Shown: piece by piece, positions 1-64,000 of the stretch
Layout: each line of letters opens with the position of its first letter
Position numbering within the stretch: position 1 is the first letter of the stretch
DNA from: a virus
Lineage: Duplodnaviria > Heunggongvirae > Uroviricota > Caudoviricetes
Virus record (IMG/VR): IMGVR_UViG_3300021400_000025
Span: 310,479 to 374,478 of that record
Length of the DNA: 64,000 nt
Strand: one strand, 5' to 3'
Notes under the pieces: generated by a model
Seen by the model: only the letters and a program-made list of their open reading frames with translations
What the model was told of the DNA's origin: nothing
Databases searched by the model: none
Program-made: the position numbers and the translations under genes

Positions 1-300
1 GCGAATCTTCACGTCTGGGTTCTGGCTTGAAACAAGGAAGACCTCGTTTGCGTTCATTTCAATGTCATCAGATGTGTCCTCCTTTTCTGGAACACCATTC
101 GTGGATGCATCTTTGACCTCTTCGGTGGTCTTCAAGTTGACCTTTGGCTCTTCAACCACCATCTGCCTGGGGGCATGTGGATGCGAACCATCTGCATTTG
201 TGACTGCGCCAGCAAGCGCAGCCTCAATCTTGTCCTTGTCTTGTTCCATCGCCCTGCGGATTCCCTCAGGCGTGATCTTCTCTTCTTTCTTCTTAGCCAT
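1..300 (-). CDS. hypothetical protein, partial (runs off window start)
   Basis: ATG at 300 overlaps the stop of the upstream gene; frame MAKKKEEKITPEGIRRAMEQ... is open to position 1; not in the ORF track because it has no stop. Confidence 0.7.
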   Translation of the reverse strand, partial: MAKKKEEKITPEGIRRAMEQDKDKIEAALAGAVTNADGSHPHAPRQMVVEEPKVNLKTTEEVKDASTNGVPEKEDTSDDIEMNANEVFLVSSQNPDVKIR

Positions 301-592
301 TTCTGTTTTCCTTGTCCTTTGCCTTAATCAAGTCTGGGTCATAGATGAAGTCGTCTTCCATTGGGTCATCGTTGTGCGCAGGCTTTCCATATAGCATGTT
401 CCATGATTCAATTGCGAACCTCGGCTCGTATTCTGTTGGACCACGCGCACCACAGCACTTGCATTCCATCTGCCATAGATCACGAATCTCAGTCTCGCCA
501 TCTTCATAGCGGACCTTCACCGTGTCATGGAGAAGTCCATGCCCATGATGCCCACAGAAGGGACATATCCTGACCTTTGCCTTGTTTTCCAT
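293..592 (-). CDS. Lar-family restriction alleviation-like zinc-finger protein
   Basis: CPFCG...CKCCGARGP...AIESWN pattern typical of the Lar family; TATAAT box just upstream. Confidence 0.7.
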   Translation of the reverse strand: MENKAKVRICPFCGHHGHGLLHDTVKVRYEDGETEIRDLWQMECKCCGARGPTEYEPRFAIESWNMLYGKPAHNDDPMEDDFIYDPDLIKAKDKENRNG

Positions 593-597
593 ATCAA

Positions 598-641
598 CAA
601 TTATACAAAAAGACGCACCCTAAATGGATGCGTCATCTTTG
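598..641 (-). terminator. intrinsic terminator whose T-tract runs into TGTATAAT (copy 1 of a 42-44 bp repeat)
   Basis: minus strand GACGCATCC-ATTTA-GGGTGCGTC-TTTTTGTATAATTG; near-identical copy at 29712-29753. Confidence 0.75.
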
Positions 642-668
642 TTGGACATTTCAATGTTGTAATCATTT

Positions 669-854
669 TCACTCGTCTTGCTTCACTGTTATTGTGTAAT
701 GTGATTTGTCTACCTGGTCTGTAAGGTATATCTCATACCCATTGTCAGCGAAGTCAACAACATAACCTGCAATCTTCGAGAGGGCGTCGAATATGTCCTC
801 TGTCACCATTGCCTCGCCATTGGTGGCTTCAAACCTTCCATCGTTCATTTTCAT
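669..854 (-). CDS. small acidic hypothetical protein
   Basis: AGGAG upstream; possible remote paralog of the domain at 57813-58037 and of the C-terminus of 58414-58953. Confidence 0.7.
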   Translation of the reverse strand: MKMNDGRFEATNGEAMVTEDIFDALSKIAGYVVDFADNGYEIYLTDQVDKSHYTITVKQDE

Positions 855-874
855 TTTGCTTTCGCTCCTGTGTT

Positions 875-1720
875 TTAGTTGAAAATCTTCGCGTTCAAGT
901 CAAATGCCCCAATCTTCGTGCAGATTGGAACCTGCTTCACCTTCTTGAAGGAACTGTCCTGTCTGAACTTGTTCCACCATTCCCTGTATGTCAAGCACTT
1001 GTTGAAGCACTTCTTCATTGATGATGTCAACACTCCCCCATTCACAGAATCACCCCAAGAGATCGTCTCCTCTCCACATCCAGACACCACGAGCATCCTT
1101 CTCGCAACATCGCGGACATTCTCGAATTTCGCAAAGAAGGGCTTTTCAAGTGGAAGTCTGTCCTCTTCCTCTATCCCCTCCTCTTGCTCGTTTGGAAGGC
1201 GGAAGATTGTTCCAGAGTGGCAGCAATCAGCCACAAAGAATATCCTGCCCTTGCATTCCCCAAACATCGTCCACAGATCGTTGTCAATCAACGCACCATC
1301 ATAGAGGCACAGGAACTCGTCCTTGCCATCAGTCTCGTCCTTCGCGTTGGAGGACTTATTGTACTGCCCGCCATGCCCAGAATATGTGAAAATCAACAAA
1401 CAGTCTTCATCAACCTTTTTGATTTGATCCTCAAGTGCCTTTTTCACGGCCGCCACTGTCGCGGCCTTGTTGTTGAGCTTCACTATGTGGGTGTCGTCAG
1501 TGTATTTCTGCACCAGGTCAAGCATCGTGTTGGAGTCCTTGTCAGCCCCTGGACATGCTCCCCACTTGCTGGATTCGACCCCTACAATCAAAGCATACTT
1601 TTTACTTCTATCTACCGTTTGGCAAATATCCTTTTCGGAACAATTTCCACATTCACCATTTGCTGTGTCTTTACTGAACAACGTCTTAAAAAACTCAATT
1701 AGTTTGTTTATGAACTTCAT
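875..1720 (-). CDS. metacaspase / caspase-family (peptidase C14) protein
   Basis: KYALIVGV, YSGHG (catalytic His), DETDGKDE, DCCHSG (catalytic Cys). Confidence 0.9.
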   Translation of the reverse strand: MKFINKLIEFFKTLFSKDTANGECGNCSEKDICQTVDRSKKYALIVGVESSKWGACPGADKDSNTMLDLVQKYTDDTHIVKLNNKAATVAAVKKALEDQIKKVDEDCLLIFTYSGHGGQYNKSSNAKDETDGKDEFLCLYDGALIDNDLWTMFGECKGRIFFVADCCHSGTIFRLPNEQEEGIEEEDRLPLEKPFFAKFENVRDVARRMLVVSGCGEETISWGDSVNGGVLTSSMKKCFNKCLTYREWWNKFRQDSSFKKVKQVPICTKIGAFDLNAKIFN

Positions 1721-2903
1721 TTGCATTATCCTCGTTTATGAAAATATTTACCAATTCTTGTTCATTTATATGTTTGCCTCTCAATATGATAACATTATTT
1801 GCAAGCATACATTGATGTTTAGCCTCCTGTGTTCTGCATTTAGCCAAATACTCTTCATCCGTAATTCCACGTTGGCGATTTGGACAAAACATCTCTTCTT
1901 TTCCAGTAGTTTCATTCATTCTGAAAAATTGGTCGCCTTTCACCTCAACGATTTTGTTTCCAACTTTGAAGTCAGGATGATACGTGTGTTTCTTCCCATC
2001 ACATTCATAATGAAATACCGTATCAGGCTGGTACTCGAATTCAATATGATGCTCAGTCAAAAAATCATATACCTTAAATTCCCACGATGAACCAAATGAT
2101 AATTCTGGATATTTCGGATGCTTGTATTTCTTTCTTGCAATTTTATGAAACTCTGACGTTTGGGCATAATATTCCACTTTATAACGTTTAATCATTGTTT
2201 CTGATATTTGTTTGCGAACTTCATTTGCCAATAGGGAACAACCGACACCATATTTCTTCATATTTGTGTTCACCAATTTTGACATTATCTTTTTGGATTG
2301 CAACGGATGTTTGACCGAATATCGTTCAATACAAGTCTACTCGGCTAGCTTTTGAACTTCTTTCAATTGGGATGGAAATTCAACATCATATTTCAGTTTA
2401 TTTGTTCTTCTTGCTTTATCTTGAAACTCTTTCAGTTTCATGGGTTGGTCAATGCCATATATTCTTTCACATGTTTCCCTCGCCTTGTCCCGATTATTGT
2501 AATTTTCATCACCATATTTTTGTCTCTTCGTATTCCTGCTTTTGTCTCGCATATTTGGGTCGGACATACAATGCTTTCTGCAACAATACTTCCTATATGA
2601 ACGATTGTCATTATTCCATTCAACAATGTTGTTGCAATCTGGATGTGCGCATATTGGCATAGAATGAATTTCATTCAATAAACAATATATTCGTTCATAA
2701 ATGGAAACACTTCTTTCAGCATAATGTTCATCAAGAAACGAAGTTCTTTTCATCAGTTCTTTCATGACGGTAGGATAATTTAACCGTATAAAAGTATTTA
2801 ATGCCGAAGGCTGATTATGTAGACTCTATACCAGTTCAACAAGTTGTTGGTTTGACAATAGACTTAATTCATTTTCACTGTATTGTATAATTTCTCTAGT
2901 CAT
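1695..2903 (-). CDS. putative free-standing homing endonuclease (KYGV-type repeats plus PD-(D/E)xK nuclease), 2 in-frame TAG
   Basis: GGAGGT-ATG at 2903; joins ORFs 2337-2765 and 1695-2303 across TAGs at 2826 and 2337; repeated (K/R)YG-like units; C-terminal YHPDF...VEVKG; AT-rich. Confidence 0.75.
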
Positions 2904-2965
2904 CTTGGATACCTCCATATCCTTGGTGATTTGGTGGTTGAAGCTGGAACTTTAACCACCATTTC

Positions 2966-2972
2966 TATTTAC
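2966..2972 (-). promoter_or_regulatory. late-type promoter motif GTAAATA
   Basis: recurrent motif upstream of late genes; resembles the T4 late promoter TATAAATA. Confidence 0.55.
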
Positions 2973-3048
2973 CAATTATATTGACATTTATAACATATTT
3001 CAAATGAAGGTATAATTGTATCATACAAACAAAAATAGAGGATAACTC

Positions 3049-3975
3049 ATGTTCATGAAAAAAGTTTTAATAATTATTGACGGTAGCTTTTTAAGCTTCG
3101 TATGCTGTTATAGGGCGTTCAAGCAGTGGTCTGAGCAGTACCAGTCAATTGACACATGCACCATACGCCCACCTGAGGAAACAGACCAAGACAACCTGCC
3201 AGATTTGGTCAACGAAAGCCAGTGGTTCAAGAAGTGCCTGTACAACGCCGCAGTGGACAAGCTGAATGGAATTGCGAACATCGTTGAGAACGCCACCGGG
3301 CTTCTCTATCCAAACTCTTCTTTGGTTGACACCATCATAGCGAAGGACAGTAGGCTCACCAAGTCCTTCAGGTACTCGCTCTACCCAGAATACAAGCTGG
3401 TCAGGAAGATTCAGAAGGCCAAGAGAAGCCAGTACAAGATTGGACCAGTCTTCGATGAACTCTATGCCAACGTGTTCCCATCCATCTTCGGCGATCATTG
3501 TGTCCAGTTGGCAGTGAATGGGGCCGAAGGCGACGACATCATCGCATCCATAGCACGAAGCCAGAGGATTGAGGATGAATACGAAAGAATCATCCTGATC
3601 TCGTCCGACAGGGACTTCCTCCAACTTCAGATTGACAGACCAGTGACGCAATACGATGCGAAGGGCGAAATGGTTGTTCCAAAGATTAAGCATGGGAACG
3701 AAATCATCAACATCACTCCCAAACAGGCTCTGATGGTGAAGATCATCTCTGGCGACACCTCTGACAACATCAAGCCCATTCGCCCGAAGATTGGGGAAAT
3801 CAGAGCGTTGAAGTACATCACAGAGAAGTCAGACGAGTTCAGAAAGATGCTCAAAGAGGATCCCGAAACGGCGGAGCATTTCATCCTCAATTCAAAATTG
3901 ATTGACTTCAACAACATCCCTGTGGAACTTTCCCAGAAGATTGTTGACGAGTTCTACGCCCTCAAGAATTGGTGA
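3049..3975 (+). CDS. rnh: 5'-3' exonuclease / T4-type RNase H
   Basis: IIDGS, YPEYK..R, EGDDII, SSDRDFLQL, GDTSDNI motifs. Confidence 0.9.
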   Translation: MFMKKVLIIIDGSFLSFVCCYRAFKQWSEQYQSIDTCTIRPPEETDQDNLPDLVNESQWFKKCLYNAAVDKLNGIANIVENATGLLYPNSSLVDTIIAKDSRLTKSFRYSLYPEYKLVRKIQKAKRSQYKIGPVFDELYANVFPSIFGDHCVQLAVNGAEGDDIIASIARSQRIEDEYERIILISSDRDFLQLQIDRPVTQYDAKGEMVVPKIKHGNEIINITPKQALMVKIISGDTSDNIKPIRPKIGEIRALKYITEKSDEFRKMLKEDPETAEHFILNSKLIDFNNIPVELSQKIVDEFYALKNW

Positions 3976-4753
3976 TGGTCAAATCAACCTCGAACGCATA
4001 GCACACTTCATATGCAGGAAGGTTGTCATGGGTCAAAACAGGCTTGTTGGACGATGCTTCTGTCTCGTCTGAGCCCGTTTCCTCGACTTCATATGATGTC
4101 CCCACGCCATCCAGTTCATTGTTCGTCAACCCCACGCCCACAGAATCCCCCTGGAAGATGTCATACCGTGTGGCAGAAGCCACATCTGCCATCTGCCCAC
4201 CATCATCAACATTCAATGTTCTGACGATTGATCCAGATGTGACTGCACTATGATGCATGTGGGGTGGCATGTTCGTTTCGTCCAGAACCACTGTTTGATT
4301 GCCGTGTGCGATGGTTGGTTCTTGGTTGATGAAGCACACTCCACGCAGCATGCAGTCCCCAATGCGCTTCAAGTTCGCATTGCTGGGTATGTCCCAATTC
4401 TCCCTTATGTACTGCTCCGGGGTGGTGTCCAATGGAACTTCGCTCTTCTTCACCACAATCACCTGCCCATCAACAACTTTCAACTTTCTTCTGGATGTGT
4501 CCAGAATGGAAACCTCACTATGCATCATGTCCAGATTCTCCTTGGTTTCGTCCAAGATGTTCTTGTAGATATCCCACCTATTGGTGTTGAGATATCTATC
4601 CATGATTGACAAGTGGCTGGTGAACAGATTGCTCTGCGCCAAATCGCACAGAACATCCCATGTCATCTTCTTGGAATCCATCTGTTGGTTGATTTCATTG
4701 GAATCTGAAACCAATAGAGCTGAATTTTCACATGTTGTTGTAGTAGTTCCCAT
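3962..4753 (-). CDS. baseplate/tail-collar-like structural protein
   Basis: G..TVVL...NMPPH.H and HDNLPAY..CY motifs of gp10 C-terminal/collar-type domains; GTAAATA upstream. Confidence 0.6.
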   Translation of the reverse strand: MGTTTTTCENSALLVSDSNEINQQMDSKKMTWDVLCDLAQSNLFTSHLSIMDRYLNTNRWDIYKNILDETKENLDMMHSEVSILDTSRRKLKVVDGQVIVVKKSEVPLDTTPEQYIRENWDIPSNANLKRIGDCMLRGVCFINQEPTIAHGNQTVVLDETNMPPHMHHSAVTSGSIVRTLNVDDGGQMADVASATRYDIFQGDSVGVGLTNNELDGVGTSYEVEETGSDETEASSNKPVLTHDNLPAYEVCYAFEVDLTITNS

Positions 4754-4762
4754 CACATTGTC

Positions 4763-4794
4763 TATTTACCATCGTCTTGCCAAAATGGTAAATA
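4763..4794. promoter_or_regulatory. divergent pair of late-type promoters
   Basis: TATTTAC-18 nt-GTAAATA between divergent genes. Confidence 0.7.
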
Positions 4795-4802
4795 CTTCCA
4801 CC

Positions 4803-6332
4803 ATGTAGACATCCACAGAAAGAAATCCCAAACATGCTCTTTCCATGATTGGCAAGTCCAGATTCACCAATGACAAGATGGATTCCTCCCATGTCATGAC
4901 AAGATGGCACAGAAGAAAACCCAATGTTGTCCAGAAAATGGCGACATCGAGAAGAGGAATTGGTGGTGGCAAACCATCGTCTTCTGACGACAATTTCCTG
5001 AAGAAGATGGATGAAATGTTGACGAAGAATGGACTTCCCAGCGCCCTTTCCAGAATGGGGAGGCAGATGGATGTGACATAGGGGATGCTGATGGGGGAAA
5101 TGCCCATGTCTCTGGCGCAGTCGCTGGGAATTCAACTTCCTGACGAATTGAATCTGCTTGATGGGATGTCGGAATCTGCGGTTGGAAGATTGAACAGTCC
5201 ATTGGGGGAAAATTCCATGGACATGTTGAAGGGCGTGGCGTCTGGGAAGAGCCAAGACGACATATCCACTGGGATATTGGGGGAGGTTCCACAGGCGAGG
5301 GCATCTGGCTCCGCCACAGCAGCAAGCGCGTTGGGCGCAGTGGGGAGCGCGGCTGGAGCTGGCGTGGATGCAATGGCGGCATTGAAATCTGCTGTTGGAT
5401 TGGCGAATGGAGCGCAAACCCTTCTGAACGCCACCATCCAGAACGCCATCGACAAGAAACTGGCTATGATGATGGGCAAGATAATGACTTCGATAAGGAA
5501 AGCACATGGCGTCACCCACCCACTGTTTCTCACCATATTCCCAATGACATAGAAGGAAAATGGGGAATGGAAGCCTGATTGGCCGGTATCCACTGGTGGT
5601 TATCTTGAGATTGTGAAGGGAATCCCTGAATACTTCGACTTCATACAGAAGGTCATGGGTGGGGCAATAGGCGAAATATGCGGTGGAATGGACAAGATGT
5701 TCCAGACTGTGTGCAGCATGGGAAAGCAGATCGCCAATGGACAAGTGAATGTGGATGTGAATGCGTCGGTCAATGTGTATTTCCCAACGCCACCACTCAG
5801 CGTTCCATTGATGTCGATATCCAAGCAGATTGAGGATGTGTTGAACAAGATAATGGTCATCAAGGAGATTGTCCGTCAGATGGCAAGGCAGATAATAGAG
5901 AAGATCAAGTCTCTGGAGGCTCCCCAACTTTTCATAAACATGCCGGGCGACTTCTTCGAGATATTGGAGGTTCTTGTGGAGGCGTATTTCATCTACGCCA
6001 ATCTTCCGATAGTTCTGGACAAGATTCTCATATTCTTCATCAACATGTTCGTGGAGAAATTCGCAGGGCGGGCGAGTGAAATCATTGACCAGTTGTTCGG
6101 CATATGGGAGAAGGTCGTCGAGATTGTGCCTCCGTTGGACGATCTTCTGAAGTTGGCATGGGCAATCCCCAACTCGGCGGACTTCTGCGTGAATGTCGCG
6201 TTGAACATAGCCCTTCCAGACATATGGGGGATGGTGAAGCCATATGTTATGCTTCCATTCCAGGCAATAGACATGATTGAACAGGCATGCGATGAAGCCA
6301 TAGATGTGGCATATGCCATTCCTCCACCTTGA
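4803..6332 (+). CDS. putative virion protein (509 aa), 3 in-frame TAG
   Basis: ORFs 4845-5081, 5085-5552 and 5613-6332 share one frame, separated only by TAG; ATG 4803 is followed directly by TAG; ends TGA. Confidence 0.7.
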
Positions 6333-6342
6333 TGAAAAGAAG

Positions 6343-6372
6343 AAGATGCGCGGAAAAAAATCCACGCATCTT
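6343..6372. terminator. hairpin between convergent genes
   Basis: AAGATGCGCGGA-A-rich loop-TCCACGCATCTT. Confidence 0.55.
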
Positions 6373-6411
6373 GCGTCAGTTCTGTTTGATTGTCTCTGTC
6401 TATGGGTTCAA

Positions 6412-6942
6412 TCAGGGAACCTTGATGAACTTGCCACCACGGCACTTCATGTTGCGCGTGTCATAGACAGCCTTCGCCCTCTGGCACTCAGGGCAATCAT
6501 TCGGCATGGAAAGCACAGACATGCATCCCTTGCCAAACGCGGCAACCACCTTGTTGACGAGTTCAACATTCGCCTTGACCTTCTCGTTCGTGGCAAGATA
6601 GGTGTCTATTCCGTTGAGGATGACAACTGCGCCAGCGTTGATGAGGGTCTTCTGGTAGTCGTTCAACTTCTCCTGCTTGAGGGCAATCTCCTGAACCACA
6701 GGAAGAATGCTGTCAAGATAGGTCTTTCCAGAGGCGACATCCACGCTTGCCGTGGTGATGTTGCCCACAACCTCCTTGAGGACAGTCTTGACCTGTGCAT
6801 CTGGATTGTCTATGCTGAACCAAGTCAGCATTGCGATGGAGCCTGCAGTGTTCGCCGCAGAAACCAGGGTGGTCTCGTTTGGATCGCAGCCTGCGAACAT
6901 AAGTGTCGCCGCTGCCATGATTGTCATGATGATTTTCTTCAT
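6412..6942 (-). CDS. putative lipoprotein
   Basis: MKKII, hydrophobic core, lipobox-like FAG|C. Confidence 0.75.
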   Translation of the reverse strand: MKKIIMTIMAAATLMFAGCDPNETTLVSAANTAGSIAMLTWFSIDNPDAQVKTVLKEVVGNITTASVDVASGKTYLDSILPVVQEIALKQEKLNDYQKTLINAGAVVILNGIDTYLATNEKVKANVELVNKVVAAFGKGCMSVLSMPNDCPECQRAKAVYDTRNMKCRGGKFIKVP

Positions 6943-7036
6943 TTTTCTTTTACCTTTCCTATAGTTCAATTATACAAAAACAGCCACCAACCTTTCGGCC
7001 AGTGGCTATTGTTGCACATCACATTGTGAGTCTCCA

Positions 7037-7477
7037 TCAATCTTCGTCAAAACCCTCGCAATCCTCAACAATGAACTCAAGCCCCAGATAGAAGTCGTCA
7101 TCCACATCCCATGATCCATCAGCTTCGTAGATTGCCTTGAATCCACCAGTTGAGATTGTGGTCTTCTCTTCGCAAGCATCAACCAGAAGCCTATGTGCCT
7201 CCTTCTTCAGCTCCTCAACGGATGGGGTTCCATTCTTGGAGAACGCCCATTTCCAGTCAAGGAACTTCATGATGTTGTGAACCTTCTCGAAGTCAAAATG
7301 GTTCATTATGCTCTCAATCTTCTGCTTCTCAACCTCAGTGAGATTGTCCTCTGATGTCTCTGGGGCAGGCTCTGCTTCGTGCTTCTCCTTGAGAGCGGCC
7401 TTGATTTCGTCCAAAGCAGACTCCAGAAGGTGCATCTTGGACTCAAGTTCCTCCAGTTTCTTGGAATTGTCAATCAT
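7037..7477 (-). CDS. hypothetical protein
   Basis: AGGAG RBS; coiled-coil N-terminus; TTTACC-17-TATAAT promoter upstream. Confidence 0.8.
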   Translation of the reverse strand: MIDNSKKLEELESKMHLLESALDEIKAALKEKHEAEPAPETSEDNLTEVEKQKIESIMNHFDFEKVHNIMKFLDWKWAFSKNGTPSVEELKKEAHRLLVDACEEKTTISTGGFKAIYEADGSWDVDDDFYLGLEFIVEDCEGFDED

Positions 7478-7575
7478 GTCTCATTGTCTCCTTTTCTTGT
7501 CTTCCTAATCATATTATACATCATTTTGACGAAATGGTAAATAGATAAAATAAAGAATTTTTAACGCAACAAACC

Positions 7576-8715
7576 ATGACACTGACAAATTCAAACAGCC
7601 ACATCGTGGCCCCCTCCGATCCCACCCCAATAATGCGCGAAGGGGTGGATGAAGAATCAACCACAACCAACCTGCCATTCCACAGACATTGCCAGAAGAC
7701 CATATGCTCGGCACATGGCTTGTCTGGAGATGGCGCGACATGGGGTGTCATAGACACTCTGATATTGAATAATCTTTAGGATGGATGGAAAGGCAAGTTC
7801 ACGAACAACGACAACATCACCTGGGATTTACGCGCCATATTGGAGATGCTGGACGACAATGTAGGGAAATTGAAGAACCAGCAGCAATTCATCATGAATT
7901 TCCAGATGGCAAATCAAAGCATTGGAACTGCAAACATTGATCTGAATGACCAGAACAAATATAATGTGGAATTCAATGTTGATCCGATGAAGTAGAAACT
8001 GGGAAGAGATCTGGAGTTGAAGATAAACAATGTCACGGCATTCAAGTTCAACACATTGGTTGAGGATGAAGAAAACGACATCACAGAATGCAGTCTTGAC
8101 ATTGGAACAACAACACCACCATCAACTTCAGCAACATTGACGCAAGAGATGTTCAATCAATTGTATCCTGTTGGTTCAATATACATCAGCGTGAACAAGG
8201 AAGAACCTTTTCAAGGCATATCTGGAATAACATGTTCCTGGGAGCGTCTTTCAGAAGGAACCACTGTGTGGAATGCCACTAATGAAGACATAGAGAATTT
8301 GGGATTGGGACAAAAAATAGACGGTGAACTTCCCAACATCAGAGGCTTTATGTCTGGTCCTGGAAACACTGCCATAGCAGATAATAATTAGGATATCGAG
8401 AAGCCCCACAATGCGTTACATGCAACGGATATAAATGGGCGTAAGGCAATAACTTTTAGAGCTGAAATCTAGGAAGGAGTGCAATTTAATCCACCGGATG
8501 GGGTTCCAGCAGCCATTGGGGGTTGCAAAATCTCAACTACTGACGGAAATGTGACGCTGAGTGCAGTAGTGTAGAATTGTGAAAATCCGGCATGCACAGA
8601 CTTCAACGATTTCGAGTTTGACGCCAGTAGATGCAGTAGCATATACAAGGACAGCAATGGCGGGCTCGTCAGACCAACATCAATCCTCACAACTATGTGG
8701 AAGCGGATTAGTTGA
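7576..8715 (+). CDS. tail fibre/baseplate protein with gp10-C-like domain (379 aa), 5 in-frame TAG
   Basis: TAG at 7777, 7993, 8389, 8470, 8572; YPVGSIYISV...WER...LPNIRG...FDASR...MWKR motifs span the TAGs; ends TGA. Confidence 0.8.
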
Positions 8716-8733
8716 TGCAACGGAGACACTAGC

Positions 8734-11043
8734 ATGATTTCAAACAGCCAGAACCCACACGGACTTGAGACCAGAACGCTGACCTTCTACAAGAACGGCG
8801 TTATGGTGGGGAAATCGACCAATCCACTGTATCATTGGGCGAAGATCCCAAATCTTTTCCAATAGATGAATGGCTAGGAATGGGCTATTGAACCCTCCTA
8901 TTCAAGCGAAGAATGGGAGACTTTGTAGAAGTATGTGTCGGTTGAAAATGGGAATGGCAACAAGTTGATGGTGGTTGGTGACGCATCTTTGTATAGCGGA
9001 CCCAACATGGTCATAGTTAGATGGAATTTCAACAATGGAAAACTTAAGGATGGTGGTGAATCAACCATTGCTGACTGGGTGGTTCCATATGGGACAACAG
9101 TTGGATTGTTCAATGGGCACTTTCCTGACATTGAATATGACAGAAACAGATACCTGGAATCTTGGTTCCGAGACTTCGGCGAGATTGACCTTGATGGGTG
9201 GTTTGACGAGACGACGGGCACTGAATATAGTCTGGACACGGCCATAACGCACGATGTCACATTGACTGCCCATTGAGACGCATATGAGAAGTACATCAAG
9301 AAGCAGGGGACCGTCTATGTTGACGAAACCACAGGGTGGTCTAATATGTTTTCGTCCAACGCCTTTCTTGAGACCATTGATTCGATAAATTTGAATAGGA
9401 AGGAATTTGACTTGGTGATGAAGGTCAAGACTCCATTTGTGTTGGATTTGTTTCCCAACCAGGAGATTGTCAAATTGGCGAACACTGATTTGGAGATAGC
9501 AACAAGGGGCAAGTGGAACGATGATGTCAATCCCCCCAAATGGAAAGAATATGGCACTGAAGGAGGCAAGAATTTTGTGTTTCCATGCTGGGAGGCTTTG
9601 AATCTTGGTGCAGGATTGGACGAAGAGCCCGCCAAGGGGCAGACGATGATATTCTCCAGTACAGACTATTGGTTCAGATTCAAAGCATATGTGGCGGAAG
9701 ACAATACATGGAAAGCCACATGCTATGTTGCATAGGGTGAACATGAACCTGCTTCATGGGACGACACTTTGAATTACTTTGACCGTGAAGGAATATTGGA
9801 TTCCAGCAATGTTGTTGAATCACCCATTCAATTCGGCAACGACCGTGATATTATCGGCACTGACATCAGCCAAGAGAATTGGCGTGGTGTGATATACATG
9901 GGCGAATCCTATATCAAGTTGGGTGGAATCAAATACAGGTTCGTATATGACAATAGAATGTGCAATGTCACACTTGATCCAAATGGTGGAACCTTCACCG
10001 AAGCGCAGATTTCCAGTGCCACAGCAAATGGGTGGACTTACGCCAATCAAATGCTGTCCAAGAAAGTGAGCGTTTCAAGTTCAATGGAGTTCATGTCTGG
10101 AATTGAAGCAAGTTTGAATGGATTCAATTTCTCCGGATGGTATGACGCCATGGGCGATGGAGTGAAGGTTGGTGAACCAGGAAGGACGGAAATAACCGAA
10201 GACATCACCTTCTACGCGCATTGGACTTCAGCAATTGCGTCAATGGTTGTCACAACATTCAATGTCAATGGTGGAAAGAACATAACTTGGGGCGACGAGT
10301 CCAGGGGGACTATCTGGAGGTTTTAGCATTCTGACATTTTCACCTTCACCACATCTGGGCTACCCACTGCAATCAAGGAAAAAACAACCAACAAGAAATC
10401 CACACCAACCTCCACATGCACATATTCTTTGAATAGTTGGCGCGATTTAACCAACGCTAAATTGGCAAAAGACACTGTGTTGTCAGTGGACAATACATAC
10501 TACGCTAGATGGCAGTACAAGACGACATGGGTGGAGTCGTTCTAGCGTTACAATGGCAATATGTCTTGCCAGAGACAGACATGCTTGTTCAAGGGCTGGA
10601 AAAACGATCGAGGAACATATAGAAACGATCATGTGCTGACATTACACAGCATCAAATTAGGATGGGAAAGCAATGGCAATCCCGCAGTTCTCCAAATCTA
10701 TGTTGAGAACGCCGATAAGCCTTCTGAGAATCAATATATAACCCTCAAAGCGGATGGGGTTGTGTTGGCAGAGGCGAAATACAGACATTATACCACAAAC
10801 AACTGGACTAACATATCCAGCAAAGACTGTGGATTTGGGTAGTTCACCAACGATAAGACCACATATTTGTTCTGCAATGATAGGACAAATCTACTTCACT
10901 TCAAAATCACAGGGTTGAAGTTCCCATACGATAAGAACGACATCTATCTTGATGTGCATGGCAAATACAACGATGGCAGCGAAGTGTCCTATAGTTTCGG
11001 CTAGGCTGGATCCCTATATGGCGCATATGCTTAGTTGATATGA
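8734..11043 (+). CDS. adhesin/fibre-like protein with InlB B-repeat-like units; 9 in-frame TAG and one in-frame TGA (9274)
   Basis: GGAGA RBS; single frame joining ORFs 8935, 9346, 9769, 10561; repeats GWF..DVTLTAH*, GWY..DITFYAHW, DNTYYARW; terminator follows. Confidence 0.7.
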
Positions 11044-11045
11044 TG

Positions 11046-11073
11046 AAAAAGGCATCCCTTTTGGGATGCCTTT
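11046..11073. terminator. bidirectional intrinsic terminator
   Basis: AAAAAGGCATCCC-TTTT-GGGATGCCTTT between convergent genes. Confidence 0.85.
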
Positions 11074-11098
11074 CGTCCAAGTTTGAATCTCAACTTGC

Positions 11099-11707
11099 TT
11101 ATTTCTGCTCGTTTGGCGTCTGGTTGTAGACCTGGTTTACCGCTTCCTGAGCCGCCTTTTCCGAGACTTCGTTTGCGAGATTGGCTTTTGCGTCTGCCTC
11201 CTTCTGGGCGGCTTCCTTCGCGGCCTTCTTCGCCTTGCGCTCTGCGCGTCTCTCAGCCTCGGCCTTCTTCTGGTCGTAGGCGTTGTTGATGACCTTGTTG
11301 ATCTTCTCCCCAAGACCCTTGGACTTGAGATAGCCATTCTCATCGACATCGTTGGCATATAGCCGCTTGATGATGGCATAGATGAGTCCAGTCTCCTTGC
11401 AGAACTTGTCCTTCTCGCAAGCCTTGACGCATACCTTGGTTCCATCCTTGAATGTCACGATTGTGGCGGGATCGTTGAAGATTACGTTGTCGATGTCATC
11501 AACGATGTTCCTGAACTTCAGGGAGTTGGACTTGCATGCGCATGGCTTCTTTGCAAGGACAAGTTCGCGTGAATCGTCAACTGGGTTGATGGTGAATCCA
11601 ACGCAGCCTTTGCCATTGTTGTCCATCTTCGTTCTGGCGAGATTTGCAAGTTCATCGAGCAGTTCTTCGAACAATGCGCTCACGTCGTTTGTGTTTTCTA
11701 TGTACAT
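11099..11707 (-). CDS. conserved phage hypothetical protein
   Basis: VIFNDPATIV.F.DGTK..VK motif; Ala/Lys-rich tail; TTTACG-17-TATAAT promoter at 11765-11793. Confidence 0.8.
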   Translation of the reverse strand: MYIENTNDVSALFEELLDELANLARTKMDNNGKGCVGFTINPVDDSRELVLAKKPCACKSNSLKFRNIVDDIDNVIFNDPATIVTFKDGTKVCVKACEKDKFCKETGLIYAIIKRLYANDVDENGYLKSKGLGEKINKVINNAYDQKKAEAERRAERKAKKAAKEAAQKEADAKANLANEVSEKAAQEAVNQVYNQTPNEQK

Positions 11708-11797
11708 TTCATTTTCCTCTTCTTTAGTTATGTGGATTTTTCAAACCATCCATCGTTATGCGATATTATACAACATCTTTTCAACATCGTAAAGCCA

Positions 11798-12523
11798 TCA
11801 ATTGCTTTCCTCCTCAACAACCTCTTGGTTTTCTTCATCATCCATTTCTTCAAGCAGCTTCAACATGTCAATGGTTCCACTTTCAACCATTCCATTTGGA
11901 ATCTGTCCAGAGCCATTTGGAATCTCCTGTGCCTCTGCAGGAGTGGAGTTCTTCCTGTCCATCTTCTCAAGGTCGTATTTCTGCTTGAGGTCAAGAAGTT
12001 CCTTCCTATGCTCCTGCTTCAGCATCTCCATCTTCACGTTATCGAAGAACTTAATCCTCTGCTTGTAGAGGGATGTGTATTCGGCTATGAGCTGCCGCGT
12101 CTCGCCAATGAGGGAGGCCGCAGCGGAGACAGTCTCGGAATCAAGTACGTCGCAGCTTGATATTATGCCATAGACTGTTCCAATCATCTGCTTCGTGGTG
12201 TCCACCAAATCCTCAATGGACTTGAATGCGTTTTCCACATTCACCATGTTGTCGATTCTGGCAGACGCAGAGCCATTCTCGTCCGTGTTGGACGATTGAA
12301 CTTGAGTCTGCGCCTTGTCTATGATTGAAAAGTTTTCTTGAAACTTCTCGTCAATCTCATCAACCTTGGACTTGGTTTCCTCAATCAGCTTCGCCGTCTG
12401 GTCAATCACCGACTGGGCGTCGTCCATTGGCTTCGTCGCCTCGTCCATGTAGTCCTCGAACGTCTGACCTTCCTGGATTCCAAGAAGCTCGTTGAGCCTG
12501 TTCTTGTTGATTTGCTCCGCCAT
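11798..12523 (-). CDS. coiled-coil protein, possibly terminase small subunit-like
   Basis: helical; C-terminal GTIDMLKLL recalls T4-like small terminases; assignment tentative. Confidence 0.4.
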   Translation of the reverse strand: MAEQINKNRLNELLGIQEGQTFEDYMDEATKPMDDAQSVIDQTAKLIEETKSKVDEIDEKFQENFSIIDKAQTQVQSSNTDENGSASARIDNMVNVENAFKSIEDLVDTTKQMIGTVYGIISSCDVLDSETVSAAASLIGETRQLIAEYTSLYKQRIKFFDNVKMEMLKQEHRKELLDLKQKYDLEKMDRKNSTPAEAQEIPNGSGQIPNGMVESGTIDMLKLLEEMDDEENQEVVEEESN

Positions 12524-13164
12524 CAATCAATTTCCTTGTCGCTGTCCTCTTTGATTTCCTGGATGATGCTGTCCTTCTGGCGTTTCAAGAACTTGGCGTC
12601 ATCCTCGGTTATCTGCTCAGACCCAATCATCATCTTCAGGAAGTTCATGTAGGACTTGTCAAGGTTGATGGATGGCATTTCCTCCTTGGCGCGTTCAAGG
12701 CTGTCGCGCATCAACTTCCGCTTGAAGTTCAACAAGTCATAGTATTCCTTCAAGTAGGTCATCGCACAAGACCAACATATCTGGGTGAAGTACGCGAATG
12801 GATTGTTGAAGTTGAAGTTGTATTTGAATATGCCTGTCTTGAATATCCTCTCGCATGAGCGCGAGATGATTTCCTCCTTCACATGCTTGGGATACCTGAC
12901 ATAGTCTGGATGTCCCATGTAGTGCGTTGCAATGTCCAGAATCATCTTGCCCAACTTCTCGGACGGCACCCGCTTCTTCTCGTCCTTGCTCTGGTCGCGC
13001 CACTTCTTCAACTCTTCAAGCAGCTCGGCGTTGCTGACATATGACTTTCTCTTGGGCCGAGGATTATGTCTCTCCTGTTCGGCCAACTGCTATTGTCTCT
13101 TTCTGGACTTCTCCAGATTCTTCTTCTGGAATTCCTCCAGACTCTCGCTCTTTCTTCTTGGCAT
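12523..13164 (-). CDS. gp55: T4 gp55-like late-transcription sigma factor (213 aa), in-frame TAG at codon 25
   Basis: YVSNAEL, LGKMIL.IA, NPFAYFTQI motifs; ATG 13164 is in frame across TAG 13090-13092. Confidence 0.85.
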
Positions 13165-13276
13165 GGTTATGTTGTTCCTGTGTTGTCTTCCAGGAGAGAA
13201 CCACATTTGACACCTTCAAACTTGGTAAATACTCCTTTCAACACCTTATCTTCAACAACAATTATACGCAAACTCG

Positions 13277-13576
13277 TCAAAAAATGCCACGGACCCTATG
13301 AGTCTTCCCATCTTCTCGTTCAATCGTTGAATCTTCCATAGGTTCCTCGCATGGGGTGTCCAATTCAACCTCGGTTGTTTTTGGCATGTCCATCTGGGTC
13401 TTGTACATGCCAAATCTGTGGGGAAGGGAAAGTCTTACTATTCTGGACTCATATTTTTCAAGTTGATTATCCATGTTGCATATCACCTTGAAATTTCCAG
13501 ATTTTTGGGCGTTGAAATTGATTATGTCAATATGATGTTTGACGGCTTTCGCACGTTCTTCTTGAATAATGTTCAT
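13277..13576 (-). CDS. hypothetical protein
   Basis: GGGAGG RBS before ATG 13576. Confidence 0.6.
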   Translation of the reverse strand: MNIIQEERAKAVKHHIDIINFNAQKSGNFKVICNMDNQLEKYESRIVRLSLPHRFGMYKTQMDMPKTTEVELDTPCEEPMEDSTIEREDGKTHRVRGIF

Positions 13577-13596
13577 TGTAAATTCCTCCCCACATG

Positions 13597-14979
13597 TCAT
13601 CCTGCTTCAAGGTGTGCTTTTGCGTCTGCATAGTTCTACACTGTGTTTTGTATTTGACTTTTGTGTTTTTGGATTGCCGCATTATATGCGTCTTTCTATG
13701 CTTGAGATTTCAGTGTCACTTCCGCATTCACCATGTTCGTCACTCTATCGCCAGTATATCTTTGCCTATTTCCATTTTCAATGCTTTGCATTTCCTGTTC
13801 ATCGGTTATCATTTCCTGGTCTGGTTTGGGAAGTTTAGTGTCTGAAAATGTGTCGTTTTGGACATCTGGTGTTTCTGGCGTGAATTTTTCGTCTGGCGGC
13901 ATATTTGCGATTTCTGCCAAAGTCTGTTTGAGTTCCTGGTTTGCACTGATCATTTCGTCCGAACATTGTTGTGCCAATTCCATTCCTTCTACAGAAGTTT
14001 CTCCATGCAATTCAACTTCAGATATTGTTTCAGCTAACTACTATGAACCATCTGGACTTTGTGTGAGTTCAGAACTGGCTGCAATCGCAGTTCCACCATT
14101 TTTCAGCCAGTTGGGTGGGTTTTCTGGATCTAATTGTCCATCTCCTCCAGCATTTTCTCCATCGTCTTCTATGTTCTCCCAAAAACGTTCCCCTGGGTCT
14201 ATATCTTCTTCCTCCTCGTCATCGTCGAAATTGACCTCCACATCAGTGTCTTCGTCTGACTGGGGGGCGTCATCGAACAAATCGTCCTGGTCAGTTGGAG
14301 TCTGCTGCATCTAATCTGGATCTATCACTATGTCGTCAGATGGTGGCTCTGGCTCGGAGGTGGATGTCAATGTCTTGCCACAATCATATGTGATGTAGGT
14401 GAATGTGCCAGACAACTCGAACTCAACGAACGAGCTGCCATCTTGCGTGAGTTCAATGTCCCCCAGTTTGGTAGGATGGAAATCGTGGAATATCCAGTGA
14501 TGGTGCGTTTCGTCCTCTGGTGTGTTCCGCAATCTGACCGTGATTATGTCCTCGTCCTTTGAAATGTTGTTGTTGCTTCCAATCGTCGCCTTGGGATCTC
14601 CAGCCACCAATGGATGTCCAGTCTGGAGAACCATGTTCCTGATGTCATAGTAGTGGAAGCCCTCCTTGTCGGCGAGAATGGTCATGGACACCTCGTTCGA
14701 ACCATACTTGACATGGGTGGGGATTGAAATCGTGAATCCAGCATGGTTGATTTCCACTGTGTTCACCTCTGGACCAGGGATTCGGATGTTCTTGGCGAAG
14801 AATATGGTCCGGGGCCATCTGCTCCACACCAGCTCGAATTGGCATTGGATTATCGGACTGGAGAGATTCAGGGCGGCAAGATAGGTCTGAAGATTGGGTT
14901 TGGCATCCACCCACTCTGGATATTTGGCATATGGAGCAACACCATTCCTCTCCACCACATTGTACATTTTGTTCGCCAT
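13597..14979 (-). CDS. tail-tube-fold baseplate/tube junction protein (gp54/gp48-like) with long acidic extension, 5 in-frame TAG
   Basis: FFAKNIRIPG...HPTKLGDIEL...FVEF pattern; frame continues through TAG 14311, 14041, 14038, 13696, 13636 to TGA 13597. Confidence 0.65.
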
Positions 14980-15092
14980 TTCAAATCATTTCTCCCTGTC
15001 GTCAAAATCAAAGGGTGGTGTCATCAGGCTTCATCAGCCCATCCACCACCCTCCTTCATTGCTCTATGAACCGCAACAAGCAAAGAATCAAA

Positions 15093-15776
15093 TCAAGGAA
15101 GATTGTATGCCTCCACTGGATCCTCTGTTGCTCTGTTGCCATCGCCATCTTCGTTGGCGTTGCCCAAGTTGGTGTTTCTCATGTTGTCGGCGTTGTACTT
15201 GCCAATCTGCTCGCCAGCGATCTGCTCCCAATACACAGACTTGAAGTCAACACCAAATGTGGAAATGCTGCCAGATGTGTTGGACAACTCCAATCCATTG
15301 ACCTTCGTCACCCTGGAGCCATATATCATCGTCTTCTCCACAATGGTCTGCTGGTCAGGAGCCAGAAGATTGATTGTGATGGAAGGAGTCTGACCCTCTC
15401 CGGGACCCAACTTGGTTGGACGCCTGTTCGCCTCGAAGAACGAACCACCAGTGATGTCTGGGTTCAAGCATGCTGCCTGCCAGTCAAGCAACGCCCTTCT
15501 CAAGTCGCCACGGACGTCAGCATATACTGTGACAGAGTGGTCTTGCCCCATTTCAAGCGTTGTTGGAACCGGAATGTTGAATGCCCTATACTGCAAATTG
15601 TCAAAGTTCACCGTCCTGTCTGGAAGGGTGAAGTTCTGTCCATAGACCTGCATTCTCTCCAATGTTGCGTCAATCTGCGGAAATCCACTGAAGAACTCAA
15701 TGGAATACATCGTCTGAATGCGAACCTAATCTTGGTTGAACAAGTCAATCGCTTGAACTAGATTGTAGTTTGCCAT
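15093..15776 (-). CDS. gp19: tail tube protein (T4 gp19-like), 1 in-frame TAG
   Basis: LP.RT...YR...I..P...VTVYAD...LR.AL.DWQ pattern; GAGGT RBS and ATG 15776; GTAAATA upstream; hairpin downstream. Confidence 0.7.
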
Positions 15777-15861
15777 GTTGTTTTATACCTCTTTAATTGT
15801 GTCAAGATGGGTTTTTCAATTATTATTTACAAAAAATCATCTTCAAACATTTACTAGATGG

Positions 15862-15894
15862 TATTTACAATATATTGATGTGAAATGGTAAATA
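15862..15894. promoter_or_regulatory. divergent pair of late-type promoters
   Basis: TATTTAC-19 nt-GTAAATA; extra TATTTAC at 15824-15830. Confidence 0.7.
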
Positions 15895-15902
15895 GTGGCA
15901 AG

Positions 15903-18230
15903 ATGAGCAACGAACTAGAAAATCCAGAAGACTCCATAATCAACCGAGGTCTGAACATCAGGAACATCAACTTGGATTTGTCCAATGCGTTCCACGAATA
16001 TACCATAGTCCTCAATAGGATAATGGGGGGAGAAATGTACAATGCGTCTTCCCAGACACTCAAGTTGAAGTAGGTGGATGGTCTGTCAAACCCCGAGTTC
16101 AAAGGCGCGATCAAGGTGAAGAATGGCGTGGACAAGTTCCAATATCTCATGCGCCACACACAGAAAGTGGCATCTGATCTGGGGTTGGACGCCAATGGCA
16201 TATACAACAACAGACGTGATTTCGGAAAGATCAGTGAAGTTCTGCGGAAGATGGATGTGATGTTTGACTTGGGGGATGTCAAAAGACAGATGCAGTTGTA
16301 CATCTCCAAGCAGGACAACAATGTGTCCAGTCTTGACAATGAAGACATGTGGGTTGACTACATCATGACACCTGATTGGCTGAATCGTCTTTCTGAATCC
16401 ACATTGGACAATGTGAATGTGTCCACCGATCATCGTCTGGCGTATCTTTCTGACATAGTGCAGGGGATGATGAAGGATCACGAAATCGACTTCCACGCCA
16501 GTCTGGACGACATCAACTTCTCATAGTACATGGACAAGGGAGATGAGAGCGACAATGGATATCAGAACACCGTGAACAAACTGGTGCTGTTCAACAAGTT
16601 GAGCCATCCAATGTACGAGTTGTTCAAGCCGATTGGTGGAACCACTGAAAAGTACATCAAGGTCACGGTTGAGTCCAATGGAATGGTCGAGGTGTCTGGC
16701 GTGGTGGGGCTTTCAGACTGCGACCATGTCGAATGGGAGTATGGTTCCAAGGAATATCTCCGATCGTTGAACACAGGGAACCAGATGTATGAATTCAAGC
16801 TGTCCAGACCATTCAACGATTTGGATTCAGTTCTCTGGTGGAAGCCAGACGACAAGGAGGAACTTCCAGACCAAGAGGAGGATGTGGACGAGGAGAGCAA
16901 GAAGTACAGATACTACAAGCCCTACGAGACGGAAAGATTCTTGCGCTGGTTCGGCTCAACGCATGTTCCATATCTGGATGTTGAACATGTTGTCAAGAAG
17001 ACCATCTGCTCAATCCCAGTCATCTCCAACGACACATAGAGAAGGAACTTCTTCGCAGACGCGAACAACCTCATGGTTCCCGACCTCCAGGGGAAGAACG
17101 TGGATGAACGAACCTCGCTCTCCCTTCTGTCTCTCTGCCAGAAATCAACATTGGACATAGTGGAGAAGGAAGATGGGCAGTATCTGAGATTCGTGGTGTC
17201 TGGAAACCAAGGGACATCCAATCTGGCGTTCAAGTTGCGGGCGAAGATGCTTCCTGAAATCGAGGAAATCAACCACTATCACCACACATTGAATGTGATC
17301 TTCTCAGGATACTGCACATTGTCCAAGCGCATCATGTTCCTCCAGGAGACAAGCAGACAGAACCCCCCATTGGAGGAATATGCTTGGAGCAGACTGTACC
17401 CACAAAAGGAGTATCTTCCCCAAGAATGGATTGATGTGCATGGGGCGTTGAAGAGAATCGTGGAACTTCCCACATCCATTGATTTAGTCAGATTCAGAAT
17501 GCTTGACTATGAAGCCATGTTCAGGGGTCTGGATGAGCAATATGATGAAAGGTTGAAGTTCATACATGATTTGGCAAATGGAGAATATGCGTAGGACAAG
17601 GACATGGAACGAGAAATGCGCGGATACAAGTTCTATGACGAGAACCTGGAGAGATGCATCTTTCGATGGGAAGAGCAGACTTCAGACGTGGTGGCGGCAT
17701 TCAACTCGCTGAACATGTCAAAGGCGTAGAAGGAGGATATCGCGGAGAGATTGAACGCATTGAAGGACGCGATGCTTGAACTGGAGGCTGCAATCCCATG
17801 GGAGACCACAGTTGACATCATCCGCGAGAGAATCCAGACATTCAACAACCTCATAGTGAGGCTTCCAGCAGACCCAACCACCAACAAGTTCACCTTGAGA
17901 TCGAAGCACATATGGCAAGACTGGAAGGAGTTCGTGGATGGCTCTTTGGAATGGCTGGTGAAGGAAGGGAAGTTGTATGTCCTCCATGAGCCATCTTCCG
18001 AGTTCACATCGACATTCGGGAATCAAAAACTGTTTGATGGTGTTGGCACAGACGGAAAGGAGTACCAATTCGTGGAACACTATGTGGACGAGGGAACAAA
18101 AACTCCACTCATAGACTACTCGTATTGCATGGATAAGGTCAGCGAGACGAAGTATGTCGCCAAGAAGGACGAGAAGGGCAATTACATCGGGGACAGATGG
18201 GAGGCATGGAACGAAAGCGACTTCATGTGA
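15903..18230 (+). CDS. putative virion structural protein (775 aa), 5 in-frame TAG
   Basis: five ORF-track pieces in one frame joined by TAG 16071, 16524, 17037, 17592, 17727; ends TGA. Confidence 0.75.
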
Positions 18231-18240
18231 TCAACTGTGA

Positions 18241-18954
18241 TCACAAAAGCTGCTCCAAATCCCCACGGACATCATCTTTGCATTTTTCCATGAACCTTTT
18301 CATGTCTGAAGATGGGGAATGTGTTCCATCAACCATCAGTTTCAAGGAGATGTCCATCATCATATCGTTCGTGGAGACCACCTTGACGCATGGCTGGACT
18401 GCATGTTCATCTTGAACAATCGGCAGAAGGGACTTGCGTGGAATAATCTCCTTCGCCAAATCCACCACTGAATCCAGATCGAAAGACGATGATGAATAGA
18501 AGCTGCAACCTTCCCCACTGTTCAGATTCAACTTCTCCAGAACGCGCCAAATCCCATCCAACAACTCGTCAAGATGCTTGAGGTTGGAGAAGCACACCAA
18601 TTCCGAGGATGGAACATACCTTCTGTTGGAGAGATGAAGCAATTTGGTTCTGGTTGCATCTGCGACAAAGGGACATGATTCAAGATGGCTCAAGAATGGA
18701 TGAAGGGCGATGTTGTTCACTGGCTTTGGCTCTCGGACGACTATGCATTTCGCCCCATGCTTGCGCGAGATGTCCATCCCTTTGTCCAGCAAGAACCGCA
18801 CAGAATCCTTCAATCCACAATCCAAACTGGTTGAATCCAAATACAATATCCCCACTTGATCCACGGACTTGAACTTGTCAGGAAATCTCACTGGAAGGAA
18901 CTCGTTGAACCAAGCCCCAACAAGGTTCTTGAAGTCGGAAATGACGTAGTTCAT
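18241..18954 (-). CDS. hypothetical protein
   Basis: TGATG overlap with the upstream gene. Confidence 0.7.
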   Translation of the reverse strand: MNYVISDFKNLVGAWFNEFLPVRFPDKFKSVDQVGILYLDSTSLDCGLKDSVRFLLDKGMDISRKHGAKCIVVREPKPVNNIALHPFLSHLESCPFVADATRTKLLHLSNRRYVPSSELVCFSNLKHLDELLDGIWRVLEKLNLNSGEGCSFYSSSSFDLDSVVDLAKEIIPRKSLLPIVQDEHAVQPCVKVVSTNDMMMDISLKLMVDGTHSPSSDMKRFMEKCKDDVRGDLEQLL

Positions 18955-19481
18955 CACTTGCCCTTCGCGGCACATTCAAGTTCATCAATAATCTCAGACC
19001 GCCATGTGGGATTGCCGTTATCCTTGTAGAACTTGAACATCCTCAGTCCATCCATGGAAACGCCATCCCTCTTCATGTTGTCCAGCAAAGTTCCATCGCC
19101 AACTTCATAGTAGTCAGAACCATCAGCGTTGAAATCCAAAGGTGTATGGAGATAGCCACCTTCCGTCATGTAGAACTTCGCCTTGTAGATGTCCAGCTTG
19201 GAGAAGTCAATCTGATGCATGTCGCAATCCATCATGAGATCTGGGGTCAGCTTGAAGATGTAGTCTCCTTCGCTTCCCCTGTTTTTCAGAACGATGAAAT
19301 ACGCTTCGTCCTCCTTGAGGTTGTCGAACGCAGAGACGTCAAACGCATGTTCAACCTGCTTCTTGGTCTTTTTCTTGTCCTTGACCACAATGATTGTGTC
19401 GGGTCCAGTCTTCACCTTCTCGCCAAAGATGATGAAAGATGACGAACTTGAGTTGCTGACGAAATCTGACCTAATCTTCAT
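18954..19481 (-). CDS. conserved phage protein (MKIRxDFVSNSSSSSF family)
   Basis: characteristic N-terminus; TTTACA-17-TATAAT promoter at 19509-19537. Confidence 0.8.
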   Translation of the reverse strand: MKIRSDFVSNSSSSSFIIFGEKVKTGPDTIIVVKDKKKTKKQVEHAFDVSAFDNLKEDEAYFIVLKNRGSEGDYIFKLTPDLMMDCDMHQIDFSKLDIYKAKFYMTEGGYLHTPLDFNADGSDYYEVGDGTLLDNMKRDGVSMDGLRMFKFYKDNGNPTWRSEIIDELECAAKGK

Positions 19482-19541
19482 GTGGTTTTCCTCTACCTAT
19501 CCAAGCACATTATACACCATATCCGAGATGGTGTAAAGGGG

Positions 19542-20807
19542 TCATGAAACTATCAAAAGTCTGTTGTTCGAGCGCGTCACCGCAGTGTAGAGCCATTTCC
19601 TTCTATAATCCTCGTCCCAATAGCCAGAAGTCTCCTCGAACAACATGACATTTCCCCACTCCGAGCCCTGGGACTTGTGGACAGTGAGGCAATAGCCGAA
19701 ATCGAATGCATCGAAATACAGCTTCCGCCTTCCCCGCTTTCCACGCATCATCTTCCTCTCCTTGATGGTCAGATTTGACTTCATCTGCATGAGTTCCTTG
19801 AGGGTGATGAACTCCTTGCCATCAGACGAATACTTCAGCTCTCCGAAATGATGCTTGTTCACCAACCCTCTGTACTGAAAACCATCATCAACATCCACAA
19901 CCATGGTCCAAGCTTCATTCAGCATCTCGCAGCCTGGGTTGGAGATGTCAGATATGGATTCAATCTTGCCAAGCATGCCATTGTAGATTGGATCAACATA
20001 TGCTCGGTTGTTCCTCAGACACACAACCCTGTCCCCAACCCTCGGAACCTTGTCGTCAATGTCGTCAATCACGCCATAGTTCAATCGTATCAACTGGTTC
20101 ACATCAGCCCTTGTGTTGTTCGTCCCACAAAGACATATGCCATCAGAGAAATCCTTGAGGTGGTTCAGGATGAAATCATTCACCATTGGGTCGTTCTCGT
20201 TCACCTTCGCCACCTTGTCGTCGAACTGCTTGAATGGAATCCTTGTCCCCTCACGCGCCATCACTGACAAGTCAAGAAGGGCAGTGTTGGCTCCGAACCT
20301 ATGAACTTCCTCCAGTCTTATCACAGGGTCGGTCATCAGGTTGAAGTCATCCGAGGAAATGGGAGGAAGTTGGCCATGGTCTCCTACAAATAGAATCGGA
20401 ATTCCATACATCCTCAAGTCTTGGAACAGCTCCTGGTTCACCATTGAAGCCTCGTCAACTATGATGAGATTGTAGTCGATGTGCCATTTCCGCTCAAAGA
20501 CGTTCATGTTGGTGTCTGGATCAACCCTCACATGATAGCAAAGCCCATGGATGGTGCCGACATAATCGTTGTCGTTCACTGCGTTCGCGTCAATCAGCTT
20601 GTTCTTCATCACACCAGACGCCTTGCCTGTGTATGCCGCAAACGCCACCCTCCAACTGGGAGGAAGGGACTTGCGAACCTCTGCAATCAAAGAGGACTTG
20701 CCAGTTCCAGCATATCCCCCCAGAGTCAAATAGGATGAACGCCTTGGAGAATGAATCCAGTCAAGGATTGTCTTCTTCGCTTCAAGTTGGTCTTTGCTCA
20801 AATTCAT
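19542..20807 (-). CDS. RecD/Dda-like SF1 DNA helicase
   Basis: GYAGTGKS, IVDEASM, GDHGQLPP, TVHKSQGSEW, YTAVTR. Confidence 0.9.
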   Translation of the reverse strand: MNLSKDQLEAKKTILDWIHSPRRSSYLTLGGYAGTGKSSLIAEVRKSLPPSWRVAFAAYTGKASGVMKNKLIDANAVNDNDYVGTIHGLCYHVRVDPDTNMNVFERKWHIDYNLIIVDEASMVNQELFQDLRMYGIPILFVGDHGQLPPISSDDFNLMTDPVIRLEEVHRFGANTALLDLSVMAREGTRIPFKQFDDKVAKVNENDPMVNDFILNHLKDFSDGICLCGTNNTRADVNQLIRLNYGVIDDIDDKVPRVGDRVVCLRNNRAYVDPIYNGMLGKIESISDISNPGCEMLNEAWTMVVDVDDGFQYRGLVNKHHFGELKYSSDGKEFITLKELMQMKSNLTIKERKMMRGKRGRRKLYFDAFDFGYCLTVHKSQGSEWGNVMLFEETSGYWDEDYRRKWLYTAVTRSNNRLLIVS

Positions 20808-20900
20808 TGCATATACATTATACAACTTTGCATCAAAATAGTAAATAACCAAAAGAAACAAACAATGTTTTCAACACAATTTGTGTAAATATAATTGACA

Positions 20901-22886
20901 ATGAAAAACATTGTCTCCAACAGAAAAAACATGAAACTGGAAGAACTATACGCCAAGTACGATGAAGTTGCTGGGAAGATGAATGTCAGCCCCATAGATC
21001 ATTTCATCTTCGACTTGACAGATGAGAATTCCCAACGATCGCTCAAAGAGACTTTCCCTGGGATTGAGGCTGTTTTGATGCCTGAATCTGGGAAATACCT
21101 TGTCATCTCGCCGATTGTTGAAAACCAAGACTGCTTGTTGCTCATGTTCCCACAACAGACAGATGGAAGTGTGGGTCTATGGGCATACAACACAAGCACC
21201 AAAGGCAGGATTGACCTCATTGACAGTGTGGAATCCCAGCAGAAAGCCACTCTTGACAATTTCACAGACTTTGCAGACATGGAGAAGATCACCAGAAGAT
21301 TCAATGAATTCGCTTTCATGGGATCAAGTGGCGATATCTCTCCCACTGAAGTCAAAGACATTGGTTCATTTGACATTTCAAACGATGAACCTGTGGAGAT
21401 AAACAATACAACTACGGACAACGAGGATAATGAAATGACATTCAAACCAATCCAAAAAGAAAGCCTTGACAGCGAACTCAAGGACACAAAGTGGGTTGAG
21501 ATTCCCAACACCACGGCGCACGGGGTGACTGTGACTGAGGACGATGGTGACGCAGGCGAAGGGACCGATCCATTCGCAGATGGTTCATTGGAGGGTGATG
21601 CACCTGCTGATGCACCAGCTGATGGTGATGAAGCCCCTGCGACAACAGACACCGCCGCCGCGGCAGAGCCAGCACCAGAGGCACCAGCAGAGGAAGCACC
21701 TGCTGAAACCATTGACGACCCCAAGGCGAAGATGCGCGAACTTCTTGCCTACTACACCAACTACATGAACGAGCTGGTTCAGGATCCAAACACCTCAACC
21801 GACCTCATTTCCGCAACACAGGAAATGATTGACTCTCTCATCAAGAACATGGAGAGCGCAGATGGAATAGAGGAAGTCAAGGCTGATCAAGAGGAAGCAG
21901 CCAAGGAGGAAGTGAGCGCAGAGGAAGCACCCCCAGAAGAATCTTCCACTGAAGAGGCTCCTGCAGAAGAAGCACCTGCGGACAACAATGCTGCTCCATC
22001 AGAGGGCGAAACAGCCCCAGCAGAGGAGCCAGTCGCGGAGACCACGCAAGAAAATCCAATCACAGACATTCCAATCCAGGAAGATGTTGACGAAGAGCAG
22101 AAAGCCATCGACGACAAGATTGACGCAGAGGTTGATGATCTCCACAAGGACGATTGGGAGGACATCCAGCCCGCAACTTCCGACAACATCCTCACGCCTG
22201 GCGACATCCAGAACAGCGTTGTGAACGATGTTGACATCAGCAATGTGATGCCAACTCCCGATGAGGAACTTGCGACTGCAACACCTGACGATACAGTTCC
22301 TGCTCCAACGAGCGATGTTCTTGACGACACGGCCCTTCCAACCCCAGATGAAGAGGATGCGTTGTTTGACGATGGCGCAAACGACTTCTCCGTTGGGGCA
22401 GATGGGCTTCCACTTGACACATTCGATGGAGACCTTGACAACCTTGGTCTGGCAACCCCAGCATCCAAGAAGATTCAGTGGTCAAGCGACTACGCAACAA
22501 ATGGCGTTGCCACAACAGACGACAACAATGTGGTTGTTCCAGAAGTCCTCACAGAACTCCAGGACTACTACAAGAAGGTCGCAGACGAGGTGAGCAAGGT
22601 TCCTGGCAAGGAAGATGTTGCCATGAAGCTGCAGAAGATTCAGATCCTCTCCCAGACAATCCAGACAGAGTGGAACAACCTTGTGTCCCAGATTGGGGAT
22701 GTGAGCGCAGATTCCTTCGACCGCAGCATCATGGGAGACCTTGAGAAGGACGAACTTGACCAAGCCCCTGCACTAGACCAAGTTGGCGCAGATGTGATGG
22801 CCGACCAGGAGGCTGAGGAAGAGGACGACCTCAAGATCAACAACGACATCGCAGCATTCTGCGAATCCTTCAAGCACCTTCTCTAA
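20901..22886 (+). CDS. large very acidic low-complexity protein, possible head scaffold/core or internal protein
   Basis: Asp/Glu/Ala/Pro-rich; GTAAATA at 20841 and 20885; several hydrophobic-x-E sites. Confidence 0.7.
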   Translation: MKNIVSNRKNMKLEELYAKYDEVAGKMNVSPIDHFIFDLTDENSQRSLKETFPGIEAVLMPESGKYLVISPIVENQDCLLLMFPQQTDGSVGLWAYNTSTKGRIDLIDSVESQQKATLDNFTDFADMEKITRRFNEFAFMGSSGDISPTEVKDIGSFDISNDEPVEINNTTTDNEDNEMTFKPIQKESLDSELKDTKWVEIPNTTAHGVTVTEDDGDAGEGTDPFADGSLEGDAPADAPADGDEAPATTDTAAAAEPAPEAPAEEAPAETIDDPKAKMRELLAYYTNYMNELVQDPNTSTDLISATQEMIDSLIKNMESADGIEEVKADQEEAAKEEVSAEEAPPEESSTEEAPAEEAPADNNAAPSEGETAPAEEPVAETTQENPITDIPIQEDVDEEQKAIDDKIDAEVDDLHKDDWEDIQPATSDNILTPGDIQNSVVNDVDISNVMPTPDEELATATPDDTVPAPTSDVLDDTALPTPDEEDALFDDGANDFSVGADGLPLDTFDGDLDNLGLATPASKKIQWSSDYATNGVATTDDNNVVVPEVLTELQDYYKKVADEVSKVPGKEDVAMKLQKIQILSQTIQTEWNNLVSQIGDVSADSFDRSIMGDLEKDELDQAPALDQVGADVMADQEAEEEDDLKINNDIAAFCESFKHLL

Positions 22887-22912
22887 TCAAGAAGCGCACT
22901 TGAAGATGAACG

Positions 22913-22941
22913 AAAGGTTCTGGTTTTCACCAGAACCTTTT
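22913..22941. terminator. bidirectional intrinsic terminator
   Basis: AAAGGTTCTGGT-TTTC-ACCAGAACCTTTT. Confidence 0.85.
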
Positions 22942-22962
22942 GCTTTTGTTGGATCTTCTTCA

Positions 22963-23187
22963 TCACTTGGGGTTCACAATCTGCCACACCCCAAACAAGT
23001 TGTTCGTCTTTGTCTGGAACTCCACTCCAACTTTCTGGGAAATCTCTGAGGTGGCTTTTGTCAACCGTGTGACAACAACCTTGTCAATCCCTCCTATGAA
23101 GCCCATCAATCCAAGCGCAATCACCAGAATGATGTTCATTCTCAGGTTGTCCCTCTTCAATTTCTTGATTTCATTTTCAATGTTCAT
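22963..23187 (-). CDS. small membrane protein
   Basis: one hydrophobic helix; GGAG RBS. Confidence 0.65.
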   Translation of the reverse strand: MNIENEIKKLKRDNLRMNIILVIALGLMGFIGGIDKVVVTRLTKATSEISQKVGVEFQTKTNNLFGVWQIVNPK

Positions 23188-25103
23188 TGTCTGTTGTCTC
23201 CTTCTTCCTAGTCACGAACTATGTGCGAAATGTTGTCCTGTTTCCTGATGACAAGCGTCTGGGTGTCGGGCATTGTCTTGAACATCTGCTCAACCTCTCC
23301 TCTATGGGAAATGATGTAGATGTTTGTGTTCTCCTTCTGGGACAATTGGAGAAGAAGCCCAAGCAGCTTCTGGATTGAAACTGAATCCAGCGCCCTGTCC
23401 ACAACTTCGTCGATAATCATGACGTTCATGCTCACATTGAACCTTGACATGAGGAACTTGCGGAACGCCAACTGGCTTGAAATCAACAGCTTCATTCTCT
23501 CGCCGGCAGAACGTAAATCAAGATCAACCTCGTTGTCCCCAGCCATGATGACGTAGTCGTTCATGTCAGACGAAAGGGTGCATGTGAAGTTCACGCACAG
23601 TTCCGAGAGGTTCTGGTTAATCATGGCGTTGATTGACGCGACAACCTTGGATATGATGTTCTTCCTTATGGATTCAGGGGAGACAATGGTCGAACCAACA
23701 GTCAAGAGGCATAGCCTCATTGACTCGTCCTTCAATTCCTTCTCAACCTCGGCAATCTCGTCAAGTGTCTTCTTGTACACAGAATATGATGGAATCTTGT
23801 TCTCGTTCTCAATGGATTCAAGAAGATCGGCAGCCTTGCGTTCAAGATCCTTGATTGACTTCACAAGCTGAACCTTCTGGAACTGTAGATTGCGTTCCTC
23901 AACCTGATTGTCAGACAGTTCGTTCATCTTGGACATTTCCTCAGACTTCAACTTGTCGTCATATGCCTTGACCTTCCCAATCTGACTGGTGCTGTTCTCA
24001 ATCTTCGCCTCCTCCTCGGAAATCCTTGTCTGAAGGCTTTCAATCTCCGAGCGGTATACATCCAGAGAATAGAACTTGTCCACAACCTTCTTGCAGTCGT
24101 CGCAAATCATGCCCAGCACTTCCTTGTGCTTGTTCAGCTCTCGGTTGTGATGCGAAATCGTTGTGTTGTGGTTGTTGATTTCAATGCGGGAATTCGTGAT
24201 GGCATCGTTGCACTGGGATATGACCTCATCCAGTTTCGCCTTGTTCTCCCTTATCTTCGCAAGGGTGGACTCAATCACCTCCCTCTGTTGCTGAAGTTCA
24301 GTGAACCTTGGTTCAAGCCCATTCACCTTCTCCTGAAGCCCCGCCTTCTCTTGGTTGGTCTCAGATATCTGGTCGTTCACACTCGCCTTGTACCGTTCAA
24401 TTTCGTCCTCGCATATCTCCTTTGTCTTGCCAAGTTTCACCTGATTCACCTTCAGATTCTGGAGAATGATGTTCCTTGACTTCAAGTCCTCGGACATCAT
24501 CTTGTACATGTTCGAGTAGACGGTCGTGTCGAACAGCGTCTCTACGAAATCCCTCTTCTGGGAGGCGTTTAATTTGAAGAAATTGTACTTGTCCTCGATT
24601 GAGAGCATGACAAGGCGCTGGTACATCTCGAAGTTCATGAACAGAACATTCTCCTCAATGAACTTCTGGGTGTTCGCCGTGCTTGACTTGGATATGTCCT
24701 TCCACACTCCATCTTCAAGTATGTAGAGCTGAAGGACAACTGCCGCCTTCCCCTTCTGAAGACCACGCACAATCTGCCAGTGCCTTATGTCAGTCTTGGA
24801 CATGACAACATCAACCTCGACCGTCACCGACATCTTGAACCCATCAAGAATGGTGTTCGCATAATCGTTCTTGATGTTCTCGTTGTGGAACTTGCCGTTC
24901 AACTGCCCAAACAAAGCATACATCAGAGCATGGGACCACGCCGACTTTCCCGAACCATTGGATGTGTTCCCAAGTGGGGATTCAGTGTCCTTGTTCTCGC
25001 CCTTTATCAGAACCAAAGGGGAAGTGTTCTCAAAGTCCCATTCCTCGTCCTGGAACGAAAGGAAATTGTGTATGTTTACCTTCTTTATCTTTATCCTAGT
25101 CAT
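23184..25103 (-). CDS. gp46: recombination endonuclease ATPase subunit (T4 gp46/SbcC/Rad50-like)
   Basis: NFLSF, NGSGKS, coiled coil with CDDC hook, SAGE signature, IIDE, IISH; TAG at 23208 then TGA at 23184. Confidence 0.9.
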
Positions 25104-25152
25104 GTCAATTCAATTATACAACTAGATGAAATTATTGTAAATACTTGTCGAT

Positions 25153-25689
25153 ATGAAATGGCACAGAATATACAATGAATCACAAGGTGGTGGAGAAAGC
25201 AAGTCAATACCGATTGAAGTCTCAACTCGGGAAGTGAAGCTCATCCAGAACTACCTGAACAAGGGAAAGCCATTGAACGACCCATCGAACAAGGAATGCC
25301 AAGAGACCGTGATGAGGATTCTGAACAACATAGTGGAGAACTCGCAGATTGAGAACCTTGACACCTATGTTTCCAATTTCTTCTTCGACAACCTTGGGAT
25401 TGAAGTTGAACTTGACCCCTATGGGGAGAACTCAGCCATTGAACTTGCGAAGAATGGGTTGGTGTCGATAACCAATTGCAAACTTCCCGAACTTCGCCAA
25501 GATGGTGAATATCAAGATCTTGTACAAGGTGGGTTCTGGGATATGGACACTGGAATATTGGAAGAGGGCTTCATCGCAGTTGAAGACTTGAATTCTGTGC
25601 TTGCAGAAATGAACGTGGGAAATGGCATCAAGTCAATCCAGTTGAAGAAAGATGGGAACATTGCCAAGATAATGCTTGATTTTGAATGA
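25153..25689 (+). CDS. putative internal head protein with MKWHRIYNE|S leader
   Basis: GTAAATA 9 nt upstream; leader shared with neighbours. Confidence 0.65.
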   Translation: MKWHRIYNESQGGGESKSIPIEVSTREVKLIQNYLNKGKPLNDPSNKECQETVMRILNNIVENSQIENLDTYVSNFFFDNLGIEVELDPYGENSAIELAKNGLVSITNCKLPELRQDGEYQDLVQGGFWDMDTGILEEGFIAVEDLNSVLAEMNVGNGIKSIQLKKDGNIAKIMLDFE

Positions 25690-25717
25690 GACAACAAGAA
25701 GAAGGGGAAACTTGAAA

Positions 25718-26191
25718 ATGAAATGGAAGAAATACACTGAGAGCGTGAACGACGCAGCAGACGAATTGGCAGAGGTTGAGGAACCTGTGAAGAACATCAA
25801 GCTTTGGGAAATAACCCCAGACAGCGATGGATATGGTTCACTTGGCTCTGACGCGCAATTTCTCATTGACGAGTACATTGGAGATTTGGCAAGAAGATAC
25901 TACACAAACGGCCACATTCCAGAGGATGAAGAACAAGAAATAAGGGATTCGCTCTATGCTGTATATGCCGAGTTTGAATATTGGCTACCAGCAGACGAGG
26001 AGTACGATGCAGGATATGAAGATGGAAAGATTATGTTCATCATATGCAAGGACGATGGATGCCTATGTGGACTTGACAAGTTCAGTGAAACATATCCAGA
26101 TGAAGTATATGACAAGGTTGAGGAAGAAGCATACAGCTTTGCCGGAGTGACACACGACAAATACTACTGGTGCGTTCCATCAAAAGACTAA
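25718..26191 (+). CDS. putative acidic internal head protein with MKWKKYTE|S leader
   Basis: basic leader followed by a strongly acidic body. Confidence 0.65.
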   Translation: MKWKKYTESVNDAADELAEVEEPVKNIKLWEITPDSDGYGSLGSDAQFLIDEYIGDLARRYYTNGHIPEDEEQEIRDSLYAVYAEFEYWLPADEEYDAGYEDGKIMFIICKDDGCLCGLDKFSETYPDEVYDKVEEEAYSFAGVTHDKYYWCVPSKD

Positions 26192-26224
26192 ACAATCTAA
26201 ATCAAACAAGGAAGGTAAACTAAA

Positions 26225-26605
26225 ATGACTTCAGAACTATACGCAAACTTCATGGACAATGGGCAGGAAAAAGCCACAAAGTTCATCATATCGGACGAAT
26301 GGTCCCAGGTTGAGGAGATGCTGAGAAGGGACGCAGTGTTCTCCAATCCAAAGTACATCAAGATTGAGGACGTGCCGAAGCAGCTCCCCAACTTGACGCG
26401 GTTTTTGAGGGACAGAGCATGTCTCTCGGTCAGAGTGTTCGATTACGACAAGGCAACCAAGAAGGTTGGAAATGGACTTGCATCCATGATCATCCTAATC
26501 CAGGGAACCTCCAACCAGATAATCACGATGAAGAAGTTGTCCGGTGGATACAAGGACGAAGACTTCATGGCTCAACTCAATCCAGTTCTGGCAAAGGTCA
26601 ACTGA
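26225..26605 (+). CDS. hypothetical protein
   Basis: clean ORF in an apparent late operon. Confidence 0.75.
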   Translation: MTSELYANFMDNGQEKATKFIISDEWSQVEEMLRRDAVFSNPKYIKIEDVPKQLPNLTRFLRDRACLSVRVFDYDKATKKVGNGLASMIILIQGTSNQIITMKKLSGGYKDEDFMAQLNPVLAKVN

Positions 26606-26626
26606 TATTGAATGTTGATTTAAGGT

Positions 26627-26824
26627 TCAATTCAAGGGAATCCATCTGATTCCAGTGGGCTTGGAAACATCATAATCCAAGTCCTCAACCTATTCCTCGA
26701 CAACAGAACCATGAATCGCCGGCGGCATGGGGTCTCCACATCCACCTGACATTCCAGAAGTTGCAGTCGCCAGTGGATTGACTGGAACAACCACCCCAGT
26801 TGTTCTCTTTGTTCTCCTCTTCAT
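26627..26824 (-). CDS. small hypothetical protein (65 aa), 1 in-frame TAG
   Basis: ATG 2 nt after the upstream TGA; open only if TAG is read. Confidence 0.35.
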
Positions 26825-26826
26825 TT

Positions 26827-28347
26827 TCAGAACTCCATCTTTGTGATGCAGTTGATGAAATCCCCAAATGGTTCAGAATTCTCCAACGCCACAGCTATTG
26901 GCTTCTTCCAGAACTAGTACCATTTCCTCTTCATGGCATATCCTGGATATTTGGCAGACGCAACAAGCCTGTCAAACTTCTTCACCTTGCCAATGACCTT
27001 CACAGGAACTGTTCCAGTCAACGCAATCCCAACCATTATGCAGTTCTTTGATGGTTCATCGCCATTCAAGACAAGTCCAGGCTTCGTGGTGACAATGGCA
27101 TTGGCAACTCCATTCCTTGACAATGTTATCTCCTTCTCCCCACCGAACATCACCAATGTCCCAGGTTCGTATTCCCTGTCAGCCTCCCTGAACTCGGCAA
27201 GATCGGCCCAACGAGAACGTATGGCAGTGCCGTTGATTTCCTTGTCGAATGTGGCCTGCCCAAGGAACCTGGCATTGTGGAAGAACCTGCACTCGCCAAT
27301 GAAGGAGTTGTGCGTCCAGAACCATGCCCTCTCGCCATAATGCCACTCATTGCCACGAACCTTCAGAACGCCATTTTCATTGGGATTCGCCGCACGCTGC
27401 CTTGTCTGGACTTGGCAGCATCCACCCTTCTAGTCCAGGCTCTCCGGATCGTCATACGTGATGTTGCAATCAGATAACTCCCCAGCATCCAGAAAACGCT
27501 CATTATGTTGATCGATGTCAAGGGGATGGATGTCTCTGTCGGCATATCTGTTCTGGTTGTTCATCTTCCAGTTAATCAACGCCCTCACCGCGCAGAACAA
27601 CCATCTCAGACTCATCTTCCTCGACACATAGCCGTTGTGGGAGCCATATTGGATCGCGCCATCCCCCAGCCATTCAGACACTTCAAGATACGAATGCATG
27701 ATGTTGTGGCGCAAAGTCTTCGCAGTCAAATTGAGGAATTCGTCGTCATCCCTCTCAATGTTGGTGTGTTCATCATCAGAAGAAGCATCATAGTCAGTGG
27801 GCATCTCCTCTCCATCACCCACCTGGTTGTCAGCATTGGTGTATCCCACAATCTCCTTGAACTTGAACGTCCTGTCGATGTCCCTGTTCTTGTTGTACGC
27901 ATATTCCTCCCACATCTCCATGCGCCATTTTGGATCCACCCCAGATGGACACCAATCCCACCAGAAATATGCATCGTCAATGTTGCTGCGTCCATACGAC
28001 CATATCAATTGCTTCTGGTATATATCATCCAGATTGGCTATGCGCCTCTATGTGATTGCCTCTTGACTTCCACAATATTGCCCCTTGTTCTGCTCATAGT
28101 AGTCGTCTTTCTCCTCGTCTGTCATGTCATCTGAATTCGGGGCGGTTGAAATCACCGACTCCTTGAACATCGTCTGCTTTTCCTGCTTAGACAACTCCTT
28201 CCAACCAGGCTGCTCCACATCTGGATTCTGCTTGAAGAAATTCTCCAACGCGAAATCCACTATGTCGTTGCCATCGTTCTTGGCGATGAACTTCCTTATC
28301 TGTTCCTCTGGTCCCCACAAGGGAATCTCTGAAATTCGATTAATCAT
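26827..28347 (-). CDS. tail-fibre-like protein with C-terminal peptidase G2/intramolecular-chaperone-like domain (506 aa), 3 in-frame TAG
   Basis: WADLAE...AD..YEPGTLV.FGGEKEIT...IAL.G.VPVKV.G motif; TAG at 28048, 27430, 26914; ends TGA. Confidence 0.75.
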
Positions 28348-28388
28348 GTCTAATTGCTCTCGTTGAACTGTTTCTCTTCTTCACCCTC

Positions 28389-28421
28389 TATTTACCATTC
28401 GCGTGGAGGATTCTGTAAATA
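28389..28421. promoter_or_regulatory. divergent pair of late-type promoters
   Basis: TATTTAC-19 nt-GTAAATA. Confidence 0.7.
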
Positions 28422-28450
28422 GATTATGCGAAACAACCTCAAAAAGGTAA

Positions 28451-29488
28451 ATGAAAATGAAATGGAAAAAATGCAATGAAGTCTCAGGTTGGAAACTTGA
28501 GGACGAGGACTTGACGCTTGTGAACACTGAACGCGATGGCGACAAGCTGTACATCGTGAAACTGTGGTGGGGTTCAGGCTATGTGATGGATTGCTACAAC
28601 GCATACGCATTCAACGAAGAGGAGGCTCTGAACTACGTGGTGGCGTACATTGAGAAGGAAGATCCGGGAATCCTTGAAAGGTCAGATGAAGCCGCAGCCA
28701 CATTGAGAACAGAACTTGCCGACGAAAATGGACTTGAAAACTCGTTGGAGGCAGAAGACATTCCCGAATTCCAGGAAACCTTCATGTATGTTGACGCCAC
28801 AATGGAAGGTGCTTCTGACACGCACTACATCTGGGCAGAGAACCTTAAGATTGCCGAATATCCAAAGGAACACGACTATCCAATGGCAAAGGGAATCAAG
28901 AGGGAAAGCAGAAGGAGAAGAACAAGGAGAGTCAATGAATCCAGCAAGCAAATAATGTTGACATGGGACGAGTACAACAAACTGTGCGACATGATTGACA
29001 TGGACTGGAAAAGATGGAACAAGAGAAGAGCTGAAAACATTGAGATTGTGGCTGACCGTGCCTTGGAGCATCTTGGATGGATAACCTCAAAGGACTTCAC
29101 TGGACAATCTCCAAAGGACGTGGAAATTTCGTTCACCATTCCAAGCGCATTGCCTGACGATGAGTTCTCCACAGGAATCCAAAAGAGCATGACCATATAC
29201 GATTTGATTGATGGCATGTTCTGGAACGAAAGCACCAAAATGGATGAAAGCATGAACTGGAATGGCGTATCCGACAAGTTCATAGACAACGACAACATAC
29301 AGTTCACCAGAAAATGCCCATCTTGTGGAAAACCCTACTCCATCACAGTACCCATACGCGATGTGGAGGATGGATGTTCCGCATACGGCAAGGGCGCGAG
29401 TATTCAGGACGCATTCCCCAACTTCAGCCCGGACGAACGAGAGTTCTTCATGTCAGGCATTTGCCCTGATTGTTGGGAGAACATGTGA
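28451..29488 (+). CDS. modular putative internal-head polyprotein with C-terminal zinc finger
   Basis: MKWKKCNE leader; linkers IKRE|S-RRRRTRRVNE|S and FWNE|S-TKMDE|S; CPSC...CPDC. Confidence 0.7.
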   Translation: MKMKWKKCNEVSGWKLEDEDLTLVNTERDGDKLYIVKLWWGSGYVMDCYNAYAFNEEEALNYVVAYIEKEDPGILERSDEAAATLRTELADENGLENSLEAEDIPEFQETFMYVDATMEGASDTHYIWAENLKIAEYPKEHDYPMAKGIKRESRRRRTRRVNESSKQIMLTWDEYNKLCDMIDMDWKRWNKRRAENIEIVADRALEHLGWITSKDFTGQSPKDVEISFTIPSALPDDEFSTGIQKSMTIYDLIDGMFWNESTKMDESMNWNGVSDKFIDNDNIQFTRKCPSCGKPYSITVPIRDVEDGCSAYGKGASIQDAFPNFSPDEREFFMSGICPDCWENM

Positions 29489-29515
29489 TTTGGCACAACA
29501 ATCCAACAACGAAAG

Positions 29516-29549
29516 AGATGGACACACAACAAAACGTGTCCATCTTTTT
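29516..29549 (+). terminator. intrinsic terminator
   Basis: AGATGGACAC...GTGTCCATCT plus T-run. Confidence 0.75.
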
Positions 29550-29711
29550 GTTATCTTGAAAACTCAGAAAGGGCTATTGCCAATCCAGCCAGATATGCGC
29601 TGACAATCCCATCCGGGAACATGATTGCATATGCACATCCAACCACGCAAGCAGACATGGCGAGGCATGGGCAATCTTCTTTGTCAATCTGAACATCATA
29701 TCCATACGCAT

Positions 29712-29753
29712 CAATTATACAAAAAGACGCACCCAATGGATGCGTCATCTTTG
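29712..29753 (-). terminator. terminator/TGTATAAT cassette, copy 2
   Basis: identical to 598-641 except a 2-nt loop indel. Confidence 0.75.
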
Positions 29754-29772
29754 CCCTTCTATCTCCTATCTG

Positions 29773-30870
29773 TCACATATCAAGGGGAGCCAAATCGTAT
29801 TGAATATCCTCCCAAACAGAATGGATTTTCTTTTTTGCAGATGTCAACTGTTTGAAATAAAACTCAAATAGTGAATTCATGTCATCAGAACTAATCAATT
29901 CTTCTTTCCACTCGTCAATAAGATTTTGCAACTGTTCATCTATGGCTTCAATCTTGTCCCCAAAATACGCCAGGTCCTTTTCCTAATCATTCATCAAATC
30001 AGATTCGCTGAACTTTCTGCCGAACTTCTTGGTGGATTCCTAGAGATTTTTACCTGATTTTTTGGCTGACTTGCGTTCAACCAATGCTGATGCAGACACT
30101 TCCACTTTCAGTTTAGGGTTTCTAATGTTTACAATAGTGTAACAATATCCATCACAGTCATCATAGTTTTCATCACGTTCAACATTTACGATTTTCCATC
30201 CCTTCTCCGGAAGTCTCTCGTCATCGTCATATTCCCACATCACTTGCCATGCGTCAATATCTACAATTTCACCCACTTTCCATTCAGCCAATGGTTCTTC
30301 ATCGTCATCGTAAGATGGATTATATTTCCCCCCACCCATAATTGCTTCGCTGAACTTTCTGCCGAACTTCTTGGTGGATTCCTTGACCGAACCTTTAGCT
30401 GGCCTTATCCAATCTTCGTACACCCATATACCATTGATGGAATCGTCATCATAATCATCGTCCATGTCTAAATTTGTTATGTAGTATCTATGACCTGGAC
30501 GAATCTTACCAGATGCTTCTCTTCCCTCAACTGACTTAGCTTGCTCAATTATCCATCCATCTTCTGGAATGTCATCCAGAGAATATGCGCCTTTCGTGAA
30601 TTTCTCCGGTACGTCATTGTAGTAATTGTAGAACTCCTCGTAGAATTCCTTGGTGAGACTGACCTTCTCGCCAATGTCGAACTTTGGACGCCATTTCTTT
30701 TCAATGGCATCAAAATCGTCCTTCATCCAGGACTCCCTGAACATCAGCACCTTGCCTTTGTTCGTCTTGAAAAGTCTGCCGGATTCAGAGACATATTCCA
30801 GTTCACCGTATTTGTTCTTGAAGTACCTGGACTTGTTGAACTGCTCTTTAGTTATGTTTAGTTTTTTCAT
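29773..30870 (-). CDS. modular putative internal-head polyprotein (365 aa), 2 in-frame TAG
   Basis: 44-aa leader shared with 46922; modules separated twice by E|STKKFGRKFSE; TAG at 30040 and 29983; GTAAATA at 30894-30900. Confidence 0.75.
30004..30383. repeat. perfect 38-bp direct repeat (30004-30041 and 30346-30383) encoding the ESTKKFGRKFSE linker
   Basis: TTCGCTGAACTTTCTGCCGAACTTCTTGGTGGATTCCT occurs twice. Confidence 0.95.
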
Positions 30871-30911
30871 AGTCAAATTCCTCATTGTATTTCTATTTAC
30901 AAAAATCCACA

Positions 30912-33368
30912 TCAAAACTCGGTCAAGACATTGTAATCTTCTTCCCCTTCTTCCCAATCTGTTCCATTCATGAAGTCAAATGACTGGTTCACAGTGAAGA
31001 ACTGCCTGTTCATTCCATGCCCCCATTGTCTGTTGCCGTAGAACAGCTCATCGTCTGGGATGTCCCTTTCAGAATGCCCAATCTTCACAGGCTTGTATTC
31101 CTCAAGGTTTCCCAACTGGGACACGATGCTCTTGTGCGCCTCTGAATTCAGTATTTCGTCAGCCATGCTCTTGTCAAGGGGCGTGCTGTACTGGACTACA
31201 TCTGGCAAAACCCTGTCCATCTTCGTCTTGAACGCCTTGACAACGGCGTAGTGTTGCTGGATTGTGTCAGGGAACAGAAGGTACATGCCCCAAATCCAGG
31301 AAAGCATGTAGTCGTCATGGCACTTGTCCTTCGCCGAGAACGTTATGGAATTGCTTGTGTTCTTCCTGACGAAAGTTCCCATCTCGTTCACCAACAACTC
31401 GTCTGGGATTGATATGTTGATTTCCTCTGTGGTTATCAACTCGTTCGTGAACATGCAGGCCTCAAGTTTCGTCTTGTTCTTGGACTTCACGCCATAGGTT
31501 ATCTCACCATATTTTCCTGTAGGTGAGATAGCCTGCTCGTAGAACATCCTGTACTTGGGGTACTGGTAGGTGTCAAGCATGATGTCAACGAATCCTGCGC
31601 CCACGCCGTTGTTCTCGAATATCAATGGGGGAAAGCCATACAGTTTCATGAACTCGTATGTGGCATAGCCAAAATCAACCAAGGTCGCCTTTGAACATGA
31701 CATGCGCGCAACAAGCTGAATGTTCCTCACCTCGGTGACATCCCATATGAACATCACGGAAGAGTCGTTTCCAGTTCCCTCAGAGATGTCCCCAGAGCCA
31801 GCGTAGACACGAGATGGATCAAACGGCTTCCAGAAATACGCGAAGATGTCCTTCTCAGGGTTCTTTGACAGATTCAGCTTTGCTGGCTCTGGATAGTTCT
31901 TCAAGTTCATTCTGAAATGCTCGATGTCGTCGGATGGGACAAGGGAAGCATCCCCCGCGGACTTGAACTCGCACTCGAATTCCTGCATCCACTTGTCCAT
32001 TCCAATCGTGGCTATTTGCTGCTCCTTCCATTGCTGGTCCCTTCCTGGAACATCATACCACAGGAATCGAAACGCTTTCCAGTTCTCGTCTGACTTCACG
32101 TTGGGGTCTGTTGCCTATTGCCATGTGTCGTAGAACAGGTTGTTGTATGTCCCATTTGGCGTTGACACCATGATTGCCTTTGAGTCCTTTGAGGACGAAA
32201 GCACTGGGAACACAGAAGCCATGAACTCGTCGGCAACATGCTTGGGGATGAAGGCTGCCTCATCCAATACGAGCAAACTGGCAGAGAATCCACGTGTGCC
32301 ACTTGAACCTGTGGCGAAGCATCTGATCGTGGAATTGTTCTCAAACTCAATGCACTGCTTGTTGTATGTGACCACACCTATCTTGATTGCGGATGGACAG
32401 TATTCATATCCCAATCTAATTCTGTCCATGATTTCAATTGCGATATTCAACTGGTTTCCACATATCATAACCCGCTTATGCGCGTGATACATCGCATACC
32501 ACAGAATGAACACTGTGTAGATGGTGGTGTTGTGGGAGAGAATACCGTTGGTATAGTATCTATGGTTCGTTGTCTCGGGAAGTTCAACATCATACATGTT
32601 CTCGCTTCTATCAGTCTTGACAACATCCACAACCTTATCCAGACCATCTTCAGTCCATATCATCTATCCTGGATTCAGATTCTTGACAAACACCTCGTTC
32701 CAATCCTAGTCAAACACTATGTGGTCGTCAGCACATTCAAGCACATGATTCTATGTTCTGAGAATCCAAACATCATACTAGATTGTCTTGTGTATTGCCT
32801 TGACATCATCAAAAACTGTGTCTGTCAAAACCTGATACTTCCCATCAACATCTACAGAATCCACGAACTTTCCACTTGAATCTTCTATGTCATAATGCGG
32901 AAAGCCATAGTTGTCAAAGAAATCTCCAACTGAAATTGTTTCAATCCATCCAGTAGATACTTCACGAATCGTTATTGTGCTGTTGGCACATTGGCACTTA
33001 CCAACCTAACGTGACGCGCAAACTATGGCCCTATTGTTGTCCTATATGAACTTCAGAAGTTCCGCCTGCTTTGGGTATGGGTCAAGTGTGATTAGACCAT
33101 CCCTTTGAGACACAATCTTGAAATACTTGCGGCAGAAATACAGAACATCGTTCTTGCATCTCTTTATCTCCTTTGCCCGCTCCTTGAACTGCTATGGAGT
33201 CAGAATCTCCTTCTCGCCAGCTTTCTTGATTGATGCCAGCTCCTCCTAGCCGTTCTACTTGTCCTTTGGTATGTTTGCAGACGCCAGCTATGGTCCATTG
33301 CTCTATCCATCCAGACCAAGGTTCTCGAACCTGTCTATCGTCGGCTTGTCAAATCCCTTCTCTCCCAT
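30912..33368 (-). CDS. terL: terminase large subunit (T4 gp17-like; 818 aa precursor with intein), 12 in-frame TAG
   Basis: YF...YPKQ, SR*VGK|T Walker A, LVLDEAAF Walker B, STPNG, QEFEC.F, GDISEG, ENNGVG, HDD; ends TGA. Confidence 0.93.
32529..32996 (-). mobile_element. mini-intein (156 aa, no endonuclease) in the terminase Walker A
   Basis: starts with Cys after GK; block B LECADDH; block F MYDV; ends YYTNGILSHN followed by Thr; removal restores GKTT. Confidence 0.92.
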
Positions 33369-33374
33369 GACACA

Positions 33375-34124
33375 TCATGCTTTAAGTCCCCTCGTTGGAC
33401 TTGGAAGAACCAATCTCCTGCCATCATCAACACTTGACATCAACGTTGAGAAAAAGCCACATGGAGAACAATATGACGAAATCACTATCATGTGCGCCTT
33501 GAACTTCTCAAACTGCTCTGGCGAAAGTTCCCTTGCGTAAACTGAATTCAGCAAAAACCTGTCCAGATGACTCTTGCTCAACCCATTAAGGCTGTAGTTG
33601 TCCCAGAAATCGAACTCGTCAAGAATGTATGTATAGTTCTCGTTGGTCAAGTCATTTGCCATCATGGTGCTTGGAGATATGAAATGCACATTGTTTGGAG
33701 AATGAATGAACAAACCAGTGTCAGATATATTTCCATACAGCTCCTTCATGCGTTCCTTCATTCTCAAGTTTGGCTCGACGATGAACACATAATGGTCTGG
33801 ACCGAAGAATGTGGTTTTCCAATATGCGAACACGTTGTTTGCGGTTGATATTCCAATCTGACGTCCCTTTGCGCAGAAGAAAAAGTCTGGCGTTGTTGAA
33901 ATGCGCTTGAGATATTCCCTTTGCTGATGTGACATCTTCAACTTGCCGTAGAAATCATCGTCCACAACAAGGTAGTTGTCCACGAAGTAGAGAATGTCGT
34001 TCTTGCACTTCTCTAACTCAGTTGGCTCGGATTTGACCAACTTGCTGATTGCAAATGCTGGCATGCAACTGCAGGTTGCTCCAGCAAGCAACGAACCCAA
34101 AAATTGTTTTCTGTTGATGTTCAT
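33375..34124 (-). CDS. degenerate terminase-ATPase paralog with signal-peptide-like N-terminus
   Basis: KCKNDILYF (TerL: RCKNDVLYF), GRQIGIS, YILDE; N-terminus NRKQFLGSLLAGA...AFA. Confidence 0.7.
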   Translation of the reverse strand: MNINRKQFLGSLLAGATCSCMPAFAISKLVKSEPTELEKCKNDILYFVDNYLVVDDDFYGKLKMSHQQREYLKRISTTPDFFFCAKGRQIGISTANNVFAYWKTTFFGPDHYVFIVEPNLRMKERMKELYGNISDTGLFIHSPNNVHFISPSTMMANDLTNENYTYILDEFDFWDNYSLNGLSKSHLDRFLLNSVYARELSPEQFEKFKAHMIVISSYCSPCGFFSTLMSSVDDGRRLVLPSPTRGLKA

Positions 34125-34200
34125 AATATGTAATTATACAAAAATGCGCCTGGTGTATTTCAACCAGACGCATCCCCTTTGTTGTTGTGAGGAAGGGAGA

Positions 34201-35325
34201 TCAGACCTCATGGGATTCGTTGAGGTTCTTGCCGAACTTCTCGCGCCACTCCTTGTAGGACGGATGGCGCATCATCGTCATAACGGCCACGGACTTGGAA
34301 ACGCTCTCGGTTCCGGCACGCGCAGCCTGCATCGCCATCGTGGCGAAGGCGGGCGGGAGGAACATGGAAATGCGCAGGAAGCCATCCACCAGCTTCTTGG
34401 TCTCGGCATCGTCCTTGCCACGCCAGACATGATACACCATCGCGGAGCAAAGGGCATACTTGAGGTCGTCGCGAGACGGGACAACCACCTTCTTCTTGGG
34501 GTCGGTCATCATCTCAAGCACATTGTCCATCTGGGCAGACAACTTGTAGAACTCCATGAACTGCTGTCCGGCAGGGACGCCAACCAGACCATAGACGGCC
34601 TTGCGGAGAAGGGTCTCGTTCTTGAGAACCTTGCACATCTCGGAGACGCGCTCCCACGAACGAGGGGTCGGGAACCCACGCTCCAGATTCTGGTCATCCA
34701 CATCCAGAAGCATCTTCGGCTTGAAATTGATGAAGCCAACCACTGCCGGATGGACGCCATGCGAAACAGCCCACTCAGCCCAATCCTGGGCATTCGCCTC
34801 AATCTCAAGGTGCATCATGCGGTTGGCAAGCGCACTGGACATCGTGGTGGAGACTGCGCGGTCGCAAGAGCGGTTGCCGGCAGCCACAATCACCCACTTG
34901 GACGGCACCTTGTAGATGTCGCCCCCACCAAGCTGGCGGTCAAGGATCAACTCGTAGGACGCAACCTGGACATCCTTCGGCGCAGCGCTCAGCTCGTCGA
35001 GGAAGATGATGCCACCCTTGGAGTTGTCGGTGGGGAAGATGGACGAAGGAAGCCACTGGACGCAATGCTTCTCCTTGTCGGGAAGGGGAAGACCACGGAT
35101 GTCGATGGACTCCATCTGAGCCAATCTGACATCCACGAAGCCAAGACCCATTTCCTTGGCGAGGGACTTGACGATGGTGGACTTGCCCACTCCGGGCGCG
35201 CCCCAGACCATCACAGGGGGGAGGCTTGCCGACATGGTGTCGTCGGCCTGAACAGCCTCAATGGACGAGCGCAGGATGTCCTGCAACTCACTCGCGTGAA
35301 CCACATTATGCGTATTAATCGCCAT
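34201..35325 (-). CDS. MoxR-like AAA+ ATPase
   Basis: WGAPGVGKS, DIRGLP, IFLDEL, AAGNR, ALANR, TPRSWE. Confidence 0.9.
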   Translation of the reverse strand: MAINTHNVVHASELQDILRSSIEAVQADDTMSASLPPVMVWGAPGVGKSTIVKSLAKEMGLGFVDVRLAQMESIDIRGLPLPDKEKHCVQWLPSSIFPTDNSKGGIIFLDELSAAPKDVQVASYELILDRQLGGGDIYKVPSKWVIVAAGNRSCDRAVSTTMSSALANRMMHLEIEANAQDWAEWAVSHGVHPAVVGFINFKPKMLLDVDDQNLERGFPTPRSWERVSEMCKVLKNETLLRKAVYGLVGVPAGQQFMEFYKLSAQMDNVLEMMTDPKKKVVVPSRDDLKYALCSAMVYHVWRGKDDAETKKLVDGFLRISMFLPPAFATMAMQAARAGTESVSKSVAVMTMMRHPSYKEWREKFGKNLNESHEV

Positions 35326-35407
35326 AACCAACTATCTCCTTCTAGGGAACTCGTGGGCATCCCAATCTCCCATAGGAGAGAACCCTTCTCTCCCTCACAA
35401 CGCCTAT

Positions 35408-35436
35408 ATTATATCATATTTCAGAGAGGAGCACAA
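35408..35436 (-). promoter_or_regulatory. strong sigma70-type (early) promoter
   Basis: CCCC-TTGTGC-17 nt (TG extension)-TATAAT. Confidence 0.75.
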
Positions 35437-35476
35437 GGGGGTTTGCGAAAATAATTTCATTTTCATAATTGAAAAA

Positions 35477-38400
35477 TCAAGGCAATTTCTCATAGACATT
35501 GTTGATTTGTTCAATATCTTTGGATATGCCAAAGAGCATTTTGGAGATTCGCCATGCGCAGAACTCCTCAGGCTCTGGCAATACGCCAATCACCTTGTAT
35601 TTGTACCACGCAATGAGATCCAGATTTGGCTCCTGTTCCTCGAAGTTCAACCCAAGATTTCCAGAAGGTGGATATGCAGATGTTGTGCCAGCTCTGCAGC
35701 AATATTCCCATTGGGCCTCTGTTGGAAGGTCGAAGTTGATGCCACCCTCCTTCCCAGAACACCATTCCTTCTTGCGTTTGGACTTTGTAAGTCCTAGGCA
35801 GTTGTCACGCGCTTCCATCAAATATGGCATCAATGGGCTTTCCCCGAACTAGTCATATTCCCCATCAGCAATTTGGGCAACAGCCTGTTCTATTGTTTTA
35901 CCCTATCCAACCAAAGTATCAATTTTCTGTTCATACCACTTAACTTGACCTTTGAATGTTTCTGTCTCCCATTCTGAATCCGGTGGAGGTTCAGAGTTTC
36001 CATATATTCTCCTCTGGGTCTGGAACACCACATTGCGGTTGAGGATGTCCATGAAGGATTCTGTTCCAGATCGAGTGTTCATCTGGAACTCATCGCCTTT
36101 GTTGGAATCTATGATGTAGTCGTTTCCAGATGGTACACCACGATTCACATAAGTCTGACCGGTTCCTCTGACATCTTTGTATGTGGCGTAGTAGTATGGG
36201 CGGGTGTCTTCAAGTGGATTGTATATACCATCTGCAATCAATTCCCCAATGAAGATGTCGTCATCGTCAACAGTATATCCCACTTGTTCTGAGGTTCTAG
36301 TCTTGCTTCGATATTCCTCCTTCAATTGCGCCCATTCCTCCTTCTCCCACACAGACAGGTACTTCCAATAGGACTTCTGCATCTCAGGCAATTTGTCGGC
36401 AAGATAAGTTCTTGCAGAAGATTGGGCATTCTATCCATGCACATAGCACCACTGGGCAATCGTCAACGCGAACGGGTCAATGAAGAAATGCTTGTTCTTG
36501 AAATACTTCTTCACCATCTTTGGCGTTCGCACATATCCAGTTTCATCTGGATTTTTGCCATTTTTATCCTGGAGTAAAATGACTTCACCATTCTTATCCC
36601 TTGCTTCAACCTCAATGTTGTTGTACAAATCCTTGTCTTTATCATACCCATCTGGATCTGTGGAATCATCGTCCAAGTTCTTGTTGACATACTGTTTTTG
36701 ATATGAACCACCATTGCCGAGAACCACCTTGGCGTGGTCGTTCTTGGCTTGAATGAGGACAGAATCATCGTCGGCATATCTGATTTTGGACTCCTTGCGA
36801 ATCTAGTCATAGTCGCTGGCGTGGCTCCCCATGCTGAATTCAACGAACTTGTCCCCGGAGATGGCATCCACTCTGCTGAGAACCATCTTGCTCGTCTTGT
36901 ATTCGTTCTGGTTGACAGATATGTTGGATGCGAACTTCATTGGGAATTTGCCAGTGATGTCGTCAGAAGATGCCGTTGGGTTCAAGTCCACGATGCAATG
37001 GGTGAATTGGAACTGCTTCCCAGCCTGGAACTGGCCATTCTTGAATGAATTACTGAATATCACATTTGAACCTTCAAAATCCATTATGGGCAGAACCTTC
37101 ATCGCCAATGTGTTCTCCTCGTCCTCGTAGTCAGTGACAAGTCTCCCCTTGGAGTCAGTGAGATTGGAAAGTATCTGGGAATGCCAACGATACGCCATCA
37201 TCAATGGCATTGCTTTCTTCAGATTGACATAGAAATCATATATCTTCCCATAGTTGTTCTGCCAATACTGATCATTTCCAGACTTCCTGCTAACGGATGA
37301 GTCGAGGGCTTTGGCTATGATTGCGTCTCGCCAATAGTCTGGATATTTTTTGTTTTTGGTTGGATACAGAAGCTCAGCAAGCACACTTTCATCATCAATT
37401 TTCTTGCCGCTGGCCATCGCTACTCTGGATGAAGTCAAGGTTTCTTTTGTCGTGTTGATTGGCTTGTTCCTCGCGTCCAACGTCACAATCTTCAAAACAC
37501 CCCCTGATTCATCATATCCATAACCATTATAATCCACAGTGACATAATCCACTGGTTGATATATGTCTTTTGAATCGCCATTCAAGTTGAAGGACAGCGA
37601 ACTGTATATGTAGTCCAAGAGACCAGAAAATGTTGTGTCTGTTCCTTTTGGGGCTTGATTATAGTCCCATTTGAATGCACCCTTCCAAGTCCAATCTGCG
37701 TAGAACACAACGTAGTCCACTGTGTCAGCATCAAGAAGTTTGCGCTGTGTTGTCCAATCTGAAATTGTATAGATGTGGACATTTGCAATCTACAACTATC
37801 CCAAGACATTTTCATTTAATAATTCCGCCAATTTGTCATCTTGATCAGTTCCAGTATAATCATACCCACGCCCCAATTGGGTGAACAAATATTGGCAGAC
37901 ATATCTGGAGTTGCCGAAGATGTCAGAAACAGACAATGGTTTGTTTGTAGAGGTTTTTGATTTGTTGAACCCTTCTTGTTTTTTTGTTCTCCATTTCCAT
38001 GGAACACACAACACAAACACAATATCCTTCTTATTGGTATCATTGATCAATTTCTATATTGTATCCCATTTGATGTTCTTCCTTCTTCCGAAGACTATTG
38101 TGTTGGTGTCATATGGATTGGCCATCGTGTTTCCAAACACTGCTCTAAACGTGGTGTAATGTGACGATTTGACTTTATTGTTGGCTTGGCTTTGCTTTTT
38201 CCACCACTTTATGCAGGAATTCGTCACATCCGTCCAAGAAGTGACATTGTTGCTGGGATCTTGCAAATCTGGAGGGAGCATTCTGTTCTTCAAGTCATCA
38301 GTGAACAAGTCATCGTTTGGCAAGAACATGCTCTCTGGATCAGACTTGAAGTTTTTCAGTGGCGCAGGCGCATTCGAGTCAGACACCATGATATATGTGT

Positions 38401-41400
38401 TGGTTGGTGGTATCTATTGCGCAGTGGCCAAGTATTGGCGCAGAGCATGGAAGCCGAGCGTGTTCGCGCCATTGTAGTGCATTTTCTTGGACTTTCCATC
38501 TGATTCATAGACATATCCTGGAAATGCGCCTTTGCCAAGACCATTCCATTGACTCAACCCAAACACCTGTCGGACAAACTGGCTTGTGGACAGTCCATAC
38601 CATCCATCCATGCTCTGGGTTGCTGCTATCTTGGATGACAACTTTGAATCATTTGGCAAAGAACGTGGTTTCAAAGTGGTGACTGTGTGATCCCAAGTTC
38701 TTTTGCCATTGCCTCCATCCTCAAACAGAATCCTTCTGATTTCTGCCGCAGAATCCAGCATGCCCGTTGTTCCACTATCATTCACATCTATGTTGACCAG
38801 AAAATCATTCAACGCCGAGCGATCAGCATCCCGCAGGACATCCAGACAATATGGGTCAAGCACATCAGATTTGGTCTCGCCAGACTGCACCAAGCACCCC
38901 TTCTTGTCTTTGGTGATGTCTGGAATGTACTTTTTCCAGGATTCTTTTGATCCTGAATATTTATCATATGTTCGGGACATTTCATTGTCGAACTCGTTGG
39001 AATACACGAACACCAACCTGGGGACATTCTTTCTGAACACATAGCCAAAGGGGTTTCCAGCATCTCCCGTCTTGGGTGCGCACCACCCACCGTTCAGCAG
39101 ACGATATATCGTATGGGTTATGTCTTCGCATCCGGCCCACCAATTGGACAATGTTCCCTTTCCATCGCCATGCTTCCCAAACGGCCACTCAAATGTGTTC
39201 TTGCCCCCTGGGGTTGGGTCATATGTGTAGAATTGTTGTGAGGTGTAGAATGGATTGTCGTCCACCTCCCCATCGCCATCATTTGTTTTAATGTTGTATT
39301 TCTTCCAGAACTCGTTTTCTTCTTCCCCTTTTGCTATCCCACCAAAGTGAAGGATGGCTGTATCATCATCTCCAGGGGTCAGATATTCCTTCCACGCTGG
39401 AACACCACAGAAGATGTTCATGCTGAAATCTTTGCCAGAAAACGAAGGAGATACTAGCCATTGTTTAACATATGTTCCAGTTAAATCTATGTCAATTCCT
39501 CCTCCACCACCGCCTGGACCAGGCACTGGATTTGGAGGAGTCTATCCCCCAACTCCACTGACGTCACCTCTGGCAGTCATCATCAACTTCGCTCTGTTGG
39601 ATGATGGTGGTGTATAGTTCATCCATTCATCGTTCTGGAATTCTCTGAACTTGAACAGAAGTCCTCCTTTTGTCTTCAAACCGTCCCTCTCTTCGAACAC
39701 CGCTTTCCAATTCAAGTTGTCTGGACTAACACTAAGCCAATCATATGCCCCCTGTTTGACTGGGCCTTGAACCCAACCTGTGTGGGCAGAATTGGGGACA
39801 AATGAACTATATGGACATGAACTGTAAACACCCATATTGTCACAATTATAATACTTGTATGGATCACTATATGTGGCTGAACCCCATATTGGTAGTGGAA
39901 CACCAAAGACCTTCACCACTCCCAGACGGGGTCTTTGTCCCCATACTCTGACACTTTCGCTTTCCTCAAAGCTCCAAGCATGTTGTGTAACCTTCTTCAC
40001 TTTCTTGGCGCACATCAAGCGCAATCTTGGTCCGAGGAACAACGCTGAACCCACATGGCATATGTCTTGTTGTTCCAGATCATTATTGTTTGATGGCGAG
40101 CCGGCGAAGAACTTGACAATCTTCTTCGCAGAATCAACCATGTCAGTCACCTGGTGATCCTGTGAACCAGAGGCATCGAACAAGAAGAACAAATCCACCG
40201 GCTGTCCACGCGACCATCCACCCTCGTTCTCGGATGTGAACACCATTGATGGTCTGAATCCAACATTCCCCCCATTGCCATCAACATGATGCTTCGAGCA
40301 GAACTGATCCCACTTCAGCCCCTCTCTGCTTGGCGATATCGTCTTGCGGCAGAATTCGTCATATGCTCCACCCTTGATGACCTTCTTTGGCGATTCTTCA
40401 CCACTCTATGTTCCCACAATTGGATTCACCTTGCCATTCAACTTGGAAATAGGATTGTCAGATTCATCCCAATCGTCTCTCACCCATTCCCAGACATTTC
40501 CAAGCATGTCGTACATCTCAATCTCCTGCGAGGGAGACTGCAACTTTCCCACTCTATGGATCATCAAATCGTTGAACGTCCACTCGTATCTCCAATACAA
40601 CTGTGGTATCACTTGGAAGGTTATGCCCTTGAGTTGCTCCACGGTGACGTCATGCACATCATCTGTCATCGTCTCCATGCTTGTGTACAACGGAATTATC
40701 TGTCTGTTCATCACCACTTGTTGGATGTGCCTAATCCACTTCTTGGTTGGGTCGTCCTTCTGCCTTTCAGACTGTGGATACTCGACATCCAGGTTCAAGG
40801 GGGAAATCATGTTCACATCCACATCCCCCAGATTCTTGGCATATGTCGCGTGGTCGCCAATCGTGTAGCTGGTTGGGAGATCCCCATTCTGATGTCCCTT
40901 GTATATGTGATACTCTGAAGATTCTTCTGAAGATGGTCTTATGCCAGTTTCTTCTGAATCCACTCCATCAAGGGTGGACACCACGAAATTATGCCTATGC
41001 TGGCGTATCTTCTCGAAACTCCAAGTGTCCTCGTTCTCATCTGAATCTGGTTTTTTCCTCACATCCCCAGTGAACATCACCAACGATGACTCATGCTCCC
41101 TTGCGTTCCTCTCCAAGATGGACGAGATTTGGACAAATGAGTTCGTCCACTGCACAACACAAGGATTTCCTTCATATGTGTTGGACTTGTCTATGCTCCC
41201 AAATGTGAAGTCATCTTTTACTGGATGTGCTGCCTATGTCTGCTTGTATGTGCGGTAGATGCCCTTGACAATCTTGTGGGTTCTGGCTTCAAGTTCACTC
41301 CACGAAGATTGATCGTTCCCGAGGGGGCGGTGCTTGTTCTTGAACCACTTGATGAAGACATAGTGCCTCACCACATTCCACAGATTCCATGTCATTGGTC

Positions 41401-44400
41401 TGTCCTTGATGGATTCCAGGATGTCTTCATTCAATTCATCTGGGACGAATCCATTGAATGCTCCATCGCCATGCGCATTCTCCCCCAGCCAATACTTGTC
41501 CTCGGTTGGGTCTTCATGCTGGTTGGTTCCGAATGGCGAGTCCTGATGCACCTTCCACTTCTCGTTGGAGCCTGCGCAATTTGGGTCGAACGCCCCCTTG
41601 TAGACGTTTCCTGAATTGTCCCCCTGCAGGACTGTGCCACCAAGATTGTTGCGCGAGAAATCAGCGCCCAATGTGTGCTGGACAGCATGCCATCTCTGCT
41701 CGGAGACCACCTTGTCCACAGTCTTCCTTATGGGATTTCCTGTGGTGGGATCGATCGTGACCTGCTCATCGTTCCTCAACTGTGGTCCAGAATAGCACCA
41801 ACCACCTTTCTCGTAGTTCAACTTGGCGTTGCTTTCAAGCCCATAGCAATCCACTGTCGGACCATTGTTGTCGGCGCCCCTGTTGCGCCACCAGAAGACG
41901 AATGGCATTATGTCCTCAATCTCAACAACCTCTTCCTGCCCCTCCAATGGCTCAACCATCGTTATGTAGAACCACACGGAATCCTCATCGAAGTCGTCTA
42001 TGGCATGGGCTTGTCCAAGGTTGTGATTGTACTTGAAAGCACCATCGTCCTTCAGAAGATACGAGCCTGTCTTGTCGTAATCGTCAACCCAATCGTGTTC
42101 CGGGAATCTGAATGTGTCTGGATCAAGGTTGGGGCATTCAGAACCATATACAGCGTTGAAATCGTTGTCGATTGCAGTCAGTTCCTTCAACTGCGAGAAC
42201 GAGAGCATGCTTCTGGGCTTCATGGCGAGGACTTCAAGGGCGTTCTTCCCATGATGATGCCTTGCCAGAAATTCGCATGTTTTGACAACATCGCCAAACT
42301 CTGAATCCAGATTTCTCCCCTGATTGCTGGTCTCGAATATGACGCCGTTGATGTGGTCGGAATTGGATGGGCGTTCCTTTGGCCCATATGTGTCCAACAT
42401 GAACGAAAACAACTCGTTGTTCCGCCTCTTGTTGAAGAATGGCTGGATGAAGTATGTCCAGTCCCTTCTGCCGTAGAGATAGCACCATGTGTCCTTGGCA
42501 TTGTCTTCGAGACGGCCATCAATCTTGTCGCCAATCCACTTCTTGTAGATGTTGGCAAGATCGCTGTCCAATTGGAGGAAGTTGTTCCCCCCAATCCTGT
42601 TGTGGTGGTCGTAGGAGGACGGAACATACAACGCCTGTTCGTTGTACTGCATGTCCACCATCGTCTTGGATGGGATTGTACACCACCCAAACACGCCATA
42701 GTCGTTGTTCACATCTGCCTCGTACTTGGTCTCCGCTCCTTGGCACTCGTCGAATATGTCTCTGACGTTTGGCATCACCAATGGGCGATACTTCTTCACC
42801 ACTGATGTGAATGTCTGAACCTGCTTGTTGTTGCGCTGTATCTCCGGGCCCCTTGTGGGCACAAAGTCGTTCATGTCGGTGGGGGACTGGATTGCCGAAT
42901 TTCCATGCAGATGCAATGGCTCCACGGCATAGTATTCCTGCCACACATCCACAAGCACTGGCAAGGGGTTTCCATTTCTGTCCTGCACTTGCACAAGACC
43001 CCTCTTGTAGTCGTAGCAGAGCCAGTCCTCGGAATAGTGACAGCCATCGTGCATCAAATCTCTGTTCACTGGGGATATTGGAGTCTTGACCGACCCATTG
43101 GATGTGCAAATCAACTTTCCATCCACCACCTGGTTCGCGGCGTGGAGATTGGAGAACTTCAACTCCACAGTTGGCTCGAACGAAATCCAATGGCTTCCAC
43201 AGATGATTGGAGAGGTGGCTTCTTCTTCCCCTTCACACACTATATCGTCAGTGTCTGGATTGCACACCAGGGAATTGGGCACAGTCCAACCATACCACCA
43301 GTTGGTCTCATCCTCAATCCATTCCTTGAAGAAGAACTCTGTCTCGGCTATGTGGATGTTGATTTTGAACAATGCGTTCAGAAGGTTCTTGACGTCCTCT
43401 ATTTGGATCAGAGACCCGGGCTGGAAATCCACATTGGCGTTCCACACCCCCTCAATCATCTTCAGATATGGGCAACCAGGTTCAGTCTTCCAATTGTAGT
43501 CCCGAGGATGCATGCCACCAAATGTGCATACATTCCTTTCCGCGGCATAGTATTCGCATTCAAGATCATCTGGGTCGCTTCGTCCATCCATCATTGGGCA
43601 TATCACCAATGGCGTCTGACTGACCACGATTTCCTCGTCTGGGAAGGTCTGCATCTTGTCATATACTGCTTCGAACACGCAATCGGAAAGCACTGTATAT
43701 GAAGACGAAATGTTCCCCGACTTCAATTTCCAATATCTGAACACGCATCCATTAGGAACATCTGCTTCTGGGACCACATGTCCCTTGAGGGGAGAGTTTT
43801 CCTGCACTAGATATGACTGTGTCTTTTCAGGTTCATCATCATCGGTTCCCCATTTGAATGTCACATTGAAATACTGGGAAGTGTCTTTGCCCAATCGGGC
43901 GTTCACCACGAAGTTCCATGTGGAGACATTGGTCGGATGGCACATCACACTTCCATCTTGACCATCGCACACAATTGGAGAGGTATCTTTGCACACGATG
44001 TCGCCTGATGTTGCTCCACCACACACAATGTAGTCAGGTGGTGGATTGAGTGGGTTGAGGCACACGATGTCGTCATTGTCGCACACAACAAACGATTGCG
44101 AGTTGTCCAACTCCCCATCCAATATCCTGCCTTCTGGCTGATCCCACCCCAAGAACACCCAGTCGTTCTTCATGCCTGGAGGACATGTTGGGTAGACCAA
44201 TTTCCCATCAGTGGTGGAGACCAGCACTTCACAATATACCTTGCCATTCACCTCGAAATCCACCCTGCTCCAAGTGGCGTCCTCCCATTGGGCGGAGAAC
44301 ACAACCACAGGAGAAGAGGATCCCACATTGCCTTGTATCCGAACCCTGTTGCCTGGACTGAATCTATTGTCCAAATCGAATTGGGAAGTCATGCATCTCC

Positions 44401-46816
44401 AATTGGCGAATCTGCGCAAATCCACCTTGTCCTGTGAATCCTCCACGGATTTCCATTCATCATCATCATGGTATGTGAATCTGGATATCTTCTGCGAATC
44501 ATCCAATGTGAAACCACATTCAGGAAGGGAGAACATCTGGTTGGATGCCACCACAATGTCGGGCATCGTCCCCTGGACAACAGATGTCTTCTCCCCCGGA
44601 CTGAACTTGACTATGAAGGACTTGGGCTTCCATCTGGCATACAACGCAATCCCACGCATTCCGTCGAAGTTGGCCAGATCAAGAAAACCATCCAATCCCA
44701 GAATGTCATCCCCATTGGGGGTGGTTGAGAATCCCACCAGTTCATAGTCCACCTGATTTTCGCCATCTGTGTATCTGGGGGAGGACGAAATCATGCCACC
44801 AAGACTTGACATGGCAAGGGGGAACATGGATGATTCTGCGTGAAGATATACATACTTGGGACGTCCCTCGGCGTCAAACTCCACATCATCATGTTCAATG
44901 TTGACAAGTCCATCAAAATCCACATCAGATTCGATCATCTCCATCCCATTGCCCAGATTGAACCTGACAACAAGGAACACATGTCCATCTGGGAGGTAGG
45001 TCTGGACGCTGGGAGCGGCCCTCATCTTCATGCGCAAATCCCATGGCAGTCCTGAGACCCCCTCCACATCATCACGATTCTCCTTGCACAATGGACATAG
45101 GTTCCAAGCACGATCCCTGTCTTTTATGTAGCTGGCAATCTTCTTCTCAAGAACCTTCTGGAAATTGCGCAGCGTGGAAATCTCGTCGGAAGAAAGCCCA
45201 ATCTCACCATTTAGCTGATCGTCAGTGTATGCAGCCAATTTCCTCAGATATCTGACATACGGAACCTCATCACCCTCATAGAAGTACACCTGCCTGTTTT
45301 TGTCAGAGTTGAAGATGGATTCTGAATCCAGATATTTGAAGCCCATGTCAACATTGAAATGCCGATTGAACGTCTCCTTGGTCGTGGACTTGAACTTCAA
45401 GTATCTGTACAACCTGGAGAACACGCGCTCAATCACGATTGCGCACTGACCCTGGGAATACTAGATGATGTGTTCAGGATTGAATTCCTCTATTGCATTG
45501 GTCGATGAATTGTAGATGTTGAAGATTTTTTCGTTCTTGATCACGCTGAATGCATCCTCAAGCGCGTCAAATCCAAGTTCAAGCATCCTCTGCTTCTTGC
45601 CAATTCCAAGATCAACGCCAGATGGCTTGACTGTGGCATCTGTGTCTATGAACTCCTTGTAGTCTTGTGGAGACATCACCTCATATGCCCTTCCAAGATG
45701 AAGATTGGTGTATTTGGTGAAATCAGACTTGTTTGCCTCCGAATATACCTTGCCATTCTGGTGGAACCAATCGAAGTCTCCATTCGAGTAATCGCACACA
45801 ACATCTTTGGCATCATGCTTATATACAATGTCATGAATCTTGCCCAGCACTCCCCTTGGAGTCACATAGTCAGAACGTTGGTCATGTATGGACTTCGCGT
45901 TCCTCTTCAGCTCATCCCAAAGATCATCGTCCCAGATATATGATGTCCCATTTTCGTCCTTCGTCACGGACATTGGATTCATGTCCAGATATTCATCGTT
46001 GAAGGGATACTGCTCGTCTATGGCACGATACAGAAATTGATACCAGATGTCAAGGGCAAGAATGCCCTCCCATTCAGTGTGTGGCTGCTTGAATCCATAC
46101 ACAACATAGCTCATGCGGATGTTGGACATCTTGGCGAACAACTCGGCGATGTGTTCGCAGAAGGTGTAGATGTACGCCTTTGCGTCAGTTTCCTCAGATA
46201 TCGTTCGTCTGAACGAGTCCTTGACATCCTCAATGTCCTTTTGGAGGTTCCTCAGTCTGTATAGATTGGTGGAGATGGGGTGTCTGTTTTCGTCCACCTG
46301 GTCATTCTATGCATTGTATTTCCCACAGTTGTAGTCGTTGAGGAACTGGTCAGAGTAGATTCCAGTCCTTGCCATGTCAGGATTTTCTTCAACTTCATAT
46401 CTGGTCTGAGAATAGTCTATGAACGGCGTGTAGGTGAATGAATCAAGGAAGAACCTTCTGTTGTCCCTGTATTTCTGAAGCAAATCATTGTTCTCATACT
46501 GGGACTGGAACCAGTTATTGCCATTGCCCATCATCTGCTCCATGAAATCCTGGAGCATGATTCTGTCAATATGGTCGAATGGCGTGTTCAGCCTGTCCAT
46601 GATGTTGGCCCAATATAGAGGGTCGTTGCTGCCAGCCTCTAGAGTCATGTTGGACGCAAATTCCCTTGGACCCTTTCCCTGAAGCATGCCAAATCTATTC
46701 GTGCCAGATTCTTGCCCATGTGGAGGAGTTCCGTTGTCAACCTTCTCAGGCCTCATCACATCCTCTATGAACCCTTCCACTTGTCCCTCAATCAATGTTT
46801 TGATGGCATCGTACAT
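35477..46816 (-). CDS. giant (~3779 aa) fibre/adhesin-like protein with B-repeat-like, FGE-sulfatase-fold and vWA segments, 13 in-frame TAG
   Basis: twelve ORF-track pieces lie in one frame separated only by TAG; ends TGA 35477; motifs YDMLGNVWEW, LPTEAQWEY, FLFDASGS; GTAAATA upstream. Confidence 0.85.
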
Positions 46817-46860
46817 CGTAAATTCTCTCTATGTTTCTTTCTGTTCGTCTTCCACATGGC

Positions 46861-46893
46861 TATTTACCATTGTTATGCGAAAATAGGTAAATA
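46861..46893. promoter_or_regulatory. divergent pair of late-type promoters
   Basis: TATTTAC-19 nt-GTAAATA. Confidence 0.7.
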
Positions 46894-46921
46894 GAAAAGC
46901 ACAACCATAGAGAACAACAAA

Positions 46922-48202
46922 ATGAAGAAACTGAGCATAACGAAGGAGCGGTTCGAGAAGTCAAGGTACTTCAAGAGAAAATATGGGACTTTGAAGTTCG
47001 TGTCAGAAAGTGGAAAGACCTTCAAGACAGACAAGGGAGAGGTCATACGGTTCGTCTCCGAGGCGAGGGAATATGTGGACGACGACAGCATTGAAGAGGA
47101 CAGTGCAGAGGAGTTCATCATATTCGATGACCCTGACATATTCAACAAGATTGCCAATGTCCACAAGAAGGAGGAGAAGAAGGTTGAGAAGGAAATCGAA
47201 CAGCAAGACATCACCAAGCAGGATGTTGTGCAGACTGCATAGAATGGACCTTCCATTGGCGGACAAGTGGCTTCATCTGCAATATCTGCCACAGGAAGCA
47301 TAATCTCCAATCCCACAGTGGTCACGCTCGCGGCGAGCGCATATGGAGCATCCAAGGCGAAGGAAACCGTGGACACCCTCAAGCAGGCCCTACAAGACTA
47401 CAAAGACCTCCAGAAATACCAGCAAGTCCAGCAAGTGGCGCGGAATTCTGTAGACGCATATACCAATAGAGTGTCCCAGAAATTGGGGGTGGATGTCAAG
47501 TTGTTAAACAAAGGACAGGAGTGGGTCAACAACCTCAGTGATTCTGAATTCAAGAGGCTGGGTCTGGACAAGGTTCCAGACCGCAGCATGGAATACTACA
47601 AGATTGTGTCTCAGGGACTGCCAGAGGGGGAGAGGGCTGCATTCTTGAAAAACGCAGAGAAGGTGGCAACCACTGCCGCATCTGCTGGCGCAGGTGCCGC
47701 CGGAGCAGGAGCAGCATCTGGAACAACCATATTTGGAATGAGCCTCGCAACAATTGGATGGATCGCGGCAGGAGTTGCTGCTGCAGCCATCATAACGCCG
47801 TACATCTACGACAAAGTGAGAGCCTGCACCAAGACTTGGCTTGCCGACATCATAGCAGAAGTCAAGTTCAAGGCAGATGGAAAGGACTACAGATGCTTCT
47901 ACGACCTTGACGAGAACAAGTGGATTCTCACATACGCGAACGTGAAGTGGACAAGCTACATGGACAACAAGCTGGACAAGGAGACAACAGACGAGTTCTT
48001 CAACTCCCAGTTCTTCAAGAAGTTCCTTGACAAGTGCAAGCAGACGTTCGCGTTCCTGTTCTCAACAGGAAAGAACGAAGTCGTGTTCAAGACCCTCCCT
48101 GAAATCAAGGACGCGCCAAAGGAACTCAAGGACATCCTGGAGAAGATTTACGACAACAAGGGCGCAATCACGAAGAATCTGTTCACAGGCAGACACGATT
48201 GA
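46922..48202 (+). CDS. putative internal-head/ejected protein with shared 44-aa leader and Gly/Ala-rich hydrophobic helix (426 aa), 1 in-frame TAG
   Basis: TAG 47240 joins two ORFs; leader 31/44 identical to the 30870 gene by manual alignment. Confidence 0.75.
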
Positions 48203-48225
48203 ACCAATTGCTCCCAAGAAGGTAG

Positions 48226-48257
48226 AAAAGGCTGGGAAATCAACTTCCCAGCCTTTT
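48226..48257. terminator. bidirectional intrinsic terminator
   Basis: AAAAGGCTGGGAA...TTCCCAGCCTTTT. Confidence 0.85.
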
Positions 48258-48280
48258 GCCTGCAATGTAAATGCATCAAG

Positions 48281-50494
48281 TCATGCATCAACGCATGTGT
48301 GCTTGACCCTCTGTTCAGTCTCCTTCTGCTTGCCATAGTTGAACGCAGTCTTGTAGTCGCCGGTCAAGTAGCCTGTCACGCGGCGGAGACGCTGGATGTT
48401 CGTGGAGCCGCACTGTGGACATTTCTTCCCAATCTCGTCCGTGTACCCACAATCGTTGCAGATGTCGTTCGGGACGTTGATTGCGAAATAGGGGATATCG
48501 TGATCCATGGCATAGTTCACAAGTTCCTCAACAGCCTGGATGTTGTTCTTCGCCGTCCCATCAAGTTCAACATAGGTGATGCAACCTGCCGATGAATATC
48601 CCGTCAACTGACTTTCAAGGTCAATCTTCTCAAACGGCGTCATCTTCTCCCACACAGGAACATGCATGGAATTGGTGAAGTAGTCGTGGTCGGAGACATG
48701 TTCAATCTCGCCATACTTCGCCTTGAACTTCTTCATCGCAGTGTAACACAGGTTCTCAGCCGGAGTGAAATACACGCCAAAGTTCAGCTTGTGTTCCTTC
48801 TTGAACTCCGCGCACCTGTCCTTGAACAACTGCTCAATGTGTTTCGCCAACTCCATTCCCTTCTTCGTGGTGTGGTTGCATCCAATGAGGATATGAAGTG
48901 TCTCCGCCAATCCCAACTGACCAATAGCCAAAGTGCCATGCTTCAACGCGGACTTGATTCCCTCTTCGGGCTTGTAGCCATACATTGTCCCATTTTCGTA
49001 CATGAACTTCGCGGACGCTGCCGGCTGAGAGCTTATCCAATCGAACCTTTCAAGCAAGGAATCCTTCGCCTCATGTATCTTCTTGTCCAAGAGCTTCATG
49101 AACTCCTCCACGACGTCAGTTCCAGCCTTCTCAGCCTTCTTCTTGGCCTGCATCGCCAATGTCGGCATAATGATTGTCGTCGGACATATGTTTCCGCGGC
49201 CGTCCTTCAACTGAACCAACTTGGGGTCTTCCGCGTTGATATCGGCAAGGTTGGCGGTTCTGCATCCCATCGTGCTGAAATAGGTGCATGGGTTGTTGGG
49301 GTCATAGCCAGCTGCATTAGACCAATCCACGTTCGCATAGTTCGGATACAATCTCAATGCAGTTGACTTGCAAGCCAACTTGAACAAGTCGTAGTTGGGA
49401 TCGCCCTTTTTTCTGTTCACGCCCTTCATGCACTGGAAGATGCCACATGGGAATATGCTCGTCTTGTGGAATTTGCCAATTCCCTTGATAGAACCCTCAA
49501 TCAGGGCTTTCGTCACCATGCGTCCCTCTGGCAACGTGCATGTGCCATAGTTGATGGATGTGAACGGAAGCTGATTTCCACTTCTGCTCTGAAGGGTGTT
49601 GAGGTTGTGGTACATTCCCTCAACTGCCTGCTCAAGTTCCTGAACGGTCTTGTCCATTGCGTACTTGTATGCTTCAGTGTCCTTATTGTAGATGTTTGCA
49701 TCTATTGAAAGTTCACGCACCTGTTCCTTCGTATGTCCAGAAATCTCGTTCTCCTTCTCAATGTACTTCATTCCATCCAAATAGTGCTTCCAGAAGCTCA
49801 AACGCACGTACGGAACCATCGTCCAGTCTAGGTGCGTAGCAGCTACTCCACCAAACTGCTGAAGGGATTGAAGTTGGAATATCACAGCCACCAACTGAAA
49901 TGCCGTGCTGATTGAACCTGCTGGTCTTATATCACCCTGCCTTGTGTTGAAGCCCTCTTTCAGCAACTTGTCAAATGGTATCGACAAGCAATTATGGGAG
50001 CCAACCGCGTAGGCATCAAGGTCGTGGATGTATACCTCGTTGTTGTTGTGGTTGTGCCTTGTCTTCTTCGACACCAGATGCTCAAGGGCGTAGTTTTTCA
50101 TCACATAGGAAGCGGTCTCGCCCATTCTCCCACCAAATGAATACTCATCAACGTTGGCGTTCTGGTTCTGGACATTGGATGCGGTCAGCTTCTCAGTGAG
50201 GTATTTGGTGTTCCTGACCCTCTCCTTCTCGTAGCGGTATGTGATGTACTTCTTCGCCACCTCGTATCCCGCGGCCTCCATTATCTTCTTCTCAATGACA
50301 TCTTCCAGTATGTCTATGTCAATAGGCTCTTCCAATGTCTCGCAGAACGCAACAACTGAATCTGTTATGCGCTTCAACTGCTTTGAGGTCAGCTTCTCGT
50401 CTGCCTTTACGTTCTCGTTTGCCTTGATTATTGAATTCAGAATCTTCTTCGGCTCCAGGTCTTCAACCTTGCCATCTCGTTTAATCACTGTCAT
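48281..50494 (-). CDS. nrdD: anaerobic ribonucleoside-triphosphate reductase with ATP cone
   Basis: VIKRDG ATP cone, YIHDLD, TMGCRT, TPAENL, CxxC..CxxC, RVTGYL. Confidence 0.97.
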   Translation of the reverse strand: MTVIKRDGKVEDLEPKKILNSIIKANENVKADEKLTSKQLKRITDSVVAFCETLEEPIDIDILEDVIEKKIMEAAGYEVAKKYITYRYEKERVRNTKYLTEKLTASNVQNQNANVDEYSFGGRMGETASYVMKNYALEHLVSKKTRHNHNNNEVYIHDLDAYAVGSHNCLSIPFDKLLKEGFNTRQGDIRPAGSISTAFQLVAVIFQLQSLQQFGGVAATHLDWTMVPYVRLSFWKHYLDGMKYIEKENEISGHTKEQVRELSIDANIYNKDTEAYKYAMDKTVQELEQAVEGMYHNLNTLQSRSGNQLPFTSINYGTCTLPEGRMVTKALIEGSIKGIGKFHKTSIFPCGIFQCMKGVNRKKGDPNYDLFKLACKSTALRLYPNYANVDWSNAAGYDPNNPCTYFSTMGCRTANLADINAEDPKLVQLKDGRGNICPTTIIMPTLAMQAKKKAEKAGTDVVEEFMKLLDKKIHEAKDSLLERFDWISSQPAASAKFMYENGTMYGYKPEEGIKSALKHGTLAIGQLGLAETLHILIGCNHTTKKGMELAKHIEQLFKDRCAEFKKEHKLNFGVYFTPAENLCYTAMKKFKAKYGEIEHVSDHDYFTNSMHVPVWEKMTPFEKIDLESQLTGYSSAGCITYVELDGTAKNNIQAVEELVNYAMDHDIPYFAINVPNDICNDCGYTDEIGKKCPQCGSTNIQRLRRVTGYLTGDYKTAFNYGKQKETEQRVKHTCVDA

Positions 50495-50507
50495 TTCCGT
50501 TTACCCT

Positions 50508-51023
50508 TCAATTTCTAAAATTCACTTCAACTATCTTTCCAGACTTCAATGTCTTCTTGACGTCAATCACCCTCTGGTTGGATGAACCTCTGAATGGGCA
50601 TGAAAGATCCTTCTTCTCCTGGATGAACTCGCCATCGACAATGACATCAACACAGTCGAGAATGCCCTTCATGCTGTTGTCTGTTGAAATGTCCTCGAAC
50701 CTGTATCCTGTCCAAAGCCAAATGTCCTTGGTTGGAAACTGTTTCTTGACCTCACTGCATAGATTGATAATCTGAGTTCTATTGTCGGAGCATACACTAA
50801 GTGGCTCGCCACCCATCAGGCTCAAGCCATCACATGTTGGTTTTTCAAGTTCACCGAAAATCTTCTGTTTCGCTTCTTCGTCAAATGGCTTTCCAAACTC
50901 AGGTTCCTGAGCCTCAGGGTTGAAGCATCCTGGACATTTGCGCAAACAACCAGTGACCCACAATGTGCATCTAAACCCCAGTCCATTGGAAATGTCGGCC
51001 TTCAAAATCTTTGTGTAATTCAT
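50508..51023 (-). CDS. nrdG: anaerobic RNR activating enzyme
   Basis: GCLRKCPGCFN, GGEPL, FRGSSNQR. Confidence 0.95.
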   Translation of the reverse strand: MNYTKILKADISNGLGFRCTLWVTGCLRKCPGCFNPEAQEPEFGKPFDEEAKQKIFGELEKPTCDGLSLMGGEPLSVCSDNRTQIINLCSEVKKQFPTKDIWLWTGYRFEDISTDNSMKGILDCVDVIVDGEFIQEKKDLSCPFRGSSNQRVIDVKKTLKSGKIVEVNFRN

Positions 51024-51232
51024 GCTTTGTATCACCTTAAAATTTCAACTTGTCCAAGCTATATTTACGCCACACCACCCTTCAATTATACCCTTGTTCA
51101 ACAACAATAATTCGACAAAATTTTCCATCAACCCCAATGTTTTCATTCGATTTTTTGTATATATGGGGAAAGAAAAAGGACGCCCATCAGAGAGCATCCT
51201 TGGCAACAACAGAAAGTCATTGTTGTATTTCA

Positions 51233-52951
51233 TCAGTTCCTGCGGAACACATACCCATCTTCCTCGAAATAATCGTTGATGAGAAGGTCTCTTCCGAAGG
51301 AATCGTAGTCGAAGTAATTACGTACTGTGTCTGGAGCCAACTGGTCAACGCCACCAAGACTATCAACATAGTCATAGGCAACCTGCTGGTCCGATTCGTA
51401 CTCGCCCTGGTCATAGCCATCGTTGTCGTAGTAGTGATCTGGATCTTCAGGCTCTCCTTCGGAGTCCGTGTTGTCGGGATCTCCACGGTGGAAATCATAC
51501 ATCAAGTCGCGTCCAAAGGAATCGTAGTCGAAGTATGTGTCAAGGTTCTCCTGACCAACACTGTCCCAGCCCATGTCGTCAACAATATGGTAGGCGAAAT
51601 CCTCTGGGGAGTCAAACTGTCCTTCGTATGCGTCCTCAAAGTCCTCAATGCTGTCGTTGTCGGTGTAGCTGACATATGCTGCGTAGGCATCCTTCTGGGA
51701 ATCGTCCATCAAGTAGTATTCGTTGATCTTGTCAAACTCCTCCTCGGTTGGCAGACCACCTTCGTGATACCACTTCTCTGGGAAGTTCTCGTAGTCCTGA
51801 ACCATGAACTCCGGATCATCCTCGTCCTCATGCAGCTTGTAGCAGGCTTCAAGGAACTCCTCGTATGTGTTGTACTTGGACAGGTCAATCCACTTGCCAT
51901 CAATGCTGCCATTGTTGTACTTGGCGTATGTACCAACGTAGATTTTTGGGGTATCGCCAATGTAGTTGTCCCCATCGTCGGCTTCCTTCAACATTTTTAT
52001 CTTATTCACAACAACCATTGGAGTTGAATTGTCATAGTTTCTTCCCATTTTTACCTGCACAGATATGTTGTCATATCTTTGTTCAAGTAGTTCAGCAAAC
52101 TCTTTAGCATCTTTGATGCTATAATCATCGTCAAATAAAATAAAAGATGTATTATCATCACCTCTTACATTTTTAACACCAACAACATTTTCGTCGCCAA
52201 GGTCGCTTATCAACTTGAGAAAGTTACGTCCATTCGCCATGAACGGAAACTTTGCATTTTCCTTCACAATCTTTCTGGATTTCATCTTCTGCTTCCCAGT
52301 GGATTCGTTGTACACATCAATGCTTGTTCTATTGACAATCCTGTAAATGGTATCATCGTCCTCAATGCCCTCATATCCTCCAGGGAGGTCAACGATGTCG
52401 CGGTAGTTGAATTCCTCAATCGTCTGAATTTCAGGATATCTGTTGAAGAGGTCTTCCATCAGAAAGAAATAGTCGTCAGCCTCAGCTCCATCGCCAGACA
52501 TATCATTGATGTCTTCAAGTTCCTGCGCGAACTTCTGGACTTTCCTCTTGTCCTGTCCATAATACAATCCATGAATCGCCGTGTGCATGTTCCTGAAATT
52601 GACTGCCCACATTATCTGCTTTCTGGATTCGTTCACCATATCCTAATCCTCATCGCTGAAATCTTCGTCTTCTTCTTCATGATAGCCGACATCCTTGAAT
52701 CCCTTTGCGTCAATCGCTGCAAGAAACTCTGGAATCTGGTCCTTTGAAATGAAATCCTCATCGTACAGCTCGTACTCTCTGTCTCCATAGTCCACCCTTC
52801 CAATTGGCGCACCTCTGTAGTAGATTTCATATCCATGGTCATAGCCACCAAGACCCATTTCCCAATTGCCGCAACGTCCATGCTTGCCGTTGTCGTCAAT
52901 CTGATCCATGACCTTCCTCAATGGGGCGAAATTCAATTTCCTTGTCTTCAT
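51233..52951 (-). CDS. ardA: multi-module polyprotein ending in an ArdA anti-restriction domain (572 aa), 1 in-frame TAG
   Basis: KIYVGTYAKYNNGSIDGKW, EFMVQDYENFP, YFDYDSFGRDL; ORF 52643-52957 joins across TAG 52643; GTAAATA at 52985-52991. Confidence 0.85.
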
Positions 52952-53002
52952 TTGCAAATCTCTATGTTGATTGTTTTCAAAGACTATTTACAAAAAAGGC
53001 GA

Positions 53003-53164
53003 TTATTTCACGACAACGCGGTCATGTCCATCCCAATCAGTGAATTCAATGTTGGAGATGTCCTTGTACCAATCCTTGTCCTCGTCAATCAGAAAAACCT
53101 CGACGTTTCCACGCTGTCTCTCCAATTCAGAAAGGCGTTCAATCATTTCAAGCAATCGCATCAT
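53003..53164 (-). CDS. small hypothetical protein (53 aa)
   Basis: AAGGAG RBS; ATGA overlap with the upstream gene. Confidence 0.6.
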   Translation of the reverse strand: MMRLLEMIERLSELERQRGNVEVFLIDEDKDWYKDISNIEFTDWDGHDRVVVK

Positions 53165-53610
53165 TTCTCCTTCAGTTGATCTTGTTCCATGTTTGAAAGC
53201 ATGGTGTTGACGAACCTGCCATAGTCAAGGTATCGAATTCTCGTTCCAGCCTTGATTTGCTCAAAGATGTTCTGGTCTCTGATTCCATTCAACTTCATCA
53301 AAAACCACGCCAATCTGGTTGAGCCATACACCTTCCATGATATCGAGGGCCAATGCATGTCTGTTGGGCAGATGTACCATTGGCAAACCTCGTCTGGAAT
53401 GTCAATCAAGTAGAAGGTTGAATTCAAATTGTACTGCCATCGCCCTTCCTTGTCTATGAACAAAGAGAACATCTTGTCAAGGTCGAAGAAGTCAGGGGAG
53501 GCATCATTGGATGAATGGACATATTGATCTATTTCATCAACATACACCCCATCCATCGAATATGGCTTTCCAACCACCTTGTTGTTCTGCAATCCTCTGC
53601 TCTCGGACAT
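53161..53610 (-). CDS. gp53: baseplate wedge protein (T4 gp53/LysM-like)
   Basis: W..ISWKVYG...LAW.L..LN.I pattern; GTAAATA at 53631-53637. Confidence 0.7.
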   Translation of the reverse strand: MSESRGLQNNKVVGKPYSMDGVYVDEIDQYVHSSNDASPDFFDLDKMFSLFIDKEGRWQYNLNSTFYLIDIPDEVCQWYICPTDMHWPSISWKVYGSTRLAWFLMKLNGIRDQNIFEQIKAGTRIRYLDYGRFVNTMLSNMEQDQLKEK

Positions 53611-53639
53611 GATATGCTCTCCTCATCATGTATTTACCA

Positions 53640-54026
53640 TCATGCACTCAATCTTGACTTGATTTTCCGCCAATATGGCTTGGTTCTGCTCTTGCGATGC
53701 CCCTTTGGACCACCATTCCAGATTCTTGCGTACTTCTCGTTCGTGGCATTGACTCCCCCATGCAGAAGAAGGTATTTGCGGCAGATCTCCCTTGATTTCT
53801 CAATGGATTTTCTGTCGGCGTAGGTGTAGGAGGTTCCATACGCCTTGTTCACGTCGTCAACAACTTCCTTGTGGATTTGCAAGGGTCCGATGGCTTTTCC
53901 ATTGTCCCCAACAGCATGAGCCTCACCATTTGACTCAACATGAACAAGCGCGTCAATCAACCTCTCGGAAGGAGAGGCGAACGCTGAAAGACATGTCATG
54001 AGCAATATGAACGGCAGAAAACGCAT
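53640..54026 (-). CDS. lysozyme-like/lytic transglycosylase with signal peptide
   Basis: L..VES.G...AVGD.G.A.G.LQI...ARIWNGG; hydrophobic N-terminus. Confidence 0.85.
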   Translation of the reverse strand: MRFLPFILLMTCLSAFASPSERLIDALVHVESNGEAHAVGDNGKAIGPLQIHKEVVDDVNKAYGTSYTYADRKSIEKSREICRKYLLLHGGVNATNEKYARIWNGGPKGHRKSRTKPYWRKIKSRLSA

Positions 54027-54032
54027 AGGCTT

Positions 54033-54308
54033 CTATTTACCATTCTCGAACAGCCCAATGTAGAGGAACTTGGCGCACACGCTGAACGCGAAATTCCCTA
54101 CATGGTAGTTGAACACGGTGATTTTGTCGAACAAGAAGGATATTGCGTCTTCATGGTCTGAAAACCTAATCTCGTCTCCTCCTGGCATCACCACCACTAT
54201 CGTCCAATAGGATGGCATTGAGTCACTGGAGCAGGTTCCAATCAACCCCTCCATGAACTCTTCCTGCGTGTAGGGGGTGGTTCTCTTGCAGATGTCAACG
54301 AGGGTCAT
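54033..54308 (-). CDS. hypothetical protein; TAG-terminated and in frame with the downstream muramidase
   Basis: last ORF of the early cluster. Confidence 0.6.
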   Translation of the reverse strand: MTLVDICKRTTPYTQEEFMEGLIGTCSSDSMPSYWTIVVVMPGGDEIRFSDHEDAISFLFDKITVFNYHVGNFAFSVCAKFLYIGLFENGK

Positions 54309-54311
54309 GTT

Positions 54312-54641
54312 TCAATTTTCCTTCCATTTCAACTTGCTGAACGCCTCAATAACATCAGCGTCGATGTTCGTCCTTCCATCCTTGGAATCCTCAACCCAAA
54401 CAGTGATACCGCAATGGCTGTCGGTCACCCAAGAAGTGATGGAAACCTCCCGTATGGTTTTTGACAAGGAGGCGTTGAACAAATCACCAAGAAACTCCCC
54501 GACTCCATCTTTACTGTAGCACCTAAACTTTTGTTCAAAACTGTTCTTGTAGGTGCATACGATGATTGACTTGATTGGGAGATTGCCCTTGCTCTTGAGG
54601 ACAGCCCCCAATTCCCAAACTATTTCGCAACTGCTTCTCAT
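54312..54641 (-). CDS. hypothetical protein (paralog of the 55335-56039 C-terminal domain)
   Basis: manual alignment. Confidence 0.7.
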   Translation of the reverse strand: MRSSCEIVWELGAVLKSKGNLPIKSIIVCTYKNSFEQKFRCYSKDGVGEFLGDLFNASLSKTIREVSITSWVTDSHCGITVWVEDSKDGRTNIDADVIEAFSKLKWKEN

Positions 54642-54644
54642 TGA

Positions 54645-54884
54645 TCAGAACTCCGCGTTGCGCATGTTCCTGAACAATTCCTCGGGACGATTGATGTAGT
54701 GGATTGCGAACCAAGTGGCCGAGAACGCCATCCAAAGCAGATAGATTGGGAAGATGACGATGGTGGCGACAACCCCCAGAATCCAAGCAGGTATCATCAC
54801 CAGAAGGACATAGGGGAGCGACTTCCTGTTTGTCCTCTTGCGATATTCCTCAACCTGCCCACCAAACAATTGATAATCTGTCAT
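54645..54884 (-). CDS. small membrane protein
   Basis: long hydrophobic stretch; GAGGAG RBS. Confidence 0.7.
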   Translation of the reverse strand: MTDYQLFGGQVEEYRKRTNRKSLPYVLLVMIPAWILGVVATIVIFPIYLLWMAFSATWFAIHYINRPEELFRNMRNAEF

Positions 54885-54915
54885 GTCTATTCTCCTCGTT
54901 TCAATCAACACCAAT

Positions 54916-54945
54916 ATTATAGCATATCAACATGCCCAATGTCAA
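54916..54945 (-). promoter_or_regulatory. consensus sigma70-type (early) promoter
   Basis: CCCC-TTGACA-18 nt (TG extension)-TATAAT. Confidence 0.8.
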
Positions 54946-55313
54946 GGGGCTTTGCAAATCCAAATGCCATAGAAGAACCTCGTATGTCCTGCAACACCCG
55001 CGCTTCCTTCCTCAGTGAGACGAAACACCTCATATCCTTGACACCCACACAAGTCGAACAAGTAATGTAGGACTTGGTACTTGTCAGCAGTCTTGTGGGA
55101 CTTGAGCGTTGTCTTGTTGCCTTTCCTTGAGCAAAGGAACAAGTCGAAATATGGATACTTACCCTGATTCTTGTCGTCCGTGAGAATTTCACAAATTCGG
55201 GTCATGAACTCACCTGTGTTTATGTGGTTCTCGTATGAACACAAGAACAGTTGCGCAAGTTCCGAAATGTATTGTGGCTTCTCGTAGCAGTCCATCGTCA
55301 TGTCTCCAATCAT
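54942..55313 (-). CDS. hypothetical protein
   Basis: ORF fills a gap in the co-oriented cluster. Confidence 0.6.
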   Translation of the reverse strand: MIGDMTMDCYEKPQYISELAQLFLCSYENHINTGEFMTRICEILTDDKNQGKYPYFDLFLCSRKGNKTTLKSHKTADKYQVLHYLFDLCGCQGYEVFRLTEEGSAGVAGHTRFFYGIWICKAP

Positions 55314-55334
55314 TCATGCCCAACTGTGGAAAAA

Positions 55335-56039
55335 TCACATCGACATTCCAGACAATATGTCGTCAATCTTAAAATCCAAATCTGAGTATCCATAATATCC
55401 ACTAGCTGGATTGAACGACACATTGGTTGACGAATTGGAATCCATGACATTCCCAATCATTTCGATGAGGTCGGCATTTATGTTACTGATAGTATTTCCT
55501 GTAAGCACGACTCCAATTCCAAGAATCCCCTTGGTGCGCTTGTAGCTTGGGGTGAAGTTGAACTCGCAAATGTCGTATGAAAGCGACAAACCCATCAAGG
55601 TGTCATATACCTCGTCCTTATCGAAGCAATACTTGATTCTATTGTTGTGCTGAGACAAGCCACCGTTTTCGTTCAGAAACTCGTCCACGCCAAGTTTGCC
55701 ATTGCCAATTTCCCAAATGTCAACTCCCCTAATGGGGCATCCACTTGCAGAAGCAAGGACATTTCTCAGCTTCCCCATGATGTCGGAATTGGCACATATT
55801 GGCTGGACAAGAACATGAGTCTCCTTCTTGGTTTCCTTCGCTACAGGGACAATGGAAATTTCAGATTCCTCACTGCCACCCTCATCGAGAACAGCACTTG
55901 CCTTTGGTGCAAGCGTCTCTTTCTGACATACGCGCTTGGTTCGCTTGAACTCAATTATCTTCGTCGCAATGACATAGACCAGATATGACGGCACGGAGAT
56001 TGCCGAACCAAACACGAACAAGGTAATAAGTGTTTCCAT
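55335..56039 (-). CDS. membrane-anchored hypothetical protein
   Basis: GGAGG RBS; N-terminal hydrophobic helix. Confidence 0.7.
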   Translation of the reverse strand: METLITLFVFGSAISVPSYLVYVIATKIIEFKRTKRVCQKETLAPKASAVLDEGGSEESEISIVPVAKETKKETHVLVQPICANSDIMGKLRNVLASASGCPIRGVDIWEIGNGKLGVDEFLNENGGLSQHNNRIKYCFDKDEVYDTLMGLSLSYDICEFNFTPSYKRTKGILGIGVVLTGNTISNINADLIEMIGNVMDSNSSTNVSFNPASGYYGYSDLDFKIDDILSGMSM

Positions 56040-56058
56040 GTTTATGCCTCCAATTTCA

Positions 56059-56796
56059 TCAGACATACTCAATGGTTGAGCGGATGTCAACAATGTCAAT
56101 GTCAACGCCATACTTGAAGGAAATCGTCTTGCGCAACTCGTTGATTTTGGTCTGGAGGGCAACATCCGCAAAGTCCTTCTTGGATGCTTTCATGTGGACG
56201 GCGAAGCAAAGACGCGCCTTGCCATCCTTGGTCAGCTTCACCTTCACAGTGTCTGCGTCCACGCTGAACTCCTGGGGGATGCCGGTTCCAGACAAGTCCT
56301 TGGCGAAGGTTGCCTTGACATTGCCAACGAGTTCGGCATTGAAGTGGCTCACGGTCTTGCGCTTGTCGCCGAAGGTGAAAATCTTCGTTGACTTGGAAGC
56401 CTCGTTGAAGTCGTATAGGCAGGCAACGCCATACTTCTGCCCCAGACGTTCAACCAACATCTTCTTCCACGCCTTGTGGAAGACTCCACCACTCTTTCCC
56501 TTTCCGAATGTCCCATCTGATATTCTGGCACGATATGACTCAACCACCTTGTACCAACCAAGGTGGTCATATACGCGCATCACCTCGTCTGCGTCACTCG
56601 CTGCCAACTCCACGATTCCAACCATGCGTCCTGCGGCCTTTTCGCCATCCCAACACTCACCTTTCACAGCAAGCCCATAGTAGAGGATGCGCACCTTGGT
56701 GGCATTTTGGTGCTTCGCCCAGCTATGCAGGTCCTTCTCGGTGGGAAGTCCACCCTGGGGGTTGCCATAGATGATGATGTCGTGCCATGTCTTCAT
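56059..56796 (-). CDS. hypothetical protein
   Basis: GGGAG RBS; clean ORF. Confidence 0.75.
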   Translation of the reverse strand: MKTWHDIIIYGNPQGGLPTEKDLHSWAKHQNATKVRILYYGLAVKGECWDGEKAAGRMVGIVELAASDADEVMRVYDHLGWYKVVESYRARISDGTFGKGKSGGVFHKAWKKMLVERLGQKYGVACLYDFNEASKSTKIFTFGDKRKTVSHFNAELVGNVKATFAKDLSGTGIPQEFSVDADTVKVKLTKDGKARLCFAVHMKASKKDFADVALQTKINELRKTISFKYGVDIDIVDIRSTIEYV

Positions 56797-56798
56797 TG

Positions 56799-57071
56799 TC
56801 AAACTCCCTTCTTCACAAGAACCCTTGCGTGGAACTTGCCCCAGAATCCATCGTTGACATCCTGGCAGGAGTACATGTTGTCCGGCAGGACATCCACAAC
56901 CACAAGGTTGCGCGGAACTGCAGGATGGGAATAATGCACCTTGTCCCCAACTTTGAACTTTCTATAGACGAACCTGTTCTTGAAGATGCCGACCCTCTTC
57001 ACAGAAATGCCATAAGGTTCGTTTCTAAATGGGTCAAACAGACCCTTGAACCAGTCAACAATGGTTTTCAT
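56799..57071 (-). CDS. hypothetical protein (KOW/SH3-like FKVGDKV)
   Basis: AGGAG RBS. Confidence 0.65.
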   Translation of the reverse strand: MKTIVDWFKGLFDPFRNEPYGISVKRVGIFKNRFVYRKFKVGDKVHYSHPAVPRNLVVVDVLPDNMYSCQDVNDGFWGKFHARVLVKKGV

Positions 57072-57094
57072 TGTCTTTACTCCTTCTTCACATT

Positions 57095-57301
57095 TCACTT
57101 TTTGGCGTAAATCGGCTCCCAATGCGTAACAACCATCCTGTCGGGCCACTTTCGCGCCAATCCGTACATTCGCATCTTTGCCTCGGCTTCTGCGGCATTC
57201 CTGTCGGTTCCCTGCACCACAACCCGGTCAATCTGAAAGTCCTTGCCGTCCCTATCTACAAGTTTGATGATGAAACTGAATCCTATGGTGTTCTCAGCCA
57301 T
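57095..57301 (-). CDS. small hypothetical protein
   Basis: AAGGAG RBS. Confidence 0.7.
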   Translation of the reverse strand: MAENTIGFSFIIKLVDRDGKDFQIDRVVVQGTDRNAAEAEAKMRMYGLARKWPDRMVVTHWEPIYAKK

Positions 57302-57320
57302 TTTGGGACACTCCTTTCAA

Positions 57321-57671
57321 TCACGCAACCTTGTTCGCCTTGACATAGGCGGCTTCCAACTTCTCCATCGAGAAGTAGTCCATCTCCATGAGCTGGCGGG
57401 TGTATTTGCCCATCTTGGCGAACACCCACTTCATCTGCTTGGGGCTGAGCCAACCATGGGTCTTGTACCACTCGGCGAAGCGAGTCAGGAGGGTGGCGTC
57501 CCCTACCGTGAAGCCAACGCCATTGAGCGCGTGGGTGCACTCGCCATTCTGCTCCGAGTCGGTCTGGTTGTCGTATATGCGAAGCAAGGCAGCCTTCGCC
57601 CACTTCTCGTTCGTGGTGAGCATCTTGCGGAGGAACTCCACCAGAGCGGCTTTCGTAATCTTCTTCTCCAT
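57321..57671 (-). CDS. conserved phage early hypothetical protein
   Basis: IY..QT..EQ...NGVGF...DA...LS.KQ motif; AGGAG RBS. Confidence 0.8.
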   Translation of the reverse strand: MEKKITKAALVEFLRKMLTTNEKWAKAALLRIYDNQTDSEQNGECTHALNGVGFTVGDATLLTRFAEWYKTHGWLSPKQMKWVFAKMGKYTRQLMEMDYFSMEKLEAAYVKANKVA

Positions 57672-57728
57672 GACTTCTTCTCCTAATGGGGAACTCGTGG
57701 GCATCCCCTTCTCCCTCACAACACCTAC

Positions 57729-57757
57729 AGTATACCATAATTCTGGATTCAGCGCAA
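57729..57757 (-). promoter_or_regulatory. sigma70-type (early) promoter
   Basis: CCCC-TTGCGC-17 nt (TG extension)-TATACT. Confidence 0.75.
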
Positions 57758-57812
57758 GGGGGTTTCATCAAGTTTTTTGTAAATATTCATTGGACAGCAC
57801 AATAAGCATATA

Positions 57813-58037
57813 ATGAAGAAAAACACCCCCAAAATGAACGAATCTAAACAAGAATCACTCTTCGCCCAACAGGACAAGTGGAAGTTGTTCAAATGGATAT
57901 GGGATGAATTGGACACATGCCCATATGTGGCAGGCGTAGAGGACGCAGACGCATAGCATGGAACACTTGAAGTTGCCACCAAAAACGGCGACACATTTGT
58001 TCTGATTCTCAAAAAGGGGAGTTGGAGGGAAGTATGA
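57813..58037 (+). CDS. small protein with KMNE|S leader (74 aa), 1 in-frame TAG
   Basis: GTAAATA at 57779-57785; read-through of TAG 57954 gives an ATGA overlap with the next gene. Confidence 0.7.
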
Positions 58038-58417
58038 TAGAATGGATGATTAAACTTGGATTGAAGATGGTTCCGTATTCAACATTGGTGGAGGTCATAG
58101 CCACTGCGATTGCCTACATCATGGACTACGCCAGAAAGAACTCCACAAAGGACGGATGGGAAAAGGCGAAGAAGACCATACACGAAGTGCGCAATTGGAC
58201 AACATTGTTCGATGAAGTCTATGAGGACGATACCTTGACTCCTGAAGAGGAGAAGAAAATCCAGAACGCAATAGCCAACTGCACCGTGACAACCTCAATC
58301 TACAATCTCATCAAGGGCAAGAAAGCCCCGAAGAAGGAGACCTGGAGGAACAGTCGCAGGAAAACAACAACATCTTCATCAACGAAAAGAAAAACCAAAA
58401 AACAGAAAGAGGCATGA
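58034..58417 (+). CDS. membrane-associated protein, possibly holin-like
   Basis: N-terminal hydrophobic segment and very basic tail; function tentative. Confidence 0.5.
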   Translation: MIEWMIKLGLKMVPYSTLVEVIATAIAYIMDYARKNSTKDGWEKAKKTIHEVRNWTTLFDEVYEDDTLTPEEEKKIQNAIANCTVTTSIYNLIKGKKAPKKETWRNSRRKTTTSSSTKRKTKKQKEA

Positions 58418-58953
58418 AGGAAATGAAATTCAGAAGAATCGTGAAAGAATCCAACAAGGACATCCTGAAGGAAATAGAGAGGATGTACGGCGTCAAGACC
58501 GCAAGGGCACTGGAAAAATATTGCGCAAAGAAGGGCATAGATCCAGAGAGGGTCGTCAACGACACAAGCACCGACAGAAATGGGATGTGCGAATGGGACA
58601 AGTTCGATGTCTGGGCGCAGAAGCAGGGAGTTGACTTCGCCGCCAACTTTGGAGATGTGGACATGGACAGTCTGTTGGGAGTTGATGACAAGAAGAAGAC
58701 CAAGAAGCCCAAAGGTCGCGCCACGAAAATCTACGATAGACCTTCTGATGCAGACGTCTATGGAGAGTCTGGCGATCAGGACGAGAACGACGTCCTGGAC
58801 TTCATCACTGACGAACTCAACGAATGCGAATGGGTGAAATGGGTTGACTTTGACGACTACGATGCCACTTGCACGATTGGAACTTCCAGCGGAAAGGCGT
58901 ATGACATTTCCGTGAAGGAGAACACCACGGTGCAGATTGACGACGAGGACTGA
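58414..58953 (+). CDS. putative internal head protein with MKFRRIVKE|S leader, two modules
   Basis: leader motif and internal VYGE|S. Confidence 0.7.
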   Translation: MKEMKFRRIVKESNKDILKEIERMYGVKTARALEKYCAKKGIDPERVVNDTSTDRNGMCEWDKFDVWAQKQGVDFAANFGDVDMDSLLGVDDKKKTKKPKGRATKIYDRPSDADVYGESGDQDENDVLDFITDELNECEWVKWVDFDDYDATCTIGTSSGKAYDISVKENTTVQIDDED

Positions 58954-58956
58954 AAA

Positions 58957-59121
58957 ATGGGCGAGTCCAGACTGACAAAGCGGGACAAGGGGAAAATCCT
59001 TGACCTTGCGATGAACTACGCATGGAACTGCTGGCATTTGGGGGATCAGATGTTTGAATGGGAGGATGCGGAGAACGATGATTCGCGCTTCCAACTTGAA
59101 GAATATCTGGATTCAATCTGA
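58957..59121 (+). CDS. small acidic hypothetical protein (54 aa)
   Basis: GAGG RBS; MGESRLTKRDKG... Confidence 0.55.
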   Translation: MGESRLTKRDKGKILDLAMNYAWNCWHLGDQMFEWEDAENDDSRFQLEEYLDSI

Positions 59122-59153
59122 ACAACAAACAACAAAAACGAGGTAAAACAAAA

Positions 59154-59756
59154 ATGGTATACATCAACAAACTAAATGGTGGAGACATCACGATTGGAGC
59201 GGGTGGTTCAGCTCCAGCAGGACATCCAGAGACAAGATTCACTCTCCAAGATGGAACTGTTGAGACCTATAACATAACAGGACCACTTGACCAACAATGG
59301 CTGAGTAATAATGGGTATTATATCCCATGGGATGATGAAACGAGTGAAGGTGATGTGTGGTTAAAGACCATAACTCAAGTAGACATTGGAAATACTGTGA
59401 CAAGCATTGGGGAGGGTACGTTCACAAATTGCTTAAACCTTACGATCGTAACAGCTCCTGACAGCGTGACGAGCATTGAGGAGGGTTATACGTTCAACGG
59501 TTGCAGCAACCTTACGAGCGTGACGTTACCAGGCGTTGTGGGGACAATTGGGGACGAGGCATTCTATGGATGCAGCAACCTCACAGAGTTGACGATATCG
59601 GATGGAGTGACGAGCATAGCGTCTTCTGCATTCTACGATTGTGGAAGTCTTACTGGTGTTACAATAACTGCAAATGGTGGAAATGCTGAAAATGTCAAGC
59701 AAATGATGATTGAAGCTGGTGTTGATGAGAACATCACCTGGAACATGCCAAGCTGA
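59154..59756 (+). CDS. BspA-type leucine-rich repeat protein
   Basis: repeats I...VTSIG..(A/T)F..C.NLT. Confidence 0.9.
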   Translation: MVYINKLNGGDITIGAGGSAPAGHPETRFTLQDGTVETYNITGPLDQQWLSNNGYYIPWDDETSEGDVWLKTITQVDIGNTVTSIGEGTFTNCLNLTIVTAPDSVTSIEEGYTFNGCSNLTSVTLPGVVGTIGDEAFYGCSNLTELTISDGVTSIASSAFYDCGSLTGVTITANGGNAENVKQMMIEAGVDENITWNMPS

Positions 59757-59781
59757 AACAATGTGTCACACAAAAACAATC

Positions 59782-59809
59782 AAGGTTGGTTCTTCACTGA
59801 ACCAACCTT
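59782..59809. terminator. intrinsic terminator hairpin
   Basis: AAGGTTGGTTC...GAACCAACCTT. Confidence 0.7.
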
Positions 59810-59976
59810 CTTCTTTTCGCCTCATCTTCAAGTTCCATCATCTGATCCCACAGCTCGAAATGCTGGTTCTCTGACAGACACTCCACACCTGGCTTATAAT
59901 GGTTGTCCACGTCCTGCTTCAACTTCAGAAGCAATTCCTCGATTCCGCCCTCGATGTCATTGATGCCGTCCATCAT
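59794..59976 (-). CDS. small hypothetical protein
   Basis: ATGA overlap with the gp47-like gene. Confidence 0.55.
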   Translation of the reverse strand: MMDGINDIEGGIEELLLKLKQDVDNHYKPGVECLSENQHFELWDQMMELEDEAKRRRLVQ

Positions 59977-61136
59977 GCTGTCGCCGCCCTGTCGTAGTAT
60001 TCCTTCATCAGTTCAAGCAATTTCGCGTTGTCAATGGCTTCGTGGTGGATTTTCTCAATCTGCTTCTTGATGTAGTCGAACTTGTCAACCACTATGCCCA
60101 TGTCGTCATCAGAACCTTCTGGCTGCTCCCCATCTTCCGATATTCCAAGCACGAACACTGAACTGTCCTCTTCATACACACCTGCGTCAGCAACCAGATT
60201 GTCCATCTTCCCCTTCTGTTCGTCCGTGAGGACAACATCATAGCATCTTCTCACTATTGCGCCCTTCAGCTTCGTCTCGTCCACAGTCCCATTCACAACG
60301 TCGGACGCATACAATGTCACGAACTTTGGTATGGATGCGGTCTGGTGGAATGTCTCGTTGTTGCTCTCGTCCAATATGAAATAGCCATGCTGCTTCTTCT
60401 CGTCGGGAAGTCTCTGCATGTCATGCACCTGATATTGAGGGGAGCCGACTATGTTCCATGTTCTGTTCTCGAACGTCACTGTTTCGTGATCGTGTATGTG
60501 CCCCATGTAGATGGTGGAGAAATCGTGCGTGTGGTGGAGGATCTCGGATATGATGTTCCCAGTCTCAACCTCGGAGAAGTTCCTTCCACCAGCCTTGTAC
60601 GCCTCGGCATAGTGCTGTCCCTTGCTCTTGATGTCTCCAGCATAGGATATATCGAAATGCCCCATCATGATGTCGTAGATGTCGGAAAGGTGGTTTCTTC
60701 TGATGTTGTCGTTCAAAGTGGTTCCACACAACCAAGGTACAAGCAGAACCTTCTGCCCGTTCAACTTGAGTTCAGTGGGAACCGATATGATGTTCACGTT
60801 GTTCAATTCAAATATGTTCAGGGAAGTGATGACGCTGTTGTACTTCTCGTACAGGTCATGGTTTCCCTGGAGAAGGAACACCTCGCAGGTGGACGCCAAC
60901 TTTCTGACGAGATCGTTCGCCACATTCAGCGATGTCACCTCAATGGCGGTTCTTTGGTGGAAGAGATCCCCCAGGAAGAACACCTGCTTGATGCCCTCTG
61001 TCTCTATGCGTCCAATCATCTCGTCGATGACCTTCTCCGCTATCTTCTGCCGAGAGGGCTTGTCGTTGGAGATTCCAACATGGAGGTCCGTGAATACAAG
61101 GGACTTCCCAGTGCGCTCAATGTTCTTTGTTGTCAT
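59973..61136 (-). CDS. gp47: recombination nuclease subunit (T4 gp47/SbcD/Mre11-like)
   Basis: DLH, GDLFH, GNHD, GH, GHIH metallophosphoesterase motifs. Confidence 0.9.
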   Translation of the reverse strand: MTTKNIERTGKSLVFTDLHVGISNDKPSRQKIAEKVIDEMIGRIETEGIKQVFFLGDLFHQRTAIEVTSLNVANDLVRKLASTCEVFLLQGNHDLYEKYNSVITSLNIFELNNVNIISVPTELKLNGQKVLLVPWLCGTTLNDNIRRNHLSDIYDIMMGHFDISYAGDIKSKGQHYAEAYKAGGRNFSEVETGNIISEILHHTHDFSTIYMGHIHDHETVTFENRTWNIVGSPQYQVHDMQRLPDEKKQHGYFILDESNNETFHQTASIPKFVTLYASDVVNGTVDETKLKGAIVRRCYDVVLTDEQKGKMDNLVADAGVYEEDSSVFVLGISEDGEQPEGSDDDMGIVVDKFDYIKKQIEKIHHEAIDNAKLLELMKEYYDRAATA

Positions 61137-61926
61137 TTTCCTATTGCTTCCTCTGCTGTTCAAGCATTTTCTTGTAGTATGTGTCTGTGTATATCCTGTC
61201 GAAGTAGTCCGAGAAGTTGGGTATGGATCTGTTGAACGCGGACTTAATCTCAACTGCCAAGGTTGAATACTCGTCCTTGTGGTTGAAGTACCTTCCCCTG
61301 AACACCTCCCATGCATCCTGAAGTTCTGAGTTCTCATAGCACTTCCTTATCGCAACCTCAACCTCTGGGAGAAATGGGAGGAGAATCACGGAGAAATCGC
61401 CCGACATCACATACTTGTCCAGCGTGTGCCTCTCGGCAAGCGTCTTCACGCAAGCAGATGGCTCGTTGAAGCCAAGGGTGTATGTCAGATGAAGATACTT
61501 CTTCACCGCCTTTGAGAATCGGTCAACCAACGCCCGACGGGCATTCACAAGCCTTTGCTTCTTCTTCAGGCTCCGCGTTTCCTCAACCACGATCCCAATA
61601 AGGCGTTGCATCCCCCTTACTGTGGTTGGCACTTTGGATATTCTGTCCGCGACCTTCCTGAACACAATCTGCCTGTCCTCCACCGTCACCGCGTTCTTCA
61701 GAAACATCTCGTAGATCTGGTCGAAGTGCCGCTTGAACTTCCTGTACATCGACTTGCCATCGTAGTTGTCCATGTATGCCACCGAAATGTTCCTCACGGG
61801 ACCATTGTCGTTGAACAGTTTAATGTAGAGGGGAAGAACCCTTGCGACATCAGACGGGGAAAGAAGCTGGTAGCTCTTCAGCCTCCTCTCCATGTTGTCA
61901 ATGTACCGGTTGTCTCTGATATCCAT
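61117..61926 (-). CDS. hypothetical protein
   Basis: TAG at 61141 followed 7 codons later by TGA 61117; start uncertain. Confidence 0.65.
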
Positions 61927-62332
61927 CCAATATCTTTCTGATTGCGTTCGCCGTGCGCTTCCCAGTGAAGAAATAGTACCCATACACGGCATACAGGGTC
62001 TCTATCACCTTGTCCACGCCAAAACCCCACCTGTCATGGAGTTGATGGACAAACTCCTCGTCCATGAACATGGACTTGATGTTGAAGAACAAATCCTCCA
62101 CAAGTTCCTTCAGTCCTGGAACCTGCCTTTTTTCATCCAATTCGCCAAGCCCCACCAACTTTGAATAGAAGTCCTCCGCCCTGAGATTGGGATGCCTCTC
62201 GATGATCTTCCCATACACGAAATCCAATTCCTGCAACCCCTCGGGGTCGTCAAAGCACACAGATACAGATGTCTCCTTCGTGTGGAAGGGGAATCTGTTG
62301 TTCTTGGGGTCATATTCAATCTTGTTCATCAT
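61898..62332 (-). CDS. hypothetical protein
   Basis: TATAAT at 62365-62370 upstream. Confidence 0.7.
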   Translation of the reverse strand: MMNKIEYDPKNNRFPFHTKETSVSVCFDDPEGLQELDFVYGKIIERHPNLRAEDFYSKLVGLGELDEKRQVPGLKELVEDLFFNIKSMFMDEEFVHQLHDRWGFGVDKVIETLYAVYGYYFFTGKRTANAIRKILDGYQRQPVH

Positions 62333-62429
62333 ATCATGCCAAAAAACAATAATCCTCAAGTTCAATTATACGCTGAATGCGAAGGAAATGGTAAATACTC
62401 CAAAAGAAAACAGCAGAAAGGCATAGACA

Positions 62430-63170
62430 ATGGGTCAGAAGGACAAGACAAACCAGCATCTCAACGCGCAGGGACAAGGACTTGACGGATTGTATCGTGG
62501 CGTGGTGCGCAAGCAGATGTCAGATGGAAGAGTCAAGGTGTTCGTGCCGTCGGTGTACGATCCACAATTCGAGGCAGATGGAAACGAAGACTTCCTCCCA
62601 AACGCAGAGATTATGTTTCCAGTGTCGGCGAAATGCATAGACCAATCTGGATTCTTCGGGATTCCAGATGTGGGTTCCATAGTGTTCGTCAAGTTCCTCA
62701 ATGGGGATGCAAACTATCCTCTTGTGGTTGGAGTGCAGGCGAACGCAGTTCCAGGATTCGGAAAGGCGACATTCAACAAGATGATGCGCAAGAAGAAGTA
62801 TGTCAAGCAGATATTGAAGAATGGCGTCGCCGAGGTCGCTCTGGACGAAAACGGCTCAATAGAGATGACAGTGCAATCTCATGAGGGGGCTGCGCAGGAC
62901 AATGGCTCAATGAAGGAGTGCAGAATCCTCATGGACAGAACCAACGTCAACAACAGAATCATATTGGATGCCGACGACATCATCTTGAACTGCAGGAACC
63001 TGCTTCTCAAGACCTTCAACACCCAGATTGACGCCGGCAACAAGGTCATAATACATGGACGAGGTGGAAGGGTTGCCATCATGTCCCCATCCATCTTCAT
63101 CAACTCCAACTATGGACAGGGAACCAACGCCACAGTAATCAAGGGATCAAGTGGGACCATTGTTGTCTAA
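62430..63170 (+). CDS. gp5: baseplate hub/spike protein (gp5/VgrG OB-fold)
   Basis: YRGVV...GRVKV.VP...P.VGS.V.V.F.NGD.NYP.V.G; GTAAATA at 62391-62397. Confidence 0.8.
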   Translation: MGQKDKTNQHLNAQGQGLDGLYRGVVRKQMSDGRVKVFVPSVYDPQFEADGNEDFLPNAEIMFPVSAKCIDQSGFFGIPDVGSIVFVKFLNGDANYPLVVGVQANAVPGFGKATFNKMMRKKKYVKQILKNGVAEVALDENGSIEMTVQSHEGAAQDNGSMKECRILMDRTNVNNRIILDADDIILNCRNLLLKTFNTQIDAGNKVIIHGRGGRVAIMSPSIFINSNYGQGTNATVIKGSSGTIVV

Positions 63171-64000
63171 TCAAGCCAACTTCAACTTCATCTGCATCTT
63201 GAACGAAGACGAAATCATGCTCCTGACGATTCTATCGTCCATGAACACATCTGCCCTTCCAGTCGCTTTCACGAAGTCGTTCAGATCCTTGACCTTCGCC
63301 ACACCAAGCAAATCGTACATGTCAAGGTACATGGCATCTGGATATCGTTCCATGTGCTTGAGCGCAGACTGAATTCCGGCAGCATCGTTATCGAACGCAA
63401 GCACTATCTTGTGGCGTGGGTAGAATGTTGAGATCATCTTCATCTGGTACTCGGTCAGATTCCTTCCACCAAGGGCAACGCCATTCTTCACGAAAAGAGA
63501 GTCGAATACGCCCTCTGTGCAGATGATGTATGGAAAACTCACATCAATCCCCGAAAGATTGAACACAGGCTTTGGCTGGAAGTTGATGTTCTCGTCCTTG
63601 GGAAAGATGTACTTGACCGAACCCTGACCCTTGATGTCGTACTTGTTGTAGTTCGCCATCTGATGGTATATTGCTGAATCGTCCCAGATGTACTGAATCA
63701 GAATGAACTCCCTTCCTGCCGGATCCAGGATTGAGAGCATCATGTCCCGTTTGTCCAGTGGGATTCTCCGCGAATCCAAATAGCCTTTTGCCGATGATGT
63801 CAATGGCTGTGTCTTCCACCCCATCTCAAGAAGATATCTGTATGATGGGCTTGGAGACAGAATCTCGATGTCCGAGCCACCTGCCATGACAGATTCAACG
63901 ATTCCAGAACCACCACCACCCTTGACAATGTTGTTGAAGTTGAGAACCTTGTACTCGTCTATGATGGAACTGAACACATCATGAGGGCATATTGCCTTGA
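63171..64000 (-). CDS. gp61: DNA primase (T4 gp61-like), partial
   Basis: TOPRIM motifs EGVFDS, FDND.AG, KDLND; frame open to the window end. Confidence 0.85.
   Translation of the reverse strand, partial: KAICPHDVFSSIIDEYKVLNFNNIVKGGGGSGIVESVMAGGSDIEILSPSPSYRYLLEMGWKTQPLTSSAKGYLDSRRIPLDKRDMMLSILDPAGREFILIQYIWDDSAIYHQMANYNKYDIKGQGSVKYIFPKDENINFQPKPVFNLSGIDVSFPYIICTEGVFDSLFVKNGVALGGRNLTEYQMKMISTFYPRHKIVLAFDNDAAGIQSALKHMERYPDAMYLDMYDLLGVAKVKDLNDFVKATGRADVFMDDRIVRSMISSSFKMQMKLKLA

Follow-up and report, generated by a model that had tools for sequence, protein, structure and literature searches.

Results and Discussion

The locus and its genome

An open reading frame of 572 codons occupied positions 51233..52951 (minus strand) of the window, the 64,000-nucleotide stretch of phage DNA analyzed here; it ended in TGA and contained one in-frame TAG, translated as Gln. 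The TAG was codon 103 (52643..52645, minus strand), and the same site was found in the related loci L006 and L010. A late-type promoter box, TGTAAATA, was located 41 nt upstream of the ATG (52985..52992, minus strand), and a hairpin followed by a T run, resembling an intrinsic terminator by consensus match only, was located just past the stop (51176..51201, minus strand). The gene lay outside any head operon, among nrdD, nrdG, and small genes. The nrdG- and nrdD-like genes (window 48281-51035, minus strand) carried a GTAAATA-type box here and in relatives, and the position of nrdG relative to its neighbor varied between relatives.

The window was contained in a complete phage genome (G000) of 418,068 bases with terminal repeats. 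T4-like head genes were encoded, including a gp23-type capsid protein and a gp21-type prohead protease (PF03420; G000 224572-225309), as were a portal, a tail sheath, and a T4 gp55-like late sigma factor (window 12523..13164, minus strand; phmmer with T4 gp55, E 2.6e-8). The gp21-type protease and the gp23-type capsid protein were also encoded in two complete related genomes (434 and 414 kb; 400 kb of each was read in stretches). The sequencing runs containing phage DNA were animal gut metagenomes, and a single one of them contained over half of the sequence words; the sequence of the polyprotein (hereafter the chain) was confirmed in the likely source run, while the contig pieces of relatives were too short to cover module joints. 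A host search with a DnaJ-like gene returned just 27-36% full-length matches spread across phyla. A run of small genes (G000 198237-201862 and window ~18954-19520, minus strand) was also observed in which every product began with MK(I/L/V)R(S/A)D(Y/F)VSNSSSSSF.

Read-through of TAG

Under translation table 11 the locus was split into two ORFs of 102 and 468 codons, and with TAG read through it formed the single 572-codon ORF. Across the genome, the ORFs that ended in TAG under code 11 (n=142) continued for a median of 253 codons before a TAA or TGA was reached, compared with 13-14 codons in other ORFs (n=426), and the coding score beyond the stop was +1.6 compared with -13. In alignments with the two relatives, the residue opposite TAG was most often Gln (28 of 58 columns with one relative, 36 of 76 with the other), and no other residue was counted more than 9 times; columns with TAG on both sides were excluded from the count. 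The prohead protease match itself included a TAG, and genes behind the late-type box were richer in TAG (3.06 compared with 1.27 per 1000 codons). A tRNA with a CTA anticodon was encoded at G000 268611-268687, outside the cluster (231541-242512) that comprises 31 tRNAs and a tmRNA. The features of a TAG-recoded (code 15) phage were thus all found: Gln-aligned TAG in conserved genes, enrichment in late genes, and a suppressor tRNA. On this evidence, TAG is decoded as sense throughout the genome, mostly as Gln. Recoding of TAG in late genes has been described (10.1101/2021.08.26.457843), and the present phage fits that description.

Two other explanations of codon 103 were rejected. A sequencing error or a true gene end was ruled out by the same site in L006 and L010 and by the genome-wide read-through, and a frameshift or a pair of overlapping genes was ruled out because all modules share one frame. 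A second long ORF of ~3800 aa (window 35477-46870, minus strand), which has 14 in-frame TAG codons and the same late-type box, also fell into several ORFs under table 11; its sequence resembles adhesin-type domains.

Modular architecture of the chain

The protein consisted of three small modules and a C-terminal ArdA domain. Module 1 (aa 1-92; 52676..52951, minus strand), delimited by an AlphaFold model and homologues, was predicted to fold as a helix, a beta-meander, and a helix and carried a conserved GGYD. It was followed by an acidic linker 1 (aa 93-108; 52628..52675, minus strand), placed by breakpoints, model, and motif, which contains the TAG and ends in MVNE/S (a slash marks the putative cut). 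Module 2 (aa 109-216; 52304..52627, minus strand) was a predicted alpha/beta domain with stand-alone homologues of 99-122 aa and similar limits. Linker 2 (aa 217-231; 52259..52303, minus strand) was a basic peptide between two Glu sites, and its second half was the N-terminal leader of stand-alone genes. Module 3 (aa 232-323; 51983..52258, minus strand) ended in KMLKE/A, showed only a generic alpha/beta fold, and was present in 3 of 28 homologues. The ArdA domain (aa 324-572; 51236..51982, minus strand), placed by PF07275, charge, and profile, contained its C-terminal subdomain twice.

The AlphaFold model of residues 1-325 (pTM 0.43) contained three domains, with pLDDT below 50 only at 94-105, 218-232, and 321-325, and a second model, of residues 1-218, agreed with it. 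The quality for module 3 may have been lowered by one misaligned row of a distant homologue in its alignment (A4). Stand-alone homologues of modules 1 and 2 measured 85-122 aa and ended near the linker positions; module 1 also occurred within other phage chains, and module 2 was present in the same chain in 10 of 46 module-1 proteins from databases. Searches for a stand-alone module 3 of 51-275 aa and scans of viral contigs for module 2 found none. The GC content of module 3 was 34%, compared with 44-50% in the remainder of the gene, and this module looks like a recent insert between two Glu sites. Modules 1-3 had no Pfam or PHROGs match, and Foldseek against the PDB and viral models returned nothing at E 0.001. 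The best VIA-align Z was 6.0 for module 3 (rmsd 3.6, 64 aligned) and 4.2 for modules 1-2; these model-based scores fall in the range of common arrangements, and new folds are not implied.

Assignment of the C-terminal domain to the ArdA family was clear from its sequence: residues 337-486 matched PF07275 with 116.8 bits against a cut-off of 27, PHROG 2059 matched with E 2.4e-31, and the ArdA profile matched the Tn916 ArdA structure (PDB 2W82) over residues 2-148 with E 8.5e-5, while a single-sequence search against the solved structure gave no match. Residues 324-572 were strongly acidic, with 71 Asp/Glu compared with 14 Lys/Arg, and ArdA was kept intact among relatives at 65-88% identity. An earlier note on this DNA, made from the letters and translations, had described a 572-aa ORF with one in-frame TAG, three upstream modules of unknown kind, four Glu motifs between modules, domain boundaries at the linkers, and a C-terminal ArdA. 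Translation of 52951-51233 (minus strand) reproduced the ORF, the Glu residues lie at 108, 216, 231, and 323, the low-pLDDT gaps coincide with the linkers, and the C-terminal domain matched PF07275.

Among 52 viral ArdA loci, 4 were chains; in the other 48, ArdA was preceded by no more than 63 residues, in which there was no such Glu motif. In an ArdA tree of 46 rows, with 13 of the 52 viral loci excluded because they were near-copies or short, a weak branch (74/84) set the chain-borne rows on one side, a result compatible with one origin or two.

Late-type box and expression

The box was kept 38-47 nt upstream of the gene in all eight related loci. In the genome, TAAATA occurred within 100 nt of 72 of 458 called genes, with GG or TG before it in 65 of the 74 listed cases; the box itself was counted at 65 of the 458 genes. 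Among 63 box-gene proteins scanned, five had virion or lysis family matches (sheath, baseplate wedge, portal, endolysin, and, weakly, tape measure) and five had non-virion matches, the remainder being unknown or matchless. A TGTAAATA-type box also preceded the prohead protease gene. The box was absent from 11 of 12 genes that we took as replication or metabolism genes, with nrdG carrying a variant; it also preceded a methyltransferase, a transposase, and a homing endonuclease, and a variant form preceded nrdG and nrdD. The late box of T4 is TATAAATA, unlike the TGTAAATA box here. The gp55-like sigma factor is the likely reader of the TGTAAATA box. A sigma-70-like site (10/12 match) was also located 50 nt upstream of the chain gene and was absent from eight relatives. 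As the box was kept in 8/8 relatives whereas the sigma-70-like site was not, late expression of the chain gene is likely. The late expression proposed in the earlier note is thus read from the box, which also stands before some non-virion genes and so does not prove a virion location.

Putative cleavage motif in head proteins

T4 gp21 is reported to cut after L/I-x-E, to shred the scaffold, and to trim short capsid-targeting leaders off internal proteins (PMC9026906, PMC7411985, PMC9958956). The link to gp21 drawn in the earlier note gained weight here, as the genome encodes a matching gp21-type protease and the same motif is found in the putative scaffold and the capsid protein. The scaffold, a coiled-coil gene product assigned by its position before the capsid gene, contained 12 sites of hydrophobic-x-E followed by S, A, or T, compared with 3.0 in shuffles, and none of 2000 shuffles reached 12. 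The capsid protein carried LFTE/AAP at residue 54 in all three genomes, in the region of T4 gp23 FLTE/AE, where 521 residues become 456; the site appears equivalent to Glu65 of T4 gp23, with the automatic alignment superposing the two inexactly. The motif count of the capsid protein was not significant alone (4 compared with 2.4, p 0.21).

In the chain, the hydrophobic-x-Glu motifs were located at the predicted disordered joints, and the linker motif sequences matched those of the scaffold and capsid protein. The loose motif occurred seven times, four times in linkers and three times inside ArdA; the copies inside ArdA mean that the motif alone is not specific. A further gene at G000 54501-55328 (L111:14501-15325) encoded 275 aa; the middle of the product is acidic, and nine hydrophobic-x-ES sites (0.4 expected) lie in its Arg/Lys-rich tail, which makes it a candidate prohead core protein.

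Linkers and N-terminal leaders

Relatives differed in which modules they placed before ArdA. Among 28 homologues found with residues 105-335, module 2 was present in 27, ArdA in 27, module 1 in 6, and module 3 in 3, and about 16 module families besides ArdA, counted manually, were shuffled among relatives; in places the clustering of families did not separate modules 1 and 2, or module 3 and ArdA. Of 167 clusters of BLAST breakpoints, located without using the motif, 66 were no more than 8 aa away from it, compared with 16 expected, the rows being related and hence not independent. In the chain itself, breakpoints at about 105, 231, and 319 coincided with motifs, and further clusters at 65 and 306 lay away from them. 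All 34 related chains had a Glu site in the 22 aa preceding ArdA, compared with 95 of 6312 sequence windows inside ArdA (1.5%), by a pattern written after the sequences had been inspected. The Glu preceding the linker was invariant in 10 of 10 module-2 sequences, the linker Glu was found after many unrelated modules, and some linkers were reduced to forms like ESRKVNE that retained both Glu.

The same element was found at the start of separate genes. Ten genes began MK/R..hydrophobic-x-E, compared with 2.1 in shuffles, and one of them began MKFKKIVKE/A, which is the consensus second half of linker 2; the untranslated leader of that gene resembled the first half of the linker at the DNA level. 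Four modules that followed an N-terminal MK..xE leader in G000 were found in the interior of a chain, after xE, in a relative, and for one module the two positions were exchanged. The leader-type element, internal in this chain, was N-terminal in the relatives L007, L009, L013, and L014; in G002 the ArdA chain itself started MKFKKIVKE/A, and in G001 module 2 had a gene of its own, immediately followed by that of a 781-aa chain starting MKKMNE/S. Other chains of G000 were built alike and had modules in common with ArdA chains. Judged by these matches, linker and N-terminal leader are a single element, used within chains and at the start of stand-alone genes, and the simplest reading of the sequences is that tandem leader-bearing cargo genes fuse or split at the leader, which would then serve as a release site.

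The same leader or linkers were observed in the window at 28451-29488, 58414-58953, and 57813-58037 (all plus strand) and in G000 at 167867-169195, 407814-408812, 416076-417023, and 68338-69252, some with modules of the ArdA chain. A different conserved element of ~47 aa, which starts KKLNITKE and ends near FKE/S, was observed in many unrelated proteins, either N-terminally or internally, including 10 genes in G000 (for example, window 46856-48202, plus strand, and 29773-30870, minus strand) and 5 and 8 proteins in the stretches read of two relatives. This element is possibly a second, longer capsid address.

Distant phages with 34-36% GC provided a second setting for such chains. Chains of 1260-1278 aa ending in LKE/D-ArdA (L027:37-3870 and L031:82-3861) were encoded one gene before a gp21-type head protease, which gp23 followed in L031. 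The motif excess was mild in these chains (13 compared with 7, p 0.013) and strong in the protease-scaffold of L031 (15 compared with 3). By this gene order, an ArdA-ended chain is part of the head operon in another lineage.

Proposed mechanism and alternatives

The findings suggested that the chain is a late-made cargo that is loaded into the prohead, cut at its Glu linkers by the gp21-type protease, and injected, a reading that we consider probable. The earlier note had proposed packaging, cutting, and injection, and the circumstantial case for these steps is now stronger. Decoding of TAG as a sense codon, mostly as Gln, would yield the full-length chain, and reading of its head- and tail-gene box by the gp55-like sigma factor would place its synthesis late. 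The basic, Lys-rich stretch before Glu may act like the capsid-targeting sequence of T4. The chain starts MKTRKLNF and has no Glu site before 108; several relatives' chains have an N-terminal Glu leader that module 1 here does not, so targeting would depend on an internal signal or on the basic N-terminus. Inside the prohead, the protease would cut after hydrophobic-x-Glu in the exposed linkers, as it would in the capsid protein and the putative scaffold, and linker 2 would lose the basic peptide enclosed by its two Glu sites. Cutting would free ArdA and three small partners, which would be injected along with the DNA; ArdA would then mimic DNA and block type I restriction at entry, in keeping with the function of its family, and modules 1-3 would be additional entry-time factors.

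That modules 1-3 are entry-time factors, most plausibly of counter-defence, is the weakest step, and we hold it only tentatively. These modules have no family or fold match, which makes their anti-defence role an inference from company alone, namely that of the T4 internal proteins and of the head-borne type I protection of P1. A broader reading, that a genome-wide plug-in system operates in this phage clade, in which the element is at once an N-terminal capsid address, an internal protease release site, and a recombination joint, is more doubtful still. At least 16 small proteins shuffled before ArdA would then be injected as a changeable anti-immunity cocktail, and modules 1-3 would be new anti-defence proteins with unsolved folds.

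The chain could instead be packaged as a polyvalent protein that is left uncut or only trimmed at its ends, the linkers being fossil N-termini of gene fusions and recombination points only. The resemblance of linker DNA to the 5' untranslated region and leader of stand-alone genes agrees with this, and some multidomain phage proteins, such as the N4 virion RNA polymerase, are described as packaged whole (PMC5512222). Such a reading is unlikely, given that the pre-linker Glu did not vary in module-2 sequences and recurs after many unrelated modules, that even shortened linkers keep both Glu, and that a site exposed inside the prohead would encounter the protease. Slightly more improbable is a late protein that stays in the cytoplasm, where ArdA would shield newly replicated, still unmethylated phage genomes of that cell, with the chain always remaining outside the head. 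The non-virion genes behind the box, the nrdD, nrdG, and small-gene neighborhood, and the strong negative charge of ArdA are all compatible with it, but it leaves unexplained both the match of the linkers to the scaffold and capsid sites and the position of the L027 and L031 chains beside the head protease.

Each of the three linkers contains an in-frame ATG (codons 105, 223, and 320), and translation might start there to yield nested products ending in ArdA, with TAG acting as a true stop until recoding switches on. A ribosome-site-like GAGG precedes codon 105, relatives have AGGA before the linker ATG, and TAG stands just before Met105 in three genomes. Nevertheless, Met is missing from 10 of the 35 distinct double-Glu linkers, no ribosome-site match precedes 223 or 320 in this phage, and restarts would be unable to free modules 2 and 3 from ArdA; we regard this as a highly improbable sole explanation, and internal starts may coexist with cleavage. 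Least credible, to the point of being nearly dismissed, is a filler of the prohead core that would be degraded and lost, as are gp22, gp67, and gp68: the motif is shared with the scaffold, but the sites in the chain lie only between well-folded domains, and ArdA is intact at 65-88% identity.

If cleavage of a packaged chain is right, a tailed DNA phage loads entry-time counter-defence proteins by the polyprotein strategy familiar from other viruses. ArdA is an early protein of conjugative elements, and it would become a virion-borne protein. Each module between Glu sites would be a small and soluble candidate of defined extent, its ends being predicted, and the arrangement would point to a natural means by which one capsid-targeted chain delivers several proteins. 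Because ArdA anchors the function of the chain, the linker could be used as a search tag for new anti-defence genes.

Comparison with known systems

The internal proteins of T4 are among the closest known parallels to the proposed cargo. IPI, IPII, IPIII, and Alt are described as having a capsid-targeting sequence and as being processed by gp21, and Ip1-3 as injected restriction inhibitors (PMC9026906, PMC7411985, PMC9958956, PMC12373910), with each of the three internal proteins blocking a different restriction enzyme (PMC12373910). A T4-type protease, capsid protein, and late sigma factor are also encoded in this genome, and hydrophobic-x-Glu sites, a short basic leader, and small variable cargo are common to both, here as predicted from sequence. 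In T4, cargo proteins are separate genes with one N-terminal signal each, whereas here the putative signal is found inside the chain as well, where it connects several cargos; the T4 signal, MKTYQEFIAE, differs in sequence from the leader here. The cargo of T4 includes an inhibitor of GmrSD, and that of the chain is ArdA, predicted to act on type I systems. T4 internal proteins are basic, unlike the very acidic chain protein, which would lie in a DNA-filled head. A comparison of the chain with the T4 Ips found no sequence similarity, and the chain is not a member of the T4 internal-protein system proper because the defining N-terminal signal is absent here.

Phage P1 carries type I restriction protection in its virion through the Dar proteins, of which DarA is trimmed by the prohead protease (PMC12810830). 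These are unrelated proteins from separate genes, with N-terminal trimming rather than release of several modules. Tn916 ArdA (PDB 2W82, PF07275) has the family match and the high acidity in common with the present domain, which instead spans ~240 aa, repeats the C-terminal subdomain, and follows cargo modules and a late-type box. A literature search, with thin coverage of subscription journals, found no paper on cargo polyproteins cut by a prohead protease or on virion-borne ArdA.

Polyvalent proteins are the nearest published concept. They are described as shuffled multidomain chains of unrelated conflict domains whose delivery alongside DNA has been proposed; their domains include ArdA, which is tied to ArdC-N in Firmicutes elements, and processing has been proposed for an embedded zincin-like peptidase (Iyer et al. 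2017, PMC5512222). Like them, the chain has at least two unrelated domains and an architecture that varies among relatives. Pfam and PHROGs gave no match in it to a zincin-like MPTase or ArdC-N, neither of which is universal among polyvalent proteins, and its joints instead match the specificity predicted for the phage's own head protease.
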